DNA of 64,000 nucleotides from an uncultured candidatus Porisulfidus sp. (GTDB lineage Bacteria > Pseudomonadota > Gammaproteobacteria > Poriferisulfidales > Poriferisulfidaceae), in assembly GCA_965116025.1 (NCBI GenBank), contig OZ220480.1:1951447-2015446 (forward strand), in the 5' to 3' direction. A program made the position numbers and the translations under genes. Within the stretch, counting starts at the first letter, position 1, and the number at the start of each line of letters is the position of its first letter. Below the pieces are notes generated by a model. It worked only from the letters and a program-made list of their open reading frames with translations, ran no database searches and had not been told where the DNA came from. Below, piece after piece: positions 1 to 64,000 of the stretch.

Positions 1-2
1 GA

Positions 3-1709
3 CTTATCTCTGCCGCAATCAGCCGATGTGCAACCCACTGGTCGTCTGGAACAATGTGGATACAGGACCTCGAAGCTGTAGCAAATATATTTGGCCGACA
101 AGCATTACCTATCGTTTGGGATTTTGCAGAAGCATGCGGTTTCGGCGACGGTGGAGCGACTTTAGATGGACAAGTTAGCTGGATTGCCAAAGTGGCGGGG
201 CAACTTCCCATTCGAAAAGCAGCAAACATACAAGCTTCAGATGCCGCTGACTACCCACTCCCGGATCAAAGCGCAACTATCTGGTTTACGGATCCACCTT
301 ATTACGATGCCGTTCCGTATGCCGACTTATCCGATTTTTTTATGGTTTGGCTAAAGCGCGGTCTGCCCAATCACCCTCTCTTGCGTGACCCCTACGATCC
401 AAACAACCCTCTTACGCCCAAGGACCGTGAAGCAGTACAGGACGAAACAAAGAAAAATGATGGTCGCTCCAAAGATCGTTCATGGTTCGAGGAAACTATG
501 GCGAAAGCGTTCACCGAGGGAAGGCGCGTTCTTACCAAGGATGGTGTTGGTTCTGTCGTATTCGCCCACAAGACCACCGAAGGATGGGAAGCACTGCTCT
601 CGGGCATGATCCAAGGCGGCTGGACCATCACAGGTTCTTGGCCAATTGCGACCGAACGAGCTGCCCGAATGCGTGCCCATGACTCGGCTGCCCTCGCTAC
701 CAGTATCCACCTCATTTGCCGCCCGCGCTCGAGTGATGCTCTAGTCGGTGAATGGGCTGAAGTGCTTCGCGAACTTCCCTTACGGGTTTCCAAATGGATG
801 GATCGACTTCAAGGGGAAGGTGTTCGTGGAGCAGACCTTGTCTTCGCATGTATCGGGCCTGCAATTGAGATTTTCAGTCGCTACCAGACTGTCGAGACCG
901 CGGACGGTCGGAGTGTCGGCCTCCCAGAATATTTAGAGAAAGTCTGGGAAGTCGTAGGGCGTGCAGCACTTGAACAAGTGCTTGGCGTGACTGAAGCTAC
1001 CGCCCGCAGCGGCATGGCTGGCGCGCTGGAGGAAGATGCTCGCTTGACCGCCTTGTTTCTATGGACTCTCCAGAGTACTGAAGAATTTCGAATGGGGAAT
1101 GATCGAGAGGGTTCCGTTGCCAGCCATCCAGCGGTAACCGAAAATGCTACGCCTAAGGAGTTAGATGGAAAAGATGAAGAAGCCGTCACCAAAGCAACAA
1201 TGAAAGGGTTTCACCTTCCCTTTGACGTAGTACGGCGTTTCTCTCAACCCATGGGCATTGATCTCGAACGTTGGACCGGAAGGATTATTAGCCAAGAAAA
1301 AGGCATTGTGTGGTTGCTTCCGATCACGGAACGGGTGAAATCACTCTTCGGAGACGAAGGTTCCGCAAGTGTTGCCGAATGGGTCGATAACCACCCGGCC
1401 GACGATACGCAAGCGGTCCTCTTTCCCGACCTTGATATACCTGCCTCGCCGGGACATCAACCAAGCAGAAATGCACAAGATACCGACCCTATTCTGCAAT
1501 CATCTGATGCCACAATACTTGACCGAATCCACGCTGCCATGTTGTTGCAAGTAGGCGGTTATGCAAATGCCTTGCGGACGTTGATCTTCCAAGAACAGGA
1601 ACGAGGACCAGATTTCTTGCATCTCGCAAACGCGCTTTCCGCGCTCTACCCACGCGGTAGCCGCGAGAAAAGAATCTTGGATGCCATGCTTCTAGCCGTA
1701 CCAAAGTGA
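3..1709 (+). CDS. DUF1156-family N6-adenine DNA methyltransferase, C-terminal part (5' end lies outside window)
   Basis: Reading frame is open from position 3 through the listed ATG at 54. DPPY methylase motif (FTDPPYYDAVPYADLSDFF) is present. Protein resembles the COG1743/DUF1156 methylases that pair with DUF499 ATPases. Lower GC than the rest of the window. Confidence 0.7.
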   Translation, partial: LISAAISRCATHWSSGTMWIQDLEAVANIFGRQALPIVWDFAEACGFGDGGATLDGQVSWIAKVAGQLPIRKAANIQASDAADYPLPDQSATIWFTDPPYYDAVPYADLSDFFMVWLKRGLPNHPLLRDPYDPNNPLTPKDREAVQDETKKNDGRSKDRSWFEETMAKAFTEGRRVLTKDGVGSVVFAHKTTEGWEALLSGMIQGGWTITGSWPIATERAARMRAHDSAALATSIHLICRPRSSDALVGEWAEVLRELPLRVSKWMDRLQGEGVRGADLVFACIGPAIEIFSRYQTVETADGRSVGLPEYLEKVWEVVGRAALEQVLGVTEATARSGMAGALEEDARLTALFLWTLQSTEEFRMGNDREGSVASHPAVTENATPKELDGKDEEAVTKATMKGFHLPFDVVRRFSQPMGIDLERWTGRIISQEKGIVWLLPITERVKSLFGDEGSASVAEWVDNHPADDTQAVLFPDLDIPASPGHQPSRNAQDTDPILQSSDATILDRIHAAMLLQVGGYANALRTLIFQEQERGPDFLHLANALSALYPRGSREKRILDAMLLAVPK

Positions 1710-1846
1710 CATCATGGAATCGAAAGCACGTCCGAAGGACAGAAAATCCTTGAATCTCTCTGGCTGGCAAGTCTTCCCTCGAACTAGCCATTTTCCGCTA
1801 CAGGTTTTACAATCTCACTCACGTTTTGAAACGCAAGGAGAACAAC

Positions 1847-2104
1847 ATGACGGAAGAAACCGAACTGCTGAGGCGAATCACTGTCCGGCCCGATATCTTT
1901 GGCGGCAAGCCGATCATACGCAATATGCGAATCGCGGTGGAACATGTCTTGGCCAATCTAGCGGCAGGAGAAACGGTTGAGGACCTGCTAGAAAACTATC
2001 CATTCCTTGAGCAGGAAGATATCCAAGCATGCTTGCTCTTCGCTCACCGCTCATTAGCTGGAGAACATGTACATGACCGCATCATCGATCAAAGAACTTC
2101 GTGA
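1847..2104 (+). CDS. DUF433-domain protein, antitoxin-like partner of DUF5615
   Basis: Sequence ...RPDIFGGKPIIRNMRIAVEHVLANLAAGETVEDLLENYPFLEQEDIQACLLF is typical of DUF433. An AAGGAG SD lies just upstream of the second in-frame ATG, so the start is placed at 1847 rather than 1826. Stop overlaps the start of the next gene (ATGA). Confidence 0.8.
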   Translation: MTEETELLRRITVRPDIFGGKPIIRNMRIAVEHVLANLAAGETVEDLLENYPFLEQEDIQACLLFAHRSLAGEHVHDRIIDQRTS

Positions 2105-2478
2105 AATTTCTCCTCGATATTTGCGCCACATCGCAAGTACTACGTTCATGCTTGGTAGAACTTGGGCATGATGTCTTATCCGCACGAGACTGTTTTTCCC
2201 ATGCATCAGACGAAGCGTTACTGGAATTCGCCTGCAGGGAAAGTCATGTGCTCATTACCGAGGACAAGGATTTCGGTGAGCTTGTCTTTCTGCATGGCTT
2301 GCCTCATCCATCTATTGTGCGGCTTGTCGGGATGACTCCGACAGAAAGGGCGGATGCTATGCGAAATCTGATTGAGTGCCATGCGGATGCCATACGCAAG
2401 AGCTCAATAATCGTGGTGACCAGAAAATGCGTGCGGATACGGTCGGCAAGAAACCTTGGGAGCGTCAACAATGGCTAG
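2101..2478 (+). CDS. DUF5615-domain protein, PIN-like toxin partner of DUF433
   Basis: MKFLLDICATSQVLRSCLVELGHDVLSARD...ITEDKDFGELVF matches the DUF5615 family consensus (MKFLLDENL...DKDFGELV). Translationally coupled to the upstream DUF433 gene. Confidence 0.8.
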   Translation: MKFLLDICATSQVLRSCLVELGHDVLSARDCFSHASDEALLEFACRESHVLITEDKDFGELVFLHGLPHPSIVRLVGMTPTERADAMRNLIECHADAIRKSSIIVVTRKCVRIRSARNLGSVNNG

Positions 2479-5239
2479 GAGCCCTTGGTACAAAGTCGTT
2501 ACGCCGCGATCAGAAGTGCGGGAAGGTCGCTCATTCAGCCCAGACGAGTTCGCGATTGCCCTTGAGCAGGTGGTCGCGGGAACCGCCCCCTTGGATTACC
2601 GTGACCCTGCGCAATTCTTCTCGCGAACATGTTTTACTCGCGCCTTCAAGGAACATGCTGGTATGGTGCTTCGCCGTCTTGCAGGCGAGACGCAAAACAC
2701 GTCCCCGGTGCTTACCCTCGTTACCCAGTTTGGCGGAGGAAAGACCCACACGCTCACTGCGCTCCACCATCTCGCCAATGCCGGCTCACGGGCCAAAAGC
2801 CTGCCCGGCGTATCTGATCTCCTGGCTGAAGCGGGAATCTCCAAGCCACCTGATGCGCGAGTTGGTGTCTTCGTAGGTAATGCGTGGGACCCCACCGAAG
2901 GGCGTGAAACACCATGGATTGACCTAGCCTACCAAATAGCTGGTAACAGAGGTGTCGCCGCGCTTGGATCGACCGCAAAAACAACTCCACCTGGAACCGA
3001 GTCGCTCGCCCGGGTCTTCGCTGCCGTGGATGCTCCCGTACTGCTGCTGTTTGACGAGGTTCTGAACTTCGTTAACCGGCATCGGGACAAGGCTGAAAGC
3101 TTCCATGCCTTCATACAGAACCTGGCGGTCGCCGTCACCGGAACCACTGAGACGGTCACCGTCATAAGCCTGCCACGAAGTCAGGTGGAGATGACCGATT
3201 GGGATCAGCAATGGCAAGATCGGATCACAAAAGTAGTGAGGCGCGTCGCGCGTGACCTCATCGCCAACGATGAAGCCGAAATTGGCGATGTCGTTCGCCG
3301 GCGCCTGTTTGAGAACCTCGGCGATGAGAAAATTCGAAAACAAGTCTCAAAAATCTATGCTGATTGGTGTTTTGAACGAACTGCTCGGCTTCCCTCTGAA
3401 TGGATGGCGACCGACAGTGCCCCGCCGGAAACCAAAGCGCGGGAGTTTCTGATGGGCCGTTTCGAAGCTTGCTATCCTTTCCATCCCTCGACTCTCTCAG
3501 TTTTCCGAAGAAAATGGAGTGCGCTCGCGCAATTCCAGCAAACCCGTGGTACGCTTGCGATGCTTGCCCAATGGGTATCTTGGGCCGCACGCCAACAATT
3601 TCAGCAAGCCCGAACGGAACAGCTGATCACGCTCGGGTCGGCACCACTGCATGTGCCCGAGTTTCGCGCTGTCGTGCTTGGGCAACTAGGTGAGCAACGG
3701 TTGGATGTGGCCATAGCCGCCGACCTAGCGAGTCCCACGGCGCATGCCCGAGCTCTAGATATCGATACTCGGGGACCAATCAGGGACATACATCAGCGGG
3801 TGGGAGCGGCCATTCTCTTCGAGTCTTCTGGAGGACAAGTAGACAAAGTGGCTCACTTGCCCGAACTGCGTTTCGCCCTTGGTGAACCCGAAATCGAAAC
3901 CACAACCATTGATAACGCTGCGGGGGCATTAGAAGCATCAGGGTTCTTCATCCGCAAAGTCGGAACGGATGGTTTCCGCATCCACCATCAAGCGACCTTG
4001 AAAAAAGTTGTTAACGACCGTCGTGCCACGCTTGACGAAGAAACAGAAATTCGGCCTGTAATTCGTAAATTAGTGGAAGAGGAATTCACCCGAGGTGCCA
4101 ATCTTCCGGTTATACCCTTCCCTGATGACGGCGCAACTATCCAAGATGCGCCACGTCTGATACTGGTCCTCGTCGACCCAGAAGCGGAATGGGAACTCGG
4201 TGGGAAAACAGCAAAAAAAATCGAACGATGGACCAAAGAGAGAGGAACTTCGCCAAGGCTGCATCCTGCGTCCTTGGTCTGGTGTGCCAAAAAACCAGGG
4301 CGGGAACTCAAGAATCGCGTCGAGATGTGGCTTGCTTGGCGACGAGTCTCTTTGGATGTCGCGGAAGGTGTGCTCGGGACGGAATTTGGTCGCGCTGATC
4401 AAAACGAATTGCAGTCCAAAGTCAGAGATGCCGAAAATGCCGCGAGAGACGAAGTATGGGCCAGCTATCGATTCGTCGCTCTCGCCGATGCCAGAGCCGA
4501 ATCCGGACTTAAAATGATTGATCTTGGAGCCGGGCATAGTAGCGCGAGTGAAACACTCTGCGGAAGGGTGTTAACCGCGCTCAAGACCGAAGCCCTGCTA
4601 AGTGAAACCATCGGTGCTGGTTACCTCGACCGGCATTGGCCACCAGCATTCAAGGAGACCGGCGCTTGGCCACTAACCAGCCTGCGGCAAAGCTTTCTCA
4701 ACGGCTCCCTGACTCGGCTCATTGATCCCGATACCGCCCTGCGGCAAAAGATCGTTGAATTCGTCGAGAAAGGAGATTTTGGGCTCGCTTCGGGAACACT
4801 GGCAAGCAGCCAATACGAACATCTATGGTACATGGAGCCAGTCGAGGCTGAGGAGGTCGCTTTCGAGAAAAATGTCTTCCTGTTAACCAAAGCACGAAGC
4901 GAGGAATTGCGAATGCCAGTAGCACCAGAGCCAAAGCCATATTCTGTAACGCCACCACCGTCCACACCTGATCCTGGCAGCGTGGATGAATTCGAATCAG
5001 AGACTAACATGTCTGATGAGCCTGTTCAATTACGTGTGCATGGAACCATACCCCCAGAACTGTGGAATCGCCTCGGCACAACGGTCATTCCAAAACTCCG
5101 CTCCGGTGATGAGCTGAAAACGCAAGTAGAAGTCAGCGTCAAAGTTGCCGCGCCCATGGCGGCAGCCTTACAGACGGATATCCAGCAAACCCTGACCGAG
5201 TTAAATCTTGATGGCCAAGTAAGTGTTGAGTGCTCTTGA
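2456..5239 (+). CDS. DUF499-family P-loop ATPase, BrxC/PglY-like defence ATPase
   Basis: 927-aa ORF with Walker A TQFGGGKTHTL. Large ATPase adjacent to the DUF1156 methylase, a conserved defence-island pairing (COG1483/COG1743). Lower-GC region. Confidence 0.75.
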   Translation: MGASTMARSPWYKVVTPRSEVREGRSFSPDEFAIALEQVVAGTAPLDYRDPAQFFSRTCFTRAFKEHAGMVLRRLAGETQNTSPVLTLVTQFGGGKTHTLTALHHLANAGSRAKSLPGVSDLLAEAGISKPPDARVGVFVGNAWDPTEGRETPWIDLAYQIAGNRGVAALGSTAKTTPPGTESLARVFAAVDAPVLLLFDEVLNFVNRHRDKAESFHAFIQNLAVAVTGTTETVTVISLPRSQVEMTDWDQQWQDRITKVVRRVARDLIANDEAEIGDVVRRRLFENLGDEKIRKQVSKIYADWCFERTARLPSEWMATDSAPPETKAREFLMGRFEACYPFHPSTLSVFRRKWSALAQFQQTRGTLAMLAQWVSWAARQQFQQARTEQLITLGSAPLHVPEFRAVVLGQLGEQRLDVAIAADLASPTAHARALDIDTRGPIRDIHQRVGAAILFESSGGQVDKVAHLPELRFALGEPEIETTTIDNAAGALEASGFFIRKVGTDGFRIHHQATLKKVVNDRRATLDEETEIRPVIRKLVEEEFTRGANLPVIPFPDDGATIQDAPRLILVLVDPEAEWELGGKTAKKIERWTKERGTSPRLHPASLVWCAKKPGRELKNRVEMWLAWRRVSLDVAEGVLGTEFGRADQNELQSKVRDAENAARDEVWASYRFVALADARAESGLKMIDLGAGHSSASETLCGRVLTALKTEALLSETIGAGYLDRHWPPAFKETGAWPLTSLRQSFLNGSLTRLIDPDTALRQKIVEFVEKGDFGLASGTLASSQYEHLWYMEPVEAEEVAFEKNVFLLTKARSEELRMPVAPEPKPYSVTPPPSTPDPGSVDEFESETNMSDEPVQLRVHGTIPPELWNRLGTTVIPKLRSGDELKTQVEVSVKVAAPMAAALQTDIQQTLTELNLDGQVSVECS

Positions 5240-5740
5240 TCCAAGTAGATCACATAGGAAAAGGCTTTGAGCCAATCAACTCCCTTGAAGCCAATCAGCC
5301 ATCAACGTCGTGGGAACGAGTCTGCGTATTGCCAACCATATCGATGAACTGGCTGAGGCCGTCGTTCCCTGCCAATTTTCCTTCTCGTAGAGAATCGCGT
5401 CAAGCCTCGTATTTTCCACTCCGCACCCGCATCTCTCGGCACGTACCGGGCCGCCAGATCAGCAAAGGTCTGCGCCATCCGACCAACCCTCGCCCGATGA
5501 CTGCCGGGCTAACAATCAATATCGCAATCGTCGCCGCCGAAGAGCCAAGCGAGACCGAAAACAATAGCGAGAAATTTCCACATAGCGAAAGCGTTTATCC
5601 AAATAGCCGAATCAGAAGCAATCACTTCGCGAAGCGCGCCTCGTCTCCCAATGCCAGACCGTTTTTGGGCCTAACGCACTTGCATTTTACCAAACGCTCA
5701 TAATCCTTGTCGCGGCCAGCCTACCGCCAAGGAAAGAAAC

Positions 5741-5974
5741 ATGACGGAAACCGAACTTCTGAGCCACGTCACCTCGCGGCCCGATATTTTCGGCGGCAAG
5801 CCGATCATACGCGGCATGCGAATCGCGGTGGAGCATGTCTTGGCCAATCTGGCGGCGGGAGAGACGGCCAAGGATTTGCTGAAAGACTATCCATTCCTTG
5901 AGGCGGAAGATATCCAGGCATGCTTGCTCTTCGCCCAGCGCTCGCCGGCGCCCTCTCATCGCGCGAAGACCTGA
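5741..5974 (+). CDS. DUF433-domain protein, second copy, orphan (no DUF5615 partner)
   Basis: Protein is ~85% identical to the 1847..2104 product (MTETELLSHVTSRPDIFGGKPIIRGMRIAVEHVLANLAAGE...). Nucleotide direct repeat with 1846-2045. Its C-terminus diverges where the GC content rises. Confidence 0.65.
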   Translation: MTETELLSHVTSRPDIFGGKPIIRGMRIAVEHVLANLAAGETAKDLLKDYPFLEAEDIQACLLFAQRSPAPSHRAKT

Positions 5975-6378
5975 TCTGGATCGCGGAACGCCTTGAACTC
6001 CAGCATGTTGCCAGACGGGTCGCGCGCGAACGCGGTCGCCTGCTCCCCAGTCTCTCCCTGAAAGCGGACGGTCGGCTCCAACTCGAAGGCCACGCCGCAG
6101 GCGCGCATGCGATCCACCAGCTCCTCCCACCGCTCCCATTCCAGAATCAGCCCGAAATGGGGCACGGCGATCTCCTCCCCATCGACCGAATTACGGATCT
6201 CATCCCGGGCCGCGTCACGCCGATGCGCCGTGATCTGGTGTCCCATCAAGTCGAAATCGATCCACGTCTCGGACGACCGTCCGATGCGACACTGCAGCAC
6301 CCCGGCGTAAAAGGCTTCCGCCGAGGACAGATCATCGACCGCGATCGCCAGATGAAACCGCGGATGTCCCGCGCTCAT
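5956..6378 (-). CDS. VOC family protein (glyoxalase/bleomycin resistance/dioxygenase fold)
   Basis: 140-aa ORF with VOC-like sequence (HLAIAVDDLSSAEAFYAGVL...). Start overlaps the tsaB stop (ATGA-type coupling). Confidence 0.7.
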   Translation of the reverse strand: MSAGHPRFHLAIAVDDLSSAEAFYAGVLQCRIGRSSETWIDFDLMGHQITAHRRDAARDEIRNSVDGEEIAVPHFGLILEWERWEELVDRMRACGVAFELEPTVRFQGETGEQATAFARDPSGNMLEFKAFRDPDQVFAR

Positions 6379-7040
6379 CCGCGCACCGGATGCCGCAGGT
6401 AGGCCGGCTGGGCCTCTCCGAAACTCGCCGTCCGCCCCGCCTGAAAATCCCGCGACGCGAGATCCAGGACCGAACGCGCGTCAGGTCGCATTCCGGGCGC
6501 GACGGCCCGTCCCGCTTTGGCGATCTCGCGCATGCCGGGCAGGTCCCAGCCGGACCCCGCGCCCAGCCAGCCTCCAGGCAACGAGGACAGTCGCGCGCGA
6601 AGTTCGGATGGCGGCGACAGCGATTCCGGATGCAGCTCTGAAATCTCGTCGTCGTCCACCTCGAACATCGCCCAGTAAACCTCGTCCAAACGCGCGTCCA
6701 CCGCCACCAGCGCCGGCGAGATCCGGCGATCGCGCCATGCTCCTTGGGCCAACGCCGCCAGCGAGGACACCGGCAGCAGAGGAAGGCCACGGGCGACCGC
6801 CATCCCCTGCGCCAGCGCGGTGGCGACGCGCACGCCGGTGAACGTCCCCGGGCCACGACCGAACGCCACCGCGTCCAGATCCTCCGCCGTCGCGTCCGCC
6901 TCGCGGAGCAACTCGTCCACCTGTCCCAAGATATGCCGGGTATGCTCCCGCGGCGTGATCCGGTCGCGCGCAACGACGCTCCCGCGCGCGGCCAAGGCCA
7001 CCGAGCACAACTCGGTGGACGTCTCCAACGCCAGCGTCAC
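6375..7040 (-). CDS. tsaB: tRNA threonylcarbamoyladenosine biosynthesis protein TsaB
   Basis: LALETSTELCSVAL...GPGTFTGVRV motif set of TsaB/YeaZ. The six-frame ORF extends to 7148, but the in-frame GTG at 7040 gives the canonical N-terminus (MTLALETSTE) and abuts the dinG stop. Confidence 0.8.
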   Translation of the reverse strand: MTLALETSTELCSVALAARGSVVARDRITPREHTRHILGQVDELLREADATAEDLDAVAFGRGPGTFTGVRVATALAQGMAVARGLPLLPVSSLAALAQGAWRDRRISPALVAVDARLDEVYWAMFEVDDDEISELHPESLSPPSELRARLSSLPGGWLGAGSGWDLPGMREIAKAGRAVAPGMRPDARSVLDLASRDFQAGRTASFGEAQPAYLRHPVRG

Positions 7041-7051
7041 CAGGCCGTCGC

Positions 7052-8977
7052 TCACGCGACCCGCTCCCGCAAAAACGCCAGCGTCTGGTCCAGATCGGAA
7101 CTGACCGGCATGTCCGGCAGACTGGCCCGGAGCTGGCGACCGTACCATTTGCTTCGCAGACGCGGGTCGGCGATCACGGCCACGCCCTGATCCGTCACGC
7201 TACGGATCAGCCGGCCCACGCCTTGCTGCAGCATCAGCGCGGCCCGCGGCAGCTGCAACTGGCGGAACGGGTCGCCACCCGCCGCGCGAACCGCGTTCTC
7301 GCGGGCCCGGTAGAGCAGGTCCGTGTGCGAGGTGAACGGAATCTTGTCGATGATCACGCAACTGAGCGCCGGGCCGCGGATGTCCACGCCCTCCCAGAAT
7401 CCGATCGATCCGAGCAGCACCGCGTCCGAGCGCTCCGCGAAACGCTCCAGCAGCTTCCGCCGCGGCGCCTCACCTTGCCGGAGCAGCGCGCAGTCGATTC
7501 GCCCTTCCAACCACCGTCCGGCCTCCTCAAGCGCGCGCAGACTAGTGAACAGCAAGAACGTCCGGCCGCGCAATTGCTCGATCAACGGGAGCACGCTCTC
7601 GAGCATGGCCTCGTTGTAACCAGGTTCGCGCGGGTCCGGCAGATCTGGAGGAAGGTACAGCCGCGTCCGCTCCCGGAAATCGAATGGACTGTCGAGCCGC
7701 AAGGTCTCGGTGTTCTCGTCCAGGCCCAGCTTGCGCAGGAAGTAGTCGAAGTCTCCCCCGACCGACAGGGTCGCGGAGGTGAGCACCCAGCGCGGCGCGT
7801 ACCGCGCCCGCGCCTGCGCGAACATGTCGCTGATGTCGACCGGCGTCTGGTGCAAGGAGAATCCCTGCCGGGTGAGCGTCAAGTATTCGCAGCAGTCCGC
7901 CTCTCCGCTCGGCCATCCGTCCAGGTCCTCCACCGCTCGCGCGCAACGCTCGGCGAGCTTCTCCATTTCCGGGTCGTCCGCGCTTCGGCTTTCGAGCTCT
8001 TCGCGCAAGGCTTTCAGTTCCGTCAGCAACGGCTTCGCCCATTCGGGAAAGTCCGGCGGCGGCGGAACGCGCTCGCCCAGCGCCTCGCCGCTCAGCCGGG
8101 CGCGGGTCCGGTCGATCACCTGCCGCGTGGCGCGCCGCGTGGCGCGCGCGCCCGAGACCAGCGCCGGGCCCTCCTCCGGCGCACGACGACCCGCCGCCTC
8201 CACGTCGCGGCACAATTGCTGGATCTTGGCGGTGCCCAACTGGTGGCTCCAGAAGACTTCCAGCGCCTCAGCCAGCCGATGCGCCTCATCGAACACCAGC
8301 ACGTCGAACTCCGGCAGCAGCTCGCCGAGCGAGTCCTCGCGCAACGCGAGGTCCGCCGCGAACAGGTGGTGGTTGGCCACCACCAGATCGGCCCGCCTCG
8401 CCCGCTCGCGGGCCCGAACCACGAAGCAGTCCTCGTAGTCTGGACACTTCTTCCCGAGGCAGTTCTCCAGCGTCGACGTGATGGCCGGGACGATCTCGTC
8501 GTCTTCCGGCAGGTCCATTTCCGCGAGATCGCCGTCGCGAGTCGTCTCCGTCCAGTTCCGCAGCGCTCGCGTTCGCTCGTCCTCGCCGCGTCCCAAAGTT
8601 CCGTCCACGTGAATTCGGTAGCGATGAAGGCACAGATAGTTGGCGCGACCTTTCAACAAGCATACCCTGGGGGCGGCGCCGTCGGCCGCCCGAAGCGCGA
8701 CCGGAAGATCCTTCTGAAACAACTGGTCTTGCAGGTGGCGGGTGCCCGTGGCGATCAAGGTCTTGCGCCCGAACGCCAGCGCGGGCATCAGATAGGCGAG
8801 CGTCTTGCCGACCCCGGTGCCGGCCTCCACGGCCAGCGCGCGCTCCCTGCGCATCGCTCCCCACACGGCCATGGCCATATCCTCCTGCTGCGCGCGCGGA
8901 TGGTAGTCGAGAATCTCCCGAGCCATCCGCCCATCCTCGCCGAAGCAAGCCTCCGCGTCGAACTCCCGCGTCGACAC
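7052..8977 (-). CDS. dinG: ATP-dependent DNA helicase DinG/YoaA family
   Basis: 641-aa ORF with helicase motifs (VEAGTGVGKTLAYL, DEAH-like VLVFDEAHRL) and a C-terminal helicase domain. Confidence 0.85.
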   Translation of the reverse strand: MSTREFDAEACFGEDGRMAREILDYHPRAQQEDMAMAVWGAMRRERALAVEAGTGVGKTLAYLMPALAFGRKTLIATGTRHLQDQLFQKDLPVALRAADGAAPRVCLLKGRANYLCLHRYRIHVDGTLGRGEDERTRALRNWTETTRDGDLAEMDLPEDDEIVPAITSTLENCLGKKCPDYEDCFVVRARERARRADLVVANHHLFAADLALREDSLGELLPEFDVLVFDEAHRLAEALEVFWSHQLGTAKIQQLCRDVEAAGRRAPEEGPALVSGARATRRATRQVIDRTRARLSGEALGERVPPPPDFPEWAKPLLTELKALREELESRSADDPEMEKLAERCARAVEDLDGWPSGEADCCEYLTLTRQGFSLHQTPVDISDMFAQARARYAPRWVLTSATLSVGGDFDYFLRKLGLDENTETLRLDSPFDFRERTRLYLPPDLPDPREPGYNEAMLESVLPLIEQLRGRTFLLFTSLRALEEAGRWLEGRIDCALLRQGEAPRRKLLERFAERSDAVLLGSIGFWEGVDIRGPALSCVIIDKIPFTSHTDLLYRARENAVRAAGGDPFRQLQLPRAALMLQQGVGRLIRSVTDQGVAVIADPRLRSKWYGRQLRASLPDMPVSSDLDQTLAFLRERVA

Positions 8978-8979
8978 GG

Positions 8980-9456
8980 TCAGTCGATGTCCTCGAGCAA
9001 CGCCACGGCATGCGCGGCGACGCCCTCGCCCCGACCCAGCGCGCCGAGGCCCTCATGCGTAGTCGCCTTGAGGTTGACCCGCTCCTCGTCGATCCGCAAC
9101 AGACGCGCCAAGGACCGGAGCATGGTCTCGCGGTGCGGAGCGAGACGCGGAGCCTGCGCGATCACCGTGACGTCGACGTTGGAGACGCGCAACCCGCGCG
9201 CGTGGATCTTCCGCAACACGTCGCGCAGCAAGTCGCCGCTGGCGGCATCGCGGTAGCGGGGATCGTGGTCTGGAAAGTGCTGGCCGATATCGCCAAGTCC
9301 AGCCGCCCCCAGCAAAGCGTCCATCAGCGCATGCAGCGCCACGTCGCCATCGGAGTGCGCCACCACCGCGCGGTCGTGCGCGACGCGCTCGCCACAGATC
9401 CAGAGACCGTCTCCGGCAGTCAGGGCATGAACGTCATAGCCGTGTCCAATACGCAT
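8980..9456 (-). CDS. ispF: 2-C-methyl-D-erythritol 2,4-cyclodiphosphate synthase
   Basis: MRIGHGYDVHAL...HSDGDVALHAL...DIG is the IspF signature. Confidence 0.9.
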   Translation of the reverse strand: MRIGHGYDVHALTAGDGLWICGERVAHDRAVVAHSDGDVALHALMDALLGAAGLGDIGQHFPDHDPRYRDAASGDLLRDVLRKIHARGLRVSNVDVTVIAQAPRLAPHRETMLRSLARLLRIDEERVNLKATTHEGLGALGRGEGVAAHAVALLEDID

Positions 9457-10147
9457 GATCCGGATCCTGTCGCAAAATCGCTTCCGCCCGGGCGAGGTCC
9501 CCGGGCCACGTCACCTTAATATTATCCTCGCGCCCGACGACCAACCGCGGGAAGCGGCCGCAATGCTCCATCGCCCGCGACTCGTCGGTGATCTCGACGC
9601 CATCGTCCAACGCCGCGCGCAGGCATCGACTCAGCTCCTCCATCTCGAACAGTTGCGGCGTCTGCGCTCGCCACAGGCCACGCCGATCCTCGCTCGCGGT
9701 GACCCTCCCCTCCTCGGCGCGCTTGAGGCTGTCCGTCACCGGAACCGCGAGCAGAGCTCCGGGCGCGTCGGCCTCGCGCAGCAATCTCTCGACGTCCGAG
9801 CGCCACACGCACGGGCGCGCGACGTCGTGCACCAGCGCCCAAGCCCGATTCCCGACGCGCTCGAGCATGGCTTCCAGCCCGCGCAACACGGTCTCCGCGC
9901 GGCTCGCGCCTCCAGACATCTCCCGGAACTCCACCTCCGGCGGCAATGGCGGAGGAGCGCCGCCGAGCGCGGACTCCGGGAGGAGCAGAGTAACGCTGCG
10001 CACCATCGGGGCGCACATCGCCAGCGGCCGGAGCGCGTAGTCCAGAATTCGCCGCGTCCCGAGCGGCGCGTTCCACTTGGCCCCGCCGAAGCGCTCGCCT
10101 CGACCGCCTCCCGCCAAGATCGCGTGCACCTCCCGCGCGTCGTCCAT
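9434..10147 (-). CDS. ispD: 2-C-methyl-D-erythritol 4-phosphate cytidylyltransferase
   Basis: The C-terminal 237 aa of the 669-aa track ORF (from MDDAREVHAILAGGGRGERFG) match IspD. An ATG at 10147 was verified in the sequence. The upstream extension of the ORF overlaps ftsB and eno in another frame and is an artefact. Confidence 0.85.
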   Translation of the reverse strand: MDDAREVHAILAGGGRGERFGGAKWNAPLGTRRILDYALRPLAMCAPMVRSVTLLLPESALGGAPPPLPPEVEFREMSGGASRAETVLRGLEAMLERVGNRAWALVHDVARPCVWRSDVERLLREADAPGALLAVPVTDSLKRAEEGRVTASEDRRGLWRAQTPQLFEMEELSRCLRAALDDGVEITDESRAMEHCGRFPRLVVGREDNIKVTWPGDLARAEAILRQDPDHAYWTRL

Positions 10148-10155
10148 CGGCGGGC

Positions 10156-10482
10156 TCACGGAGTCCCGGGCGCCGCGAGCGTGGACGACTCGGGCGGGCG
10201 CTCTTCCAGGTCGGGGCCGACTAATTGATAAAACGCCTCGTCCTCCCGGACCATGCCGAGGCGGTCGCGCGCCAGTCCCTCGATCCCTTCCAGCCCGGAA
10301 CGCAACTCTCGCAGTTCCGCCGACAAGACACGGTTGCGCTCGGCCAATTCGCCATTCTCCTCTTTCAGCCGCCGAACCTCGCCCATTTGGTCCCACAAGC
10401 TCAGCAAGCCGCCGTCGCCGGCCACCAGCAGATACAGCAGACCCGCGAGCGACGCCATCATCAGCCAGTTCCACGCGCGCAT
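10156..10482 (-). CDS. ftsB: Cell division protein FtsB (septum formation initiator)
   Basis: 108-aa ORF with an N-terminal TM segment and a coiled-coil (RRLKEENGELAERNRVLSAELRELR). Conserved eno-ftsB-ispD-ispF order. Confidence 0.75.
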   Translation of the reverse strand: MRAWNWLMMASLAGLLYLLVAGDGGLLSLWDQMGEVRRLKEENGELAERNRVLSAELRELRSGLEGIEGLARDRLGMVREDEAFYQLVGPDLEERPPESSTLAAPGTP

Positions 10483-10500
10483 CGCGGGAAGCCCGAGAGA

Positions 10501-11829
<1,329 letters not shown>

Positions 11830-11856
11830 TCATTGTACCGAAAGAGGAGCGGTCGC

Positions 11857-12174
11857 TCATGACCAGTCCGAGTCTCGAGCGCGGAGACGCCGCCACCAGC
11901 GCCCAATCCGCCGGCCGCGATCGCCCGCCTCGCGCTTCGCCCGGTCTAGCAACCGCTTGGCCCAAGGAAACTCTGTGGCTAGCGCCGCCAACCCGATCAG
12001 AATCACCGCCAGTCCTGGCCCCGGCGTGACCAGCATGATCATTCCTACCAGCGTCACTCCAGCGCCGACGACCAGCACGATCAAACGTCGCAGGCCAGCG
12101 ATCACCGGCTCCTCGCGATGGTCGGCGCCAGCGATCCGCGCGGCCAAGCGTCGCAGGGGAACCAGCAGCTTCAC
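11857..12174 (-). CDS. PGPGW-domain small transmembrane protein
   Basis: C-terminal LVTPGPGLAVILIGLAALATEFPWAKR matches the PGPGW family. The start is inferred at the in-frame GTG at 12174, immediately after the dcd stop. The longer ORF in the track (to 12501) overlaps dcd and was rejected. Confidence 0.45.
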   Translation of the reverse strand: MKLLVPLRRLAARIAGADHREEPVIAGLRRLIVLVVGAGVTLVGMIMLVTPGPGLAVILIGLAALATEFPWAKRLLDRAKREAGDRGRRIGRWWRRLRARDSDWS

Positions 12175-12176
12175 GC

Positions 12177-12743
12177 TCAGGCCCGCGGCAAGGTGACGCC
12201 GGTTTGCTTCTGGTACTTGCCTCCCCGATCCGCGTACGAGGTCTCGCAGAGCTCGTCCGTCTCGAAAAAAACCAGTTGCGCCACCCCCTCGTTGGCGTAA
12301 ATCTTGGCCGGCAGCGGCGTCGTGTTGGAGAACTCCAGGGTGATGTGGCCCTCCCACTCCGGCTCCAATGGAGTCACGTTGACGATGATCCCGCACCGGG
12401 CGTAGGTGGACTTTCCGAGGCAGATCGCCAGCACCGCGCGCGGCACCCGCAGGTACTCGACGGTGCTGGCCAGGGCGAAGGAATTCGGTGGGATTATGCA
12501 CACCTCGCCCTCGTAGTCCACGAAGCCGTCCTCCGCGAAGCGCTTCGGGTCCACCATCGCGGAATTAATGTTGGTGAATATCTTGAAATGCGTGGAGCAA
12601 CGGACGTCGTAGCCGTAGCTGGAGGTGCCGTAGGAGATGACCCGCCGGTCCCGGGAGCGACGCACCTGGGTCGGCTCGAACGGCTCGATCAGGCCCTCCC
12701 GCTCGGCCATGCGCCGGATCCAGCGGTCCGACTTGACTCCCAC
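12177..12743 (-). CDS. dcd: dCTP deaminase
   Basis: 188 aa with characteristic Dcd sequence (…[13 protein letters not shown]…[21 protein letters not shown]…). Confidence 0.9.
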
Positions 12744-12744
12744 G

Positions 12745-13833
12745 TCAGTCGTTCTGGATGACGATGCGCGGGAATTTGGCGCTGTAGTCTTTCGCCCGCT
12801 CCGCCAGCCGCGCGGCCGCGCGGCGCGCGATGTCCCGGTAGATCTGGCTGATCCGGGAGTCCGGATCCGCGATCACGGTCGGCTTCCCGCCGTCGGTCTC
12901 CTCCCGGATGCGCCGGTCCAGCGGCAACTGTCCGAGCAGCTCCACGTCGTTCTCGCGCGCCAGGCTCTCGCCGCCGCCGGAGCCGAAGATCGGCTCCTCG
13001 TGGCCGCACTGGTTGCAGATGTGCAGGCTCATGTTCTCCACCACGCCCAGCACCGGCACCTCGACCTTGCGGAACATCTTGAGTCCCTTGCGCGCGTCCA
13101 GCAACGCGATGTCCTGCGGCGTGGTCACGATGATCGCCCCGCTGACGGGAATTTTCTGCGCGAGCGTCAGTTGCGCGTCGCCCGTGCCTGGCGGCAGATC
13201 CACCACCAGGTAGTCCAGCCCGCGCCAGCGCGTGTCGCCGAGCATCTGCTCGAGCGCCTGGGTCACCATCGGGCCGCGCCAGATCATCGGCGTCTCCTCG
13301 TCGATCAGGAATCCGATCGACATGGCCTGCAGGCCGTGGCTCTCCATCGGCTCCAGGCTCTTTCCGTCTCTCGACTCCGGCTGCCCGGAGACGCCCAGCA
13401 TCCGCGGCTGGCTCGGTCCGTAGATGTCCGCGTCCAGCACGCCGACCTCGGCGCCCTCCTCGGAAAGCGCCAGCGCCAGATTGATCGCCGTGGTGGACTT
13501 GCCGACGCCGCCCTTGCCGGAGGCGACCGCCAGCACGTTCTTGACGCTCTCCATCGGCTTGAGGTTCTTCTGCACCGAATGCGACTCGATCTCCCACCTC
13601 ACGTCGACCTCGACGCGCTCGCCGCCATCCAGCCGCGCGAGGCGCGCCCGCGCGGCCCGCTCCAGCTCGTCGCGGACCCCCCGGGCTGGATAGCCGAGCC
13701 GGATCTCGACCCGGGCCGAGTCGCCGTCCACCACCACGTCCTTGAGCGCCCGCGCCGCCACCAGGTCCTTGCCGGTCCCGGGGTCCTTCACGTCCTTGAG
13801 CGCGCTCTCTATTCGCTCCTTGCTCAGCGCCAT
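12745..13833 (-). CDS. apbC: Iron-sulfur cluster carrier protein ApbC/Mrp
   Basis: P-loop [21 protein letters not shown] and CNQCGH motif. Divergent from metG as in many proteobacteria. Confidence 0.9.
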
Positions 13834-13898
13834 CGCGGTCTCTCCTCGCCTCGAAATTCTTCCCGTCCGCTTTCCATTATACGGGCGCGGCCGCTACA

Positions 13899-15926
13899 AT
13901 GGCGCGGCGAACCGCCTCTCGTCCAATGCCCTCTCCACGCCGCATCCTGGTCACCAGCGCCCTGCCCTACGCCAACGGGCCGATCCACCTGGGCCACCTG
14001 GTGGAGTATCTGCAGACCGACATCTGGGTTCGATTTCAGCGCTCGCGCGACGTGGAATGCTCCTACGTGTGCGCCGATGACGCGCACGGCACGCCGATCA
14101 TGCTGCTCGCGCGCGAGCGCGGGATCAGCCCCGAGCGACTGATCGAGGAGATCGGGCGACAGCACCGCGCCGACTTCTCCGATTTTCTGATCGAGTTCGA
14201 CCAGTATCACAGCACGCACAGCGAGGAGAATCGCCAGCTGGCGCGCAGCGTCTTCCAGACCCTGTCCGAGGCCGGGCACATCCGCCGCAAGACGATCTCG
14301 CGGTACTTCGACCCCAGCGCCGGGATGTTCCTTTCCGACCGCTACCTGCGCGGCACCTGCCCGCGCTGCGGCGCCGAGGAGCAGTACGGGGACGCCTGCG
14401 AGCGCTGCGGCGCGACGTACGACTCGAGCGAGCTGGTCAACCCGCGCTCGACGCTCAGCGACGCGCCCCCCGAGCTTCGGGAGACCGAGCATCTGTTCTT
14501 CCGCCTCGGCGACTTCGCCGAGACGCTCCGGAGCTGGGCCGAGCGCGGCGGCGTGCAACCGGAGATCAAGAACAAGCTCGACGAGTGGTTCGAGGCCGGG
14601 CTGCGCGACTGGGACATCAGTCGGGACGCGCCATACTTCGGCTTCGAGATCCCCGACGCGCCAGGGCAATATTTCTACGTCTGGCTCGACGCGCCGATCG
14701 GCTACATGGCCAGCCACCTGCGCCTATGCCGGGAGCGGGGCCTCGATTTCGACGACTACTGGCGCGCCGACAGCGAGACCGAGCTGTACCACTTCATCGG
14801 CAAGGACATCGCCTACTTCCACACCCTGTTCTGGCCCGCCCTGCTGCGCGGCGCCGGATACCGGTTGCCGACCGCGGTGTGGTGCCACGGCTTCCTCACC
14901 ATCAACGGCGAGAAGATGTCGAAGTCCACCGGCACCTTCATCGAGGCGCGCGCCTACCTGCGTCACCTCGACCCGGAGCACCTGCGCTACTACTTCGCCA
15001 CCAAGCTGTCGCCCGCCATCAGCGACATCAACCTGAACCTGGACGACTTCGTCGCGCGCGTCAACAGCGACCTGATCGGCAAGGTCGTGAACATCGCCAG
15101 CCGCTGCGCCGGCTTCATCGAGAAGCGGTTCGGCGGACGGCTCGCGAAGCGGCTTCCGGACCCCGCCCTGTTCTCGGAGTTCGCGGCGGCGGCGGACGGA
15201 TTGGCCGAGCGCTACGAGACGCGGAGCTTCTCCCAAGCCATGCGCGAGATCATGGCGCTGGCCGACCGCGCCAACCAGTACGTGACGCGGCAGAAACCCT
15301 GGGAGACGGCGCGCGCGGAGGCCACCCGCGAGCGGGCCTGGGAGGCATGCACCCAAGGCATCAACCTGTTCCGCACGCTGATCGTCTACCTGAAACCCGT
15401 GTTGCCCACGCTCGCCGCCAAAAGCGAGGCCTTCCTCGACTCCGGCCCGCTCGACTGGGAAGCCTGCCAAACGCCTCTTCTGGACCGCCCGATCCGACCG
15501 TTCGCCCCTCTCTCCACCCGAATCGATCCGAAAGACGTTCGCGCCATGGTCGAGGAAACCAAGGCCGCCAGCGCCCCTCCGAGGCCAGAAGCCGCGCGTC
15601 CCGACTCCATCCCGTATGAAGACTTCGCCAAGATTGATCTTCGGGTCGCCCGAATCGAGGAAGCGCGCGAGATCAAGGGCGCCGACCGACTGCTGGCGCT
15701 GACTCTGGACCTGGGCGACGGGCGCCGTCAGGTGATCGCCGGCATCCGCTCCTCCTACGCCCCGGAGCGCTTGCTCGGACGATTGGTCGTGGCGGTCGCC
15801 AACCTGGAACCGCGACGGATGCGCTTCGGCACGTCCGAAGGCATGATTCTGGCCGCTGGCGACAACGAGGGCATCTGGCTGCTGAGTCCAGACGAGGGCG
15901 CCCGTCCCGGCATGAAGATTCGGTGA
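13899..15926 (+). CDS. metG: Methionine--tRNA ligase
   Basis: 675 aa with HIGH-type motif ([15 protein letters not shown]), KMSKS, Zn knuckle cysteines and a C-terminal tRNA-binding domain. Confidence 0.95.
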
Positions 15927-16327
15927 GCGTCGCCCGAGTCGCCTGGATCGATCTTCCACGGTGCGTGGGCTGCGCCCTGTGCGTCGAGGCCTGTCCATTC
16001 GACGCCATCGCCGGGGTCGCCGAGCGAGCTCATCGCGTGATCCCGGGGTTGTGCACGGAATGCGGGCTGTGCCTTCCAGCCTGTCCGGTCGACTGCATCT
16101 CCCTGCGTCCGGACCCGGCGCACCCGACCCGCGACCGCGACTACCGCCGGCAGGCGCGCGACCGGGCGCGACGGCGCCTGCGGCGCCGGGCGGCGCTGCG
16201 CGAGACGCGAGAGAGCCAGCTACGGGAGGCTCACGCCGGATTCCGCGACGACGACGATGCCGCGCGGCGGGCCGCTATCCACGAGGCCGTCGCCCGAGCG
16301 CGCGGAAGCGCGGCATCCCCCAGCTGA
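15923..16327 (+). CDS. 4Fe-4S dicluster ferredoxin (RnfB C-terminal-like)
   Basis: Two CxxCxxCxxxCP motifs. Stop overlaps the nth start (TGATG), as in rsxB-nth arrangements. Confidence 0.7.
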
Positions 16328-16959
16328 TGGACGAGCGCCAAGTCGAGCGAATTTTCCAGCGCTTTCGCGATCTGCGCCCGCACCCGACCACCGAGCTGCG
16401 CTACCGCGACGAATTCGAGCTGCTCATCGCGGTCATCCTGTCCGCCCAGTGCACGGACGTCGCGGTCAACAAGGCGACGACGAAACTGTTCGCCCGCGCC
16501 CACGCGCCCGAGACCATCCTGGCGCTCGGAGTCGAGGGCCTCATCCCGTACATCCGCACCATCGGCCTGCACAACAGCAAAGCCGCGAACATCATCGCCA
16601 CCTGCCAAATCCTTCTCGAGCGGCATGGCGGAAAAGTGCCGCGCGACCGAGAATCCCTGCAGGCGCTGCCCGGAGTCGGGCGAAAAACCGCGAACGTCGT
16701 CCTGAACACCGCGTTCGGAGAGCCCGTCATCGCGGTGGACACTCATATCTTCCGGGTCGGCAACCGCGTCGGCCTCGCGCCGGGGCGCACCCCCCGCGAG
16801 GTGGAGGACGGCCTGACGCGCCTGGTGCCCGAGGCATTCCTCAAGAACGCTCATCACTGGCTGATCCTGCATGGGCGGCACACCTGCACGGCGCGCGCGC
16901 CGAAGTGCTCGGAGTGCGGAATCTCGGACCTGTGCGAATGGCCGGAGCGGAATCCGTGA
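16327..16959 (+). CDS. nth: Endonuclease III
   Basis: HhH-GPD motifs LPGVGRKTANVVL and a C-terminal 4Fe-4S Cys cluster (CTARAPKCSECGISDLC). The longer track ORF from 15961 was rejected as out of frame with the ferredoxin gene. Confidence 0.9.
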   Translation: MDERQVERIFQRFRDLRPHPTTELRYRDEFELLIAVILSAQCTDVAVNKATTKLFARAHAPETILALGVEGLIPYIRTIGLHNSKAANIIATCQILLERHGGKVPRDRESLQALPGVGRKTANVVLNTAFGEPVIAVDTHIFRVGNRVGLAPGRTPREVEDGLTRLVPEAFLKNAHHWLILHGRHTCTARAPKCSECGISDLCEWPERNP

Positions 16960-17075
16960 GAGGCGGCGCCGGGAAGGGAACCAACGAGCGGCGCGCGAGT
17001 CATAGCGTTTGCTACAATCCGAGCGACGACGCACGCGTCGTCTTTCATTAAATTTTTCAAGGAGCGCTTGACACC

Positions 17076-17405
17076 ATGAACCAGAAAGAACTCAATCCCA
17101 TCGCCCTGGCCCTGGGCCTCACGGGCGCGCTGGCCTGCTCCAGCGCCGTCGCCGCCGATAACCCGTTCAGCCTGACCGAGCTGTCTGGACAGACCTACGC
17201 CGGCTCGCACGGAGGCGAGGGCAAATGCGGCGAAGGCAAGTGTGGCGAGGATAAAGATGCCGGCGAGGGCAAGAAGAAAGAGAAATGCGAGGGCCGATGC
17301 GGCGAGGGAAAATGCGGCGAAGGCAAGTGTGGCGAGGATAAGGACGCCAGCGAGGGCAAATGCGGCGAAGGCAAATGCGGCGGAGACGCCGGCGAGGGCG
17401 AATAA
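17076..17405 (+). CDS. hvfA: HvfA/Buf2-family (EGKCG-repeat) secreted RiPP metallophore precursor
   Basis: Sec signal peptide (MNQKELNPIALALGLTGALACSSAVAA), then a low-complexity core with 9 Cys in (G)EGKCGE repeats. AAGGAG SD lies 11 nt upstream. Followed by DoxX, DUF692 and DUF2063 genes. Confidence 0.75.
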   Translation: MNQKELNPIALALGLTGALACSSAVAADNPFSLTELSGQTYAGSHGGEGKCGEGKCGEDKDAGEGKKKEKCEGRCGEGKCGEGKCGEDKDASEGKCGEGKCGGDAGEGE

Positions 17406-17513
17406 CGCCCGCCTCCCGATTCCCGAAGAGCCCGGCCTCGCTCGGGCCCTTCGGGAACCCCGCCCCCGGAGACGACGGGCTCCAGCCCTGTCCATGACCG
17501 AGACTCCGGCCTC

Positions 17514-18131
17514 ATGAACCTGACTCGATTCGCCTGCGCCGCCCACCGCTCCCTCGAGCGCGCGCGGCCCCTTGATTTCCTGCCATCGCTGGCGTTGCGC
17601 CTGTATCTCGCCCCGATCTTCATCGAGGCGGGAGCTCGCAAGCTGGACCTGCCGAGTCTGCTGCCGAAGGAGAGCGTCGCGCATTGGTTCGAGTACGGCC
17701 TGGAACTGCCGCTTCCGACCCTGATGGCCGCCTTGGCCGGCTGGGCCGAGCTGTTCGGCGGCGTTCTGCTGCTGATCGGCCTCGCCACCCGCTGGGCCAG
17801 CATTCCCCTGATGATCACCATGCTGGTCGCCGCCTTCGCCGCGCACTGGAAGAACGGCTGGCTCGCGATCGCCACCGACAGTGGGTTCTTCGCCACCGAG
17901 CGCACCATCGAGGCCACCGAGCGTCTGCAGGTCGCCCGATCCATCCTGCGCGAGGACGGCGACTACGCCTGGCTGACCGAGCACGGCAGCTTGGTCATGC
18001 TGAACAATGGCGTCGAGTTCGCGGTCACCTACCTCATCATGCTGCTGGCACTGTTCTTCCTAGGCGCGGGGCGCTACGTCAGCCTGGACCACTGGATCGC
18101 GCGGCGCTTCCAGCATGCCTGCTCGAGGTGA
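17514..18131 (+). CDS. DoxX-family membrane protein (HvfX/BufD-like RiPP-maturation partner)
   Basis: 205-aa polytopic membrane protein of the DoxX family. Sits between the precursor and the MNIO gene. Confidence 0.7.
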
Positions 18132-18957
18132 GACGCCCGGCCCGCGCGCCGCGGGCCTCGGCCTGCGCCGCGATATCCTCGACGAGGTCCTCCGCCTCGA
18201 GGACGGCGCGGTCGACTTCCTCGAGGTCGCGCCCGAGAACTGGATCGGCCTCGGCGGTCCGCTGAAGACCCGATTCGACGAGCTCGCCGAGCGCTACCCC
18301 ATCACCACGCACGGCCTGTCGCTGTCGCTCGGCGGACCGACTCCACTAGACCAGGATCTGCTTAAGAGCGTCCGCGGCTTTCTGGATGACTACGGCATCG
18401 GCCTCTACAGCGAGCATCTCAGCTACTGCTCGGACCACGCGCATCTCTATGACCTCGCGCCAATCCCATTCACGGAAGAGGCCGCGCGCTACGTCGGCGG
18501 ACGCATCCGCGAGACGCAACGGGCGCTGGACCGCCAGATTCTGGTCGAGAACGTCTCCTACTACGCCGCGCCAGGCAAGCGAATGGAGGAAATCGACTTC
18601 ATCCGGAACGCGCTTGAGGAGGCCGACTGCCTGATGCTGCTGGACGTCAACAACGTCTACGTCAACTCGGTGAACCATGGCTACGACGCGCGCGCCTACA
18701 TCGACGCGCTGCCCGCCGAGCGAGTGGCGTACTTTCACGTCGCCGGACACTACCACGAGGCCGAAGACCTGATCATCGACACGCACGGCTCCGACGTGAT
18801 CGAGTCGGTCTGGGATCTCCTAGAACATGCGTGCGCGAGGTTCGGCCCGCGGCCGACCCTGCTGGAACGCGACTTCAACTTCCCGCCGATCGACCGTCTG
18901 GTCAGGGAGGTCCGCCGCGTTCGCCGCTATCAGGCGAGCGCTTCGGGGTCCGCCTAA
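18115..18957 (+). CDS. hvfB: DUF692 / MNIO-family (MbnB-like) RiPP maturase
   Basis: 280 aa with DUF692 hallmarks ([13 protein letters not shown]…, HLSYCSDH, conserved metal-ligand His/Glu pattern). Confidence 0.8.
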
Positions 18958-18960
18958 CCG

Positions 18961-19740
18961 ATGCCCGCGCGGCCCGAGTTCCAGCGCGTTCAAGAAGAGT
19001 TCTGCGCGCACCTGCGCGACCCCCGCCGCGCCCCTCGCCCGAAAGACGTCTCGGAACGGCGCATGGCCGTCTACCGAAACCTTTTCTCTAAGAACATCCA
19101 AGGCTTGATCGAGCGCTCGTTCCCCCTGAGCGCCCACCTGCTCGGGACGGAGACGACGCGCGCGCTGTCCCGCGCCTTCTACTCGCGGCATGGCTGCCGC
19201 ACGCCCTACTTCCACAAAATCGGACAGGAGTTCGTGGACTACTTGGCCCGAGAGCACGACGGCGATCCGGAGTTGCCCCCCTTCCTGGCGGAGCTCGCCC
19301 GCCACGAGTGGACCGAGGTCCGGGTCCGGCTGAACGACGATCCGCCGCCATACCCTCCCGAGCGGATCGATCCAGACGGAGATCTGCTGGAGCGTCCCGT
19401 GGTCCTGTCCCCCGCTTCAGAGCTCTGCGTCCACGCCTACCCGGTGCACCGCGTCAAGCGGAATTCGCCACCGCCGCGCGAGAGCGAGACCCCGACGTTC
19501 CTGCTCGCGTTCCGCGATTCCACCGGAGCCGCCCGTTTCCTGGAGCTCAGCCCGGCCACCGCCCGGCTGATCGCCCTGCTGATGGATCAGCCGGAGATCC
19601 CCGCGCGATCACAGTTCGGAAGAATCGCCACCGAGCTCGGCCGCGACATGTCCGAGGCGCTGGTCGACGGGGGCCGGCAAGCGCTGGAAAGATTGCGCTC
19701 GCTCGGCGCCATCCTTGGCGCGCTCCGGCCCTCCGGCTGA
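18961..19740 (+). CDS. hvfC: DUF2063-family partner protein (HvfC/MbnC-like)
   Basis: 259-aa ORF 4 nt after the hvfB stop. Composition and motifs typical of DUF2063 partners of MNIO enzymes. Confidence 0.65.
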   Translation: MPARPEFQRVQEEFCAHLRDPRRAPRPKDVSERRMAVYRNLFSKNIQGLIERSFPLSAHLLGTETTRALSRAFYSRHGCRTPYFHKIGQEFVDYLAREHDGDPELPPFLAELARHEWTEVRVRLNDDPPPYPPERIDPDGDLLERPVVLSPASELCVHAYPVHRVKRNSPPPRESETPTFLLAFRDSTGAARFLELSPATARLIALLMDQPEIPARSQFGRIATELGRDMSEALVDGGRQALERLRSLGAILGALRPSG

Positions 19741-20603
19741 ATCGGCGCCGGATCGGCGTCTCCTTGAGCACGGCGAAGCTCCAGCCGCTCGCCGAGCCAG
19801 CGCTGCACCAGGATCCAGATCTCCCGCAACGAGACCCTTCTCCCGAGACTCTCGTGCAGCGCCAGGAAGAAGCCCGGCTGGCGCAACGGATCGACCCCTT
19901 GGTCGTAGCTCCGATACCGGCGCGTGAACTCCTCGTACAAGAGATACTGCAGATCGTCGGAAAGCGCCCGAGGGCGGCCGCGGCACTGTCGTCCATGCAT
20001 CTCGCGCGCCTCCGCGTACAACTGGCTGTTCATGCCGTAATAGCGCATCATCAGGTCCCGGGGCGCGTCGGCGCGAATCAACTCCGCGCACTGGCCGATC
20101 CAGCGCGCCGAGGCGATGGCCGTGTCGATCGACCGCTCCAGAAGCGGACCGTCGATCCGCACGGTCGTGAAGAACCAGAGATATCGCGCCAGCTTCTGGA
20201 GGTCCACCCAGGGACGCATGCTGATGAACTCGGCCTGCTCCGGCTCCAGGCCAAGCTCGCCGAGTGGCCGCTGGCGGTTCCGTCGGTACAGCGTGATGAC
20301 GTGGTTGAAGACGCTCAGGCACAAATCCACCTCCCGGGTCTTGGACTGGGCCCCGCTCATGGCGACCGGGTCCTCGAGCGCCAAGCGATAGCACTGCCTG
20401 AGGATCTCGAACTGCAGGTGGAAGACGGCGAAGCGTCCGCCGACTCCACTGAGGGTGTTGCTCTCGAACGCGGAAAGCTTGCTGACGCGCCCCGCCTGCC
20501 CGCGGTCGATGTTAAGGGTGGCCAGAACCGCCCAATCGTCGTCGTGGTAGCAACGCGAGATATAGCTGACCAGCGCGAAGTTCAAAAGGTTTTTTGTTCT
20601 CAT
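19587..20603 (-). CDS. Hypothetical protein (W/Y/F-rich, possibly helical oxygenase-like; unassigned)
   Basis: 338-aa ORF with protein-like composition, convergent with hvfC. Its last ~50 aa are S/P/R-rich and overlap the hvfC 3' end, so the C-terminus is probably wrong (frameshift or read-through). Confidence 0.45.
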   Translation of the reverse strand: MRTKNLLNFALVSYISRCYHDDDWAVLATLNIDRGQAGRVSKLSAFESNTLSGVGGRFAVFHLQFEILRQCYRLALEDPVAMSGAQSKTREVDLCLSVFNHVITLYRRNRQRPLGELGLEPEQAEFISMRPWVDLQKLARYLWFFTTVRIDGPLLERSIDTAIASARWIGQCAELIRADAPRDLMMRYYGMNSQLYAEAREMHGRQCRGRPRALSDDLQYLLYEEFTRRYRSYDQGVDPLRQPGFFLALHESLGRRVSLREIWILVQRWLGERLELRRAQGDADPAPIQPEGRSAPRMAPSERNLSSACRPPSTSASDMSRPSSVAILPNCDRAGISG

Positions 20604-20959
20604 TATCGGGTCTCCGTTCCTTGGCTTCGCCCGAACCCTCGCGTCGCCGGACGCGCGGGAAAGAATCCCGCCGAACGAGACCGGGGACCGGCGGGCGCCG
20701 GAACACTCGGGAAAGGGTCAGTCGGAGACGAGGGGAAGCCCCCGCTCCGGACTCGCCAGCATCGCTACTTCTTCGTCTTATTGAGCCGGCCACTACCGCA
20801 GACCACCGAGGCACTTCCGTGTGCAAAGGAGAACGCATAGTCACACCCTGATTAAAAGATTAGGCACCTCCCGATCCAATATACACCAAGCGGGGAGCGC
20901 TTTTCTATCGCCTTGATTCACATAGAAATCACATTGAAAATTAGGGGATTCGTCCCGCG

Positions 20960-21595
20960 CTACAGCCACCGCGCGACGCCGGTCATCACCCGGGCCGCGA
21001 CCGTCATGCCCAGCCGCGCGAGCGGCGGAACCCGCTCGGCGCCGGCGGCGGCCGCCCGCCGCCGATGCGCCTCCTCGTCCTCCCGCATCTGGGCCACGAT
21101 GGCGCGGCTGCGCGCGTCCCGCTCCGGCAAACGCTCCAAGTGGGACTCCAGATGCACCCCCACCCGCCGCTCGGTCTCTTCCACGAAGCCGAAGCTCCGG
21201 CGGTCTCCAGCCAGGCCAGCGGCCAAACCGATCGCCAGAGAGCCCAGTCCCCACGCCGGGGTGAGCCAGCTGATCCTCGAGTCCAGCTCGCCCAAGCGCC
21301 GCTCGCACCAGCGCAAGTGGTCCGTCTCCTCCCGGGCCGCCGCTCGCATGCTCGCGCGCGTGAACTCCTCGCGGGCCACCAAGGCCTGTCCGAGATAGAG
21401 GCCCTGCGCCGCGACCTCCCCGGCATGATTGACCCGCATGCAGGCGGCGGCTTCCCGCTTTCGCGGCTCATCCAGATCGTCCGCCGGCAACGACCGCGCC
21501 GGATACGCCCGCGCAGGCCCGGGCGGCGCGCGCAGATCGGAAAGCCACCGGCCCACCCCGCTCAGCAAAACGTCCGTCGGACTCATTCGGCGCAT
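20960..21595 (-). CDS. coq7: Demethoxyubiquinone hydroxylase Coq7 (2-nonaprenyl-3-methyl-6-methoxy-1,4-benzoquinol hydroxylase)
   Basis: Di-iron carboxylate motifs (EvxH repeats: NHAGEVAAQ, EETDHLRW, MREDEEAHRR). Start placed at MRRMSPTD (21595), giving 211 aa. The upstream extension in the track ORF was rejected. Confidence 0.8.
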   Translation of the reverse strand: MRRMSPTDVLLSGVGRWLSDLRAPPGPARAYPARSLPADDLDEPRKREAAACMRVNHAGEVAAQGLYLGQALVAREEFTRASMRAAAREETDHLRWCERRLGELDSRISWLTPAWGLGSLAIGLAAGLAGDRRSFGFVEETERRVGVHLESHLERLPERDARSRAIVAQMREDEEAHRRRAAAAGAERVPPLARLGMTVAARVMTGVARWL

Positions 21596-21597
21596 GA

Positions 21598-22770
21598 TCA
21601 GTCCCTCAATCGCTCCCGCAACAAGTTTACGGGATGCTGGACGGTCACGTCCAGCCCGGCCGCGCGGCAGGCCCCGCGCAGATGCAGCGCGCAGCCAATA
21701 TTGGAGGTCACCAGGATCCTCGCCGAAGCGCGCGTCGCCTCCTCGACGATCTCCCGAGCCAGCGCCACGGCCGTCCGGGGGAACCGGAACATGGCCACGC
21801 CAGCCGCCCCGCAGCATCCGGCGGCGCGGGACTCGACCACGCGCAGGTCCGGAACCTTCTCCAGCAAGCGAATCGTCGCGCTCGTCTCCCGGAGGACGTT
21901 GCGGGCGCTGCAGGGATGATGCAGCAACACGGTCGCGCGCAATGACCGAAACTCGAGCCGCTCCCGCCGCTCAGCCAGATACTCCATCACGTCGCGGTGC
22001 TTTTCCGCCCAGCGCGCCGCCTCGGCCCCGCCCAGCAAGCGCGGATACTCCCGAAACTCGGCCGCGCACGCGGTCGCGACCGAGACCACGCGGTCGAGCG
22101 CGCGCGCGTCGATTCTCTGGACGTTGCCGCGCGCGGTCGCGTCCGCCCGCGCGGCCTCTCCCTGGTGCCGGTCCAACGCCCCGCAACACCCTGCCCCTTC
22201 CGCCCACACCACCTCGGCGCCGCAACGCGCGAGCAGGCGCGCCGCGTCGTTGAGCGTGGCCCGGTCCACGGTATCCGAGACGCACCCCGGGAACAGCCCG
22301 ACCCGAGATCCACCGGTGGCGCGGACGCGCGCGCGCCGCGCCGCGATGGAGTCCGGCAGCAAGCCCAACAACGGTCCGCCAAGCCGAGCGAGTCCGCTGG
22401 AAACGGCCAGCCGCAACCCGAAGCGCGCCAGAGCGCGACCGGCTCTCGAGCCGAACAGCCGGGTCCACCACGGCCTCCGCCCCGGCCATCGCGCCCGGGC
22501 CTGATCCATCAGCCGCCCGAACGGGACTCGAGCGGGGCAGACCGTCTCGCAGGACCGGCACAGCAGGCAACCATCCAGACGCTCCTGGAGGACCGGGCTG
22601 ACGCGCGCGCGTCCGCTCGCCAAGGCCGCGATCAGCTCGACTCGTCCGCGTGGGGAATCCGCCTCTCGGCGGTGAACCCGCCAAGTCGGACAATGCGGCA
22701 GACAGAGACCGCACTTCACGCAACGGTCCGCGTCGGCCCGGATGCCGGATTCGGGGGGCGTCTCGTTCAT
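21598..22770 (-). CDS. (Fe-S)-binding protein, GlcF / heterodisulfide-reductase-like (two 4Fe-4S motifs plus CCG domains)
   Basis: CVKCGLCLPHCP and CLLCRSCETVCP ferredoxin motifs followed by Cys-rich CCG domains. Start taken at MNETPPES (22770). Confidence 0.7.
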   Translation of the reverse strand: MNETPPESGIRADADRCVKCGLCLPHCPTWRVHRREADSPRGRVELIAALASGRARVSPVLQERLDGCLLCRSCETVCPARVPFGRLMDQARARWPGRRPWWTRLFGSRAGRALARFGLRLAVSSGLARLGGPLLGLLPDSIAARRARVRATGGSRVGLFPGCVSDTVDRATLNDAARLLARCGAEVVWAEGAGCCGALDRHQGEAARADATARGNVQRIDARALDRVVSVATACAAEFREYPRLLGGAEAARWAEKHRDVMEYLAERRERLEFRSLRATVLLHHPCSARNVLRETSATIRLLEKVPDLRVVESRAAGCCGAAGVAMFRFPRTAVALAREIVEEATRASARILVTSNIGCALHLRGACRAAGLDVTVQHPVNLLRERLRD

Positions 22771-22991
22771 CGCGCGAACCTTTGCGTATCCTCGACGCCA
22801 TTCTACGGGGCGGCTGGTCGGAACCGCGCCTCGCGGCCAGAAGGCGCCCGACCGAGGTCGGCCCCCCACATGAAAATCCGAGCCGGAACAAGGACGGAGG
22901 AAGGACCCCACGCCGCTAGGCGCAGCCCTGCTTATGCACATGTTGTCCACCCGTTCTGCCCCACGAAACGCGCCGATTTAGTCCCCTTTTC

Positions 22992-23033
22992 CACATTTTG
23001 TAGCGTTGACATAGAGTGAGATATACTATATCT
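22992..23033 (+). promoter_or_regulatory. Candidate NrdR-box pair / promoter region upstream of nrdA
   Basis: AT-rich palindrome agATATAcTATATct (23019-23033) and a second partial box cacattttgtag (22992-23003) about 30 bp upstream. They overlap a TTGACA -35 element (23006-23011). Confidence 0.4.
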
Positions 23034-23121
23034 TGCGAGTCCGGCGGCGGTGGCCGTCGGCGCCCCGCGTCCGGGAAACCCCGGGCGCGGGAAACCATAA
23101 TGATAACAACGCGAAACTCAT

Positions 23122-26031
23122 ATGACCGCCACGCCCCCTGAACCCGGACCAGCCAAAACGCCCGCCCCCACCACGACCGACATCGCCACCGGCGCGCCGC
23201 GCCCCGACGAGCCCACCGAGGCCAGCCTTCGAGCCGCGGCTCCCGGAACCTACCGGGTGATTCGCCGCAACCGCCAACTGACGCCCTTCGACGAATCCAA
23301 GATCCAGGTCGCCATCACCAAGGCGTTCCTCGCCGTCGAAGGCGGCACGGGCGCCGCCTCCAGCCGCATCCATGAAGCGGTCGAGAAGCTGACTCGGCAG
23401 ACCGTTCGCGCGCTGACGCGCAGCCACCCGGAAAACGGAACGTTTCACATCGAGGACATTCAGGACCATGTGGAGCTGGCCCTGATGCGCGGCGGCCACC
23501 ACAAGGTCGCCCGGAAGTACGTCCTGTACCGGGAGGAGCGCGCCCGGGAGCGCGCCGAGATCGAGTCGAAAGAGCCGGGCGCCCGCCCGCCGGTGACATC
23601 CCTCCGGGTCAAGATGCCCGACGGCTCCCTGCGCCCGCTGGACGTGAAGCGCCTGCGCGCCCTCGCCGAGGAGGCCTGCCAAGGCGTCGAGGATGTCGAG
23701 CCCGGCCCCGTGGTCGAGGAGGCCTGCCGCAATCTGTACGACGGCGTTCCCGAATCCGAGGTCGACCGCCAGCTGACGATCAGCACCCGCAGCCTGATCG
23801 AGAAGGAGCCCAACTACACGTTCGTCGCGGCGCGCCTGTTGCTGCGCGACCTGCGCCAAGAGGCGACGGAGTTCGTCTACGACGCGCCCATGCGAACGCG
23901 GGATACGGACGCGGGGATCACGGTCGACTACGCCGACTACTTTCCCCGCTACCTCCGCCGCGGCGTCGCGCTCGAGCTGCTCAGCCCGCATCTGGCCCAA
24001 GAGTACGATCTGGAGCGACTGGCGACCGCCATCGAGCCGGAGCGCGACTTGCGATTCACCTATCTTGGCCTGCAGACGCTGTATGACCGCTACTTCATAC
24101 ATTCGGACCACACCCGTTTCGAGATGCCTCAGGCCTTTTTTATGCGCGTCGCCATGGGCCTGGCCGGACCCGAGGTTGACCGCGAGGACCGAGCCATCGA
24201 GTTCTACCACCTGCTGTCGACCTTCGATTTCATGAGCTCGACCCCCACTCTGTTCAACTCGGGAACCCTACGCCCGCAGCTGTCCTCCTGCTACCTGACC
24301 ACCGTGCCGGACGACCTGGACGGCATCTTCAGCTCCATCAAGGACGACGCCATGCTGTCGAAGTTCGCCGGCGGGCTCGGCAACGACTGGACGCGGATCC
24401 GCGCCATGGGCTCGCACATCAAGGGCACCAACGGACGCTCCCAAGGCGTGGTGCCGTTCCTGAAGGTCGCCAACGACACGGCCGTCGCCGTCAATCAAGG
24501 CGGCAAGCGCAAGGGCGCCATGTGCGCCTACCTCGAGACCTGGCACCTGGACATCGAGGAGTTTCTGGAGTTGCGCAAGAACACCGGCGACGACCGGCGG
24601 CGCACGCACGACATGAACACCGCCAACTGGGTCCCGGACCTGTTCATGAAGCGCGTCGCCGAGAACGCCGAGTGGACCCTGTTCAGCCCAAGCGACGTCC
24701 CTGACCTGCACGATCTGGTCGGCGAGGACTTCGAGACCCGGTACGCCGAGTACGAGGAGATGGCGGCGAGCGGGCGGATCCCGCGCTTCAAGAAAGTCCG
24801 AGCCAAGGATCTGTGGCGAAAGATGCTCGGCATGTTGTACGAGACCGGCCACCCCTGGATCACCTTCAAGGACGTCTGCAACCTTCGCTCCCCCCAGCGG
24901 CATCAAGGCGTGGTCCACTCGTCCAACCTGTGCACCGAGATCACGCTCAACACGTCCGACGACGAGATCGCGGTGTGCAACCTCGGCTCCATCAACCTCG
25001 CCTCCCATACCGACGAGAACGGGCTGATGATGGAGAAGCTCGAGCGCACCGTGCGCGTCGCCATGCGCATGCTCGACAACGTCATCGACTACAACTACTA
25101 CAGCGTGGCCAAGGCGCGCCGCTCCAACCTGCGCCACCGCCCAGTCGGCCTCGGCCTGATGGGCTTCCAGGACGCGCTGTACCGGCTGCGCCTCCCCTAC
25201 GCCAGCGACGAGGCGGTCGAGTTCGCCGACCGATCCATGGAGGCGATCAGCTACTTCGCCATCTCCGCGTCCATCGATCTGGCCCGAGAGCGGGGGGCCT
25301 ATCCCAGTTTCCAGGGATCGCTGTGGTCCCAAGGAATCCTGCCCATCGACTCGATCCGGAACGTGCGTCAGGCGCGCGGCGACGATCGGTTCTGCCAAAT
25401 CAACGCCGACTCCACGCTGGACTGGGACCGCCTGCGCGAGAAGGCGCGCGGCGGGATCCGGAACTCCAACACGATGGCCATCGCGCCGACCGCCACCATC
25501 TCCAACATCGCCGGCGTGACGCAAAGCATCGAGCCCATCTACCAAAACCTGTTCGTCAAGTCCAACCTGTCCGGCGAATTCACGGTCGTCAACCTGCATC
25601 TGGTGCGCGACCTCAAGAAGCTAGGACTGTGGGACGACGTGATGATCAACGACCTCAAGCATTACAACGGAGGCATCCAGAACATCGCCCGCATCCCGGA
25701 CGAGATCAAGCGCCTGTACACCACGGCCTTCGAGCTGGATCCGAGATGGCTGGTGGAGGCCGCCGCGCGCCGGCAAAAATGGATCGACCAAGCGCAGTCG
25801 CTGAACCTCTACATGGCCACGCCGTCGGGGCGCGACCTCGACAACCTGTACAAGCTCGCCTGGGTGCGCGGCCTGAAAACCACCTACTACCTGCGCTCGC
25901 TCGGCGCCACCCACGTCGAGAAGAGCACCGGCGACGCCCGCGGACAACTCAACGCGGTCGCCGCGAACGGCTCCTCCCCCGGCGCGCCCTCGTTCTGCTC
26001 CATGGACGAGGACTGCGAGGCCTGCCAGTGA
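23122..26031 (+). CDS. nrdA: Ribonucleoside-diphosphate reductase class Ia alpha subunit
   Basis: 969 aa with ATP-cone and catalytic motifs (…NLCTEI…, C-terminal CxxC tail …EDCEACQ). Confidence 0.95.
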   Translation: MTATPPEPGPAKTPAPTTTDIATGAPRPDEPTEASLRAAAPGTYRVIRRNRQLTPFDESKIQVAITKAFLAVEGGTGAASSRIHEAVEKLTRQTVRALTRSHPENGTFHIEDIQDHVELALMRGGHHKVARKYVLYREERARERAEIESKEPGARPPVTSLRVKMPDGSLRPLDVKRLRALAEEACQGVEDVEPGPVVEEACRNLYDGVPESEVDRQLTISTRSLIEKEPNYTFVAARLLLRDLRQEATEFVYDAPMRTRDTDAGITVDYADYFPRYLRRGVALELLSPHLAQEYDLERLATAIEPERDLRFTYLGLQTLYDRYFIHSDHTRFEMPQAFFMRVAMGLAGPEVDREDRAIEFYHLLSTFDFMSSTPTLFNSGTLRPQLSSCYLTTVPDDLDGIFSSIKDDAMLSKFAGGLGNDWTRIRAMGSHIKGTNGRSQGVVPFLKVANDTAVAVNQGGKRKGAMCAYLETWHLDIEEFLELRKNTGDDRRRTHDMNTANWVPDLFMKRVAENAEWTLFSPSDVPDLHDLVGEDFETRYAEYEEMAASGRIPRFKKVRAKDLWRKMLGMLYETGHPWITFKDVCNLRSPQRHQGVVHSSNLCTEITLNTSDDEIAVCNLGSINLASHTDENGLMMEKLERTVRVAMRMLDNVIDYNYYSVAKARRSNLRHRPVGLGLMGFQDALYRLRLPYASDEAVEFADRSMEAISYFAISASIDLARERGAYPSFQGSLWSQGILPIDSIRNVRQARGDDRFCQINADSTLDWDRLREKARGGIRNSNTMAIAPTATISNIAGVTQSIEPIYQNLFVKSNLSGEFTVVNLHLVRDLKKLGLWDDVMINDLKHYNGGIQNIARIPDEIKRLYTTAFELDPRWLVEAAARRQKWIDQAQSLNLYMATPSGRDLDNLYKLAWVRGLKTTYYLRSLGATHVEKSTGDARGQLNAVAANGSSPGAPSFCSMDEDCEACQ

Positions 26032-26067
26032 GCCTCCCGATCACAATCGCACCATAGGAGAACCTCC

Positions 26068-27252
26068 ATGACCGCCACCACGAACTCCTGGAACGACCCA
26101 CTGTCTCCGTCGGACTCCCCGCCTCCCGCGCGCCCCTTAGACCCGGAAGCCGGCTTGCCGCCCCCTCCGAGCGCCGACCGCGAAGATGCCTCCGGGGCCG
26201 GGGCCACCGGCCTGGAAGCCCTGGAGATGGGAGCGGCCCGCATCCAGGTCGACGACAAGCGGATCATCAACTGCCGCGCCGACCTGAACCAGCTGGTTCC
26301 CTTCAAGTACGCTTGGGCCTGGGAGAAATACCTGGCCGCCTGCAACAACCACTGGATGCCGCAGGAAATCAACATGAGCGCGGATATCGAGCTGTGGAAG
26401 AGCCCGGACGGCCTGACCGAGGACGAGCGCGTGATCGTCCAGCGCAACCTCGGGTTCTTCTCCACCGCCGACTCGCTAGTGGCGAACAATCTGGTGCTGG
26501 CCGTGTATCGGCACATCACCAACCCGGAATGCCGGCAGTACCTGCTCCGCCAAGCCTTCGAGGAGGCCATCCACACGCACGCCTACCAATACTGCGTGGA
26601 ATCGCTGGGACTGGACCAGGGCGAGGTCTTCAACATGTACCGCGAGCTTCCGTCCGTGGCCCGAAAGGCGGAATGGGCGCTGCCCTTCACCCAGAGCCTG
26701 GGAGACCCCCTCTTCCAGACCGGAACACACGAGAACGATCAGCGCCTGCTGCGCGACCTGATCGCGTTCTACGTCGTGTTCGAGGGAATCTTCTTCTACG
26801 TCGGCTTCTCGCAGATCCTGTCTATGGGCCGACGCAACAAGCTGACCGGCGTCGCCGAGCAGTTCCAGTACATCCTGCGCGACGAATCCATGCACATGAA
26901 TTTCGGGATCGACGTCATCAACCAGATCAAGATCGAGAACCCGAAGCTGTGGTCCGGAGCGTTCCAGCAGCGCATGATCGATCTGGTACTGGAAGGCGTG
27001 GATCTGGAGGTCGCCTACGCCTACGACACCATGCCGCGCGGCATTCTCGGGATGAACGCCCCCGTGTTCGAGGAGTACGTCAAGTTCATCGCCAACCGCA
27101 GACTGGCCCAGATCGGCCTGCCCGACCAGTTCCCCGGAGCGAAAAACCCGTTTCCATGGATGTCCGAGGCCTTGGATCTGAATAAGGAGAAGAACTTCTT
27201 CGAGACCCGGGTGACGGAATACCAGACCGGAGGCGCGCTGAACTGGGACTAG
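26068..27252 (+). CDS. nrdB: Ribonucleoside-diphosphate reductase class Ia beta subunit
   Basis: 394 aa with di-iron tyrosyl-radical motifs (…[10 protein letters not shown]…, …[10 protein letters not shown]…). Confidence 0.95.
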
Positions 27253-27308
27253 ATCTCAGTCACGCACCGCTCTGACGCGCGCGTCGCCGGCGCGCCAAAC
27301 CTCGGTCC

Positions 27309-28994
27309 ATGTTCGACCCGCCTACCTGGCGCGACGCCCAGCCCCTCACCCTCCGCAACCGGGTCGGCCTTTGGCTCGGGCCGCTGGCGTTCGTCCTGAT
27401 CCTCGCGTTCGCGGACATCGATCCCGGAAACCCGACGGTCACTCGCATGGTGGCCATCACCGCGTGGATGGCCATCTGGTGGATCAGCGAAGCCATCCCG
27501 ATCGCCGCCACCGCCTTGATGCCGCTGGCTCTGTTCCCGACCATGGGCGTCATGCATGGCCGCCATGTCGAGGTCTCCGGGAAAATCGACTTCGGGAGCG
27601 CCGCGCTCGGCGACGGACTGACCCCGGGGGATCTGAGCGTCAGCCTCCACAGCGTGGCCGGGCAGTACATGGGCTGGGTCACGTTTCTCCTGCTGGGAGG
27701 ATTCCTGGTCGCCATCGCGGTGCAGAAATGGAATCTGCACCGGCGCGTCGCGCTGGGCATTCTTCGGATCATGGGAAACCGACCCGACGCCCTCGTGCTC
27801 GGCTTCATGCTGTCGGCCGCCTTCCTCTCGATGTGGCTATCCAATACCGCCACCACCATGATGCTGCTCCCGATCGCGCTGTCCGTCTCCCTGCTCCGCG
27901 AGGAGTTTCGCGCAACCCAGCCCAGCGCCGGGGCTTCCGCGCATCCGCGCGAGAGAAATTTCTCCCTCGCCCTGCTGCTGGGACTCGCGTATTCGGCCTC
28001 TATCGGCGGCATGGCCACGCTGACCGGAACGCCGCCCAACGCCATTCTGGTCGCTCAGTTCGGGCTGCTGTACCCCGAAGCGCCACCCATCTCGTTCGCC
28101 TCCTGGTCGATGATGGCCATGCCTTTCTCGCTGCTGTTCCTGGGATGCGCCTGGTTGCTCCTGACCCGCGTGGTCTTTCCACTACCGCCATCGGACCAGT
28201 TCGGCGAACGCGACTCGATCCGCCGCCAATACCAAGATCTCGAGCCCATGAGCCCCGAGGAGAAAAAGGTTCTGGCGGTATTCGTCACCTTGGTCGTCCT
28301 GTGGTTCACTCGCAAAAAATTCCTGTTCGGTGGTGACTCGTCGGGAGGATGGAGCCATTATCTCGACGCGTTTCTAGCCCGGCTGGACATCTCCGCGATC
28401 GGCCCGATGCTCGACGATGGCACGGTTGCCATCGCCATGGCGCTTCTTCTGTTCGCGCTCCCCGCCCGCTCCGCGCGAGGCCGGCTTCTGGACGCGGACG
28501 ACCTGGCCAAAGTTCCTTGGGGCGTGCTGATTCTCTTCGGCGGCGGACTGGCTTTGGCCAAGGGCTTCGACGTGTCCGGGCTCTCCGCCTGGGTGGCCCA
28601 GGAATTCGAGACGCTTCTGCGCGACAGCAACCCGCTCGTCGTGGTGGCGAGCACGGCCGGCTTCATCACTGGTCTGACCGAGCTGACCTCCAACACGGCC
28701 ACCACCGCCACGGCCATTCCCATCATGGCGAGCCTAGCGCAAGGCATTGGCGCGCACCCTCTGCTATTGCTGATCCCAACGGCCTTGGCCGCTTCCTGCG
28801 CCTTCATGCTGCCAATCTCCACTCCGCCCAACGCCATCGTCTACGGATCGCGGAGAATTCCGATCATGAAGATGGTCGCCGCGGGGATCTGGCTTGACAT
28901 CCTTTCGGTCATCATCCTGACCGCGCTGGTCTTCAGTCTCGGCGATTGGGTCTTCGGATTGCTGGGCGAAGTTCCGAGCTGGTCCTCGCGGTGA
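27309..28994 (+). CDS. SLC13/DASS-family sodium-coupled anion symporter
   Basis: 561-aa polytopic membrane protein with the duplicated SNT-like motif regions of the DASS family. Confidence 0.8.
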   Translation: MFDPPTWRDAQPLTLRNRVGLWLGPLAFVLILAFADIDPGNPTVTRMVAITAWMAIWWISEAIPIAATALMPLALFPTMGVMHGRHVEVSGKIDFGSAALGDGLTPGDLSVSLHSVAGQYMGWVTFLLLGGFLVAIAVQKWNLHRRVALGILRIMGNRPDALVLGFMLSAAFLSMWLSNTATTMMLLPIALSVSLLREEFRATQPSAGASAHPRERNFSLALLLGLAYSASIGGMATLTGTPPNAILVAQFGLLYPEAPPISFASWSMMAMPFSLLFLGCAWLLLTRVVFPLPPSDQFGERDSIRRQYQDLEPMSPEEKKVLAVFVTLVVLWFTRKKFLFGGDSSGGWSHYLDAFLARLDISAIGPMLDDGTVAIAMALLLFALPARSARGRLLDADDLAKVPWGVLILFGGGLALAKGFDVSGLSAWVAQEFETLLRDSNPLVVVASTAGFITGLTELTSNTATTATAIPIMASLAQGIGAHPLLLLIPTALAASCAFMLPISTPPNAIVYGSRRIPIMKMVAAGIWLDILSVIILTALVFSLGDWVFGLLGEVPSWSSR

Positions 28995-29081
28995 ATCACC
29001 GAACCCGTTCCCTTCGCGCCTCGGAACCGTCGCGTGCGAAGTCGTTTTGCTGATTCGGCGATTCCGCGTATAGTGCCGCCC

Positions 29082-29774
29082 ATGCCCGCTTTGGCCAACC
29101 GAATCGCGATCGTCACCGGGGCCGCTGGCGCGCTAGGTCAGGCCACGGCTCGACGTTTTCAAGAACGTGGCGCGACCGTCGTGGCCGTGGACCGCGAAGC
29201 CCAACTACTGAAAGCAATAACGGCCGCCACGTCCCTCGTCTGCGACCTGACCGACGAGGAATCCACGCACGCGACCTTCGAACGGATCCACCAAGCCTAC
29301 GGGCGCGTTGATATTCTCGCGAACGTCGCCGGAGGTTTCGCCATGGGTCCGCGAGTCGAGGAAACATCTCTCGAAGACTGGACGAGCATGCTTCGGACCA
29401 ACGCCCTTACCGCCTGGCTGGCATGCAGGCACGCCTTGCCCATCATGCGGGCGGCGGATTTCGGGCGGATCGTCAACGTAGGCGCCCGCGCCGCGAGAAG
29501 GCCAGGTGCGCGAATGGCGCCCTACTGCGTCTCGAAAGCGGCGGTGATCACTCTGACCGAGGTTTTGGCCGCCGAATGCGCCGAGACCGGCATCACGGCC
29601 AACTGCGTCCTCCCCGGCACCATCGACACCCCCCGCAACCGAGCCGATATGCCGGACGCCGACCACTCGAAATGGGTGCCTCCCGAGGATATCGCCGCCG
29701 CTATCGTCCACTTGGCCGATCCATCCAGCCGCTCCATCAACGGCGCTATCGTTCCGGTCTACGGGCGTAGTTGA
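29082..29774 (+). CDS. SDR-family short-chain dehydrogenase/reductase
   Basis: IAIVTGAAGALGQA Rossmann motif and a YxxxK active site (YCVSK). Start taken at MPALANR. Confidence 0.85.
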   Translation: MPALANRIAIVTGAAGALGQATARRFQERGATVVAVDREAQLLKAITAATSLVCDLTDEESTHATFERIHQAYGRVDILANVAGGFAMGPRVEETSLEDWTSMLRTNALTAWLACRHALPIMRAADFGRIVNVGARAARRPGARMAPYCVSKAAVITLTEVLAAECAETGITANCVLPGTIDTPRNRADMPDADHSKWVPPEDIAAAIVHLADPSSRSINGAIVPVYGRS

Positions 29775-29833
29775 CGAAAGCGAGCCCCGAGACTCCTCAA
29801 GGAGAGCGCCATCCTCCACGGCGGAACGGATGG

Positions 29834-30790
29834 CTATCGAATCAGAATTCGCTTGACCGCGTACCCGCCGTAAAATTCCTGTCCAAGCAACGACAACACG
29901 CCATTCTTCCCATACAGATGCAAAGCTCCGATGGCGATGAACGAATTCCCCCTTTGGAGCGGCCCCTGCATGTAATGCGCCATCACGACGCTTCGAATGT
30001 CGATCGCATGCTTCAGATATGCCTCGCGGTGCTTCCGCTTGCTCGGATCCTTGTCGATAAAATCTGTCGAGAGATCCATCATGGCCTGCAAATCCTCTCG
30101 CCCATAAGCTTGCACGATCTCCTCCATGGTGTCGCGCATCTCTGGAAACGCGCGCAGCTTGTCCTTCAGCAAAGAGACTTGCGAGTCCATCGGCATCGCG
30201 TAGAACGCGGCCAGCAGTTCTTCCGGGCTTTCGATCTGATACAACTCCTTGTTCTGCAACACCGCGAGGTCCAGAAGCTTTTGGTCCACGATCGGCCCAT
30301 GGTGCTCCGACTTGATCGCGATGCTATGGATCGCGGCCCATGGCTTGACGCGACGGGCGAATTCCTCATCCACGTAGTTTCGCCGGAGGATCTCGTATAC
30401 TTCCCGCGCCAACTCCTTGCCCGCGACCTCAGCGAGCGTCTGCTCGTCCGGCAGCATCATGCGCCCGCGAATATTCTGAAGCCCATGGTAGGGATTCCAT
30501 AATTCGCTCCCTGGAAACGCCTCAATCGCGTAGCCCGAAGACTTAGCAAACACGTCCATAACCCGTTTCGGGACTCTCGTGACGCGCTCATCATTGCTGT
30601 GGATCGTGCCGAGAATGTGCCCGGCCACCCTGCCATCCTTGCTCACCTGCCAAAAAACGCCTTCCGAATATGGCGCCGGCCTCTGAGTCACATAGGCCGA
30701 TCCTGACAGCAAAACAAGCAACAGCGCGAACAGCGCGGCCGGAGTGAAACGGTCGGACATCTTGCTTAAGGCGCGAGAGGAAATTTCCAC
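29834..30790 (-). CDS. TraB/GumN-family protein (secreted)
   Basis: Signal peptide, GTIHSND motif, 318 aa. Noticeably lower GC than the flanks. Confidence 0.65.
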   Translation of the reverse strand: MEISSRALSKMSDRFTPAALFALLLVLLSGSAYVTQRPAPYSEGVFWQVSKDGRVAGHILGTIHSNDERVTRVPKRVMDVFAKSSGYAIEAFPGSELWNPYHGLQNIRGRMMLPDEQTLAEVAGKELAREVYEILRRNYVDEEFARRVKPWAAIHSIAIKSEHHGPIVDQKLLDLAVLQNKELYQIESPEELLAAFYAMPMDSQVSLLKDKLRAFPEMRDTMEEIVQAYGREDLQAMMDLSTDFIDKDPSKRKHREAYLKHAIDIRSVVMAHYMQGPLQRGNSFIAIGALHLYGKNGVLSLLGQEFYGGYAVKRILIR

Positions 30791-30911
30791 GAAAGTCTAT
30801 CACAGAGACTTCGCCTCTCTCCACTCAAGTTTCGCGCTCGCTCGAACTCGGAAGCGACTCCCTCGCTCCATAGCGAGTTATCTCTCACGCGCTATTTCTA
30901 TCCGCGCGCGC

Positions 30912-33900
30912 TCACCACTGGAGGGAGGCGCGCAAGGCGATCCGGCTCTCGTCGCCGGTCTCCGCCTCCAGCGCCAGCGCCAGCGTCTCGCCACGGCGGT
31001 AGCGCGTCCCCAGCCGCAGCAGCGCCAACCCGGACTCCTCCACCGACAGCCCCGCGTACGGCGTCGCCAGCCCCGCCCACGGCCCCGACAGCCCCTGACC
31101 CACCTCCGCCTCCAGCCGCGTCCGAGCCTCCGCCTCCCCCAGCCTCGCCGACGACCCCTCCCGCGCGAACAGCCGCGCCAGCCCGCTCCCCGCGTCGCCC
31201 CGACCCAGCGACAGCCGCAGCGACGGACCCCGACCGCTCGCCTCCGGCGTCACCGACATCCGCGCGCTCGCGCTCCACTCGTCGCGATCCGCCTCGTGCG
31301 CCACCAGCGCCCGCGTCCGAAGCTCCACCGACATCCGACCCGTCCCGTCCAAGTACGACACGCTCGCCCCCAGCTCCGCCCCGGCCCCGTCCGTCGCGTC
31401 GCCCCCGTCGTAGCGCGCCCCCGCCTCCAGCGCCGGCGTCAGCCTGCCCCCGTCCTCCAAGACCCGCTCCCGCGACCCCTCCAGCGCCAGCCGCACCCGG
31501 CTCGCGTCCACCGACAGCCCCTCCAGCCCGTCCTCCGCGTCCGTCCGCGCCCGCGCCAGCGAGCCCTCCCCCCGCAGCGCCAATCGCAGAACGTCTCCTC
31601 CCGCGCCCGAGCGCTCCGACAGCGTCCGCCAGCCCCCCGCCGACGCGCTCCGCGTCCGCAAGTCCGCCTCCCGCGTCGCCTGACCATCCTCCCGCACCCG
31701 AACCTTCCCGCGCCCGTAGCTCGCGCTCGCCCACAAGCTCGACCCGTCCTCCAAAAGCCACGCCATATACGGGCGCACCGACGCCAGCCGCGTCTCGTGC
31801 CGCCCCCGAACCCCGTCCGCCTCCGTGTCCAGATCGCCCTCCGCGTAGGACGCCGCCACCCCCGCCAGAACGTCCGGGCGCGCCCGGAAGTCCACCCCGG
31901 CGTGCGCCGACCACACCTCCCCGTCCCAGGACACCCCGTCCTCCGACCCGTCCAGCGACGACAGCGCCCCGCGAACCCAGACCGACGCCACCCGGCTCCC
32001 GTCCGCCCCGGTCAATCCCGTCGCCAGCGCCGTCCCGGACAACGCCGCCCGCCAGTCCAGCCCGGCCCCGTCCGCGCCCGCCCCCGACGCCAGCGCCGCG
32101 CCCAGGTCCAGCGCCTCCGGCTCCACCCCCGACGCCGCGAGCTCGATCCGCCGCGCGATCACCCCGGTCGCCTGCGCCACCGCCGCCGCCAGCGCCTGCG
32201 GCAGCGCCGCCGCGTTCACCCGGCTCGCCCGCGCCGCCGCCCCCAGCCGGTCGCTCACTATCCCGTCCGCCAGAGCGTCCGCCCCCACCGCGTAGCCCGT
32301 CCCCGACAGCAGCTCGACCCGGTACGCCTCCTCCCCCTCCGACCCCTGATCCCCTGCCGTCGGGATCAGCACGATCCCCGCCATCCCCGCCTCCGCCCCG
32401 AAGTCCGCCTGGAAGTCCCGCGGGCCCAGCCCGCCCTCGACGTCCTCCGCGTCGAAGCCGCTCTCCTCCCGCGCCGACAGCCTCAGGCGAACCGTCAGCA
32501 TGCCCGTCACCGCCTTGTCCGACGCCACCGTCAGCCGGATCGCCTCCCCCTCCGCCGTCACCGACGGGTCTGCCGATAATTGCAGGATCGGCGTCGTCTC
32601 CGACACCGACACCGACACGTCCGACAGCGTCGCGTCGTCGTAGCCCCCGCCCGCGGTCGCGTGCGTCAGCGTCACCGCCACCTCCGCTTCCGCGTCCTCA
32701 TCCGCCGCCGCCGACACCGTCACCGTCACCGGAACGTTCCAAGTCGCCGTCGTGAACGTCAGGCTCGATGGCGCCGCCGACACGTCCCCCGACGCCCCGC
32801 CCACCGTCACCGTCACGCTCGCCGACGGCTTCGTGTGCAGAACCACCGTGTACGAGCCGCTCCCGCCCTCCACGACCGTCAGCTCCGTCGGCGCCACCGT
32901 CCCCCCCGGATCGTCCTCCTTCACCGACACCTCCACCGTCCCGACCGACACCGAGCCGTAGCCCCTGCTCGTCGCCACATGCGTCAGCCGCGTCGGCGGG
33001 TCCGTCATCGTGTCGTCGTCCTCCTCCACCGCCGTCACCGTCACCGTCTGGGCTGTCGACCAGTCCGCCGTCGTGAACGTCAGACGCGACGGCGTCGCCG
33101 TCACCTCCGCCGTCGTCCCGCCCACCGACACCGTCACCGCCGCCAACGGCTTCGAGCTCAGAACCACCGTGTACGAGCCGCTATCCCCCTCCTCCAGCTC
33201 CAGCTCCATCGGCTTGAGGGTCACTCCCGGCAGCGGCATCGGCGTCGCCTTCACCTGGTCCGACCACGACGACTGCACCCCGGGACGGACCGCGGCGAAC
33301 AGGCGAAACGTGTATTTCGTGCCGTTCGTCAAACCCGTCACCTTGACGCTCGTCCGGCTCCCGCCCGTGAGCGTCGTGGTCGTGCTCCAGCCGCCCGAAC
33401 TCTTGTACTGGTAACCCCAGCTCGTTATCGGAATGCCCGACAAGGCGTTCCAGCTCAGGGTGGCCGAGGCGTCGCTCCCCGCCGCCGTCAGAACCGGCTT
33501 GGGAACAGTATTCGTCGGCGTCGCCTTCACCTGGTCCGACCACACCGACTGCGCGCCGCTGCCGGTGCGGGCGAACAGGCGGAACGTGTATTTCGTGCCG
33601 ACCGTCAGACCCGACACCGTGTGGCTCGTCGCGCTGCCGTCATCAATCGTCTTGGTCCCGCTCCAGGAGCCGCCATCCGGCTTGTACTGGTAGCCCCAGC
33701 TCGCGACCGTCACGCCCGACAAGGCGCTCCAGCTCAGGGTGACCGAGGCGTAACCCGCTTCGGCGCTCAGCTCCGGCTTGGGAACCGCCGCCGACGCCGA
33801 CGGCGTCGCCTCCACCACCGCCGACTGCCGCCCGTTGCCGCCACTGTTCCGCGCCCGAATGCGGAAGCGGTACTCCACATCGTTGTCCAGACCCGTCACC

Positions 33901-34610
33901 GTGTGCCGCACGGTGGCCGCGTCCGAACCGGAAATGGCGGTCCAGCCGCCCCAGCCGGCGGCGCCCTTCTTCCGCCGCACCTGATACCGCGTGATCGAAT
34001 CGTCGTCCGGATCGGTCCACGACAGCGTCACCCGCGTGTCGCCCGCCTCCGCCAACAACCCCGTCGGGGTGGCGGGGACGGCGGTGGTGCCGTCGTCGTT
34101 GTCAGTGATGGTGAGGATCAGCGTGTTGCTGTTCTGCGTCCAGCCATCCGAACGTGCCAGCGAGTTAGGGACAAGCCTTAAAGCGACGGTTTCCCCGGTC
34201 CCTTCATCAGCTGTGTCGCCCAGAATGCCAATCGCGAAACTTCCATTCGTCCCAATGTTAACATTTACGAATGCGTTGTCGCTGAAGACGCCGGGATAAC
34301 AGATATCCGCACCGCTGGACGGAGCGCTGCAAGAGGTCGTGCCAACATTGGTGTTGTCGGTTGCCGTGCTGCTGCCAGCAACAAACTCAACGTTAAACCC
34401 CACTCTAGTTGGCGTGCCCTCCCCGAGCTTGACGTTGATCGTCACATCCTTCTTGCCGGAATCGCCCTCGGTGATCGTGGTTGACGCGGTCGATATGGCG
34501 ACGGTCTTGGCGGCGCGGGCGTTTTCGGGCGCGGCGAGCGCCACCAGCGCGAAGAAGACGAAGGCGAGTCCCGCCGTCAGGCGGCGAGCGACTCTCCCGA
34601 GACCACCCAC
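30912..34610 (-). CDS. Large autotransporter adhesin-like protein with FN3 and Calx/cadherin-like repeats and a C-terminal beta-barrel
   Basis: Track ORF is 1279 aa (30912..34751). A signal peptide (GLGRVARRLTAGLAFVFFALVALAAPENARA) begins at the in-frame GTG at 34610. Repeated FN3-like modules (…YQVRRKKG…, …WGYQYKPDGG…, …WGYQYKSSGG…). C-terminal ~280 aa beta-domain ends in aromatic W (…RASLQW). The start is ambiguous because of the upstream poly-C tract. Confidence 0.75.
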   Translation of the reverse strand: MGGLGRVARRLTAGLAFVFFALVALAAPENARAAKTVAISTASTTITEGDSGKKDVTINVKLGEGTPTRVGFNVEFVAGSSTATDNTNVGTTSCSAPSSGADICYPGVFSDNAFVNVNIGTNGSFAIGILGDTADEGTGETVALRLVPNSLARSDGWTQNSNTLILTITDNDDGTTAVPATPTGLLAEAGDTRVTLSWTDPDDDSITRYQVRRKKGAAGWGGWTAISGSDAATVRHTVTGLDNDVEYRFRIRARNSGGNGRQSAVVEATPSASAAVPKPELSAEAGYASVTLSWSALSGVTVASWGYQYKPDGGSWSGTKTIDDGSATSHTVSGLTVGTKYTFRLFARTGSGAQSVWSDQVKATPTNTVPKPVLTAAGSDASATLSWNALSGIPITSWGYQYKSSGGWSTTTTLTGGSRTSVKVTGLTNGTKYTFRLFAAVRPGVQSSWSDQVKATPMPLPGVTLKPMELELEEGDSGSYTVVLSSKPLAAVTVSVGGTTAEVTATPSRLTFTTADWSTAQTVTVTAVEEDDDTMTDPPTRLTHVATSRGYGSVSVGTVEVSVKEDDPGGTVAPTELTVVEGGSGSYTVVLHTKPSASVTVTVGGASGDVSAAPSSLTFTTATWNVPVTVTVSAAADEDAEAEVAVTLTHATAGGGYDDATLSDVSVSVSETTPILQLSADPSVTAEGEAIRLTVASDKAVTGMLTVRLRLSAREESGFDAEDVEGGLGPRDFQADFGAEAGMAGIVLIPTAGDQGSEGEEAYRVELLSGTGYAVGADALADGIVSDRLGAAARASRVNAAALPQALAAAVAQATGVIARRIELAASGVEPEALDLGAALASGAGADGAGLDWRAALSGTALATGLTGADGSRVASVWVRGALSSLDGSEDGVSWDGEVWSAHAGVDFRARPDVLAGVAASYAEGDLDTEADGVRGRHETRLASVRPYMAWLLEDGSSLWASASYGRGKVRVREDGQATREADLRTRSASAGGWRTLSERSGAGGDVLRLALRGEGSLARARTDAEDGLEGLSVDASRVRLALEGSRERVLEDGGRLTPALEAGARYDGGDATDGAGAELGASVSYLDGTGRMSVELRTRALVAHEADRDEWSASARMSVTPEASGRGPSLRLSLGRGDAGSGLARLFAREGSSARLGEAEARTRLEAEVGQGLSGPWAGLATPYAGLSVEESGLALLRLGTRYRRGETLALALEAETGDESRIALRASLQW

Positions 34611-34630
34611 AGCCTCAGCACCCCATATAA

Positions 34631-34648
34631 GGGGGGGGGGGGGGGGGG
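34631..34648. repeat. Homopolymeric tract: 18 consecutive G (poly-C on the autotransporter coding strand)
   Basis: Directly read from the sequence: ataa + G18 + tatgag. Lies 20 nt upstream of the GTG start of the autotransporter, between TTGCCT (-35-like) and TTATAT (-10-like) hexamers. Confidence 0.9.
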
Positions 34649-34760
34649 TATGAGAGTTAGGCAAAGATTCCGCCTTAATCACAAACACTCGTCCGACCAA
34701 TCCAGTGCTGATCGCCGACATTATAGCCCAGCTCGTCAGGCGCGCCATCATTAACGAGAA

Positions 34761-37700
34761 TCACTTCGCATGATCAGGGAGGATAGCCCTCACAAGAGCG
34801 TCGATTTCCGTCAACGTCCCGTCCTCCGCGAGTCGTGCGCGAACGCGCCGGGAGGCGGCGACTTGACCAGCGGGCAGATCCATCGCCCCTACAATCTTTT
34901 CCGCCCTCGCCGCCAACGCGGCTAGCCGCTGATGAGCGCCATCACCCGCCTTCCAAGCCGGTATCGGTACCGCCCGCCACGGATTCTTGTGAAAGTCGCG
35001 ACCACTGGCGCGACAGGCTCGAAACGCTTCTTCGAGAGCGGGCGCGTTCAATACGGCCACTAGATAACGCGCTTCCGCGACGGTTCCCATAGAACGCCGA
35101 TATAGCTTTGAGTCCACTACGGCCATTCCCTCCGGGACACGCGCGGCGCGCATCACGTCTCCAGATGCCGGATAAACTACCAAATAGGCGCGACGAGCCT
35201 TCAGTGGCAACTGGGCTGACAACTTGCCGCCATAGTCGATTTGCTTGATCAGGGTGCTCGGGGTGTTGCTGCCAAGCCCTCTGCGCTCGCGGTAAAGATC
35301 ATCAAGCTCGGTCCAGAACGCTACCTTTCGAGCGACTTCCGTAGATAGCAACTTTCCGTCTTCGCCACGGGGAATTATGACCGTCTCCAGCCCTTCGGGC
35401 GAAAACCCGAACGGGAGCAACAGCTTTGATGTCAGCAACGGGGTCAGCCAGCGTTCCGGGACCTCGCCCTCGCGAGGCCGAACCATATCCCACGGGGGAT
35501 GGTCCGAACGCGCCATGGTCACGGTCCTAGCTTCGGACCGGGCCCCGGCCCCCACCATCGCCGTCTTCGTTAATACTTTTGGAACGACTGTGGCACCCTG
35601 CCGCCAGTGGTCGGCCGCATAGTCAGATGGTAATCGCGGGATCTGTCGGGGCGCGACCCAGCGCAACAAAGCCCAAGTCTCGTCCAACGACGAGGACGCG
35701 CCAGGCGTGGCACCGACGCTCTCCGCTTTCAGCGTTTTTCCGCCAACATCGCCACCGGGAATGCCAGACACCCGCCGAATCTCGAAAAGCGCGCAACAAC
35801 GCCTCGCATCACCCCCGCCAAAGACTTTCACGTCTGACAAATCAAGGGCCTGGGCTAAAAGACCGACGTGCCAATCGCGAAACTTCCTCCAGTTCCCGGC
35901 GCGAATGGCGGCCGCCTTGGTCACCCATGCGGCGGGATCGGAACCTGGGTCGTTCAGATACGCCATGCGGGCATGGCGTATGAACAGTTGCGCGATGTCG
36001 AAATGCGGAGCCTGCTTCCCGCCTGTCCAGAGATCAAGATGGCCCGCCTGTTCATCTTTGCCGGCCATGCGCTCCAACGCGCGTTTTCTCTCGGGAACCT
36101 GGATTTTCGCCAGCTTGACCCAAGGCGGATTGGCGACGATGCGATCAACCTTGCGCCGCGCCAGCCGATCCGGACCAAGAACGTTGTTGATATACCAAGT
36201 CCAGACCGAGTTACCTTCTCTCTCGATCGCCTCCACGAGATTCTTGTGGCATTCAGCCACCATTTCGCGATTCCCTTCGTTATCAACCGCCAGGCCGATA
36301 TCGGCCGGCAACGCGCCGCCGCGCGCGGCGGCATCCACCATGCGACGGAGCATGTCGGGAAAGTCCGCGTGTTCCGTGAACGTCCTTGGCAAAACGATTT
36401 CATGTCCATACGGAGTCCGTATCAGGATTTCCCCATTACGCGGCTCGAACAGGGTGCGCTCGTCGGTCTGCCGCAACATCAGCGCGTCGCCTTGATAGAT
36501 CGACAGCGCCATGCTCGCGGCGGGCGGCGTGGCCGGCAACGCCCGCAACAACGTGGCGCGACTGAACTCCACGGCCACCGGATGAATGTCGATGCCATGC
36601 ACGAGCAGGCAGACGACCTCGGCTCTTTGTCCCGGTTGCAGGTCTCTCGCCGCCTCACAGGCCAAGATGCGCCTCGCGCAGTGGTAGAGAAACGTCCCCG
36701 AGCCACAGGTCGGGTCCAGAACGCCAACGCCATCCATCCGGTCACGACCGCGCGCCGTGATGAGCGCGGCGGTGACCGCTCGCTCGCACCACTGCTCATC
36801 CAGGACCTCGCCCACCATCAATTCGGCGAGCCAGTCCGGAGTGTACACTTCCCCGAAGTCGCGGCGGTCACCGCGATCCACGAAACGCTCGTAGAGCGGG
36901 CGTAGCACATCGCCTGCCGTCCGCCGCCATTCATAGGCATGCGCGCGGTCGAGCAAGTCCTGCGCCCAGACTCGCCCGTCCTCAATCTCGACGATCCATG
37001 CCGGAAATCCATCGCCCAAAATCTCAACAGGATTGGGCCGGGCGTTTGGGTTGAACAGCGTATGCGCCACGCCTCGGGCGAGGGCGACCAAGAAACAGTG
37101 GGCGGTGAACAGCCGGATTCGGGCCGCGTCGGTTTCCGGAGCCATGCCTGACCCTCGGAGCATGTCCAACCATAGCCGCATCTTGGTATCGGTAGCCCGC
37201 CGAACGCGCTCGCCTACTAGACTCGCATGCACCTCCCGCAAGTCTTCCAGAGACCCCGCGAAGAGCGGAACCGGGTCAGAAGGAATCCATGGCCTGCCAA
37301 CGGGCTCCACGTCAAGAATCGGTCCGACGCGAAGCACTAATTCGTCGCTAGTGCTCGGCCGAAAACTGTCGAGCACAAGTTCTGGCACGGTCTGGCGAGC
37401 ATGCGGAAACCGCCACGCATGCCAGACGCGGCCATCCGTCACGATACCAGTCCAAAAGAGATCCGGTTGCTCCTCCAGCGGCGACCGGTCAAGCTCGTCC
37501 TCCATCTCCGCGGTCAGATAGCGCTTGAGTTGCTCGAACGGAGTCTCGCGGATTTGCGCTCGGTGCGGATCGTCCGCCAGACCGGCAGTCTTGGTCTCAA
37601 TAAATACCCGCCGGTTCGGTAGGAAAATATCGGCCAAACCACCCCTCGTCCTGAAGGTCAGGAGATTCTCGATACCCAAGCAATCCAGAAGCCGCCCGAT

Positions 37701-38189
37701 ATCCTGCCGGACACGATCCTCTGGACGGCTTGGATTCGCGTCCAGCAATCTTCGCGCGGCGCGAATCGAGTCTCCACCGAGGTCGCGCGGCACGGAACTC
37801 ACGCGACGCCGCCCCAGCGCGCCTGTCGTTCTGCCTGTCCGGTCGCGCCGTGCGCGAGCGGGAGCGGACCGATCTCTCGGACGTTCGAGCTCATGGATTA
37901 ACGCTCTCTTGATGAGTTCAGAGAAAGCCGGGGAAGTTCCTGTGGAATGATAGCAGAAGAAGCCCCAGAGAAGACGAAGACGAGCCCATGGCATAGTTCG
38001 CAAGGTGGAATCCCGGGAAGACACGGCTCCACAATCCTGTTCGCGCGAGACTGCCGCCATACGCCCTCGGCAAACGGAGGCGATCAAGAGCGCATTTGGA
38101 GCCCGCACCGAAATTCCGGCAAGTTGCGCCGGGACGCATGGCCATCCACCGCAAAGAGACGAGTCAGGACATACGCCATCCTCGGCCAA
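34761..38189 (-). CDS. Type IIG restriction-modification enzyme (MmeI-like fused PD-ExK endonuclease / gamma-class N6-adenine methyltransferase / TRD)
   Basis: PD-ExK-like segment near the N-terminus (…DIFLPNRRVFIETK…). SAM-binding motif I VLDPTCGSGTFL and motif IV IVANPPWVK. Large single polypeptide (~1100 aa). The true start may be an internal Met. Lower GC than the core genome. Confidence 0.65.
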   Translation of the reverse strand: MAEDGVCPDSSLCGGWPCVPAQLAGISVRAPNALLIASVCRGRMAAVSREQDCGAVSSRDSTLRTMPWARLRLLWGFFCYHSTGTSPAFSELIKRALIHELERPRDRSAPARARRDRTGRTTGALGRRRVSSVPRDLGGDSIRAARRLLDANPSRPEDRVRQDIGRLLDCLGIENLLTFRTRGGLADIFLPNRRVFIETKTAGLADDPHRAQIRETPFEQLKRYLTAEMEDELDRSPLEEQPDLFWTGIVTDGRVWHAWRFPHARQTVPELVLDSFRPSTSDELVLRVGPILDVEPVGRPWIPSDPVPLFAGSLEDLREVHASLVGERVRRATDTKMRLWLDMLRGSGMAPETDAARIRLFTAHCFLVALARGVAHTLFNPNARPNPVEILGDGFPAWIVEIEDGRVWAQDLLDRAHAYEWRRTAGDVLRPLYERFVDRGDRRDFGEVYTPDWLAELMVGEVLDEQWCERAVTAALITARGRDRMDGVGVLDPTCGSGTFLYHCARRILACEAARDLQPGQRAEVVCLLVHGIDIHPVAVEFSRATLLRALPATPPAASMALSIYQGDALMLRQTDERTLFEPRNGEILIRTPYGHEIVLPRTFTEHADFPDMLRRMVDAAARGGALPADIGLAVDNEGNREMVAECHKNLVEAIEREGNSVWTWYINNVLGPDRLARRKVDRIVANPPWVKLAKIQVPERKRALERMAGKDEQAGHLDLWTGGKQAPHFDIAQLFIRHARMAYLNDPGSDPAAWVTKAAAIRAGNWRKFRDWHVGLLAQALDLSDVKVFGGGDARRCCALFEIRRVSGIPGGDVGGKTLKAESVGATPGASSSLDETWALLRWVAPRQIPRLPSDYAADHWRQGATVVPKVLTKTAMVGAGARSEARTVTMARSDHPPWDMVRPREGEVPERWLTPLLTSKLLLPFGFSPEGLETVIIPRGEDGKLLSTEVARKVAFWTELDDLYRERRGLGSNTPSTLIKQIDYGGKLSAQLPLKARRAYLVVYPASGDVMRAARVPEGMAVVDSKLYRRSMGTVAEARYLVAVLNAPALEEAFRACRASGRDFHKNPWRAVPIPAWKAGDGAHQRLAALAARAEKIVGAMDLPAGQVAASRRVRARLAEDGTLTEIDALVRAILPDHAK

Positions 38190-38432
38190 CGCATGACGCG
38201 AGTGGAAGATCTTCTGGAAGGTCTCTGCACCCGGCGGTCGCGAGAGTTGAAAGCCTGACAGAGACGAATATCCTGGAAAACGCCCGATGCCGCCTTGGAA
38301 ATCAGCGTCAGTGCATAGCGGATCGATTCCTTGCCGAGAATGGCGAGAGGGCTCGTGGTCAAAGTGAAAGTGACCGCTTTCGTCACGCCAATACCCCCGT
38401 CACGGTCACTCGCCCAAGACGCCAGTGGAAAA

Positions 38433-38461
38433 TTGACAGCGCTCCGGGAGAGGGTTATAGT
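38433..38461 (+). promoter_or_regulatory. Near-consensus sigma70 promoter (TTGACA-N17-TATAGT) for the small NHLP-like ORF
   Basis: ttgaca at 38433-38438, 17-nt spacer, tatagt at 38456-38461. Strong SD AGAGGA lies 6 nt before the ATG at 38499. An upstream inverted repeat GTGAC-N7-GTCAC (about 38380-38400) could be an operator. Confidence 0.5.
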
Positions 38462-38498
38462 TCCAATGAGATCGTGAACCTTCCTAACGAGAGGATTT

Positions 38499-38774
38499 AT
38501 GGGATCATTCGCGGAGGCGGCCATGCAGCGCGCGGAGGACATGCGTCGCCATCTTACTGAGAAAGCACTTGAGGACATCGAGTTTCGCAAGAAGCTCGTG
38601 GAAAACCCCAAAGGCGCCATCGCCGATGAATTTGGCGTTGAGGTGCCGGACAACTTCGAAATCAAGGTGCATGAGAGTGACATGCACACTCTTCACATCG
38701 CCCTGCCAGTTGGCCCGGAACTTGATGAAGAGCAACTCGAGATGATCGCCGCTGGCCTGTGCTGTTGCCTCTGA
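38499..38774 (+). CDS. NHLP (nitrile-hydratase-leader-peptide)-family RiPP precursor-like small protein with a C-terminal LCCCL core
   Basis: 91 aa. LVENPKGAIADEFGVEVPDNFEIKVHESDMHTLHIALPVGPELDEEQLEMIAAG follows the conserved NHLP leader pattern (NPK…GV…P…E…V.E…H.VLP…EL.EE.LE.vAgG). Ends in the tri-cysteine LCCCL. Consensus promoter and strong RBS. Confidence 0.6.
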   Translation: MGSFAEAAMQRAEDMRRHLTEKALEDIEFRKKLVENPKGAIADEFGVEVPDNFEIKVHESDMHTLHIALPVGPELDEEQLEMIAAGLCCCL

Positions 38775-39232
38775 TCCCGAAACGCTCGCCTGTCCTTGAG
38801 GCAAACGGACCGACATGGACTTCATTCTGACGAGACCAGCTACGCGAAATCAACTCCGCAGCGACAAAAACCCCGAAAGAATTATCGCTTGATCGACCCA
38901 ATGGCCAAACCCTTGGCTTTTGAGGTGACCATCGTTCGAACAACTTTTCTGCGCGATAAGAACGTATCGATCACTCGCGCTCTCGTATCTGGAGCCATCG
39001 CCAAGACATGCTTGGCCAACCCACCGGCGTGTGGTCTCGGTCAATTCCCTGCCCCAGCCTCCCGCCATTCGCGCTCGCCACGCGACTCACCGCATGGAAA
39101 AGATCTGAGAAGTGACCTCACTCCCGTAACGGGAGAAAAATCCGACTGATTCTCGCCAGACTCTCGAATGGCCAATAGCATCTCGTCGATAGCGTCGTAG
39201 CGAGATTTTCTGGTAGCCAGACGTGGATCCGA

Positions 39233-40324
39233 CTACAGCAAGTCGCGTTGCGCCGGCTCTTCCGCATCGGAATGCGAGACCAGATTCGAGACCGTCACTC
39301 CGAGCAGCCGGACCGCTTGACCTGGCCTCGTGGCGCGACGCAACAAATCCGGCAGAACGTTCGCCATCTGCCGATACGACGCCAAAGGCCTGGCGAACGA
39401 GTGGCTTCTGGTCACTTGCGTGAAATCGCTGAATTTTACCTTGACCGTGACCGTCTTCCCGGTCAGCCGCCTCTCCTGCAAGTCCAGCGCCACCTCACGC
39501 GCTCGCAACCTGAGCGCGCGCGACATTTCTTCCAGATCCCGCAGATCCCGCTCAAACGTCGTCTCCGAACCCAGCGATTTTCGGGGACGGTCTGGCTCCA
39601 CCTCGCGGAAATCCATTCCCCTCGCCGCCTGATAATAGTATTCGGCATGCTTCCCGAACAGTGGCTGAAGTCGCTCCAGCGACCACTTTCTGAGGTCGGC
39701 ACCAGTCTCGATCCCGAGTTTCTTCATTCGCGCCGCCGTGACCGGTCCGATCCCAAAGAACTTTCGGATTGGCAGACGCGACGCCAGTTTCGGGCCCTCT
39801 TCTGGACGCACGACGGTCAGGCCATCGGGCTTGTTCATGTCCGAGGCGACCTTGGCGAGAAACTTGTTGTACGAGACTCCCGCCGAACCGGTCAGCCGGG
39901 TTCGTTCCAGGATGCGGCGCTTGACGTCTCGCGCGATATCCGTCGCTATGCCGCCGAACAGGCGGCAACCCGTCACGTCCAGATATGCCTCATCCAAGGA
40001 AAGGGGCTCGACCTTGTATGTGTAGCGACGAAAAATTTCCTGGATTTCCGCGGATACGCTCCGATACAGGTCAAATCGCGGCCGTAAGAAAACGACTTCC
40101 GGGCATCGTTTCTTGGCCGTTCGACTCGCCATCGCCGAATGAATGCCATACGCCCGAGCCTCGTAGTTGCATGTCGCCACCGTGCCGCGGCATTCCGGGT
40201 CGCCGCCAACGACCAAGGGGTGGCCACGTAGCGAGGGGTCTTCCCGCGTCTCGACAGCCGCGTAGAACGCGTCCATATCGATATGGATGATTCGGCGCGC
40301 GTGGGGATCGCTCGCGGAAGCCAT
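39233..40324 (-). CDS. dinB: DNA polymerase IV (Y-family, error-prone)
   Basis: IIHIDMDAFYAAVE…, …SLDEAYLDVT… and little-finger domain. 363 aa. Confidence 0.9.
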   Translation of the reverse strand: MASASDPHARRIIHIDMDAFYAAVETREDPSLRGHPLVVGGDPECRGTVATCNYEARAYGIHSAMASRTAKKRCPEVVFLRPRFDLYRSVSAEIQEIFRRYTYKVEPLSLDEAYLDVTGCRLFGGIATDIARDVKRRILERTRLTGSAGVSYNKFLAKVASDMNKPDGLTVVRPEEGPKLASRLPIRKFFGIGPVTAARMKKLGIETGADLRKWSLERLQPLFGKHAEYYYQAARGMDFREVEPDRPRKSLGSETTFERDLRDLEEMSRALRLRAREVALDLQERRLTGKTVTVKVKFSDFTQVTRSHSFARPLASYRQMANVLPDLLRRATRPGQAVRLLGVTVSNLVSHSDAEEPAQRDLL

Positions 40325-40345
40325 GACTCTCGCGCCAAACGAGAT

Positions 40346-41044
40346 TCACCCGGAAGAAAACCGGGCCCGCAGCGCTTCCCGGTCGAACCACCAGTCCGAC
40401 GTGACCGCGTCGAGGACGCGCGCCATGCGCTCCAGCAACACGTCCACGTCGTCCAATTCGTGCATCCGCACCCAAATCCCGATCTCCTCCTCGCTGGTAA
40501 TGCCCCGATGTCGCTTCGCCACTTCCGCCACTTGCTGCCGGGCTAGAAAGACCAACCGGTCGCGTTCCGCCCCAGCCGCTCGTTTATCCATCAGAAAATA
40601 CGCCAGCATCGCGACCACGGCCGCGCCATCCGACTGCGCTGGCGTCTCCTCCACCAAATGACGCGACATCCGCCAGGTCAGCTCTGGATCCACCGGACAG
40701 GCTAGCGCGAGCCAGAGGCCATGCCCCAAGGCCTGCGTGGATTCCGGACGTTCGCTCAGAAACATGATTTCACAGGCCGAGACCGCCGCCCCATAGCGTT
40801 CCAGCCGAACGCCTTCATCAAGACTTTCCCGGGCCATCCGGAACGCCGCCTCGAACTCGCCGAGATCCAGCGAGACTCGGGCGAGATCCAAGCGCGCGTC
40901 AAGCCGCTCCGACGCCTTGAGATCTGGCCGGCGCAACTCTTGCCCCAGCGTCAGCCGGCGTTGTTGCAGCGTCGCCTGCCCGGCTTCCGCGGCCGCGTCG
41001 ATCAGGCGGTCGCGCAACCGGCGAGTCTGCCCGGATTCGCTCAT
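40346..41044 (-). CDS. Hypothetical protein, co-oriented immediately upstream of dinB
   Basis: 232-aa ORF with protein-like composition and no recognisable family. A 21-nt gap to dinB suggests a two-gene operon. Confidence 0.5.
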   Translation of the reverse strand: MSESGQTRRLRDRLIDAAAEAGQATLQQRRLTLGQELRRPDLKASERLDARLDLARVSLDLGEFEAAFRMARESLDEGVRLERYGAAVSACEIMFLSERPESTQALGHGLWLALACPVDPELTWRMSRHLVEETPAQSDGAAVVAMLAYFLMDKRAAGAERDRLVFLARQQVAEVAKRHRGITSEEEIGIWVRMHELDDVDVLLERMARVLDAVTSDWWFDREALRARFSSG

Positions 41045-41072
41045 GCGCTAATTGTACGCGGAGCTCCCCGAT

Positions 41073-41110
41073 CAAAAAAGAAACGCCCCCTCGAGAGGGG
41101 GCGTTTCTTG
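41073..41110 (-). terminator. Rho-independent terminator downstream of alkB
   Basis: Perfect GC-rich hairpin gaaacgccccctc/gagggggcgtttc followed on the minus strand by TTTTTT. Confidence 0.6.
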
Positions 41111-41130
41111 ACGAAATGAAGGATCGACGC

Positions 41131-42315
41131 TTATGCGTAACCCGCCACCTTGTTGATCGCCCTGGAGACTTCCAACTCGCCCTCGGAGGCATCGTTATCA
41201 TCCCACTTCTTCAGCTCCATCTCCATGAACTTGTGGAACACCGGGGGAACCAGCGCCAGCGCGAACAGGGTGAAGTATCCCATGCCCGTGTTCGGCGCCC
41301 CAACCTCGTCGAGCTCCCAGAAGTGCGTCTCGCCACGATCATGGTGGTCCGCCTGGCGGCCAATCTCGATGAAAAACCAACTGGTGAACGCCGTGCTGTT
41401 GTCCCAGCTGTGGCGATAGTCGATGGGTTGGCCCTTCTCCCGGATCAAGCCGTAGTGCTCCAGATAGTTGAGCGCCTCCAACTCGAAATTCGAGATCATC
41501 CAGATCAGCAACATGGCGCAGATGCCGAGCCAGCCGCCCGCGAGCCAGAACAAAAAGATCGTCGGCAAGCTCATCGCGTAGCCTCGGATCCAGCGGTTCT
41601 GCCAAGACAGGAACGGCACGCCCAGACGCTCCAAGCGATGCTTCTCCATCGTGTACAGGAACTTGCTCTGGCCAAAATAGGATTTCGGCAAGTGGGCGTA
41701 GATGCTGCGCCCGCGCGGCGAAGTCGCTGGATCATCCTCGCAACCGAGCTCCAGGTGATGGTTGTACACATGCGCGTAGCAGAAGTGCGACGACCCGGAC
41801 AGCGCCATCATCCAGCGAGCGATCACGAAGCTGAAGCCCTTGGTGTGCGCCAGCTCGTGCCCGTAGATGATGCCGATCCCGGCGAAAATGCCGGTCGAGA
41901 CGACCGCGCCAATCAGCTGCATCCCGGTGATTCCCTCCTGGTAACTCAGCCCCAGGAACGTGCCGGTTCCGATCGGAACGCCGGTCACGTACTGGTAGAT
42001 CCGCCAGCAAATGGCCAGCTGCAGCAAGACGAAGACGCCCAGCATGCTGTACATGACGCCGTTCTGAAGAGCGGGCACACCGTAGGTGTCTCCTTCCTCG
42101 TCAAATCCCGCGCCCATGGTGCGTTGCGGCGTAGTGGTGTCGACCAGAATGCCGATGCCCATCAGGGCGACGCCAACCCAGACCCACGGGCCACCCGCCA
42201 CCACCCCGAACAGCGCCGACAGAATCAGCAGCGGCGCGAGGAAGTAGCGCACATTGATAAACAGCTTCTTCACAATTCCTCCATATGTAGTAAATATCGA
42301 ATATCGTGGGGTCAC
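41131..42315 (-). CDS. alkB: Alkane 1-monooxygenase (integral-membrane di-iron hydroxylase, AlkB family)
   Basis: All four His boxes are present: HELAHTK, NHHLELG, NYLEHYGL, and GRQADHHDRG (LQRHSDHH-like). 394 aa with the expected TM segments. Confidence 0.85.
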   Translation of the reverse strand: MTPRYSIFTTYGGIVKKLFINVRYFLAPLLILSALFGVVAGGPWVWVGVALMGIGILVDTTTPQRTMGAGFDEEGDTYGVPALQNGVMYSMLGVFVLLQLAICWRIYQYVTGVPIGTGTFLGLSYQEGITGMQLIGAVVSTGIFAGIGIIYGHELAHTKGFSFVIARWMMALSGSSHFCYAHVYNHHLELGCEDDPATSPRGRSIYAHLPKSYFGQSKFLYTMEKHRLERLGVPFLSWQNRWIRGYAMSLPTIFLFWLAGGWLGICAMLLIWMISNFELEALNYLEHYGLIREKGQPIDYRHSWDNSTAFTSWFFIEIGRQADHHDRGETHFWELDEVGAPNTGMGYFTLFALALVPPVFHKFMEMELKKWDDNDASEGELEVSRAINKVAGYA

Positions 42316-42381
42316 GATCTCTTGGCGGTAAATCTACCATAAACGCCACAGCGTCAAACTTGGAACGCCGCGACTAATCCA

Positions 42382-42396
42382 GTACAATAGTTGTAC
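42382..42396. promoter_or_regulatory. Inverted repeat GTACAA-TAG-TTGTAC in the alkB / merR-like divergent promoter region (candidate operator)
   Basis: Perfect 6-3-6 palindrome read directly, 38 bp upstream of the regulator start. TTGGAA -35-like element lies just upstream. Confidence 0.3.
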
Positions 42397-42433
42397 AAAA
42401 CGCCACGTTTTCCCGAATTTCTCTATACAAAAG

Positions 42434-43426
42434 GTGGATAGCCGAGCGATGCCCGATTCTCCTCTTCATCCTATTCAGGTCGCCGCGCGCCGCTCGGGGC
42501 TAAGCGCTGAGAGAATCCGCGCTTGGGAGCGACGCTACCGGGCGGTCACGCCGGCGCGCGCGGGAAACCAACGCCGATTGTACCGGGATGAGGAGATCGA
42601 GCGCCTGCGCCTGCTGGCGCGCGCCATTCAAGCGGGACGACGCATCGGGGATATCGCGCGATTGCCGTCCACCGAGATTCAAGCCATGGTGGAGGGAGAC
42701 GAGCGGGATATCGGTCCGCCGCCCGTCCTGATATCCTCGCGACCCCGCACCGATGCCGTCATGGAATACTTCGACCGATGCCTTGAGGCGGTCGACGCTA
42801 TGGATCCGGAACGGCTCGCCAAGGCCTTGAATGACGCGGAAGAGAATCTCGCCGAGCTGTTCGCGCAGGAAGATCTGATCGCGCCGCTGATCCAGCACAT
42901 GCGGGAGGAGTGCCGCGGCGGGACTCTGCGCGCTGCGCAAAAGCGAATGGCGGAAAACGTGATTCGCGGACATCTTCTGAGCTACGCCACGCGCTTAGGA
43001 GCGAGTTCCACCTTTCGCGTGGTCGTGGCGGGGCGGCAGCCCGGCATGGACGACCTTCCACTGTTGCGCCTCGCCGTCGCGGTTCGGGCCTACGGCTGGC
43101 AACCGATTTTCCTAGGCGCCGGACTGCCCTCCGACGAAATCGCCTACGCCGCCAAGCGCGGCCAAGCCCTGTGCACGGCCATCGCCGCCCACCCGGTCGA
43201 CGACGCCTTGCTGCCCAACGAGTTGCGCAAACTTCGCGGCGCCCTCCCCGAAAGCCATCCTCTCTTCCTGCACGGTCCTAACCTAAGTCTGTTCAAGGCG
43301 GTCCTCGACGAGACCCAGATCATTCCAATACGTACGTTCGGAGAATTGCGGCTCGCCCTGAACCGGATGCGGCTGGCCGCCCAAGACGGCGCCAAGTTCG
43401 CTGATCGACCTTCCTCTATAGAATAG
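42434..43426 (+). CDS. MerR-family transcriptional regulator with C-terminal B12-binding-like domain (CarH/LitR-like)
   Basis: N-terminal MerR HTH ([22 protein letters not shown]). C-terminal Rossmann-like B12-binding fold ([37 protein letters not shown]) lacks the canonical ExHxxG His. Confidence 0.65.
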
Positions 43427-43458
43427 TCAGGCGCGCTCGCCATTCGCCATTCGATACC

Positions 43459-43974
43459 ATGAACTCTCCCCACAGCTTTTCCTACGAGGAACTCCTCCGT
43501 TGCGCCCGTGGCGAGATGTTCGGCGAAGGGAACGCGCAGCTACCCAGCCCGAACATGCTGATGCTGGACCGCGTCACGCACATCAGCGAGCAAGGCGGAA
43601 CGTACGGGAAAGGCGAACTCATGGCCGAGCTCGACATTCGCCCGGACCTCTGGTTCTTCCAATGTCACTTCCCCGGAGACCCGGTAATGCCCGGTTGCCT
43701 AGGCTTGGACGCCCTGTGGCAGCTGCTCGGATTTTTCTTGGGGTGGCGGGGCCATCCTGGGCGAGGCCGCGCCCTAGGAGTCGGCCGAGTCAAGTTCTCC
43801 GGCCAAGTGACCCCCGAGAACCACGTCGTTCGCTACCACATCCATCTCAAGCGCCTGGTCACCCGATCGCTGGTGATGGGTATCGCCGATGGTCTGGTGC
43901 AGGTCGACGGACGCGACATCTACGCCGCGAAAGATCTTCGGGTTGGACTCTTCACCACGCTGGAGCAATTCTGA
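43459..43974 (+). CDS. fabA: 3-hydroxydecanoyl-ACP dehydratase/isomerase
   Basis: Active-site region [24 protein letters not shown] is diagnostic of FabA. 171 aa. Confidence 0.9.
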
Positions 43975-43975
43975 C

Positions 43976-44851
43976 ATGCCCGCCTCGCTGGCTGGCCACG
44001 AAATCGTGACCGTTTCCCGGCCTTTCATGGCCCGCCCGATACGACCGCGGCCTGACTGCGCGCACACCACGGCCTACCAGTTCCTGGATATCGAGGAAGA
44101 CGAGGCCCTGCGCCAAAGCCTGCTCGCGAACTGCAAGCGCCTACGATTGAGCGGTAACGTCACCTTGGCTACCGAAGGCATCAACCTGAGCCTGGCAGGA
44201 TCAAGAGACGCCGTGAGCCAAATCGAGAGATTTCTGCGGGAGGAAAGTCCTTTCCAGGATCTTCGGTTCCGTCGCAGCTATGCGTCCAAGGCCCCTTTCT
44301 CCCGGCTGATCGTCCGCTTCCGGCCATCCCTTCTGCCGATTCGCGCGGAGATGCCCGTCGCGAGCCGCAATCCAGGCGCCCATCTCCCGCCGGAACGCCT
44401 GCGCCAATGGCTTGACGAGGACCGTCCGATCCGGCTTCTGGACGCGCGCAACGACTACGAGACGCGGCTGGGCCGCTTCGCCACCGCCGAAGCCCTGCCC
44501 TTGCGGCAATTTCGCGATTTCCCGGAACGCGCGCGCGCGCTGGTTCCCGACGAGCGCCCGCTCGTGACCTACTGCACGGGCGGCATTCGCTGCGAATTGG
44601 CCAGCGCCTGGTTGCGCGAGCGGGGCCACTCGGAAGTCTGGCAACTGTCCGGCGGCATTCTCCACTACCTCGAGCGATGCGGAAACCGCCACTGGAGAGG
44701 AGAGTGTTTCGTGTTCGACGACCGCTTGGCCGTGGACGCCGATCTGTGCGCGACCTACCCCCGACTTTGCCGCGACTGCCAGAGACCCATTGAGGAGGCG
44801 AGACTCGGACGATGCGAGAACTGCGGAGACGCCCGGCTTGACGCTGACTGA
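43976..44851 (+). CDS. trhO: Rhodanese-domain tRNA U34 hydroxylase TrhO (YceA/UPF0176)
   Basis: Rhodanese active-site loop CTGGIRCE. Start at the ATG 1 nt after the fabA stop. The longer track ORF from 43889 was rejected. Confidence 0.75.
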   Translation: MPASLAGHEIVTVSRPFMARPIRPRPDCAHTTAYQFLDIEEDEALRQSLLANCKRLRLSGNVTLATEGINLSLAGSRDAVSQIERFLREESPFQDLRFRRSYASKAPFSRLIVRFRPSLLPIRAEMPVASRNPGAHLPPERLRQWLDEDRPIRLLDARNDYETRLGRFATAEALPLRQFRDFPERARALVPDERPLVTYCTGGIRCELASAWLRERGHSEVWQLSGGILHYLERCGNRHWRGECFVFDDRLAVDADLCATYPRLCRDCQRPIEEARLGRCENCGDARLDAD

Positions 44852-45626
44852 CATCTGCTGCAATCTGACTCACGAATCGTTCGCTGGCGATCAGGAAGCG
44901 ACGCTTCAACGAGCCCGTCAAGCCGGAGTGACCCGGTTCCTTCTGGCCGGCGCGGACCTTGCCGAGAGTCGAGAATGCGTCGCGCTCGCGCGTCGCCACC
45001 CGGATTGCTGGGCGACGGTCGGGGTGCACCCGCACCAAGCGCGGGAGTGGAACCCCGACGACGCGGAGGTCCTGCGCGAATTCCAGCGAGACCCGAAAGT
45101 CATCGCCATCGGCGAATGCGGTCTGGATTACCATCGGAACCTGTCACCCCGCGAGGCGCAACGAACCGCGTTCGCGAAGCAGCTGGAACTGGCGGGAGAG
45201 CTGGGCCTGCCCGCGCTCATGCACAATCGAGACGCGGATGAGGATTTCTTGCGTGTCTACGACCGCGCGGACCCGCGCCCGCCGCGCGCCGTCCTGCATT
45301 GCTTCACTGGAGACCGGCGCTTGCTGCATGCCTGTCTCGAGCGCGACATCCACATCGGCATCACCGGTTGGTTCTGCGACGAGCGCCGAGGACAGTCGCT
45401 AAGGGATTTGATCGACGAGATCCCGCCGGACCGGCTGATGATCGAGACGGACGCGCCTTATCTGCTGCCGCGCACGCTTCGTCCACGCCCCCGAACCCGC
45501 CGCAACGAACCGATGTGGTTGCCCCATATCGCCGAGAGAATCGCCACGGCGCGCGGCGCCAGCCTGCAAGAATTCGCCCACCAGACCCAAGCGTGCGCGC
45601 GGGCGTTCTTCGTGTTTCCCGATTAG
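44838..45626 (+). CDS. tatD: TatD-family metal-dependent hydrolase/DNase
   Basis: TatD motifs (…LTDICCNLTHESF…, …AIGECGLDY…, …LMIETDAPYL…). Start inferred at the in-frame TTG at 44838 (gives MTLTDICCNL). The alternative ATG at 44790 overlaps trhO. Confidence 0.75.
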   Translation: MTLTDICCNLTHESFAGDQEATLQRARQAGVTRFLLAGADLAESRECVALARRHPDCWATVGVHPHQAREWNPDDAEVLREFQRDPKVIAIGECGLDYHRNLSPREAQRTAFAKQLELAGELGLPALMHNRDADEDFLRVYDRADPRPPRAVLHCFTGDRRLLHACLERDIHIGITGWFCDERRGQSLRDLIDEIPPDRLMIETDAPYLLPRTLRPRPRTRRNEPMWLPHIAERIATARGASLQEFAHQTQACARAFFVFPD

Positions 45627-45872
45627 CCCGCGAGCGTTCGGGCATTCCGGCGATACGTCACGCCAGATAGAGGGTCGCGGGAAAATATCGTGAACGCTCC
45701 GATATCAACGATCAAGAGAACGCGCCCCTGAATCCCCTCTTCAGAGACAGGCGAACCGCATCTGACCGAAAACAGTCCGGATACGAAGACTCTGGATAAC
45801 GGGAAAGCTCGCCGCGACGCAAAGTCGAGCGGCGCGTCACGCATCCTATTGGAGCCCCATGTTGATTTCGGG

Positions 45873-46556
45873 CTAGACCTCAGCCCAACGGCGCACGAGG
45901 TTGTTGTACACTCCGGTCAGGCGAACCAGATCCGGGTCAGTTTGATCGCGACCCTTGGAAAGAGACTGAATCGATTGATCCAAATGGTAGAGCATGGCGC
46001 GCTCCCCCGCGTCTTGGACCATGCTCTGGATCCAGAAAAACGAGCAGGTCCGAACGCCTTTCGTGATCGGTAATACCTGATGCAGACTGCTCGACGGGTA
46101 AAGCACCATGTCGCCCGCTGGGAGCTTCACCCGTTGCGCGCCAAAATCACCTTCGATCATCAGTTCCCCACCTTCGTACTCGTCAGGCCCGCATAAAAAC
46201 AACGTGGCTGACAAATCGGAGCGCACGACCACGTTCGCGCCTTCGACCGACATCACGGCGCCATCCACATGAACGCCATAACGCTCTCCTCCAGAATAGC
46301 GATTGAATTTCGGCGGATAGATCTTGTTCGGAAGGGCGGCGGACACGAACTGGGGATGGTTTCCCAAAACCCGAAGAATATGATTTCCCAGCGAGGTCGC
46401 GACCGGGGACCGCTCCTCCAATTGCCGGTTGTTCTTCACCGTGGCTGAAAGCGACCCCGCGGTAGATCGGCCGCTGACCCAATCGGCGCGATCCAAATGC
46501 TTCCGGAATTGCCGGACCTCGTCCTTCGATAAAACGCTTCCGATGGTCAATAACAT
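45873..46556 (-). CDS. Fe(II)/2-oxoglutarate-dependent PKHD-type hydroxylase (PiuC/YbiX family)
   Basis: MLLTIGSVLSKDEV… N-terminus and HxD…H facial-triad pattern. Commonly paired with TonB-dependent receptors. Confidence 0.75.
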   Translation of the reverse strand: MLLTIGSVLSKDEVRQFRKHLDRADWVSGRSTAGSLSATVKNNRQLEERSPVATSLGNHILRVLGNHPQFVSAALPNKIYPPKFNRYSGGERYGVHVDGAVMSVEGANVVVRSDLSATLFLCGPDEYEGGELMIEGDFGAQRVKLPAGDMVLYPSSSLHQVLPITKGVRTCSFFWIQSMVQDAGERAMLYHLDQSIQSLSKGRDQTDPDLVRLTGVYNNLVRRWAEV

Positions 46557-46573
46557 CGCCGCTAGTCCTTCCC

Positions 46574-47776
46574 TCAAAGCGTCCAGAGCGTCTCTCTAGC
46601 GAAAAGACAACCGGCGTTAATGTCGCGCAAGCCGGAACAGCCCGCCAAGGCCATCGCCAGTTCCAGCTCGTCCCGCATCATTTTCAGCATGTGCGCCACT
46701 CCAAGGCTGCCCGCCACGGCCAAAGCGTAGATCTGCAAGCGACCGACCATCACCGCGTTCGCCCCCATCGCGATCGCCTTGAAAACGTCATAGCCGGAGC
46801 GAATGCCGCCATCAAGCAGCAATGGGTAACCTTTCCCGACCGCGCGACGAATCGTAGGCAGACAATGAACGCTCGCGGGCATGCCATCCAGGGCCCTGCC
46901 CCCATGATTGGAAACCACGATGGACTGAACGCCCATCTCCACCAAGCGCTTGGCGTCTTGGGGGTGCGATACGCCTTTCGCTACGATAGGCAAGGAAGTC
47001 CGTCGCCGTAACCACGCGAGGTCGTCCCAGGTCGGAGCCGACCTCATCACGCCCTGGAAGATCACGCTCGCTTCTGGATCAAGAGAAATTTTCGGTCCGG
47101 GAGGCAAGCTATCGAGATTAACTGGACGAACGTGATCCGGCATGGCGAATCCCTTCCTTAAAGCGCGGTAGCTTGGGGCTTGGGCCGGCGCGTCCAAGGT
47201 GACCACTACCGCCTGATAGCCCGCCTTTTCCGCTCGCTCAAGTAACGTTCGCGTAGCGGCGCGGTTATGCTGGAAATAGAGTTGGAACCATTTCGGCGCG
47301 GTCGTTCGATTGGCGATCTCCTCAAGGGGTTTCGAAGCCATGGAGCTCGCGACCAGACCGGTCCGCTGGGCATGGGCGGCCGTGGCCGTGGCCAGTTCGC
47401 CCTCGGCATGAACCAGAGTCTGGAATCCTATCGGGGCCAGCAGAATGGGATGGTGGAAAGACTGTCCCAGCAAAGTGGAGCATGTCGACGCGCCCTCGGG
47501 GCGCCAGAGAACGCGGCTGTGAATCTCGATCTCGGCCAGCGCTCGAGCGTTGGCCTGCAAGGTTCGCTCCGCGCCGCTCCCTCCCGCGACATGAGCGAAG
47601 GCGGACTCTTCCATGAACTCTGGAGCCAGTCGCTCGTAATCGGCTGGAGACGCCAAATCGCTCGCGAGGGTCGTCAGCGGCGCGCGCTTGGACCCGCGAG
47701 AGTTCGACCTTGTCCGCGGCGAGCGCGCGGGGAGAGCTCCGCGCCCCGCTTCGCTCCGACTCTCGGCTTCCCTCAT
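46574..47776 (-). CDS. FMN-dependent alpha-hydroxy-acid oxidase/dehydrogenase (LldD / glycolate-oxidase family)
   Basis: …SNHGGRALDG…, …DGGIRSGYDVFKA… motifs. The true start is probably the in-frame TTG at 47665 (MASPADYERLAPEF…). The track ORF start at 47776 adds a non-conserved extension. Confidence 0.75.
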   Translation of the reverse strand: MREAESRSEAGRGALPARSPRTRSNSRGSKRAPLTTLASDLASPADYERLAPEFMEESAFAHVAGGSGAERTLQANARALAEIEIHSRVLWRPEGASTCSTLLGQSFHHPILLAPIGFQTLVHAEGELATATAAHAQRTGLVASSMASKPLEEIANRTTAPKWFQLYFQHNRAATRTLLERAEKAGYQAVVVTLDAPAQAPSYRALRKGFAMPDHVRPVNLDSLPPGPKISLDPEASVIFQGVMRSAPTWDDLAWLRRRTSLPIVAKGVSHPQDAKRLVEMGVQSIVVSNHGGRALDGMPASVHCLPTIRRAVGKGYPLLLDGGIRSGYDVFKAIAMGANAVMVGRLQIYALAVAGSLGVAHMLKMMRDELELAMALAGCSGLRDINAGCLFARETLWTL

Positions 47777-47780
47777 CTCG

Positions 47781-50153
47781 TCAAAAATCGTACGCCAAGG
47801 TCACGTAGCCGTTCCGGCGTTCGCCAAGGTACACGAAGCTCCCGCTGCGGTACGCCGCGGTATAGATGTCCTCATCGAAAACGTTGTTGACGTTCAGCCG
47901 CACGCTGAAATGCCGGCCAATCTTGTAGCTGGCGAAGATATCGGTCGACATGTAGCTCGGGACCTTGTAAGTGTATCGGTAGGTGCCGTGCGCGTTACTC
48001 CGGTAGGATGCCGCGGCGTCGGGCTGTCCCACGTACATCTCGCCCTTGTAGGTGACGGAAACGCCCGCCGCGGCCTGTTCCGTTAGCGCGTAGCGCAACT
48101 GAAGGTTCGCGCTCTCGTCGGCGAAATTGCCGAGATCTTTCCCGATGTCGTTCGGCTTGGAGCAAGTCGTCTGCCCGGTTCTTCTGCTCGTGCTGCAGAC
48201 CTCGTTCACCCCATCGCGATAAGAGTCCCGAATTTCCGAATTCATGAGCGCGGCGCTGAGCTGGACGCTCAGGGCCTCGGTGACGTTGCCAACCAGAGAG
48301 AACTCCACTCCCCGCACCCGATTCTCTCCGGTGTTGTAGGAGCCCGAAGTCTCGTAGGCGTTCGCCGAGGCCGATTCCATAACGTCATCCTTCGTGATCT
48401 GGAACGCCGCCACGGAAGCGAGCAGCTTGCGGTCCATCAAGTCCCACTTCATGCCCAGCTCGAAGTTCTCGGTATCTTCCGGATCTCCCAGCCCAATCGT
48501 CTCCGAGTCTCCGCAAATGCCTCCATAGCCGCAATTCCCTCCGACATCCGACTCCCCGCCATTGATATTGCTGGAAGTGCTGTAGGTGACATACACCATG
48601 GCGTCATCGAGAAATTCGTAGCTCAGGCTACCGTGGTAATTCCAAAGCTCGTCCGAGTACCGGTACGTGACCGGCGTCTGGCTGCCGAAAGGCAGCACCG
48701 TGTTCTTGTAGTCGAAGTCATCGTAGCGAATTCCCGCGAAGACGGTCAGTCTGTCGGTCAGGTCGAACGTGTCCATCACGTAGGCGGAGACCGTCTCTAC
48801 GTCGAAGTCAGCGTTGGAATTTCCCTTGCGGATCGTGCCCGACCAAAGCCGGGTGGGATCCAAACCGTCCGCAGCCGCCTGCCGATACTGCAACGATGGA
48901 CCGAACGCGCCATCACGATCCACGTAGCATGGCTCGGAAATCGCCTCGTCCGCGTCCTCGTCCCAGCATGCCGTGTCGATGTCATATCTCCCGTTCAAGA
49001 CATCCTCGTTCGTGTATTCGACCCCGAAAACGAGGCGGTGCTCCCGGCCCGCGATCTCGGCATCGTGAAAAAGATTCAACTGGTTGCCGAAATAGTCGGC
49101 CTCCTGCCAGCCATTATGCGAGCTGGTGACGCCCCGCGTGGTCGCGTTGGAGTTCACGTAGCCGTTTTTGGTCTCGCCATAGCGCATTCCATTTTCCAGC
49201 CGCAACGCGTCGCTGAACTCATAATGCGCCTTCAGCGTGGCCGCGTTGACTTCGGTATCCAGAAAATCGCGATCCCGCTGCACGTAGGTCGGCGGATTCT
49301 TCTCAGGCGTTCCGTCCACGAAATACGTGCCCAAATCCGGGATATCCTCCGCATTGAGGTGGTAGTAATCCGCGATCAGCTTCAATCGGTCCGTCGGCAG
49401 CCAGGTCGCGGAGAGCAACGCGCCCAAGCGCTCCTCGTCCGCGGGCCCCCGGTCAGGGATCTCCTTGTAGCTGTGCAGGAAGTTCACGCGCGCCGCGAGC
49501 GAATCGCTGATCCGCTTGTTGCCGTCAACGGTCACCCGATGGTACTCGTCCGTGCCCAGCCCTCCTCTCACGTTGATGAAATCGTATTCCGAGCTCGCCT
49601 TCTTGGTGATGGAATTCACGGCTCCGCCCGTCGAGCCCCGGCCCGCGAACGTGGAACTCGGTCCCTTGGTGATCTCGATCTGTTCCGTCGCGAAAGTCTC
49701 GCGGGTCGTCATGCCCGGATCGCGCAGGCCATCGACGAAAACGTCGCTGCGCGCCTCATGCCCGCGAATGATGTAGCGGTCGCCGAAGGCGTTGCCGTTC
49801 TCGCCAGTACCGATGGTGATGCCAGGAATGAAGCTGAGCACGTCCCTCAGGTCGGATTTTCCGGACTCCTCGATGCGGGTCTGCGTCAGGACCTCGATGG
49901 TCTGAGGCGTTTCCGCCAGTGGCTTGACGTGGCGCGAATCTCCAGATGTCCTCGCCTTGTAGGGCGCGCCGGCTTCCGAATAGGGGTTGGTATCGATCGT
50001 GCGCTCCTCGATTCTTAGAGTGTCGAGAACCACCGCCTCCTCGTCTTGCGCCGCGGCGAAGCCGCCGAACGCCATAGAGAGGCTCAGCGCCAAGGTCGTC
50101 TTCGGCAGGATATCGAAATCTTCCGCGTTCCTGTTTTGGGGTTGATTCTTCAT
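47781..50153 (-). CDS. TonB-dependent outer-membrane receptor
   Basis: 790 aa with signal peptide, TonB box, plug domain (…TVDGNKRIS…) and a C-terminal beta-barrel ending …VTLAYDF. Confidence 0.85.
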   Translation of the reverse strand: MKNQPQNRNAEDFDILPKTTLALSLSMAFGGFAAAQDEEAVVLDTLRIEERTIDTNPYSEAGAPYKARTSGDSRHVKPLAETPQTIEVLTQTRIEESGKSDLRDVLSFIPGITIGTGENGNAFGDRYIIRGHEARSDVFVDGLRDPGMTTRETFATEQIEITKGPSSTFAGRGSTGGAVNSITKKASSEYDFINVRGGLGTDEYHRVTVDGNKRISDSLAARVNFLHSYKEIPDRGPADEERLGALLSATWLPTDRLKLIADYYHLNAEDIPDLGTYFVDGTPEKNPPTYVQRDRDFLDTEVNAATLKAHYEFSDALRLENGMRYGETKNGYVNSNATTRGVTSSHNGWQEADYFGNQLNLFHDAEIAGREHRLVFGVEYTNEDVLNGRYDIDTACWDEDADEAISEPCYVDRDGAFGPSLQYRQAAADGLDPTRLWSGTIRKGNSNADFDVETVSAYVMDTFDLTDRLTVFAGIRYDDFDYKNTVLPFGSQTPVTYRYSDELWNYHGSLSYEFLDDAMVYVTYSTSSNINGGESDVGGNCGYGGICGDSETIGLGDPEDTENFELGMKWDLMDRKLLASVAAFQITKDDVMESASANAYETSGSYNTGENRVRGVEFSLVGNVTEALSVQLSAALMNSEIRDSYRDGVNEVCSTSRRTGQTTCSKPNDIGKDLGNFADESANLQLRYALTEQAAAGVSVTYKGEMYVGQPDAAASYRSNAHGTYRYTYKVPSYMSTDIFASYKIGRHFSVRLNVNNVFDEDIYTAAYRSGSFVYLGERRNGYVTLAYDF

Positions 50154-50170
50154 GAATTATCCTCTTCAAG

Positions 50171-51025
50171 TTAATGGTTGGTGATCAGCGAATATTCCAC
50201 GGGAACCGAGATCGTCAGCTCGTCGCGATCCATGTCGGCGGGAATGCCCGGCAACGGAGCGGCCCGCGCCAATATGCCCAGCGCCGCTTGGTCCAAGGCC
50301 GGGAAGCCAGACCCTTTCAGGATCCTCGAATCCAGAATCTCCCCGCGTCGATTTATGGAGAACCGCAACGTGACCGTCCCCTGCTTCTTCGCTTTCTTCA
50401 GGGCCGCGGGGTATTCCTTGTGGCGGTTCAGCCACGTCATGAGCCGGCTGAAATAATCCTTCACGCTCCCGCTTCGAGAGCCTGCCCTCTCGCCATCCCG
50501 AACTCCACTGCCCCGAATCATGGCGGGGCGCGTCCTGGACGCGATCTTCGTCGGCGCCACTTCCTGGCGCCTTGGCGACGCTCGGGTCGCCAAGGGCTCA
50601 GGCGCGTCTTGAAGATTCCGCGAAAGAATCTTCCGCCGTTCGGGGAGGACGATGTTCGGAAGGCTCGGCGGAAGTCTCGGAATCTTGATGGCTGGGATAT
50701 CCAGCGGCTCGGGGGCGGGCCGAACGTTTTCCTTAACGACCTCTTTCCGAGGAGATGAGGGCTTGGCCCCAGTCACTCTCTCCGGAGGCGCGGGGGAAGC
50801 ATCCACGGGAGATTCCTCGACCGCCTCAGGCTCCTCTTCCGTCGCCTTCCTGAGCATATCGGCATAAGAGCCAAGCGTCCCCAGTCCCACTTCCACGCCC
50901 GAAGCCCCCTCTCCCATTCCGCCGAACCGATCAAGTGAGTCGCTGAAGCCGACCATCGCCATCGCGACGAGCAGATGCAGGCTCGCCGCCAGCAGAAACG
51001 CCACGAGCCAGAGATGCGCGCTCAT
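50171..51025 (-). CDS. tonB: Energy transducer TonB
   Basis: N-terminal TM segment, Pro/Lys-rich linker (…KIPRLPPSLPNIVLPERRK…) and a C-terminal TonB domain (…GTVTLRFSINRRGEI…). Confidence 0.75.
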   Translation of the reverse strand: MSAHLWLVAFLLAASLHLLVAMAMVGFSDSLDRFGGMGEGASGVEVGLGTLGSYADMLRKATEEEPEAVEESPVDASPAPPERVTGAKPSSPRKEVVKENVRPAPEPLDIPAIKIPRLPPSLPNIVLPERRKILSRNLQDAPEPLATRASPRRQEVAPTKIASRTRPAMIRGSGVRDGERAGSRSGSVKDYFSRLMTWLNRHKEYPAALKKAKKQGTVTLRFSINRRGEILDSRILKGSGFPALDQAALGILARAAPLPGIPADMDRDELTISVPVEYSLITNH

Positions 51026-51474
51026 ACGCCGGGCGCCGCATGCGCGGGTCTGCTGAACAAGGTGATGGTCGAGATGTCGCGCGCGCGCAGAGCCCGGAGC
51101 AGACGATCCAAGTCCGCCGCTTTCGCCCGACGGTCCGCTTTGACCAAAACGCGGTCCAGGCCACCGCCCACCGTCAGCGTCTCGGCATCCAGGGATTCGA
51201 TCTTGATCGGACGATCATTCAGACTGATGGCGCCGTTCGCCGCCAGCGCCAGCGTGACCGAAGCGTCCTCCAGAGCCTTCTCGCTATCGGAGGTCGGCGG
51301 CTCAATGTCGCCCCCATAGGTCCGCTCGATCTGTCCAGCGACGAGGTAGAACACCAATAGCAAGAACACGATGTTGATCATCGGGATCATGTTGTCGTCC
51401 TGATGGCGTCTGGAGCGAGACGAGCGCGCGGCTCCCTCGACGAGAGGGTTCGATAGCATCGACACGGAACTCAC
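51022..51474 (-). CDS. exbD: Biopolymer transport protein ExbD/TolR (copy 2)
   Basis: MIPMINIVFLLLVFYLV TM helix and periplasmic ExbD domain. Overlaps neighbours by 4 nt. Confidence 0.8.
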   Translation of the reverse strand: MSSVSMLSNPLVEGAARSSRSRRHQDDNMIPMINIVFLLLVFYLVAGQIERTYGGDIEPPTSDSEKALEDASVTLALAANGAISLNDRPIKIESLDAETLTVGGGLDRVLVKADRRAKAADLDRLLRALRARDISTITLFSRPAHAAPGV

Positions 51475-51887
51475 CGCTCCTCCGCCGGCAACGCGCCACC
51501 CAGAATCGGTTCCAGCCCAAGCCCCTGCAAGCGCTCGATCGCGGACACGATGGTCTGCACGCTCGCGCGCGGCTCGCTCAGCAACACGAGGGGCCTCCCC
51601 GCGTCGAGGCGCTCAACGTCGCGGGCCGTGAGCGTCGCGTAGCGCTCGACCAGGAGATCGTCGCCACGCAGTTTCAGGCTCCCAGACTCGCCCAGCACGA
51701 GGATCTGCGGATCCAAGCGGTCGCTTCGCGCGCTCACGTCGACGGCGGGGGAACGGAAATCGATCGCGCGCCATCGCTCGAACGTCGAGGAAAGCATGAA
51801 GAACAGCAGCAGAATGAAGACCACGTCCACCAGTGGAGTGAGGCCAATAGAACGGCCGCGCGAGCGACGGGGCTGGATCTCGCTCAT
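51471..51887 (-). CDS. exbD: Biopolymer transport protein ExbD/TolR (copy 1)
   Basis: LTPLVDVVFILLLFFML TM helix and ExbD fold. 138 aa. Confidence 0.8.
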   Translation of the reverse strand: MSEIQPRRSRGRSIGLTPLVDVVFILLLFFMLSSTFERWRAIDFRSPAVDVSARSDRLDPQILVLGESGSLKLRGDDLLVERYATLTARDVERLDAGRPLVLLSEPRASVQTIVSAIERLQGLGLEPILGGALPAEER

Positions 51888-52558
51888 GCGCGGCGAACCT
51901 GATCTTGGACGAGCGACCGGCCGCTCGCCGCGCGCAACGCCAGCGCCTGGTCCAGATCGTCACGCATTCCGTCGGCGCAAATCTCGACTTTCCGCTCGAA
52001 CCAGTTATGCGCCAGCATCACGGGAATCGCGACGGCCAGCCCGACCGCCGTGGTGAGCAAGGCCTTCCAGATACCGCCGGAGAGGGTTGACGGATCGACC
52101 CGAGATCCCGCGGCCTCCATGGCCTGGAACGCCTCGATCATGCCCAGCACGGTGCCGAACAGGCCCAGAAGCGGGGAAAGCGTGAAAATCACCTCGAGCA
52201 GGCGCAGATGGCCGCGCAACCCGTTGATCGCCTCGCGCGCGATTCGCGTCGCCTCGGACCTGATGTCGTCAGCGGACAGGCCGGGGCGCTCAAAAAGGTC
52301 CAGAGCCCTAACCAGAACGGAAGCGGACAGACTCCCGCCCCGTGCTCGCAGGCTTTGGATCGCCCGCGTCCAGACTCCTCCTTCCAGTAATTCCCGCGTC
52401 TCCGGCGACATCGCCCGGGTCGCGGGTCTCGCCCGGAAGAACTGCCAGAACTTGGCGAAGCAGACCGTGAGCGCGGCGATGGAGAAGACGCCGAGAAGCC
52501 ATACGACAGGACCTCCCAGCGACAAGAACCGGATCAAACCGTCAACTAGAACTTCCAC
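51884..52558 (-). CDS. exbB: MotA/TolQ/ExbB proton-channel protein
   Basis: 224 aa with three TM segments and conserved …GLFGTVLGMIEAF… motif. Confidence 0.85.
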   Translation of the reverse strand: MEVLVDGLIRFLSLGGPVVWLLGVFSIAALTVCFAKFWQFFRARPATRAMSPETRELLEGGVWTRAIQSLRARGGSLSASVLVRALDLFERPGLSADDIRSEATRIAREAINGLRGHLRLLEVIFTLSPLLGLFGTVLGMIEAFQAMEAAGSRVDPSTLSGGIWKALLTTAVGLAVAIPVMLAHNWFERKVEICADGMRDDLDQALALRAASGRSLVQDQVRRA

Positions 52559-52603
52559 GGACCCTTGCCCTCCCTGGGCGAAATCACGCGCGCACTATAC
52601 CAT

Positions 52604-52640
52604 AAATAATAATCATTATCATTTGCAATATCATTATCAG
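52604..52640. promoter_or_regulatory. Fur box(es) in the divergent promoter region between exbB and the ALDH gene
   Basis: aataataatcattatcatt and gcaatatcattatcag match the GATAATGATAATCATTATC Fur consensus (the AATCATTATC core is exact). 45-80 bp upstream of exbB. Confidence 0.6.
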
Positions 52641-52825
52641 ACTATTGAGCCTGGGCGGGAGCGCCCGACTCCACGCTACCTCCCGATCAAACGCGCCGCC
52701 GAAACGCTCCCGCGAACGCGCGTCCAGCTCGCGCCAGCCGAATCCTCGCCCGCGCCGAATTAGCGCCATCGCCCAGGACGCATTTGGTTTAAAATGGATT
52801 CCCCATTCCGCTTATATCCGCTCTC

Positions 52826-54262
52826 ATGGAACACCATCCCGTCATAGCCCCCGGCATCGGGGACCGCGCCAAGCGAGCGACCGTCTACGCCCCTTGGGAC
52901 CGCTCGCCCATCGCCACGGTGGACATCATCGATGCCGACCAAGCGGACAAGGCTCTGCAGACCGCCTTCGCCATCTATCAGGACAAATCGCGCTGGCTGC
53001 CCCCCGCGAAACGCATCGAGATTCTGGAAAAAACCGCGCGCCTCATGGAGGAGCGCGCCGAGGAGCTGGCCGTGGAGGCGGCCCGCGAGGGAGGCAAGCC
53101 CCTGCCGGACTCCCAGGTCGAGGTCGCTCGGGCGATCGACGGCATGCGCAGTTGCGTGGAGACGCTGCGCACCGAGGCGGGCCGGGAGATCCCGATGAAT
53201 CTGAACGCCGCCTCGGCCCACCACATGGCGCTGACCCGCAAGTATCCGATCGGCGTGGTCCTCGCGTTCTCCGCGTTCAACCATCCGCTCAACCTGATCG
53301 TGCACCAAGTCGGCCCGGCCCTCGCCACCGGTTGCCCGGTCATCGTCAAGCCCGCGCTCGACACGCCCCTGTCGTGCATGCGCTTCGTGGAAACGCTGCG
53401 CCAAGCCGGGTTACCCGATGGCTACGCGCAAGCCGTCAACCTGGGCGACCACGCGGTGGCCGAACGAATGGTCTCGGACCCCCGAGTCGCGTTCTTCAGC
53501 TTCATCGGAAGCGGCGAGGTCGGATGGACGCTCCGCTCGAAGCTGGCGCCCGGCGCGCGTTGCGCGCTGGAACATGGCGGCATCGCCCCGGTGATCGTGG
53601 CGGCGGACGCCGACATCGACGATGCCCTGCCCCTGATGGCCAAGGGCGGGTTCTATCACGCCGGGCAGGTCTGCGTGTCGGTGCAACGGGTCTACGCCGA
53701 CCGAAGCGTGGCCCGGCGCGTCGCCGAAGGACTGGCCAAACTCGGCGACGGCATGAAGGTCGGCGACCCCACCGAAGCCGACACGGAGGTCGGCCCCCTG
53801 ATCCGCCCGGCCGAAGTGGACCGGGTGGAGACCTGGGTTCAGGAGGCCGTGGACGCGGGGGCGGAACGAATCAGCGGCGGGCGACGACTCTCGGACACCG
53901 CCTACCAGCCGACCGTGCTGCTGAACCCTCCGGCCGACGCCAAGGTCAGCGCCCGCGAGGTGTTCGGGCCCGTGATCTGCGTGTACGACTTCGACGACAT
54001 CGACGACGCCATCGCGCGCGCCAACGCCGGACCGTACTCGTTTCAGGCCGCCGTGTTCAGCCAGAACATCGACACCGCGCTGCATTGCTATCACCAGCTG
54101 GAGGCCGCCGCCGTGATGGTCAACGACCATACCGCGTTCCGAGTCGACTGGATGCCGTTCGCGGGGCTCAAGCAGTCGGGCCACGGCGTGGGCGGCATCC
54201 CCTACACCTACGAGGACATGCAGGTCGACAAGCTGATGGTCGTCCGCTCGCCTTCCCTCTAG
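52826..54262 (+). CDS. NAD(P)-dependent aldehyde dehydrogenase family protein
   Basis: 478 aa with ALDH catalytic motifs (…LEHGGIAP… Glu, …GQVCVSVQR… Cys). Confidence 0.85.
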   Translation: MEHHPVIAPGIGDRAKRATVYAPWDRSPIATVDIIDADQADKALQTAFAIYQDKSRWLPPAKRIEILEKTARLMEERAEELAVEAAREGGKPLPDSQVEVARAIDGMRSCVETLRTEAGREIPMNLNAASAHHMALTRKYPIGVVLAFSAFNHPLNLIVHQVGPALATGCPVIVKPALDTPLSCMRFVETLRQAGLPDGYAQAVNLGDHAVAERMVSDPRVAFFSFIGSGEVGWTLRSKLAPGARCALEHGGIAPVIVAADADIDDALPLMAKGGFYHAGQVCVSVQRVYADRSVARRVAEGLAKLGDGMKVGDPTEADTEVGPLIRPAEVDRVETWVQEAVDAGAERISGGRRLSDTAYQPTVLLNPPADAKVSAREVFGPVICVYDFDDIDDAIARANAGPYSFQAAVFSQNIDTALHCYHQLEAAAVMVNDHTAFRVDWMPFAGLKQSGHGVGGIPYTYEDMQVDKLMVVRSPSL

Positions 54263-54289
54263 AGACCGGAACGCGGCCCGCTCCTCACC

Positions 54290-55135
54290 ATGCGCCTGAC
54301 CGCGGCCGAGTTCCGCGCCCTCCCGCACAAGGCCGTCACCCTGCTCGGCATGTCGGGCGTGGGCAAGACCCGGCTATCCGAGCGCCTCGACAAGACGCGG
54401 TGGTTCCACTATTCCGGTGACTATCGGATCGGCACGCGCTATCTCAGCGAGAACATTCTCGACAACCTCAAGGCGAAGATGATGGAGGTGCCGTTCTTGG
54501 CGGACCTGCTGCGCTCGGACTCCATCTATATCTCCAACAACATCACCGTCGGCAATCTGGAGCCGGTCTCGACGTTTCTCGGAAAGCCCGGGAACCCCGA
54601 CCTCGGAGGCCTGTCGCTGCGGGAATTCAAGAACCGACTGCGACTCCACCACGATGCCGAGATCGAGGCCATGCGCGACGTCCCGTCGTTTATTCGCAAA
54701 GGACAGGAGATCTACGGCTACCCGCACCTCGTGAACGACGCCGGCGGCAGCCTGTGCGAGCTGCGGCGCCCAGACGTGTTCGAGCTGCTGGCCCAACATA
54801 CCCTGATCCTCTACATCCATGCCGACGACCGACAAATCGAGGAGCTGTGCGAGCGCCAAGCGAAAAGCCCCAAGCCCCTCTACTACCCGGAAGCCTTTCT
54901 GGACCAGTCGATCAAGAGTTTTCTGGGCGAGCGCGGGTTACGAGATTTCCAGGAAATCGATCCCGACGACTTCACCCGCTGGGCCTTCCCGCGATTGTCA
55001 CGGGACCGCCTGGAACGCTACCGGAGCATCGCGGACCAGTACGGCTACGCCGTGAGCATGGACGAGATCGGGGACGTTCGGAATTCCGACGACTTCGTCG
55101 ATCTGATCGCCCGGGCCATCACGCGCGCGGACTAG
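54290..55135 (+). CDS. P-loop NTPase / small-molecule-kinase-like protein (function unknown)
   Basis: Walker A LLGMSGVGKTRLSERL near the N-terminus, 281 aa. Resembles shikimate/gluconate-kinase-type P-loops. No confident family assignment. Confidence 0.5.
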   Translation: MRLTAAEFRALPHKAVTLLGMSGVGKTRLSERLDKTRWFHYSGDYRIGTRYLSENILDNLKAKMMEVPFLADLLRSDSIYISNNITVGNLEPVSTFLGKPGNPDLGGLSLREFKNRLRLHHDAEIEAMRDVPSFIRKGQEIYGYPHLVNDAGGSLCELRRPDVFELLAQHTLILYIHADDRQIEELCERQAKSPKPLYYPEAFLDQSIKSFLGERGLRDFQEIDPDDFTRWAFPRLSRDRLERYRSIADQYGYAVSMDEIGDVRNSDDFVDLIARAITRAD

Positions 55136-55140
55136 TTTCC

Positions 55141-56148
55141 ATGCCCCTGCTTCGCCTGCAGGACGCGCCCAGCCTGGACCGAGTCTCCCGAGAGGGCGCC
55201 CAGGTGGTTGAGCGCGTTCCAGAGGACGCGATTCGTCTGGACATCGGCTTGCTCAACATGATGCCGGACCGCGCGCTGGCCGCGACCGAAAGGCAGTTCC
55301 TGCGACTTCTGGACAGCCATGAGCGACGTTGCTGCGCCATGCGCTTCTTCACTATCGAGGGGATTTCCCGGGGAGAGACGGGCCGCGACCATCTGCGGCG
55401 ACTCTATCGCGACCGCTCGGAGATCGGCGACGCGGGTCTGGACGCCCTGATCATCACGGGCGCCAACGTCACCGAGCCCGATCTGACGAGCGAGCCGTTC
55501 TGGGAGGATCTCGCCGACGCGCTGCGACTCGCCGACCGGCTTCAGATACCCGTCTTCTGCTCCTGCCTGGCCGCGCACGCGTCCGCGCTAATCTTTCACG
55601 GGATCGCCCGCCGCCACCTGCCACGCAAGCGCTGGGGAATCTTCGACCACTCCGTCCTCAAGCCCGACCATCCCTTGGTCGCGCGCCTGCCGAGCCGGTT
55701 CGAGATGCCGCACTCGCGCTTCAACGAGATCCCGGAATCGGATTTGCGCGCGCGGGGCGTGGACATCCTGGTCTCGAGCCCGGTCGCCGGCGCGCAAATG
55801 GCGGTGGAGCCAGACGGTCGCCGATTGTATTTTCAGGGGCACCCGGAATACGAGGCCATCAGCTTGCTGAAAGAGTACAAGCGCGAGATCCTGCGCTATC
55901 TTTCCAAAGAGCGTGGAGATTATCCTCCGATGCCCGATAACGCGCTCAACGAGACGGCGGCCGGTCTCGCCCGGGGATTTCGGGAACGAGTCCTGTCGCT
56001 CGGTGGCGGAGCGGAACGAATCGGGGAATTTCCGGAGGAAGAGCTGGCGACCGGGACGCGCCATACTTGGGAAGACGTTTCCCGTCAGCTATTTCGCAAC
56101 TGGCTCGACTCCCTTCCGACGACAAATCAGGCCATCAGTCCCCACTGA
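55141..56148 (+). CDS. Homoserine O-acyltransferase (MetA/HTS) family protein
   Basis: GLLNMMPD motif and a conserved Cys/His/Glu catalytic triad context (…IPVFCSCLAAHA…, …GHPEYE…). Start at the ATG at 55141, 6 nt after the previous stop. Confidence 0.75.
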   Translation: MPLLRLQDAPSLDRVSREGAQVVERVPEDAIRLDIGLLNMMPDRALAATERQFLRLLDSHERRCCAMRFFTIEGISRGETGRDHLRRLYRDRSEIGDAGLDALIITGANVTEPDLTSEPFWEDLADALRLADRLQIPVFCSCLAAHASALIFHGIARRHLPRKRWGIFDHSVLKPDHPLVARLPSRFEMPHSRFNEIPESDLRARGVDILVSSPVAGAQMAVEPDGRRLYFQGHPEYEAISLLKEYKREILRYLSKERGDYPPMPDNALNETAAGLARGFRERVLSLGGGAERIGEFPEEELATGTRHTWEDVSRQLFRNWLDSLPTTNQAISPH

Positions 56149-56669
56149 CCGATCCGGTACAGCCCGCTCTGCAGAAAATACACCCCGAACAGGGCCACCA
56201 TGGGCGATAGGTCCAGCATTCCGGTATCTGGAAGAACGCCGCGGATTCGCATCAGCATCGGGGTGGTCAGGCTACGCGCCAGACTCAGAAACGGGTCCGC
56301 GGCCGCGGAGAACCGGACCCAGCTGGCTATCACCACGACGATCAGGGCGACCAAGTAGACGTTTAACGCCATCCCGAGGACCCGGGTCAGGGCGTACAGC
56401 GCGATTCCTGGGTACGACGCCTCCAGCCGCGCGGCCCCGCCGACGTACATGCGAACCAGTTCCAGCGCCAGCGCGATGACGAGCAGGGCGAGGTCCCAGT
56501 CCCGGACCGGCGGCACCACGCGCCGGACCCAGCGGTGCGGCAGATCGGTCACCCGCGCCAGAGCCTGCGAGACCGGGTTGTAGAAATCCGCTTGGTGGTA
56601 GGTCAGTAGCAGCCGCGCCAGAAAAGCGTACAGGTACAAGGTCAGGGCGAGCTGGAGGATGGCTTCCAT
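56127..56669 (-). CDS. yggT: YggT-family membrane protein
   Basis: Two YGGT-type repeats in a 180-aa hydrophobic protein. Adjacent to proC as in Pseudomonas. Confidence 0.8.
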   Translation of the reverse strand: MEAILQLALTLYLYAFLARLLLTYHQADFYNPVSQALARVTDLPHRWVRRVVPPVRDWDLALLVIALALELVRMYVGGAARLEASYPGIALYALTRVLGMALNVYLVALIVVVIASWVRFSAAADPFLSLARSLTTPMLMRIRGVLPDTGMLDLSPMVALFGVYFLQSGLYRIGQWGLMA

Positions 56670-56670
56670 G

Positions 56671-57510
56671 TCAGGCCCGGGCGTGCTCGTCGCCCATCTC
56701 CGCGGCCCGATTCCGCGCCGCCTCCATCGCGTCCCGAACCAACTCCCGGAACCCCGCCATCTCCAAGACGTTCAAGGCGGCCTCGGTCGTCCCGCCTCTC
56801 GACGTCACCTTGCGGCACAGCTCGTCCAAGGAATCTTCCGAGGAGACCGCCAGTTCCCGCGCCCCGCGAGCCGTCTCCAGCACCAGCAGGCGAGACTGGT
56901 CCTCGTCCAGGCCCATGTGGCGGGCCGCCTCGACCATCGCGCGCAGGAACAGGAAGAAATAGGCGGGACCGCTGCCCGAGACCGCGGTGGCGACATCCAT
57001 CAGGGACTCGTCCTCGACCCAGAGGATCTTTCCCACTCCCTCCATGATCCGGCCCGCCAGCGTCCGTCGCGCGCCGTCGACATCCGCGCGCGCGTACAGG
57101 ACGCTCATCCCGGCCCCGACCAGAGCCGGCGTGTTCGGCATGGCGCGCGCCACCGGGCAATGCCCGCCCGTCCAGCGCGCCAGATCGTCCGCGCGCGCGC
57201 CCGCCGCGACGCTCACCAGCAAGGGCCGGTCCACCACCATCCAAGGCGCGAGCTCGGTGGCGGTCGTCGACAACCGGTCGGGCTTGGTCGCGAACAGCAC
57301 GACATCGGGAGACGACTTCGAGTACGCCAGCGAGTTCTCGTAGTACAGCCGCGTCAGCCCGAGGCCCGCGGCCAGCGCCTGATGCGCCCGCGGATCGGGA
57401 TCGGACACCGTGATATCGTCCGCCTTCCAGCCGGACCGGACCAGCCCGCCCGCCAGCGAGCGACCCATGTTGCCGCCCCCGATCAAAAGGATTCTTGGAT
57501 TCTCAGGCAT
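56671..57510 (-). CDS. proC: Pyrroline-5-carboxylate reductase
   Basis: ILLIGGGNMGRSLAGGL Rossmann motif and ProC C-terminal dimerisation domain. Start at MPENPRIL. The upstream 33-aa extension in the track was rejected. Confidence 0.9.
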   Translation of the reverse strand: MPENPRILLIGGGNMGRSLAGGLVRSGWKADDITVSDPDPRAHQALAAGLGLTRLYYENSLAYSKSSPDVVLFATKPDRLSTTATELAPWMVVDRPLLVSVAAGARADDLARWTGGHCPVARAMPNTPALVGAGMSVLYARADVDGARRTLAGRIMEGVGKILWVEDESLMDVATAVSGSGPAYFFLFLRAMVEAARHMGLDEDQSRLLVLETARGARELAVSSEDSLDELCRKVTSRGGTTEAALNVLEMAGFRELVRDAMEAARNRAAEMGDEHARA

Positions 57511-57553
57511 CCACCATTCCCGCCCGCCGCGGAGGCAAGCTCCGATTCTCGCA

Positions 57554-58441
57554 TTATAGAGGGCGAACGCGCGCGGGAAACGCCTCCCGCGCGTCGAACA
57601 CCGGACCATCGACGCATACCCGCTTCATGGCCACGCCATCTTCCTTCACGATCTTCACCGCGCACCCGGCGCACCCGCCGACCGCGCACGCCATGTATTC
57701 CTCCATGCATACTTGGCACGGCAGGGCGAACTCCTCGGCCAGCCGGGCCACCGCCTCCAGCATCGGCGTCGGCCCACAGGCGTAGACGGCCACCCGCCTG
57801 AGCGCGTCGGGAGGCTGAGACTCGAGCCATATCCGGGCGAACGCGTCCACATAGCCGTCGTGGCATCCAGCATAGCCCCGGGTGGAGCATAAGCGAGACG
57901 CGACTCCCCAGTCGTCGAGCAATCCCATGCAGGCGATCACGCCATCCGGCGCGCCCGGGACCAGAATGGTCGAGGGACGGCTTTCGAACGGAAACGGGAT
58001 CTCCGAGCCCATCACCACCAGCGGCGCGGAGCGATCCCGGATCTCGCGGGCGAGAAACAGAATCGGCGGAATCCCGACCCCGCCCCCGATCAGCAACGGC
58101 CGATCGCGCTCCGGATCGAACCGGAAGCCTCGTCCGATCGGGCCAAGCGTCGGCAAGGTCTCGCCTTCCCGGACTCGCGCCAGAGCCGCCGTCCCCGCTC
58201 CCACCACCTTGTACAGAAACTCGACCGTCCCGGCCTTCCGGTCGCTCCACAGGATGGAGAGCGGGCGGCGCGTCATGCGGCCGCCTCCAGGAACCTCCAG
58301 ATGCGCGAAGCTCCCCGGCGTCGCGAATTCGGCGATCACGGGAGCTTCCAGCGTCAGGGCGTGCTGGTTCGCCTCCAAGTGGCGCGCGCGAAGCGCGCGC
58401 GCGTCAACGCTGTGAATGGGAACGCGAGACGCCGCCGTCAC
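57554..58441 (-). CDS. PyrK-like ferredoxin-NAD(P) reductase-family protein (FAD/NAD-binding plus 2Fe-2S cysteine cluster)
   Basis: …YACGPTPM… and C-terminal Cys cluster CQVCMEEYMACAVGGCAGCAV as in the dihydroorotate dehydrogenase electron-transfer subunit. GTG start at 58441 overlaps the pyrC' stop (GTGA). Confidence 0.65.
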   Translation of the reverse strand: MTAASRVPIHSVDARALRARHLEANQHALTLEAPVIAEFATPGSFAHLEVPGGGRMTRRPLSILWSDRKAGTVEFLYKVVGAGTAALARVREGETLPTLGPIGRGFRFDPERDRPLLIGGGVGIPPILFLAREIRDRSAPLVVMGSEIPFPFESRPSTILVPGAPDGVIACMGLLDDWGVASRLCSTRGYAGCHDGYVDAFARIWLESQPPDALRRVAVYACGPTPMLEAVARLAEEFALPCQVCMEEYMACAVGGCAGCAVKIVKEDGVAMKRVCVDGPVFDAREAFPARVRPL

Positions 58442-59724
58442 GCCGCGCCTTCCCGTTGATAGACGACCGTTCCCCCGCGGACGGTGGCGCGCACCTGATC
58501 GTCGAAACGCCATCCGTCGAACGGCGTGTTCCGCCCCACGCTCAGCATCGAGTCGGCCTTGAAGGTCCAAGGCTCGCCCAAACGAACGACGCTGAGATCC
58601 GCGGCCGCGCCGACCGCCAGCGTGCCCGCGCCACGGCCCAGAATGGCGGCCGGGCCCGCCGTGAGCAGCTCCACCGCGCGCGCGCGGGAGAGAACCTCCT
58701 CGGACACCAGCTTCATGGTCAGCGGCAGCAGGGTCTCGATACCCGAGATCCCCGGACGGGCTTCGGGAAACGGCGCCATTTTCGAATCCGGGTCCAGAGG
58801 CTGGTGATCCGAGCAGATCGCCTGGATGACGCCGTCGCGCACGCCCTCGCGCAGGCGCTCGCGGTCGCGCTCGGCGCGCAGGGGCGGAACGACCAGCGCG
58901 TTGACGTCGAATCCGCTCACCGCCTCCTCCGTCAAAAACAGCTGATGCGCCGCGACGTCCGCGGTCACGGGAAGCCCGGCGCGCCGCCCGATCTCCAACA
59001 TGTCCACCGCTCGCGCGCAGGACAAGCGGCAGAAATGAACCCGCGCGCCAGTGTCCTGCACCAGCGCCGTCATCTGCGCGAGAGCGGCGGTCTCCGCCGC
59101 CGGCGGAATTCCCGGCAGTCCCAGCCGTGCCGCGAAGGCGCCCTCATGCGCGCAGCCTTGGCTCGCCAAGGCATGGTCTAGGGGATGGTAGAACAGGGTG
59201 AGGTCCTGGCTCGCCGCGTATTCCATGACCCGGCGCAACACCAGCAGGTTCGCGTAGGGGCGCCGCCCATTGCCGACCCCAACGCAACCCGCCTCGCGCA
59301 ACGCGCCCAGGCTGGCCAGCTGCGTGTCTCCTAGTTCCTGCATGGCGGCGCCGAGGACTTCCAAGCGCGCGAAGCCGGCCTGCCGCGCCTGCTTCATCAA
59401 CAGCCCCACCGCCGCCGGCGAATCCGGGATTGGCTGCGTCTCCGCCCCTGAGCAGACCGTGGTCACCCCGCCCGCCGCCGCGGCCCGCGTCTCGCTCCGC
59501 GCGCTAGCGCGCCGCTCGCCGATCGGGCTCAGGCAGACCGCGAGGTCCACCACGCCCGGCATCACCAGGCAACCCCGCGCGTCCACCACCCGGTCCGCCT
59601 CGAACTCCTCCATCGCCGACCCCATCCCGACGATCTTGCCGCGCGCGCAAAACACGTCGCGAACCGCGTCGACCCCGCTCGCGGGGTCGACGACGTAGCC
59701 CCCACGCACGGCCAGTCGCGTCAC
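58438..59724 (-). CDS. pyrC': Dihydroorotase-like protein (aspartate carbamoyltransferase non-catalytic chain PyrC')
   Basis: The C-terminal 428 aa of the 638-aa track ORF match the dihydroorotase-like fold (…[12 protein letters not shown]…, DHQP…). GTG start at 59724 overlaps the pyrB stop (GTGA). The upstream extension was rejected. Confidence 0.8.
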
Positions 59725-60716
59725 CACGCCCGACTCCGCATCACCATGGACAGGATGGCCATGCGCACCGCCACGCCATTGCGGACCTGCTCGAGAATCG
59801 TCGAGCGCGGGCCATCCACCACCGCCGAATCCGCCTCCACCCCGCGGTTGACCGGCCCCGGGTGCATCACGACTCCATCGTCCGCCAGCAAACCCACGCG
59901 CGCCCGGGTCAGTCCGTAGAGCCGGTAGTATTCGGTCTCGTTCGGCACGAAACTGCCATGCATGCGCTCTTTCTGCAAGCGTAGCAGGATCACGGCCTGC
60001 GCTCCCTTCAGTCCCTCTTCCATGGACCTCATCGGCACCACGCCTAAGCTGGCCGCCTCTCTTGGCAGCAAGGTCCTCGGCGCGACCACCCGGATCTCGC
60101 CCACGCCCAGGGTCCGCAGGGCCTGAATCTCGGACCGCGCCACTCGCGAGTGCAGGATATCCCCGACGATGACGACCGTGATCGCGCCGAAATCCGGAAA
60201 GCGCCGGCGCAGCGTGAACATGTCCAGCATGGCTTGGGTCGGGTGCGCGTGCCGACCGTCGCCGGCGTTGATGACGCTGACGCGCTCGGCGACATGGCGG
60301 GCGATGAAATGCGCCGCCCCGCTTTGGTGGTGGCGCACCACGAACATGTCGCAACGCATCGACTCGAGATTCCGCAACGTGTCCAGCAGACTCTCGCCTT
60401 TGGTCGTGGCCGCGGTGGCCAGATCCAGATTCAGAACGTCGGCGGACAGGCGCTTCGCCGCCAGCTCGAAGGTGGTGCGGGTGCGGGTGCTGGCCTCGAA
60501 AAACAGGTTGACGATGGTCTTGCCGCGGAGCAGCGGAACCTTCCGCGCCGCCTGATCCGAGGCCACGTGGAACGACTGAGCGGTGTCCAGAATCTCTTCC
60601 AGCAGGGACGCTGGCAGTCCCTCGACGCTCAGAAAATGGCGCAAGCGTCCCTGCTCATCGATCTGGCTCTGCGCCGCCGGCGGCGCGCGAAACAGGGGAG
60701 TCTGGACCGGGCTCAC
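59721..60716 (-). CDS. pyrB: Aspartate carbamoyltransferase catalytic subunit
   Basis: STRTR, HPTQ and other ATCase motifs. 331 aa. Confidence 0.9.
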
Positions 60717-61249
60717 CGAAGCGACTCTTCCAGCAATGAGCCGCTGGATCGCGTGATCACCAGTTCCAGAGGCTCCGGACCCCGCAGCTTGACTCGGTCT
60801 TCCGGTCCCAGATCCAAGCGCGTCCCGACCAGATCGGGCGCCACCGGGATTTCCCGACCCGGGCGCTCGACCAGCACCGCCAACGTCACCGAGGCCGGGC
60901 GGCCGTACTCGAACAACTCGTTGAGCGCGGCCCGCGTGGTGCGCCCGGTGAACAGCACGTCGTCGACCAGAAGGACGTGCCGGTCGTCCAGCGAGGCTGG
61001 CATGCGCGCTGGCTTCAGCGGGCGCGGCGCGGCGCGGCCCACGTCGTCACGGTGGTAGCTGACGTCCAGCGTTCCCAGCGGCTCAGCGACCGCGCAACGC
61101 GCCCGCAAAGCCTCGGCCACCCACACCCCCCCGGTATGGATGCCGACGAAGACCGGCAGGGCGATCCCCCGAGCGGTCAGGAAGGACTGAACGGAATCGC
61201 CCAAGCGGGCGAGCGCGGCGCCGACATCAACTCTCTCGCGCGACGACAT
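60713..61249 (-). CDS. pyrR: Bifunctional pyr operon regulator / uracil phosphoribosyltransferase PyrR
   Basis: PRTase motif [17 protein letters not shown]. Start at the second in-frame ATG (MSSRERV…). Confidence 0.85.
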
Positions 61250-61679
61250 GCTGCTCCGACAGCCAAGCATTCAGGATATAGGCGGCCGCCATCTTATCAA
61301 TCTCGCCCGAGACGAGCCTTCTCTGGAGGCCGGCCCGACGGCGCGCGCGCGAATCGGCGCGCGCGCACTCGGAGGTGTAGTCCTCGTTGACCCGCGCCAC
61401 CGGCAAGCCGTAGCGCGCGGCCAATCCGGCGCGAAAGCGGCGCAACGCGCGCGTCAGGTGCCCGTCGGCCCCGACCCGCGCCTCCGGCTCGCCCACCACC
61501 AAGACGCTCGGTCGCCACGTCCGAACCAAGCGGTCGATCCCCGACCAATCCACCGAGCCGCGGCGGTTGGCGACGACCTCCACCCCGCGCGCGGTCGCGA
61601 TCTTCAGCGAGCCGACCGCCACGCCAATCCGGGCGAGCCCGAAATCGAACGCCAGCGCGACTTGGTAGTCGTCAGGCAT
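61227..61679 (-). CDS. ruvX: Holliday-junction resolvase-like RuvX/YqgF
   Basis: …ALAFDFGLARIGVAVG… RNase H-like N-terminus. 150 aa from the verified ATG at 61679. The longer track ORF was rejected. Confidence 0.85.
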   Translation of the reverse strand: MPDDYQVALAFDFGLARIGVAVGSLKIATARGVEVVANRRGSVDWSGIDRLVRTWRPSVLVVGEPEARVGADGHLTRALRRFRAGLAARYGLPVARVNEDYTSECARADSRARRRAGLQRRLVSGEIDKMAAAYILNAWLSEQHVVARES

Positions 61680-62229
61680 GCCCGCGTCCGAAATACAGGG
61701 ACGATTCGTCCAGTCCCAGCTGCTTGAGCGCCTCTCCCCAGCGACGTTCCCAGGGCGTTCCGAACAGCAACTCCGGCGACGGCTCCGCCAGCCACCATGA
61801 ACCGATGTCCATCTCTCGCTCCAACTGTCCCGGGAACCAGCCGGAATAGCCCATCGCCACCAGCAGGTTCTTCGGTCCCTTCCCGACCGCGCAACGCTCC
61901 AGCAGAGCGCGAGACGCGGTGACCCGGATGCGGCCGTCGATCTTGGCGCTATCCGAAAGCTCGCGGCCCCCAGTGTACAGTCCAAACCCCAAGTTCGGCC
62001 GCACCGGCCCGCCCAGGAACACCGGCCGGCCGAGAGCTTCCGGATCTTCCGGCTTGATCTTCATGTCGAGCAGCAGATCCCGCAAGGTGATGTCCGACGG
62101 GTGATTCACGATGAACCCGATCGCGCCATTCTCCGCGTCATGCTCGCAGACCAGGATCAGGGCGCGCCGAAAAAATTCGTTCTGCAAGTCGGGAGTCGCC
62201 ACCAGCAGACGTCCGCGCAAGGTTTTCAC
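61672..62229 (-). CDS. YqgE/AlgH-family protein
   Basis: 185-aa C-terminal part of the track ORF matches UPF0301/AlgH (…LLVATPDLQNEFFRRALILVCEHD…GAIGFIVN…). GTG start at 62229. Confidence 0.8.
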   Translation of the reverse strand: MKTLRGRLLVATPDLQNEFFRRALILVCEHDAENGAIGFIVNHPSDITLRDLLLDMKIKPEDPEALGRPVFLGGPVRPNLGFGLYTGGRELSDSAKIDGRIRVTASRALLERCAVGKGPKNLLVAMGYSGWFPGQLEREMDIGSWWLAEPSPELLFGTPWERRWGEALKQLGLDESSLYFGRGHA

Positions 62230-62801
62230 GGGCGAAGCCGCTCCCTCGCGGGCTTTTTGGTCGGGGCCCCGAACACCCAGCGGCGACTGATTCGCAAACG
62301 GTCGCGATGGGCTCGAAGCTCTTCGGGGAACGGCGCGTGCGGCCGCATGCGAGTCACGACGTCCCGCGCGGCCGCGGCCAAGGGCTCCGGCCCCGGCTCG
62401 ATCTCGATCCGCCGAACTCCGCCGCGCGCGTCCATCGTCACATGCACCACCACCTCTCCCTCGAGATCCCGCGCCACGCTCTCCCCCAGACGCTCCGCGC
62501 GCGCCACCCACTGGCGCGCGTATTCTCGTTCCAAAGTATACGCCTCCGGCGCCCTCTCCGAGCCATGCGCGGCGCCCGGGGCGGAGCGAAGGGAAAAGGG
62601 CCATGGCGGAGCTTGGCCGGTCTCCGCCAGCCCCGGCCAGGCCGCGTCTCCCGCCCAAAGCGCCTCGAAATCCGGCGCCGTCCCGGGCGGTGGGGACGTG
62701 AGCGTCACGCCCAGAATCGCCATGCCGTGCGCGGCCAGCGCCAAGAACAGGCAGAACGCCAAGCGCTCGGAGTCGGGAATCGCGGGCGTCAGCGGCCGCA
62801 T
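62226..62801 (-). CDS. TonB-C-terminal-domain protein (TonB3-like)
   Basis: N-terminal TM segment, Pro-rich region and a C-terminal …EGEVVVHVTMDARGGVRRIEIEPG… TonB-like fold. Position between gshB and algH mirrors Pseudomonas tonB3. Confidence 0.5.
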   Translation of the reverse strand: MRPLTPAIPDSERLAFCLFLALAAHGMAILGVTLTSPPPGTAPDFEALWAGDAAWPGLAETGQAPPWPFSLRSAPGAAHGSERAPEAYTLEREYARQWVARAERLGESVARDLEGEVVVHVTMDARGGVRRIEIEPGPEPLAAAARDVVTRMRPHAPFPEELRAHRDRLRISRRWVFGAPTKKPARERLRP

Positions 62802-62804
62802 GGA

Positions 62805-63761
62805 TCAAGTCTCCAGCCAGCGATCGGCCACGGCGTCCCAGAAGCGCGCCGCCACCGCCCGCCCGGTCGCCCGCTCCACCTCGCGGACGCAAGTCGGAGA
62901 CGTGACGTTGATCTCGGTCAGCCACCCTCCGACCACGTCCACTCCCGCGAAGCACACCCCGGCGTCCCGCAAGGGCTTCCCCACGCGCTCCGCGATCTCG
63001 CGGTCGCGCTCGCTGGCCGGCTCCACCCGCAAGGTCCCGCCTTGAGAGAGGTTGGCGCGAAAATCCCCCTTCTTGGGGACGCGCACCGCGACGTCCGGGA
63101 TTAGCTCGCCGTCGATCAGCAACAGACGCCGGTCGCCCTCGACCACCTCAGGGAGAAAGCGTTGCGCCATCGCGGGCACGGAGCCTCGCCGCGTGACGGT
63201 CTCGATGGCCTGGGCCAGGGCGGGATCTCCCGGGCGCAAGCGGTACACCTGATCCCCTCCCATGCGGTCGAGCGGCTTGACGACGATCTCGCCATGCCGC
63301 GCCAGGAACCGTTCCAAGTCGTCGCGGCGCGCGCTCACCAGAAAAGGCGGCGCGAGATCCGCGAACCGCGCGATGGAGAGCTTCTCGTTGACATCGCGCA
63401 GCGCGTTCGGGGCGTTGAGAACGAGCGCGCCAGCGGCGCGGGCCTGGTCCAGCAACCAAGTGGCGGCGATGTACGCCAGATCGACGGGCGGGTCCTTGCG
63501 CATCAGCACCACATCGAACTCGGCCAGAGCCGCCTCGCGCTCCTCCTCGACCCGGCACCAGTCAGCCCGGTCGGAGACGAGAACCTTCCGGACGCGAGCG
63601 AGCGCGCCGTCGGGACCGCCGCTCAGGTCGGAAAGCGTCGCGACGTGCAGCTCTGCGCCACGCGCCTGGGCCGCCAGCATGAGCGCGACGGTCGAGTCTC
63701 GCTCTGGACGGATCCGCTCAGGCGGATCCATGACCACGGCGACGCGGCGCGGCGCGCTCAC
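62805..63761 (-). CDS. gshB: Glutathione synthetase
   Basis: ATP-grasp motifs and GshB N-terminal domain. 318 aa. Confidence 0.9.
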   Translation of the reverse strand: MSAPRRVAVVMDPPERIRPERDSTVALMLAAQARGAELHVATLSDLSGGPDGALARVRKVLVSDRADWCRVEEEREAALAEFDVVLMRKDPPVDLAYIAATWLLDQARAAGALVLNAPNALRDVNEKLSIARFADLAPPFLVSARRDDLERFLARHGEIVVKPLDRMGGDQVYRLRPGDPALAQAIETVTRRGSVPAMAQRFLPEVVEGDRRLLLIDGELIPDVAVRVPKKGDFRANLSQGGTLRVEPASERDREIAERVGKPLRDAGVCFAGVDVVGGWLTEINVTSPTCVREVERATGRAVAARFWDAVADRWLET

Positions 63762-63788
63762 GCGCCGTCCCCGCTCCCAAACGGACGA

Positions 63789-64000
63789 TCAGTAGCGATA
63801 ATGATCGGGCTTGTAGGGCCCGCGCGCGTCCACGCCCAAGTACTCCGCCTGCTCCGACGTCAGCTCGGTCAGATGGACGCCGAGCTTGTCCAAGTGCAGA
63901 CGCGCGACCTCCTCGTCCTTGTCCTTCGGCAAGGTGTGAACGCCGGGCCCGTAAGCGTCCGGCCGCCGCCACAACTCGATCTGGGCCAGCACCTGGTTGG
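63789..64000 (-). CDS. ahcY: Adenosylhomocysteinase, C-terminal fragment (gene continues beyond window end)
   Basis: The C-terminus …LAQIELW…[22 protein letters not shown]…[10 protein letters not shown] is diagnostic of SAH hydrolase. The reading frame stays open to the window end. Confidence 0.8.

Follow-up and report, generated by a model that had tools for sequence, protein, structure and literature searches.

A probable Hma-type anti-phage operon carrying an embedded DUF433/PIN-like gene pair on a low-GC island of an uncultured gammaproteobacterium

Introduction

Does the adenine methylase gene and the ATPase gene at the start of the window, by which we mean the whole 64,000-nt stretch of DNA analysed here, constitute a defence module of its own kind or a portion of a system that is already known? 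The earlier note had taken them for an uncharacterised two-gene module lacking a nuclease and a helicase; they are instead hmaB and hmaC of Hma, a known anti-phage system that was named in PADLOC in 2021 (PMC8565338), whose HmaA was the subject of experiments in 2024 (PMC11232893), and which was reclassified in 2026 as a type-1 DUF499-centred BREX-related system (PMC12839542). Since the three-gene Hma operon has been described before, the locus is an ordinary member of the hmaA-hmaB-hmaC system and not an uncharacterised methylase-ATPase pair. We consider it very probable that nt 1-5959 belong to an Hma operon acquired by horizontal transfer and make up its distal part, with hmaA predicted off the window, upstream of hmaB, and that the host is an uncultured high-GC gammaproteobacterium in which the island separates a glyoxalase gene from mutL, the latter lying off the window. 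Read 5' to 3', the visible island consists of the 3' part of hmaB, a DUF433/PIN-like pair, hmaC, a spacer without features, and a second DUF433 gene that is truncated where the island meets the chromosome. An identical locus is absent from the genome and metagenome collections searched.

The methylase and ATPase genes

The PADLOC HmaB and HmaC profiles are the best matches of the window proteins, and the defence role proposed before is upheld. The window opens inside a DUF1156-type N6-adenine DNA methyltransferase gene, as had been noted, with the catalytic DPPY motif (motif IV, in the translation FTDPPYYD) encoded at 291-302 on the forward strand. The visible 3' part of hmaB (3-1709, forward strand) comprises the C-terminal 568 codons and leaves approximately 432 codons upstream of the window; from nt 3 its frame runs without interruption to a stop at 1707-1709, and its homology to relatives begins at the first residues, and therefore the fragment is 568 aa long rather than the 551 aa given previously. 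It aligns with the HmaB of locus L006, a full-length relative, over residues 433-1004 of the latter, shows 57-70% identity across its entire length in 78 genome loci, and matches the PADLOC HmaB profile at 1.2e-55 and DUF1156_MTase at 5e-17. The Pfam search of the fragment gave no match because the Pfam DUF1156 domain is N-terminal and falls off the window; a 66%-identical relative carries this domain (Pfam 1.6e-21).

The second core gene, hmaC (2471-5239, forward strand), encodes a DUF499 AAA+/STAND-type ATPase of 922 aa. The family assigned to it earlier holds (PADLOC HmaC 3.4e-90; Pfam DUF499 4.3e-15), but the length of 927 aa corresponds to the longest open reading frame, from TTG 2456, whereas ATG 2471 is the likely start, matched both by gene call P0001 of the database and by the alignment to relatives. 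The profile searches (Pfam, PADLOC) suggested as a check thus placed both proteins in the DUF1156-type methylase and DUF499 ATPase families. HmaC has 6029 homologues at E<=1e-10, the closest non-self one being 82% identical. In an alignment of 112 homologues, G88-T92 of the Walker A motif (GGGKT, 2732-2746, forward strand) and D195 and E196 of the Walker B motif (LLLFDE, 3041-3058, forward strand) are invariant. The C-terminal region (4871-5236, forward strand), a Pro-rich linker followed by an α+β domain of ~70 aa, is hypervariable, with an identity to homologues of 0.40-0.57 versus ~0.8 elsewhere in the protein and a column entropy of 1.3-2.0 versus 0.2-1.0. The PADLOC HmaC profile, which covers residues 9-817 of the 927-aa frame, stops short of it. 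The AF2 model of HmaC is poor overall (pLDDT 61, pTM 0.35), and a fold search with it returned nothing at E<=0.001; residues 851-921 are modelled as strand-helix-strand-helix-strand with a pLDDT of 62-86.

The hmaA gene in related loci

The order hmaA-hmaB-hmaC is conserved across 160 related loci. Among the 80 genome loci, hmaB lies upstream of hmaC and co-oriented with it in 78, the other two being cut by contig ends, and hmaA lies upstream of hmaB in 52, including all 34 of the informative loci, defined as those in which hmaB is preceded by 6 kb of DNA or more. An independent metagenome set shows hmaC downstream in 19 of 19 loci and, given the same 6 kb, hmaA upstream in 27 of 29, leaving two loci without it. 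The relatives' HmaA (PADLOC HmaA 1e-167 to 1e-176; Pfam SNF2-rel_dom, Helicase_C, and NOV_C) is a Snf2 helicase with a C-terminal PD-(D/E)XK NOV_C nuclease, encoded directly upstream of hmaB, where a canonical Type I or Type III system, named earlier as a finding that would speak for another reading, does not appear. No hmaA homologue was found within the window, an absence that we ascribe solely to the window edge, which cuts the operon, and from its presence in 34/34 and 27/29 informative relatives (~90%), the effector gene is expected just off the window, upstream of hmaB. The former statement that the window holds no restriction enzyme or helicase was literally wrong, as a type IIG restriction-methylase gene (34761-38189; PADLOC 3.2e-30) and a DinG-like helicase gene (7052-8977) are present, both outside the Hma cassette.

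An ATPase and a methylase are also common to other DUF499/BREX subtypes, namely the type-2 BR system (HKD/PLD helicase and DUF3780), the type-3 BR system (PglZ and an inactive STAND protein), and canonical BREX, and the window proteins give weak matches to PglX/PglXI (1e-4) and DUF499 profiles. Nevertheless, an assignment to one of these subtypes is most improbable: the HmaB and HmaC profiles far outscore the alternatives, HmaC reaching 302 bits against 62 bits for the generic PADLOC "DUF499" model PDLC02192, and the NCBIfam equivalogs DUF1156_antiphage and DUF499_antiphage, which are listed beside a phospholipase-D-type anti-phage helicase model, score 75 and 89 against cut-offs of 1000 and 1200 bits, respectively. 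The relatives' helicases carry NOV_C in place of PLD, and their matches to the PLD_Helicase profile come from the shared helicase core only. DUF3780, PglZ, BrxA, BrxB, and BrxL were not found between or after the cassette genes with Pfam and PADLOC profiles.

The embedded DUF433/PIN-like pair

The supposed 750-bp gap between the core genes is a 746-bp interval occupied by two genes rather than a spacer, a pair that escaped the earlier note, as did the second DUF433 gene at the edge of the island. The first gene (1847-2104, forward strand) encodes an antitoxin-like DUF433 (COG2442) protein of 85 aa from ATG 1847, preceded by an AAGGAG ribosome-binding site at 1835-1840, and the reading frame is also open from TTG 1826. 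It contains a full-length domain (Pfam DUF433 7.5e-24), and in 39 of 78 genome loci a DUF433 gene of 52-80% identity is found in this place. The second gene (2101-2478, forward strand; 125 aa, GTG start) encodes a toxin-like nuclease of the PIN-like DUF5615/COG4634 type, Mut7-C group (DUF5615 1.4e-16, PIN_10 8e-4, Mut7-C 9e-3), whose acidic residues D6, D24, D37, D55, D57, and E60 are kept in 22 orthologues. The combination of DUF433 with a COG4634-type PIN domain is known as a VapBC-type toxin-antitoxin pair (PMC5499597; also the available part of PMC3834315). In the 137-nt spacer between hmaB and the DUF433 gene, a weak sigma-70-like promoter match (TAGCCA-17-TACAAT, 1785-1813, forward strand; 9/12 consensus positions) is a speculative candidate, the scan having found 6 sites versus 3.3 expected in shuffled sequences.

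The PIN-like gene shares 4 nt with the DUF433 gene, whose stop is overlapped by the GTG start, and 8 nt with hmaC, whose ATG is overlapped by the stop of the PIN-like gene. Identical 4-nt and 8-nt junctions occur in seven genome loci (L004, L006-L009, L011, and L017), giving eight sequences with the window; the same junctions are found in relatives from several phyla whose proteins have diverged to 32-64% identity. The PIN gene adjoins hmaC in 20 loci and the window, and the divergence of the pair correlates with that of HmaC (Mantel r 0.41; reached by 0 of 2000 permutations). The persisting junctions and the tracking of HmaC suggest that the pair has long been co-inherited and co-expressed with hmaC.

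Such translational coupling, kept across phyla, might be read as the mark of a self-contained methylase and ATPase module without a helicase-nuclease, in which the PIN-like nuclease would possibly be the effector, and hmaA genes are indeed accompanied by hmaB in 85% and by hmaC in 81% of cases only (PMC11232893). We regard this as very unlikely, since hmaA is present in every clade relative with enough upstream DNA, and the pair itself occurs in only 26 of 78 clade loci and 4 of 60 more distant ones, which makes it accessory and not a core effector. A separate matter, concerning the role of the pair and not the identity of the locus, is whether the pair could be a purely selfish toxin-antitoxin passenger in an insertion hotspot, without a functional tie to Hma. 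The cargo in both intergenic slots varies among hma operons (Schlafen, DUF4276, HEPN-MNT, ThsB-TIR, and GmrSD), insertion hotspots inside these operons are already published, with inserted genes in 66.5% of hma operons (PMC11232893), DUF433 copies exist beyond the hmaB-hmaC slot (at 5741-5974 in the window and in loci L057 and L075), and the genomes of sponge symbionts are in general enriched in genes of COG2442 and COG4634 (PMC5649159). Against it stand the persistence of both junctions at such low protein identity and the parallel divergence with HmaC, so that a passenger is a serious possibility to which we give somewhat less than even weight.

Island edge and acquisition

Nt 1-6000 have a GC content of 0.51-0.56, as against 0.66-0.71 for nt 6001-20000, a contrast that had been pointed out before, and the deficit of hmaC (0.55) relative to its flank (0.68) is the largest among 76 loci. 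Behind hmaC, the low-GC spacer (5240-5727) belongs to the island and has no recognisable feature: its 157-aa reading frame (5230-5703) has no Pfam or PADLOC match, and for the spacer itself neither blastn and tblastx against the 80 genome loci nor an Rfam search gave a match. It is followed by a second DUF433 gene (5741-5974, forward strand; 77 aa, Pfam DUF433 4e-23) without a PIN partner, whose native 3' end is replaced at the island junction. Nt 5728-5943 are a direct repeat, ~84% identical, of nt 1834-2052, and the identity stops at 5943; the truncation of this gene at the edge indicates that the island has been rearranged.

On its right side the island joins the host chromosome at 5944-5959, between the end of the DUF433 repeat and the end, at nt 5960, of a 10.6-kb alignment (80.7% identical) to the island-free relative L161, and there the GC content changes from 0.54 to 0.69. 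The flanking host gene (5956-6378, reverse strand) encodes a glyoxalase/VOC-family protein (Pfam Glyoxalase 1.8e-9). In two related gammaproteobacterial genomes (L161 and L162), with the synteny ispD-ispF-dinG-like-tsaB-glyoxalase-mutL-miaA-hfq, the site is empty and mutL directly follows the glyoxalase gene, which confirms the horizontal acquisition already proposed from base composition; the GC deficit also argues that the Hma island was acquired recently.

The same edge bears on whether the island is a decaying or incomplete remnant, a methylase/ATPase/toxin-antitoxin relic with hmaB truncated at its 5' end or a functional hmaA absent. The upstream region lies outside the window, the edge cuts a DUF433 gene, two of the 29 metagenome loci are without hmaA, and one genome locus (L002), visibly decayed with only residues 58-484 of hmaA and a fragmentary hmaB, shows that decay is possible. 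But both visible core reading frames, hmaC and the 3' part of hmaB, are intact with their invariant motifs kept, hmaA is nearly universal among the informative relatives, and the strong GC deficit implies a recent arrival and hence little time for decay; a remnant is therefore unlikely.

Proposed mechanism

For an operon of the Hma type, HmaB would methylate a host DNA motif and thereby mark self, while HmaC, which has a conserved ATPase core and a fast-evolving C-terminal domain, may, on the model of BrxC and ORC/Cdc6-type ATPases, recognise or load onto invader DNA and license the effector. HmaA would then translocate on unmodified DNA and nick or cleave it, as has partly been shown for a homologue: HmaA alone protects E. 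coli from T4, the nickase domain being required, and both the nuclease and helicase domains of the homologue are needed against this phage (PMC11232893). Overexpression of HmaB left T4 infectivity unchanged (PMC11232893), and the roles of HmaB and HmaC are putative, hmaA alone having sufficed in the one experimental study. The DUF433/PIN pair is probably co-transcribed with and translationally coupled to hmaC, and could serve as an addiction module stabilising the island and/or as a back-up abortive-infection RNase, which would be freed once expression of the labile antitoxin stops.

Comparison with known systems

The locus resembles Hma of PADLOC (Payne et al. 2021, PMC8565338) and of Halomonas meridiana (Liu et al. 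2024, PMC11232893) in the A-B-C order of its relatives and in its insertions between core genes, a described property of hma operons (PMC11232893). The Halomonas operon carries an AAA_21 ATPase pair between hmaB and hmaC and Septu between hmaA and hmaB, whereas the window carries the DUF433/PIN-like pair between hmaB and hmaC, has no visible hmaA, and encodes an HmaC whose nearest homologue is only 82% identical.

The type-1 DUF499-centred BR system (Rakesh & Krishnan 2026, PMC12839542) has a core of a DUF499 ATPase, a DUF1156 N6-methyltransferase, and a Swi2/Snf2 helicase with a C-terminal PD-(D/E)XK nuclease, and shares with the window the hypervariable C-terminal domain of the ATPase and auxiliary RNase effectors within the operon. 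In that system, an N-terminal HEPN domain is fused to the ATPase in 1370 of 2446 taxa (PMC12839542); in contrast, HmaC of the window lacks this N-terminal fusion, and the start of hmaC is instead adjoined by a PIN-like gene of its own. PIN RNases are described there as "less commonly observed", and DUF433 is not mentioned in the main text or in the available supplements (PMC12839542). Type-3 BREX (BrxC, BrxXI/PglXI, BrxHII, and PglZ) and the DISARM DrmD helicases offer an AAA+ ATPase, an N6-methyltransferase, and a Snf2 helicase homologous to those of Hma, and the relatives' HmaA also match the DrmD (1e-116 to 1e-119) and BrxHI/HII (1e-111 to 1e-112) profiles; compared with them, PglZ, BrxA, BrxB, and BrxL are absent, the methylase of Hma has a DUF1156 N-terminus, and the Hma helicase has a nuclease of its own.

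VapBC-type systems that combine DUF433 (COG2442) with a PIN domain of the Mut7-C group (COG4634/PIN_10), such as M. tuberculosis VapBC45 and Synechocystis vapBC10, are paired like the window genes, which likewise are two small co-oriented genes with a 4-nt overlap and retain the PIN-like acidic residues. This class has been predicted and partly validated as type II toxin-antitoxin (PMC5499597, with the available parts of PMC2701414 and PMC3834315). Compared with these systems, the pair in the window is situated inside a defence operon, with the stop codon of the putative toxin gene overlapping the start of hmaC.

Identification of the Hma operon

The visible 3' part of hmaB is an open frame on the + strand that runs from nt 3 to the stop codon at nt 1707-1709 and translates into 568 residues, with the DPPY catalytic motif (FTDPPYYD) read from the translation at nt 291-302. 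The fragment matched the PADLOC profiles HmaB (1.2e-55, profile positions 481-800 of 967) and DUF1156_MTase (5e-17) and had no match in Pfam. Its alignment with a full-length relative covers residues 433-1004 of the latter, which places about 432 codons, and with them the N-terminal DUF1156 domain, before the window start; the HmaB of a 66%-identical relative (L006) contains a Pfam DUF1156 domain (1.6e-21). The window thus opens inside an HmaB-type N6-adenine methyltransferase gene whose product has a (D/N)PPY motif. For the downstream gene, hmaC (+ strand), ATG 2471 is the more likely start (922 aa) and agrees with database entry P0001 and all aligned homologues; the longest ORF of hmaC, of 927 aa, begins at TTG 2456. 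Its product matched PADLOC HmaC (3.4e-90, covering residues 9-817) and Pfam DUF499 (4.3e-15), and its Walker A (GGGKT, nt 2732-2746, + strand) and Walker B (LLLFDE, nt 3041-3058, + strand) motifs, both intact, are invariant in 112 homologues, as befits a DUF499-class AAA+ ATPase. The open frames, profile matches, motifs and GC contrast show that the observation in the earlier note was real, both for the large DPPY adenine-methylase gene at the window start and for the 927-aa DUF499-family P-loop ATPase.

We compared the window with 80 genome loci related through HmaC (65-81% identity) and 80 metagenome loci retrieved with the HmaB fragment (56-64%); neither scan found a locus above 81% (HmaC) or 64% (HmaB) identity. 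Look-ups by exact sequence with the window's HmaC (three start variants, among them P0001), PIN-like protein and glyoxalase gave no match. In the genome set, 78 of the 80 loci have hmaB upstream of hmaC in the same orientation, the remaining two being cut by contig ends, and a gene of ~1150-1200 aa precedes hmaB in 52/80 loci, including every one of the 34 that extend at least 6 kb upstream. The order hmaB then hmaC also holds in 56 of the 62 metagenome loci that extend 1.5 kb or more downstream; where at least 6 kb was available, hmaC follows in 19/19 metagenome loci and an hmaA-type gene precedes in 27/29. The window has the same order, with both genes on the + strand. The relatives' protein encoded upstream of hmaB matched PADLOC HmaA (1e-167 to 1e-176) and comprises SNF2-rel_dom, Helicase_C and a C-terminal NOV_C domain of the PD-(D/E)XK type (about 1e-19). 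No hmaA homologue was found anywhere within the 64-kb window, and this effector gene very probably sits just upstream of the window edge rather than being absent.

The cassette is therefore an Hma system, part of which is cut off by the window edge. The defence role proposed earlier is upheld by the HmaB and HmaC profiles and the operons of the relatives, but the description of an uncharacterised pairing is not, since the methylase and the ATPase are two thirds of a described three-gene operon. Hma was named in PADLOC in 2021 (PMC8565338) and reclassified in 2026 as a type-1 DUF499-centred BREX-related (BR) system (PMC12839542). In the only experimental test, from 2024, hmaA of Halomonas meridiana alone protected E. 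coli from T4 and its nickase domain was required, hmaB and hmaC were dispensable, and overexpression of HmaB left T4 infectivity unchanged (PMC11232893). Because the pair belongs to a known operon, no new system needs proposing; the main value of the analysis is the corrected annotation of an apparent orphan methylase-ATPase pair.

Island boundary and acquisition

The GC content is 0.51-0.56 over nt 1-6000 versus 0.66-0.71 over the next 14 kb, in agreement with the low-GC island of the earlier note. Downstream of hmaC, a low-GC stretch of 488 nt (5240-5727) holds no credible ORF and gave no family or Rfam match and no similarity to the 80 genome-set loci. It is followed by a second DUF433 gene (5741-5974; Pfam 4e-23), which has no PIN partner and whose last codons diverge. 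The segment at nt 5728-5943 is a ~84%-identical direct repeat of nt 1834-2052, and the alignment of the window with one island-free gammaproteobacterial relative, at 80.7% nucleotide identity over 10.6 kb, ends at window nt 5960. These two limits place the junction at nt 5944-5959, where the glyoxalase gene has its 3' end and the second DUF433 gene is truncated.

Two relatives carry the gene order ispD-ispF-dinG-like-tsaB-glyoxalase-mutL-miaA-hfq-hflX and no Hma genes. The host, whose DinG-like helicase is 75% identical to proteins of metagenome-assembled genomes (MAGs) and about 45% identical to those of Thioalkalivibrio, is an uncultured gammaproteobacterium. The GC content of hmaC against its flank (0.551 vs 0.681) is the largest deficit among 76 loci; in most of the other hosts, cassette and flank differ little in GC. 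The junction, the empty sites and the GC deficit argue for recent transfer from a lower-GC donor and indicate that this donor lies outside the collections searched, which bears out the earlier proposal of horizontal acquisition. With a sharply defined right junction, two relatives that show the empty site and a GC deficit of 13 points, the island offers a clean, datable acquisition.

No tRNA or tmRNA gene was found in the whole window, and the visible side hence lacks a tRNA-linked signature of integration; an Rfam search of nt 1-7000 gave no match. Terminator-like sites did not exceed the shuffled expectation, and the six promoter-like sites (3.3 ± 1.7 expected) are all weak 9-of-12 matches. 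Several further ORFs were considered and rejected: that at 5230-5703 (157 aa) has no family match and no homologue in related loci; those at 1714-1980 (88 aa) and, on the minus strand, 5687-6139 (150 aa) merely shadow the two DUF433 genes out of frame or in antisense, with which their apparent homologues in other loci coincide; and that at 5920-6402 (+ strand) is an antisense shadow of the glyoxalase gene.

Some related loci show comparable details. In L057, a genome-set locus, a DUF433 gene likewise begins about 470 nt past hmaC. In L162, one of the island-free relatives, an 840-bp filler (13038-13878) with a GC content of 0.54 (locus average 0.62) lies between glyoxalase and mutL, exactly at the island site, compared with just 85 bp in the other relative. 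Integration between glyoxalase and mutL may be a repeated event in this lineage.

A DUF433/PIN-like pair between hmaB and hmaC

The interval between hmaB and hmaC, given earlier as 750 bp, measures 746 bp and is no spacer but holds two overlooked genes on the + strand. The first starts at ATG 1847 behind an AAGGAG ribosome-binding site and encodes an 85-aa DUF433 protein (Pfam 7.5e-24); the second (2101-2478, GTG start) encodes a 125-aa PIN-like protein that matched DUF5615 (1.4e-16) and, more weakly, PIN_10 and Mut7-C. The DUF433 stop overlaps the GTG start of the PIN-like gene by 4 nt, and the PIN-like stop overlaps the hmaC ATG by 8 nt. Residues D6, D24, D37, D55, D57 and E60 of the PIN-like protein are at least 90% conserved in 22 orthologues, and all are present in the window protein. 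DUF433 (COG2442) combined with a Mut7-C-group PIN protein (COG4634/PIN_10) is a recognised VapBC-type toxin-antitoxin class (PMC5499597, PMC2701414, PMC3834315). The two genes here have just this arrangement, a DUF433 gene followed by an adjacent, co-oriented Mut7-C-group PIN-like gene, and their products are, as judged from sequence, a putative antitoxin and a putative toxin of the VapBC type, respectively.

In the hmaB-hmaC gap of the genome set, DUF433 occurs in 39/78 loci and the PIN-like gene in 26/78; the frequencies in the more distant metagenome set are 6/60 and 4/60. The PIN gene directly abuts hmaC in the window and 20 loci, and the 4-nt and 8-nt overlaps are identical in the window, L004, L006-L009, L011 and L017. 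According to the record titles, the loci carrying the pair belong to Alpha-/Gammaproteobacteria, Dehalococcoidia/Chloroflexota, Acidobacteria, Spirochaetia, Entotheonella, Latescibacterota and Syntrophobacterales, and their PIN proteins are 32% to 100% identical. The recurrent hmaB-DUF433-PIN-hmaC layout with conserved overlapping junctions is thereby documented across phyla. The pairwise divergences of PIN (Mantel r 0.41) and DUF433 (r 0.37) both correlate with that of HmaC, with 0/2000 permutations as high, and the two co-vary tightly with each other (Spearman 0.87). The correlation of the pair with HmaC is nevertheless below that between HmaB and HmaC (r 0.74), from which we conclude that the pair is partly co-inherited and also exchanged.

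The paper on type-1 BR systems describes "auxiliary and backup effectors" and calls PIN RNases uncommon, and neither its text nor the supplements searched mention DUF433 (PMC12839542). No description of the hmaB-DUF433-PIN-hmaC arrangement with conserved overlaps was found in the literature searched, and the recurrent, predictedly translationally coupled DUF433/PIN module between hmaB and hmaC is the sole mildly new element here. It is possible, although we think it unlikely, that the pair is no passenger and forms an integrated fourth and fifth Hma component in this clade, with the scope of this doubtful reading being a clade drawn largely from sponge- and marine-symbiont MAGs. The PIN gene, coupled via the 8-nt overlap, could then, just as speculatively, be the split-gene counterpart of the HEPN RNase that is fused N-terminally to the DUF499 ATPases of other type-1 BR systems. 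HmaC would, on this same long shot, control when DUF433 lets go of the toxin, and abortive infection would serve as a back-up if phages evade or inhibit the HmaA arm.

Cargo slots and duplications in related loci

The slots of the operon vary in length among the relatives, from 0 to 4.7 kb between hmaA and hmaB and from 53 bp to 5.7 kb between hmaB and hmaC. Both slots contain other cargo, including Schlafen-HATPase_c_4, DUF4276, HEPN with nucleotidyltransferase, ThsB-type TIR, GmrSD and SDH-type protease genes. Examples are a PDC-M50A and ThsB-type TIR pair (L008 5381-6290), HEPN with a minimal nucleotidyltransferase (L036 2894-3644), a Schlafen/AlbA_2-HATPase_c_4 gene (L062 3582-4811), a GmrSD_N-Schlafen fusion (L068 4684-6801) and DUF4276 (L055 9327-9995). 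A cargo family of about 320 aa, present in 12 loci (e.g., L047 8239-9204), has no Pfam match. Insertions in 66.5% of hma operons and their behaviour as hotspots have already been published (PMC11232893), and the present loci are a further example of defence operons that serve as scaffolds and take up cargo in internal slots.

Downstream of the inserted cargo, several relatives carry extra copies of the final 38-65 hmaB codons (L014 8029-8163; L022 6037-6171; L033 7552-7665; L070 6619-6732 and 8126-8254; L015 8824-9005; L078 6534-6728), with the copy in L014 directly following the PIN stop. Such duplicates, none of which was found in the window, may be scars left when cassettes were inserted or exchanged through recombination at the conserved 3' end of hmaB. 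In the decayed Hma locus L002 (5748-9594), an intact DUF433-hmaC is preceded by remnants only, in which hmaA residues 58-484 and, of hmaB, residues 1-191 and the final 74 could be detected; the operon can thus erode while hmaC persists.

By record titles, the genome-set HmaC homologues (65-81%) are distributed among MAGs from many phyla, with Latescibacterota, Binatia, Entotheonella, Dehalococcoidia, Acidobacteria, Spirochaetia, Alpha- and Gammaproteobacteria and Nitrospira among those represented. The bins named SB066x, CAR4, COS2, RHO3 and PNGco among them are from sponge metagenomes; together with the phylum spread, they point to intense cross-phylum cassette exchange in such consortia. COG2442 and COG4634 are reportedly enriched in sponge symbionts (PMC5649159).

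Other features of the window

A 1142-aa protein encoded on the minus strand (34761-38189) matched the PADLOC type IIG restriction enzyme-methyltransferase profile (3.2e-30) and, weakly, Pfam N6_Mtase and MmeI_Mtase. Its gene, located in a lower-GC stretch at 34-39 kb (GC 0.56-0.63), looks like a second defence gene in the window, independent of Hma. The neighbouring minus-strand gene (30912-34751) encodes a 1279-aa protein with a proline-rich N-terminus and three or more fibronectin type III domains (7e-28); at 31-33 kb, the GC content reaches 0.75-0.77 with a GC skew of -0.31 to -0.37. This eukaryote-like repeat protein belongs to a type that is common in sponge symbionts.

Proposed mechanism and comparison with known systems

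The gene identities, catalytic motifs, gene order, overlapping junctions, island limits and empty site are established here, and the helicase-nickase activity of an HmaA homologue is needed for defence against T4 (PMC11232893). A model for the whole system would be as follows. HmaB would mark self DNA through N6-adenine methylation; HmaC, as an ORC/Cdc6- or BrxC-like ATPase, would recognise invader DNA and license HmaA, which would move along unmodified DNA and nick or cut it; and the toxin-antitoxin pair may stabilise the island, provide an abortive-infection back-up, or both. A compact natural variant with a predicted coupled toxin could serve as an experimental handle on the biochemical roles of HmaB and HmaC.

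Other assignments of the methylase and ATPase fit less well. HmaC scored 302 bits with its own profile versus 62 bits with the generic DUF499 profile, and the NCBIfam models DUF1156_antiphage (75 bits, cut-off 1000) and DUF499_antiphage (89 bits, cut-off 1200) stayed far below their thresholds. Type-2 BR systems combine a PLD/HKD-helicase with a stand-alone DUF3780 protein; genes for both are missing from the hmaB-hmaC interval and from the DNA past hmaC, and the helicases of the relatives have NOV_C. For type-3 BR or canonical BREX (PglZ, iSTAND/BrxB, BrxA, BrxL), no PglZ or Brx match was obtained among the visible island ORFs; the island ends about 720 nt past hmaC. The type-2 and type-3 BR variants are thus excluded for the visible part. 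Canonical BREX was likewise rejected. So were a Type I/III restriction-modification system, as the hmaB fragment matched PADLOC HmaB and the generic MTase_II with no Hsd or Mod profile, and MADS, for which mad2 matched a relative at only 7.5e-4.

The AlphaFold2 model of HmaC, built with 112 homologues, was poor (pLDDT 61, pTM 0.35). A Foldseek search of the PDB with it returned nothing at E<=0.001, with ORC/Cdc6 as the weak top matches and the BrxC entries 9zdx and 9zll at ranks 22-43, and a profile search of PDB sequences found nothing; fold-level statements about HmaC are accordingly taken from the literature. The last ~120 residues are the most variable part of HmaC (identity 0.40-0.57 versus about 0.8 elsewhere), and residues 851-921 form an alpha+beta unit in this model of low overall pLDDT. 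A variable C-terminal RRM/ferredoxin-like domain is a feature of type-1 BR ATPases, and the C-terminus of HmaC here is variable.

Follow-up and report, generated by a model that had tools for sequence, protein, structure and literature searches.

A class of toxin-antitoxin systems pairing PIN domain proteins with COG2442 (DUF433) proteins was predicted by Makarova et al. in 2009 (PMC2701414), and one such pair, VapBC10 of Synechocystis, is an experimentally validated toxin-antitoxin system whose VapB10 binds its own promoter (PMC3834315). The Hma defence systems, where the Swi2/Snf2 helicase-nuclease HmaA is the effector shown to defend, contain insertions in about 66.5% of cases (PMC11232893), and the 'backup effectors' reported from within BREX and BREX-related loci include PIN RNases (PMC12839542). 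Here we describe a DUF433/DUF5615 gene pair and a second, partnerless DUF433 gene in a 64-kb window, by which we mean the whole stretch of DNA analysed.

The first gene of the window is hmaB (3..1709, + strand), a DUF1156-type N6-adenine methyltransferase; its 5' end is off the window, which leaves the C-terminal 568 codons. HmaB was detected by PADLOC (E = 1.2e-55, profile positions 481-800 of 967) and by the NCBIfam model DUF1156_antiphage (E = 3.8e-21), the latter score falling under the curated cut-off as the protein is incomplete. The N-terminal DUF1156 domain falls off the window; hmaA is expected upstream of position 1, and the window likewise excludes the island's left end and the mutL side. 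The DUF499 AAA+ ATPase gene hmaC occupies 2471..5239 on the + strand. Translation probably begins at the ATG at 2471: GGGAG, a ribosome-binding site, lies 7 nt 5' of it, and relatives align from residue 6-10 on. The mechanical ORF begins at a TTG at 2456. HmaC was matched by PADLOC over residues 9-817 (E = 3.4e-90) and by Pfam DUF499, and among the 600 matches listed its relatives are encoded in at least 555 metagenome stretches, the best 80 being 62-75% identical. A DUF499 ATPase with a DUF1156-type methyltransferase upstream of it marks the locus as Hma or Type-1 BREX-related, and hmaB and hmaC stand in the order published for Hma (PMC11232893) and for the Type-1, DUF499-centred BREX-related systems (PMC12839542).

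Between hmaB and hmaC lies a pair of small genes. The first (1847..2104, + strand; copy 1 in the following) encodes a full-length DUF433 (COG2442) antitoxin of 85 aa, the length found in 111 of the 143 relatives retrieved. It matches Pfam PF04255 (E = 6.1e-24, 84 bits against a cut-off of 23.6) and the PDB entry 2GA1 (E = 2e-5). The second (2101..2478, + strand, GTG start) encodes a PIN-like protein of 125 aa matching Pfam DUF5615 (E = 1.4e-16, 60.8 bits against a cut-off of 23.8) and, weakly, PIN_10 (below cut-off) and Mut7-C. Its acidic residues D6, D37, D55 and D57 are invariant among 7 homologues; a search for a solved structure of a close relative gave none. The antitoxin stop and the toxin start share GTGA (2101-2104), a 4-nt overlap found identically in L001, L002 and L165-L169, and the toxin stop at 2476-2478 makes an 8-nt overlap with hmaC read from the ATG at 2471. 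A first-pass annotation of this DNA had proposed a translationally coupled pair between the methylase and the ATPase, with the toxin 3' end running into the ATPase start, and both points hold. With a DUF433 antitoxin, a PIN-like toxin with conserved acidic residues and coupled genes in antitoxin-first order, 1847-2478 is a predicted VapBC-type type II toxin-antitoxin pair of the PIN-COG2442/DUF433 class.

The AF2 model of copy 1 (pLDDT 88) is folded to about residue 70, including a helix at 56-70, and has a tail (71-85) of low pLDDT. Within the subfamily the tail, taken as residues 70-85, has a mean top-residue frequency of 0.82, against 0.88 for residues 13-69. From this conservation, the predicted disorder and the co-loss of tail and toxin described below we infer a toxin-binding role for the tail. 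A promoter-like site (TAGCCA-17-TACAAT, 1785..1813, + strand), obtained by a consensus scan alone, lies within the 137-nt spacer between hmaB and DUF433 and is a possible toxin-antitoxin promoter. The region 1714-1846, including TTTTACAAT, can be aligned with the sequence that precedes the homologous pair of L001.

Like the VapBC10 class, the pair has a small DUF433 winged-helix antitoxin first and a PIN-like nuclease second in an overlapping bicistron, and the acidic catalytic residues are conserved. In contrast to that class the toxin is a PIN-like protein of the DUF5615 branch and not a classical PF01850 PIN, and the pair is part of a defence operon, to which it is translationally fused upstream of hmaC. 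It should be noted that VapB10 is an activator of its own operon.

Published work reports foreign genes between core genes in roughly two of three Hma loci, and the same is seen here. Of 66 related Hma loci, 58 have cargo in the gap between hmaB and hmaC, and in 8 the two genes are adjacent (<=120 bp). The cargo is varied, and DUF433 with DUF5615 (or a DUF5615-like gene) is one type, present in four or five of the 66: immediately 5' of hmaC in L091, L107 and L159, and inside the gap but some 1 kb 5' of hmaC in L086, while L098 has a DUF5615-like gene directly upstream of hmaC. This combination is not named for Hma in the cited text searched. HmaC here has no HEPN domain fused at its N-terminus; the gene adjoining the hmaC start encodes a PIN-like RNase instead. 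In the stand-alone cassettes L001 and L002 a 5' fragment of hmaC remains after the toxin, and in other hma gaps short pieces of the hmaB 3' and hmaC 5' ends recur between the cassettes, hence recombination between homologous flanks occurs in hma operons. Because most gaps are filled, and four or five of them with the same pair, the comparison indicates that the DUF433/DUF5615 pair is ordinary cargo inserted into the Hma operon. The opposite proposal, that the ATPase module was inserted into a pre-existing DUF433/DUF5615 locus, is contradicted by hmaB-hmaC being the conserved frame and the pair one of varied cargoes.

The second DUF433 gene (copy 2) is an ORF of 77 aa at 5741..5974 on the + strand (Pfam DUF433, E = 4e-23). 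Pairwise alignment revealed similarity to copy 1 at the nucleotide level, as a direct repeat of 1834-2052 and 5728-5943 with 83.1% identity over 219 nt and one gap (blastn, E = 1e-61). The repeat of about 200 bp and 85% reported earlier (1846-2045 and 5741-5940) is thus real, with coordinates a few bases off, and the shared start context and 3-nt indel are also seen in the alignment; the indel is a single GAA codon that copy 1 has and copy 2 lacks. A repeat search gave 1856-2052 against 5747-5943 (197 nt, 84%) and a second piece, 1834-1855 against 5728-5749 (22 nt, 86%), spanning the ribosome-binding site and start codon. The repeat (both copies on the + strand) covers the ribosome-binding site, the start codon and codons 1-69 of copy 1 (1834..2052) or codons 1-68 of copy 2 (5728..5943). 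Homology upstream of the ribosome-binding site was not significant, as 156 of 500 shuffles reached the same local alignment score, and the 64-kb window held no further blastn match to the repeat better than E = 0.65.

Copy 2 is truncated at its 3' end. Homology stops at codon 68, and the final 9 codons consist of junction sequence and the antisense of the 3' end of a glyoxalase gene, giving a tail (PAPSHRAKT) unrelated to the family consensus LAGEHVHDRIAVREAS. Copy 2 thus retains the folded DNA-binding domain and loses the conserved 16-residue C-terminal tail (residues 70-85) of a full-length antitoxin at the junction of island and host DNA. Among 111 relatives of the 85-aa family, the position of its R10H substitution is R in all 111, the S of V13S and the K of E45K occur in none, and the Q of H67Q occurs in one. 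No DUF5615 or other ORF follows copy 2, and no other DUF5615 is present in the window, so the gene lacks a toxin partner, as the first-pass annotation had stated. That annotation also placed the divergence where GC content reaches host levels, which is where we find it: similarity ends at 5943/5944, and there GC climbs from about 0.53-0.59 to 0.64-0.70.

The junction itself (5944..5958) leaves at most 15 nt from the end of DUF433 homology to the last conserved glyoxalase codon. The glyoxalase (VOC family; 5956..6378, - strand; Pfam Glyoxalase, E = 1.8e-9) is the first host gene, convergent with copy 2 and overlapping it by 19 nt, and has 76-81% amino acid identity to its counterparts in L003-L011 and L016, which are relatives from Ca. 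Porisulfidus. The gene order IspF-DinG-TsaB-Glyox-[variable]-MutL-MiaA is conserved among them. Between Glyox and MutL, L003 and L016 have a gap of about 100 bp, and L007 has a 4.6-kb, low-GC (46%) defence insert. None of the relatives compared has a DUF433 gene at this site, and the comparison thus gave no genome with two DUF433 genes there and no island between them.

The repeat had been read as a possible recombination or insertion scar, and this stands in part. Because similarity stops at the compositional boundary, copy 2 marks a junction scar; a recent duplication or a recombination-active repeat is not in keeping with 84.3% identity, a dS of 0.47 and a longest exact run of 21 nt between the copies. 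Copy 1 is no more like copy 2 (84.3% nucleotide identity) than like its homologue in L001, another organism (83.3%), and for this reason and from the dS we conclude that the repeat is no recent duplication. The dS of the two copies is the lowest among the pairs measured (others 0.69-0.84), with a gap of about 1.6 SE, a difference so small that an old duplication within the island and a separate acquisition are indistinguishable. Third codon positions hold 19 of the 32 differences (P = 0.002). Omega between the copies is 0.21 as compared to 0.05-0.07 among partnered copies, that is, 3-4 times higher. No closer relative of copy 2 was found among 5.8 billion proteins, the best reaching 83%.

We consider it probable that the pair is cargo in the Hma operon and that copy 2 is a truncated relic of another old cassette, cut at the junction of island and host, most likely the relic of a second pair. 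The window would then open inside a foreign, lower-GC defence island that carries Hma and sits in the variable glyoxalase/mutL spot of a Candidatus Porisulfidus-like gammaproteobacterium. The hmaB-hmaC gap, a known cargo hotspot, would host a VapBC-type cassette of a DUF433 winged-helix antitoxin and a DUF5615 PIN-like RNase toxin. The folded domain of the antitoxin may bind the operator and its disordered but conserved tail (residues 70-85) may neutralise the toxin, while the 4-nt and 8-nt overlaps would couple the antitoxin, the toxin and hmaC translationally. Such a cassette could stabilise the Hma island by addiction and could also, or instead, be a back-up abortive effector. Copy 2 would descend from an old cassette of the same subfamily that had diverged separately. 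Only the 5' two-thirds would be left, the tail, the toxin and further downstream sequence having been removed by an illegitimate event that joined the island to the glyoxalase 3' end. Copy 2, which retains its ribosome-binding site and an open frame, would be evolving under relaxed constraint, and most likely its product would neutralise a toxin no longer.

Retention of a function by copy 2 has nevertheless to be weighed, either as a tail-less DNA-binding regulator of the cassette or island, or as a toxin-neutralising anti-addiction module that allows the Hma cassette to be lost. The 77-codon ORF is intact with the ribosome-binding site AAGGAAAG, judged by the copy 1 model almost nothing of its folded domain (residues 1-68) is missing, and overall omega is below 1; hence some residual function such as DNA binding is conceivable. 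Binding of VapB10 to its own promoter agrees with this, as do L171-L174, where an orphan full-length DUF433 persists across many samples. As no + strand terminator-like site was found between hmaC and copy 2, read-through transcription into copy 2 is possible; however, the search upstream of it found no sigma-70-like promoter on the + strand, and upstream homology is lost. The raised omega also speaks against a functional orphan, and the arrangement downstream of hmaC is not repeated in 80 Hma loci. Loss of the conserved tail to 9 junction and antisense codons, together with substitution of the family-invariant R10 and other strongly conserved positions, argues against neutralisation, and with it against the anti-addiction or stabilising role put forward in the first-pass annotation. 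We therefore regard a functional orphan as unlikely.

Still less probable is that the strongly conserved coding sequence of the DUF433 DNA-binding domain acts as a portable homology arm, with recombination within it or directly behind it swapping the toxin-binding tail along with the toxin and downstream defence genes such as hmaC, copy 2 being kept as a landing pad or tail-less regulator. This sequence shows 73-84% nucleotide identity between the unrelated contigs compared; copy 2, L163, L164 and a number of further short or tail-variant entries in databases all break at residues 68-73, and cassettes in hma gaps bear scars of hmaB 3' and hmaC 5' sequence. If the reading were true, copy 2 would not be junk. 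We give hardly any credence to the two copies being recombination sites (attL/attR-like or RecA arms for excision) that bracket a mobile toxin-hmaC segment whose insertion the repeat would mark. They are direct repeats flanking toxin, hmaC and spacer, and the hmaB 3' and hmaC 5' pieces elsewhere attest to homologous-flank recombination, but identity is only 84%, with no exact run above 21 nt, and the differences are coding-patterned, with a third-position excess and no conserved core. A near-identical core, as in an attachment site or target-site duplication, is lacking, and Pfam found no integrase, transposase or recombinase domain in the ORFs of 1-6000. Moreover, hmaB-hmaC is elsewhere the conserved frame and the cassette the variable part, and the right-hand copy is cut by host DNA with no remainder of a target gene after it. 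Equally improbable is an assembly artefact at 5944-5958, joining island and host contigs and truncating copy 2 in silico. The abrupt GC step, the metagenome origin of the 2.0-Mb contig and the overlapping convergent ORFs with zero intergenic spacing could be taken that way, but related genomes such as L007 show a variable region or foreign insert right after the same glyoxalase, and both copies are recorded on one contig of 2,018,984 bp.

The spacer between hmaC and copy 2 (5240..5727, about 490 bp, GC about 0.55 with strongly negative GC skew) contains no recognisable gene. It gave no match in Pfam at E <= 10 or in Rfam, and a 58-aa minus-strand ORF had no homologue among 1.8 billion representatives; in the search against plasmids the DUF433 part of the query alone matched. 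Neither blastn nor tblastx matched it to the 82 related loci or the rest of the window, apart from one weak tblastx match at 59586-59696 (E = 2e-4).

In general, chromosomal type II toxin-antitoxin loci decay by way of an antitoxin that survives the loss of its toxin, and for such cassettes a toxin lost and an antitoxin kept would be the usual and tolerated outcome. Copy 2, read as the relic of a second pair, resembles decayed antitoxins in general in its kept frame, missing toxin, relaxed constraint and place at an island edge. It differs in that the antitoxin itself is clipped at the boundary of domain and tail and reads into host-gene antisense. Tail-variant DUF433 genes without DUF5615 are found in L163 and L164. 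Relatives show this decay as well: the toxin is reduced to residues 1-32 in L170 and to about residues 73-124 in L171-L174, and in L175, which has the same context as the latter, it is whole.

A repeat search of the window aligned positions 1856-2052 with 5747-5943 (197 nt, 84%), and a shorter pair of segments, 1834-1855 and 5728-5749 (22 nt, 86%), spans the ribosome-binding site and start codon. With blastn the two pieces merge into one alignment (219 nt, 83.1% identity, a single gap, E=1e-61), confirming the nucleotide repeat of about 200 bp between two DUF433 genes claimed in the first-pass annotation. Apart from it, blastn of the 64-kb window returned no match better than E=0.65. The gap is a single GAA codon, present in copy 1 (1847-2104) and absent from copy 2 (5741-5974), and both ORFs match DUF433 (E=6e-24 and 4e-23). 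Upstream of the ribosome-binding sites the local alignment of the two start regions was not better than shuffles, hence the repeat is limited to the ribosome-binding site and the coding sequence.

Copy 1 is the antitoxin gene of a DUF433-DUF5615 cassette (1847-2478). Its partner, ORF 2101-2478, was assigned to DUF5615 and also matches PIN_10 and Mut7-C weakly; the toxin residues D6, D37, D55 and D57 are invariant in 7 homologues. The two genes most likely make up a VapBC-like module belonging to the PIN-COG2442 class, whose existence was predicted in 2009 (PMC2701414). For one member of that class, VapBC10, toxicity, neutralisation and autoregulation have been demonstrated (PMC3834315). The flanking genes were recognised by PADLOC as the C-terminal part of HmaB (3-1709, E=1e-55) and as HmaC (2456-5239, E=3e-90), the latter ORF being DUF499; the NCBIfam models for anti-phage DUF1156 and DUF499 proteins concur. 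The operon is an Hma system (PMC11232893), since renamed a Type-1 DUF499-centred BREX-related system (PMC12839542), and hmaA, if present, would lie upstream of the window, which does not reach the left end of the island. The antitoxin stop and the toxin start have GTGA in common, and the toxin stop overlaps an ATG at 2471 by 8 nt. This ATG is the likely start of hmaC: GGGAG precedes it at a distance of 7 nt, and the alignments with relatives begin at residue 6-10. Given this translational link, cassette and hmaC are probably on one transcript, and the cassette would stabilise the island, serve as an abortive back-up RNase, or both. The finding is a modest one: it is a further case of a defence operon that houses a toxin-antitoxin cassette, with translational coupling to hmaC in this instance.

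To see which element entered which, we used the best 80 loci (62-75% identity) among the matches listed in a metagenome scan with HmaC, and counted gap contents in the 66 where hmaB and hmaC are both visible. Eight of these 66 loci have an hmaB-hmaC gap of at most 120 bp, and in the remaining 58 it measures 143-4998 bp. In 10-13 loci it is occupied by PARIS-like AAA_15/AAA_21 plus DUF4276 modules; further cargo ORFs are PDDEXK_3, DUF6978, DUF1828/1829, GGACT, HepT and GmrSD_N, and five gap ORFs matched DUF433 and four DUF5615. A DUF433-DUF5615 pair stands immediately upstream of hmaC in three loci (L091, L107, L159); in another (L086) the pair follows closely on hmaB, about 1 kb ahead of hmaC. 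L098 has a DUF5615-like gene in the gap. As the contents vary among the 66 loci, hmaB-hmaC is the conserved frame and the toxin-antitoxin pair one cargo among many. The proposal that the ATPase gene inserted into a pre-existing toxin-antitoxin locus is therefore contradicted, and the direction of the event is corrected: the cassette entered Hma. This agrees with reported insertions in about 66.5% of hma systems (PMC11232893) and with a published list of embedded effectors of BREX-related loci that includes PIN RNases (PMC12839542).

Other features of these gaps were also recorded. An ORF of about 324 aa without Pfam match recurs in roughly 20 loci (53-68% identical among them) and fills most gaps of about 960-1100 bp (e.g. 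L085:9009-9974, L096:9012-9986 and L133:9010-9984); it could represent an accessory gene that has gone unrecognised in this Hma clade. Short scars between cargo genes consist of an hmaC fragment (residues 10-38), an hmaB 3' end (residues 519/528-568), or both (L124:3712-3907 and 4931-5080; L135:2639-2833 and 3857-4006; L086:5821-5943; L101:8843-9010; L131:9170-9292), which suggests that cassettes arrive with pieces of former hma flanks via recombination between hma operons. In the window, no hmaB-3' or hmaC-5' scars were found beside copy 2.

The 85-aa DUF433 subfamily is highly conserved and highly abundant: 2461 matches reach E<=1e-10, and of 143 sequences retrieved, 111 have a length of exactly 85 aa. 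Across 68 shared codons the two copies are 84.3% identical in nucleotides, compared with 83.3% between copy 1 and its homologue on L001, a contig of another organism (59% GC), and 73-80% for other between-genome pairs. Copy 1 has relatives of up to 91% protein identity; for copy 2, a search of 5.8 billion proteins gave a best relative at 83%, similar to its identity with copy 1. Nei-Gojobori estimates of dS are 0.47 between the copies, 0.84 between copy 1 and L001 and 0.69 between copy 2 and L001; the difference between 0.47 and 0.84 amounts to just 1.6 SE. By these sequence comparisons the repeat is not a recent duplication, and it looks as expected for two members of one conserved gene family that have diverged. 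An old duplication within the island and separate acquisition are indistinguishable from these data. That copy 1 arrived later is only suggested by GC3 (0.59 vs 0.74) and by A/T-to-G/C direction in 10 of 14 synonymous changes (P about 0.1), and we did not adopt it.

The C-terminal tail of the DUF433 family (residues 70-85, consensus LAGEHVHDRIAVREAS) matches the core in its conservation, the mean top-residue frequency being 0.82 vs 0.88 for residues 13-69. In an AlphaFold2 model (75 family members, pLDDT 88) the last helix ends at residue 70 and the tail has low confidence (block means 69 and 52). A conserved but disordered tail is the typical toxin-binding part of type II antitoxins, and we suggest residues 70-85 as the putative toxin-binding part of DUF433. 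All inspected cases agree: genes that have the family tail are accompanied by DUF5615 or a remnant of it, and those that have lost the tail have no DUF5615 sequence at all. L170 has a full DUF433 and toxin residues 1-32 only, and L171-L174 retain only about toxin residues 73-124, where L175, in the same genomic context, has the entire toxin. Two tail-variant DUF433 genes lose family homology at residues 71-73, and overlapping ORFs of 133 and 90 aa without Pfam match replace DUF5615 (L163:4001-4622, L164:4001-4530); these may be swapped tail-plus-toxin modules. Loss of the toxin with retention of the antitoxin is the recurrent route of decay. The cassette also outlives its operon, as hmaC fragments (residues 1-81 and 5-45; L001:10605-10845, L002:10619-10741) directly follow the stand-alone cassettes of L001 and L002. 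In L001 a PARIS-like AAA_15 plus DUF4276 pair comes next after the remnant, and an upstream region of roughly 140 nt is common to its cassette and the window. Both resemble Hma gaps that have decayed and of which nothing but the cargo survives.

The GC content is about 0.50-0.59 up to ~5900 and 0.64-0.73 thereafter, and the neighbouring DinG protein is 72-75% identical to those of Candidatus Porisulfidus and related sponge-associated gammaproteobacterial genomes. These relatives keep the gene order IspF-DinG-TsaB-glyoxalase-[variable]-MutL-MiaA. Between glyoxalase and mutL, L003 and L016 have about 100 bp and are empty (L003:13040-13125), L005, L006 and L008 have about 860 bp, and L007 holds a 4.6-kb insert of 46% GC (L007:5450-10100) encoding an AAA_21/SMC-like ATPase (905 aa), a Schlafen/AlbA_2-HATPase_c_4 protein and an HsdM_N fragment. 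A DUF433 gene beside the glyoxalase gene was found in none of 11 related genomes; relatives with both DUF433 genes and no island, which would have spoken against an insertion, were thus not encountered, and copy 2 as an ancestral host gene is ruled out. Since the stretch varies and relatives lack DUF433 there, the island fills a variable spot, at which L007 holds other defence-type genes, and copy 2 is part of the foreign DNA. From the comparison, the glyoxalase-mutL site emerges as a hotspot for defence genes in the Ca. Porisulfidus-like symbionts of sponges.

The homology of copy 2 ends at codon 68, and its nine further codons (PAPSHRAKT) are read from 15 nt of junction sequence and from the strand antisense to the glyoxalase 3' end. 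The glyoxalase ORF itself stops at a conserved ...FAR, beyond which relatives extend by 1-12 variable residues. Beyond the partner of copy 1, the window holds no DUF5615 sequence, so the first-pass annotation was right about a second DUF433 gene without toxin, if not about the suggested ATPase insertion. We consider it likely that copy 2, at the edge of the island, is the clipped remainder of a second cassette, which adds an example of such cassettes decaying to antitoxin-only relics there. A residual regulatory or anti-addiction function of copy 2 seems improbable to us. Third codon positions hold 19 of the 32 differences between the copies (P=0.002), so both evolved as coding sequence; omega is 0.21 for this pair vs 0.05-0.07 among copies with a toxin partner, and by comparison with L001, L002 and the DUF433 family most amino-acid changes fall on the copy-2 side. 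Several hit barely varying positions, namely R10H (R in 111/111), I11V, V13S (S in 0/111), E45K (K in 0/111) and H67Q (Q in 1/111). That the repeat copies act as recombination sites is very unlikely; their longest common exact run is 21 nt. We give equally little credence to an assembly chimera, and both proteins are recorded on one 2,018,984-bp contig. The 490 bp that separate copy 2 from hmaC (5240-5727) were empty in six-frame reading, with no Pfam match at E<=10 (fragments and a frameshift-joined reconstruction), no Rfam family or tRNA (Rfam search, tRNA scan) and no relative by blastn or tblastx against 82 related loci and the window, one weak tblastx match at 59586-59696 (E=2e-4) excepted. 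An exhaustive phmmer search found no homologue of its 58-aa minus-strand ORF, and in blastn against plasmids only the DUF433 core of the query matched (Leptospira plasmids, 79%).

Some further observations were made. The L171-L175 genes lie in a DprA-DUF433 context, the DUF433 start overlapping the DprA stop by 4 nt; DUF5615 is intact in L175, and a deletion of about 250 bp in L171-L174 leaves the toxin C-terminus, a population polymorphism within one metagenome series (L171-L174:5227-5380 vs L175:5255-5626). L001 carries a second, more distant DUF433 gene of 75 aa, paired with a partner of 105 aa (3406-3947); the two are flanked by hsdS/Macro and hsdR of a type I restriction-modification operon, another defence-operon embedding of this antitoxin family. 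In the window, 34001-51000 has a GC of 0.58-0.64 (2-kb bins) vs 0.66-0.72 for most other host bins, with 0.63-0.64 at 24-30 kb, and may be a further foreign or compositionally distinct segment. The minus-strand ORFs of TsaB (6375-7148) and DinG (7052-8977) overlap by 97 nt (7052-7148), and tblastn matches in relatives overlap by about 90 nt; either the overlap is conserved or TsaB starts further downstream.

Follow-up and report, generated by a model that had tools for sequence, protein, structure and literature searches.

An hvfA-hvfX-hvfB-hvfC cluster, very probably a functional member of the EGKCG captophorin/oxazolin class, beside nth in a sponge-symbiont-like gammaproteobacterium

Does the short cysteine-rich reading frame next to nth in this chromosome, together with the three genes behind it, form a working pathway for a modified copper-binding peptide, and if so, of which class, with what product and of what origin? 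As far as sequence allows one to judge, a functional hvfA-hvfX-hvfB-hvfC cluster of the EGKCG (Lys-Cys) captophorin/oxazolin class is very probably present in the chromosome of this sponge-symbiont-like gammaproteobacterium. In the window, by which we mean the whole analysed stretch of 64,000 nt, four genes lie on the plus strand in the order A-X-B-C: hvfA (17076..17405, +) encodes the precursor of 109 aa, hvfX (17514..18131, +) a DoxX-family inner-membrane protein of 205 aa, hvfB (18115..18957, +) a multinuclear non-haem iron oxidative enzyme (MNIO, formerly DUF692) of 280 aa, and hvfC (18961..19740, +) a partner protein of 259 aa with DUF2063 and NGO1945_C (RRE-type) domains. The last 17 nt of hvfX are shared with hvfB, the spacing between hvfB and hvfC is 3 nt, and such tight packing indicates an operon. 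On the 5' side the cluster is preceded by nth (16354-16959), while on the other side a convergent gene (19587-20603, -) shares 154 nt with the 3' end of hvfC. The public gene calls (NCBI/ENA proteins) have identical boundaries and contain the exact proteins; coordinates and strand also agree with an earlier note on this DNA, which had correctly placed the cluster between nth and a convergent gene. That neighbour is indeed convergent but not merely hypothetical as the note had it, since Pfam DUF2857 matches its product; NCBIfam and PADLOC searches with this protein gave nothing.

The assignment of the gene products is carried by curated models. HvfX scores 205.7 bits against NF050144 (cut-off 80) and matches PF07681 (DoxX) with E = 1.8e-20; HvfB scores 407.8 bits against NF003818 (cut-off 360), matches PF05114 (MbnB_TglH_ChrH) with E = 2e-102 and aligns with the H. 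somni MNIO structure PDB 3BWW with E = 1.2e-78; HvfC reaches 232.1 bits against NF050145 (cut-off 142), with PF09836 at E = 7e-24 and PF22106 (NGO1945_C) at E = 7e-20, while a sequence search of PDB with HvfC returned zero matches. For the precursor, NF050137 (KCGExKCG_twice) gives 49.3 bits over two stretches against a cut-off of 19.5, and a Pfam match is absent, DUF2282 included. All four proteins clear the cut-offs of curated Hvf-family models and the Pfam domains agree, so that the HvfA/EGKCG MNIO-type architecture and the order precursor, DoxX, MNIO and DUF2063, which the earlier note had read from the DNA and proposed to check by just such searches, are borne out.

The residues of the enzyme point in the same direction. 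Across 81 sequences, H66, H101, E145, D177, N179, H208, D222, H224 and E251 of HvfB are invariant, and by their spacing (MbnB numbering) we take these residues to be the MNIO iron ligands; R18, R19, D253 and F254 are likewise invariant in this set. The determinants of the Lys-Cys class are an Arg-Arg pair near the N-terminus and a catalytic Asp followed by Phe, namely R15, R16, D249 and F250 in FonB (PMC13097082), and they are present in HvfB as R18 R19 and D253 F254, a match made by motif context and not by direct alignment with FonB. In published work on HvfB, its site-3 residues N175, D242 and H244 have been reported as essential (bioRxiv 10.64898/2026.07.17.739211).

The precursor contains nine Cys (positions 21, 51, 56, 71, 75, 80, 85, 96 and 101), as had been counted before; the accompanying claim that each is embedded in a (G)EGKCGE-type repeat does not hold, for Cys21 lies in the signal peptide and Cys71 and Cys75 stand in degenerate motifs. 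Because Cys21 sits inside the signal peptide, the core (residues 47-109) has eight Cys and not nine; six of them stand within exact EGKCG, Cys75 within EGRCG and Cys71 within KEKCE, and the stretch from the signal peptide to the first repeat is free of Cys. Seven EG[KR]CG motifs fall within 55 residues, where 0.13 would be expected over the whole six-frame translation of the window, and elsewhere in that translation the motif is absent; a chance low-complexity ORF is ruled out by this enrichment, by the HMM score and by the conservation, signal peptide included, in 54 loci. At the DNA level, the repeat core (17214..17402, +; GEGKCGEGKCGEDKDAG / EGKKKEKCEGRCG / EGKCGEGKCGEDKDAS / EGKCGEGKCGGDAGEGE) holds arrays detected by TRF with a period of 15 nt, and the 93% identity between two 59-nt units (17214-17272 and 17301-17359) suggests internal duplication. 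Moreover, the repeat number shifts fast among relatives, which have from 3 to 10 core Cys; for example, most repeats are gone from the loci L003 and L004, where 3 core Cys remain. Such losses might suggest an inactive relic, or a Cys-rich metallothionein-like periplasmic protein that stays unmodified, and HvfA without modification does weakly bind 2-3 Cu(I) (PMC11252979). This reading is scarcely credible here, as the reading frames are all intact, every invariant catalytic residue is present, all models score above curated cut-offs, and the cluster is kept in small (1.6-2.0 Mb) symbiont genomes.

As to the class, the cluster is a further member of the well-described and very common EGKCG oxazolin/captophorin RiPP class, which counts more than 20,000 clusters in RefSeq (PMC13097082) and four characterised products, oxazolin, fontiphorin, gonophorin and bulbicupramide (PMC11252979, PMC13097082, PMC12538549). 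Taken alone it matters little, the class being among the most numerous of RiPP clusters (PMC13097082), and routine NCBI annotation would suffice to name the four genes. The label "bufferin-2-type" given in the earlier note had to be dropped: the BufB model NF050167 scores 268.9, below its cut-off of 310, DUF2282 is missing, and the MNIO carries the Lys-Cys-class residues, with Phe and not Asp after the catalytic Asp (the criterion of PMC13097082), which sets aside Buf1 as well as Buf2, the latter a separate Buf_6/12Cys (Cys-Lys) family (PMC12452194). The bufferins Buf1 (DUF2282) and Buf2 (Buf_6/12Cys) of Caulobacter and others (PMC11626156; PMC12452194) are nevertheless related, having Sec-signal RiPP precursors, a core cluster of MNIO, DUF2063 and DoxX, and MNIOs in the same large sequence cluster; their 5-thiooxazole chemistry and copper-stress role would be expected here too. 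They differ in having the Cys-Lys motif where the present precursor has Lys-Cys, and no sigma/anti-sigma (NrsF) genes adjoin the present cluster. Methanobactin was rejected too, since HvfB scores 48.4 against a cut-off of 325 on the MbnB model TIGR04159, the partner is DUF2063 and not MbnC, and the precursor has a signal peptide in place of the leader peptide typical of methanobactin.

Oxazolin itself, from hvfXABC of nontypeable H. influenzae (NTHI1440-1444; PMC11252979), is built from the same four protein families, with the MNIO and DUF2063/RRE genes adjacent, B then C, in both systems, and its precursor has a Sec signal, as likewise predicted here, followed by three (A)EGKCGEGKCG doublets (PMC11252979). 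The present system is not oxazolin proper, as the precursor reaches 37.4 bits on the HvfA equivalog NF050188, below the cut-off of 95, and lacks the disulfide pair Cys38/Cys43 in the N-region of H. influenzae HvfA (PMC11252979), so that details of recognition may differ. In addition, the gene order is A-X-B-C against X-A-B-C, the precursor has 109 aa against 95 aa and carries an extra degenerate doublet, KEKCEGRCG, as well as the signal-peptide Cys, and HvfB is without the insertion of about 14 residues found in the Pasteurellaceae enzyme. Also related are the founding captophorins, fontiphorin (fonABC, Fontimonas thermophila) and gonophorin (Neisseria gonorrhoeae) (PMC13097082), where an EGKCG (Lys-Cys) repeat precursor, with seven modified sites in FonA, is served by an MNIO and a PME1 partner, and where the Arg-Arg and Asp-Phe residues are all matched here; here as there, a Cu-binding peptide with multiple 5-thiooxazoles would be the product. 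The present cluster differs by the DoxX gene between precursor and MNIO, a DoxX-type membrane protein being common in clusters of this class without being required. Bulbicupramide, the product of mmrABC in marine Microbulbifer (PMC12538549), also comes from gammaproteobacteria linked with marine invertebrates; its EGKCG precursors share a conserved N-region and vary in Cys number (5-8), and the Microbulbifer MNIOs (L024, L034 and L036) are about 60% identical to HvfB. In the Microbulbifer loci, however, a DoxX gene was not detected and nth is not adjacent, whereas both are present here, and Microbulbifer are free-living commensals whereas the present lineage has small-genome sponge symbionts among its relatives.

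Gene content, family membership, the intact catalytic and specificity residues, conservation and synteny are read from the sequence itself. For the chemistry, the route of export, the binding of copper and the physiological role of the present system, we infer from these homologues, in which each modified Cys becomes a 5-thiooxazole (-4 Da each, with a chromophore at about 302-305 nm) and Cu(I) is bound with high affinity (PMC11252979, PMC13097082, PMC12538549). The earlier note had left the choice between oxazolone-thioamide and thiooxazole groups; for the family this choice has since been decided in favour of 5-thiooxazole (PMC13097082; bioRxiv 10.64898/2026.06.05.730506, 10.64898/2026.07.17.739211), the reassignment having been made by the original authors and an independent group with alkylation-assisted HMBC and labelling (PMC13097082), with further sources in bioRxiv 10.64898/2026.06.05.730506, 10.64898/2026.07.17.739211 and 10.64898/2025.12.15.693703. 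That the Cys would be converted to methanobactin-like oxazolone-thioamide pairs, as the original HvfA assignment had it (PMC11252979) and as NCBIfam names still say, is accordingly very improbable, both by this reassignment (PMC13097082 and the same three preprints) and by the distance of HvfB from MbnB (48.4 bits against the cut-off of 325).

With 5-thiooxazole as the preferred product, biosynthesis would proceed as follows. In the cytoplasm, the RRE-type domain of HvfC would bind the precursor, in which a conserved recognition region, NPFSLTEL...AGSHG, follows the signal peptide, and HvfC and the MNIO HvfB would form a heterodimer; HvfB, with a mixed-valent diiron site and O2, would then carry out a four-electron oxidation of the Cys in E-G-(K/R)-C-G, each giving a 5-thiooxazole at -4 Da. 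Seven of the eight core Cys, namely those in the six EGKCG and Cys75 in EGRCG, are predicted to be modified, a prediction borrowed from the substrate rules established for another enzyme, FonBC; by the same analogy Cys71 probably stays unmodified, as FonBC demands a small residue after Cys and KEKCE does not comply. EGRCG and KEKCE thus offer natural substrate variants for the published rules of MNIO specificity.

The peptide, acidic and rich in Gly, would next be exported by Sec and cut by signal peptidase I after Ala26. By inspection, the signal peptide is predicted to span residues 1-26, with the n-region MNQKE, an h-region at residues 6-20, where mean hydropathy peaks at 2.0, and the cleavage site AVA|AD, from which the mature unmodified peptide A27-E109 has a computed average mass of 8266.8 Da. 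The same n-h-c layout and the same AxA|xxNPF register recur in 54 homologous precursors, in which a K-rich n-region, a hydrophobic h-region and AxA are followed by xxNPFxxxEL..GY; the length of 109 aa and the Sec signal proposed before thus agree with our results, the latter as a prediction, and for HvfA cleavage by SPase I and secretion have been reported (PMC11252979). Alternatively, SPase II might cut between Ala20 and Cys21, so that Cys21 would be triacylated and the thiooxazole peptide tethered to the membrane or to outer-membrane vesicles. In fact Cys21, nearly absent from other precursors, is shared without exception by the window and its five closest relatives (L001-L005) though its flanks differ (ALACSS against MLACTS), and a permissive PROSITE-type lipobox (...GALAC21) accommodates its position together with a Lys in the n-region and an h-region without charges; a precedent exists in NedA of Neisseria dentiae, where the NedABC system combines EGKCG repeats and an MNIO with its partner, and where a precursor with an SPII signal is triacylated and modified (PMC13056109). 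In both systems a Cys stands near the end of the signal peptide, but NedA has a canonical SPII lipobox, while the residues A-L-A-C are non-canonical and depart from the strict lipobox [LVI][ASTVI][GAS]C, and the SPase I site AxA|xxNPF is retained here in the same register as in 50 homologues without this Cys. We regard the lipoprotein as unlikely and SPase I cleavage as the more probable route.

Once released into the periplasm, the peptide would bind Cu(I) through thiooxazole N/S donors, about one per KCGEGKCG doublet and 3-4 in total, and in this state would buffer copper or a related envelope or oxidative stress, with HvfX (DoxX) acting as an accessory membrane protein; by analogy with its homologues, its physiological role would be Cu(I) sequestration. 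The same biosynthesis could serve another end, that is, protection from envelope, oxidative or sulfur stress or the handling of another thiophilic metal, and this we hold to be unlikely. Such a role would agree with a partner of the DoxX family, with a host that is a sulfur-oxidising symbiont and with the ECF-type promoter described below, with its conserved RpoE-like GGAAC-N16-GTC; DoxX homologues are tied to oxidative and sulfur stress (PMC11252979, PMC12452194), hvf-type clusters are induced by oxidative stress, gold and copper (PMC13097082), and no copper-resistance genes were seen among the annotated neighbours. The mmr genes of Microbulbifer, moreover, are not expressed and are unresponsive to copper, with marginal protection in E. 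coli (PMC12538549), and copper binding by fontiphorin and gonophorin is heterogeneous (PMC13097082). What keeps Cu(I) sequestration in front is that all characterised EGKCG products bind Cu(I) with high affinity and selectivity (PMC11252979, PMC12538549, PMC13097082), and that the related bufferins give copper protection in vivo (PMC11626156).

The genomic surroundings bear on the origin of the cluster, which the earlier note had described as inserted into otherwise housekeeping DNA. A recently acquired island beside nth might be suspected from the convergent gene, as DUF2857 is otherwise known from integrative conjugative elements, for example in BisC of ICEclc (PMC7423338). Against this, the GC of the cluster (0.64-0.70) equals that of its flanks and its GC3 (0.84-0.87) is like that of metG; ARAGORN found no tRNA or tmRNA in the window, and thus no tRNA-linked island boundary, and there is no integrase among the annotated neighbours; no empty site, with nth abutting DUF2857 or coq7 and flanked by repeats, was seen in close relatives. 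Furthermore, the block metG-fdx-nth-A-X-B-C-DUF2857 is syntenic in the sponge-symbiont relatives L001-L005, where the Hvf proteins diverge in parallel with MetG and Nth (71-81% identity for HvfB, 73-82% for MetG), and nth precedes the cluster in 29 of the 65 related loci, spread over many gammaproteobacterial orders. The recent island is thus extremely unlikely, and the description as inserted finds no support. A limited look at the genome-mining literature on such clusters found no mention of the nth-hvf adjacency. What the locus adds is modest: through it the class can be placed among sulfur oxidisers with small genomes that resemble sponge symbionts and are related to Ca. Porisulfidus; these keep the cluster despite genome reduction, and the conserved promoter elements and nth linkage of the locus offer handles on the regulation and physiological role of EGKCG peptides.

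Judging by the DNA ahead of it, hvfA may have a conserved promoter region of its own, situated just 3' of nth. An ECF-sigma-type promoter-like motif, GGAACC-N16-GTCAT (16977..17003, +), is a putative stress-inducible promoter of hvfA on grounds of conservation and rarity: it is the sole match in the window against 0.09 expected, for a pattern derived post hoc, and GGAAC and GTC are kept in L001, L003, L004 and L005 (in L005 as GGAACTT-N16-GTCTA) while the spacer has diverged. More broadly, 16 of 54 loci carry GAAC-N16-19-GTC in the 220 nt before the precursor gene, compared with 4.8% of random windows, and the GAAC-N-GTC motif occurs upstream in Microbulbifer loci too. Neither a regulator gene nor a sigma factor gene was detected in the window, and tblastn with E. 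coli RpoE (an approximate query sequence) gave no ECF sigma gene there. Next comes an extended -10-like element, TGCTACAAT (17010..17018, +), whose form TG(C/T)TA(C/T)AAT keeps the same position throughout the aligned orthologous intergenic regions of the window and L001-L005; it is a putative sigma-70-type promoter with no recognisable -35, which fits the null result of a simple sigma-70 two-hexamer scan over 16700-20900. Behind it, a terminator-like scan detected a GC hairpin, GACGACG-CACG-CGTCGTC, followed by a T-rich tract (17025..17042, +; -17.2 kcal/mol, z = -2.6), which probably serves as the terminator of nth, as a stem-loop in the 5'-UTR of hvfA or as both; its long form is specific to the window, the relatives having a short stem only. 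A Shine-Dalgarno sequence, AAGGAG (17059..17064, +), can be read 11 nt before the hvfA ATG and is conserved as (A/G)AGGAG in L001-L004. If a membrane-tethered EGKCG lipoprotein with Cys21 in a non-canonical lipobox, an RpoE-like ECF sigma acting at GGAAC-N16-GTC and an ancient nth-linked envelope/oxidative-stress module were all combined, which we consider a distinctly improbable conjunction, the peptide would be a host-interface, symbiosis-relevant factor and not a soluble periplasmic copper buffer, and the nth-hvf adjacency would reflect functional coupling and not inherited gene order.

Within the cluster, the gap between hvfA and hvfX holds a GC-rich stem-loop without a U-tract (17420..17457, +), supported by folding and alignment. 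A gathering scan of the whole window with Rfam returned zero RNA families, thus no riboswitch. The stem-loop may set the ratio of precursor to enzyme, either by terminating transcription in part or by stabilising the mRNA, and would probably let the precursor mRNA exceed the enzyme mRNA. Its fold has -30.9 kcal/mol (z = -2.8), its equivalents reach z = -4.8 in L001 and z = -4.5 in L003, and both of its arms align across the window and L001-L004.

The four co-directional genes claimed in the earlier note are all present on the + strand, exactly where it had placed them: hvfA, encoding the precursor with EGKCG repeats (17076-17405, 109 aa), hvfX for a DoxX protein (17514-18131, 205 aa), hvfB for the multinuclear non-haem iron oxidative enzyme or MNIO (18115-18957, 280 aa), and hvfC for the DUF2063 partner protein (18961-19740, 259 aa). 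Their products have identical boundaries in the public NCBI/ENA collection, where they are singletons from one contig. The genes hvfX and hvfB overlap by 17 nt and hvfB is separated from hvfC by 3 nt, which is an operon-like packing, and hvfA has the strong ribosome-binding site AAGGAG. For the family calls we used the curated NCBIfam models, each with its own bit-score cut-off, and all four proteins score above it: 49.3 bits for the precursor with the HvfA-family domain KCGExKCG_twice (cut-off 19.5), 205.7 with HvfX (80), 407.8 with HvfB (360) and 232.1 with HvfC (142). The Pfam domains agree, namely DoxX in HvfX, MbnB_TglH_ChrH in HvfB (2e-102) and DUF2063 with NGO1945_C in HvfC, so the HMM check proposed in that note supports its overall interpretation, with four corrections that concern the cysteine count, the name bufferin-2, the chemistry and the remark that the cluster was inserted. 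Three further models stay below their cut-offs: the HvfA equivalog (37.4 against 95), which rules out an orthologue of the Haemophilus influenzae oxazolin; BufB (268.9 against 310), which rules out a Buf1 or Buf2 bufferin and with it the bufferin-2 label; and MbnB (48.4 against 325), which rules out a methanobactin cluster. As judged from these passed and failed models, the cluster belongs to the HvfA family (Buf_EGKCG/oxazolin), in the Lys-Cys group of the captophorins.

The enzyme itself matches the Histophilus somni structure 3BWW (1.2e-78), and it retains all residues that are invariant when it is aligned with 80 relatives, among them H66, H101, E145, D177, N179, H208, D222, H224 and E251. 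The spacing of these residues matches that of the MNIO iron ligands as numbered in MbnB, and they include the counterparts of N175, D242 and H244, the site-3 residues found essential in HvfB (bioRxiv 10.64898/2026.07.17.739211). The Lys-Cys (EGKCG) substrates have been linked to an Arg-Arg pair and to a catalytic Asp followed by Phe (PMC13097082), and the window HvfB carries both, as R18 R19 and D253 F254.

The precursor does contain nine Cys (21, 51, 56, 71, 75, 80, 85, 96 and 101), as previously counted, but Cys21 belongs to the signal peptide, which leaves eight and not nine for the core. Exact EGKCG surrounds six of these, EGRCG one and KEKCE one, in the layout GEGKCGEGKCGEDKDAG / EGKKKEKCEGRCG / EGKCGEGKCGEDKDAS / EGKCGEGKCGGDAGEGE. 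The motif EG[K/R]CG occurs 7 times in 55 residues of HvfA, against 0.13 expected in the whole six-frame translation of the window, and none is found elsewhere in that translation. The repeat DNA has a tandem periodicity of 15 nt and two 59-nt units of 93% identity, which suggests that the array was duplicated recently. In the five loci of the closest clade (L001-L005) the number of core Cys is 3 in L003 and L004, 6 in L001 and L005, and 9 in L002. Acidic Ala/Glu/Gly spacers come and go among the precursors, relatives having long ones that the window HvfA lacks. By these comparisons the repeat content changes fast among the closest relatives, and the array appears to expand and contract often.

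Ahead of the repeats, 54 homologous precursors share a common order of a Lys-rich n-region, an Ala/Gly/Leu-rich h-region, AxA, two residues and NPFxxxEL..GY, and from this AxA-NPF register a cleavage by signal peptidase I (SPase I) is predicted at AVA|AD, after Ala26. As a minority alternative we keep processing by signal peptidase II at Cys21, which would make the HvfA of this clade a lipoprotein: the window and L001-L005 all have Cys21, which is nearly absent from other precursors, its context matches a permissive lipobox pattern though not the strict one, and NedA, an EGKCG peptide of Neisseria dentiae, is a proven lipoprotein (PMC13056109). Downstream of the preferred SPase I site, the segment NPFSLTEL...AGSHG is likely the region recognised by HvfC.

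By analogy with characterised homologues, the precursor would be bound by HvfC, which pairs with HvfB, and each motif Cys would be oxidised by four electrons by HvfB with a mixed-valent diiron cofactor and O2, as reported for HvfB (PMC11252979; bioRxiv 10.64898/2026.07.17.739211). For the product, the earlier note had offered oxazolone-thioamide or thiooxazole groups; the modified Cys was at first described as oxazolone-thioamide and then reassigned by two groups to 5-thiooxazole (PMC13097082), so that only the latter stands for the family. The peptide would then be exported by Sec and cleaved, and would bind Cu(I) at a ratio of about one to every two modified Cys, the stoichiometry known from a homologue (PMC11252979). 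The fontiphorin enzymes FonBC accept Arg at motif position 3, refuse it at position 1, and accept only Gly or Ala after the Cys (PMC13097082); under these rules we predict that HvfB modifies 7 Cys (-28.2 Da) and spares Cys71 in KEKCE, and that the peptide offers 3-4 Cu(I) sites of high affinity. The calculated mass of unmodified A27-E109 is 8266.8 Da (average; 8261.50 Da monoisotopic). Least secure in the proposed mechanism is the physiological role: bufferins protect against copper (PMC11626156), but a Microbulbifer EGKCG cluster was silent and did not respond to copper (PMC12538549).

With each species represented by a single genome, at least 523 relatives of the MNIO were found. Among the matches listed, MAGs of uncultured Gammaproteobacteria come closest, with COS4_bin_16 at 81% MNIO identity, followed by 'uncultured Chromatiales' (78-79%) and Candidatus Porisulfidus (71-77%), the last being a name that also occurs in a report on a sponge metagenome. 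L001-L003 and L005 share with the window the full gene order metG-ferredoxin-nth-hvfA-hvfX-hvfB-hvfC-(convergent DUF2857), and in L004, where the contig ends upstream of hvfA, the order is the same from hvfA onward. The Hvf proteins have diverged at the pace of their housekeeping neighbours, the identities to L001 being 81% for HvfB, 81% for HvfX, 82% for MetG, 83% for Nth and 67% for HvfC. The GC and GC3 of the cluster equal those of its flanks, and no tRNA is found in the window and no integrase among the annotated neighbours. Moreover, of 80 relative loci, 65 have at least 3 kb of upstream sequence, and in 29 of these nth lies directly upstream on the same strand, across many gammaproteobacterial orders. 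Altogether the cluster appears to be an old resident beside nth and not the insertion that the earlier note had remarked. The adjacency could reflect old synteny or functional coupling; nth is unmentioned in those genome-mining papers on the class that were checked. Upstream of nth, some loci (L038 among them) carry rnf genes.

The position of the DoxX gene varies, 15 loci reading X-B-C and 24 reading B-C-X, which fits the 'various combinations' already recorded (PMC12452194); the H. influenzae oxazolin cluster has the order X-A-B-C (PMC11252979), whereas the window has A-X-B-C. Five loci (L032, L048, L050, L056 and L057) read metG-nth-hvfX-hvfB-hvfC with no room for a precursor between nth and hvfX, and no EGKCG precursor was detected there; it may be elsewhere, be of another type, or have been lost.

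When the nth-hvfA spacer of the window is aligned with those of L001-L005, two conserved islands stand out in otherwise diverged sequence, both candidate promoters. One is the ECF-like motif GGAACC-N16-GTCAT (16977-17003, +), with the counterpart GGAACTT-N16-GTCTA in L005, a layout typical of -35/-10 promoters of the ECF/RpoE type. The other is TG(C/T)TA(C/T)AAT (17010-17018, +), which reads as an extended -10 and lacks a -35. A search with the ECF-like motif, whose pattern was set post hoc, gives a single hit in the window, where 0.09 would be expected. When the pattern is relaxed, 16 of 54 loci have it upstream of the precursor, as do 4.8% of random windows. The window yielded no ECF sigma gene. 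A GC hairpin followed by a T-rich tail (17025-17042, +) is specific to the window and probably serves as the terminator of nth, as a stem in the 5' UTR, or as both. On the 3' side of hvfA, a GC-rich stem-loop without a U-tract (17420-17457, +; -30.9 kcal/mol, z = -2.8) is conserved in L001-L004 with z of about -4.5 to -4.8, and in the usual reading it would act as a partial terminator or stabiliser that yields more precursor than enzyme mRNA.

With more than 3,000 HvfA homologues (PMC11252979), about 2,000 Buf_EGKCG proteins (PMC12452194) and more than 20,000 captophorin clusters (PMC13097082), the class is already thoroughly described and the present cluster is one more member. Its minor points of note are a signal-peptide Cys fixed in the clade, a putative promoter of the ECF type and a linkage to nth that is widely shared.

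The convergent DUF2857 protein (19587-20603, -; 338 aa; Pfam 5.8e-17, residues 98-269) overlaps hvfC by 154 nt at the 3' ends (19587-19740), and an overlap of 130-154 nt is kept in L001-L005; its Ser/Arg/Pro-rich tail may be an antisense read-through of hvfC. DUF2857 is otherwise known from BisC, an FlhC-like activator subunit of ICEclc (PMC7423338), and no ICE genes are found near the present gene, which lies in housekeeping DNA. The annotated neighbours have housekeeping functions, being a DinG-like helicase, enolase, ApbC/Mrp, metG, nth, coq7, glcF and nrdAB. Just upstream of the cluster the genes are rich in Fe-S proteins: the Fe-S carrier ATPase gene apbC/mrp (12745-13893, -) is divergent from metG (13899-15926, +), the stop of which overlaps the start of a small 2x[4Fe-4S] ferredoxin (15923-16327, +), followed by nth for endonuclease III (16354-16959, +). 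Fe-S proteins are classic targets of copper toxicity, and their location beside a copper-peptide cluster may be a coincidence.

Elsewhere in the window, positions 1-6000 have a GC of 0.52-0.55, against 0.64-0.70 in all other parts, and encode a DNA-adenine methylase (54-1709; PADLOC HmaB, E = 5.7e-52, a match confined to the C-terminal half of that profile) together with an AAA+ ATPase (2456-5239; PADLOC HmaC, E = 3.4e-90; Pfam DUF499). The segment resembles a portion of an anti-phage defence island of the Hma type and was probably acquired horizontally. Around 30-34 kb the GC skew is unusually strongly negative (-0.24 to -0.27) at a GC of 0.68-0.72. Two adjacent very large ORFs lie on the - strand (30912-34751 and 34761-38189), the first, of 1279 aa, carrying fibronectin type III repeats and the second, of 1142 aa, having no Pfam match. 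Proteins of the fibronectin type III kind are 'eukaryote-like' and would be in keeping with an origin from a sponge symbiont.
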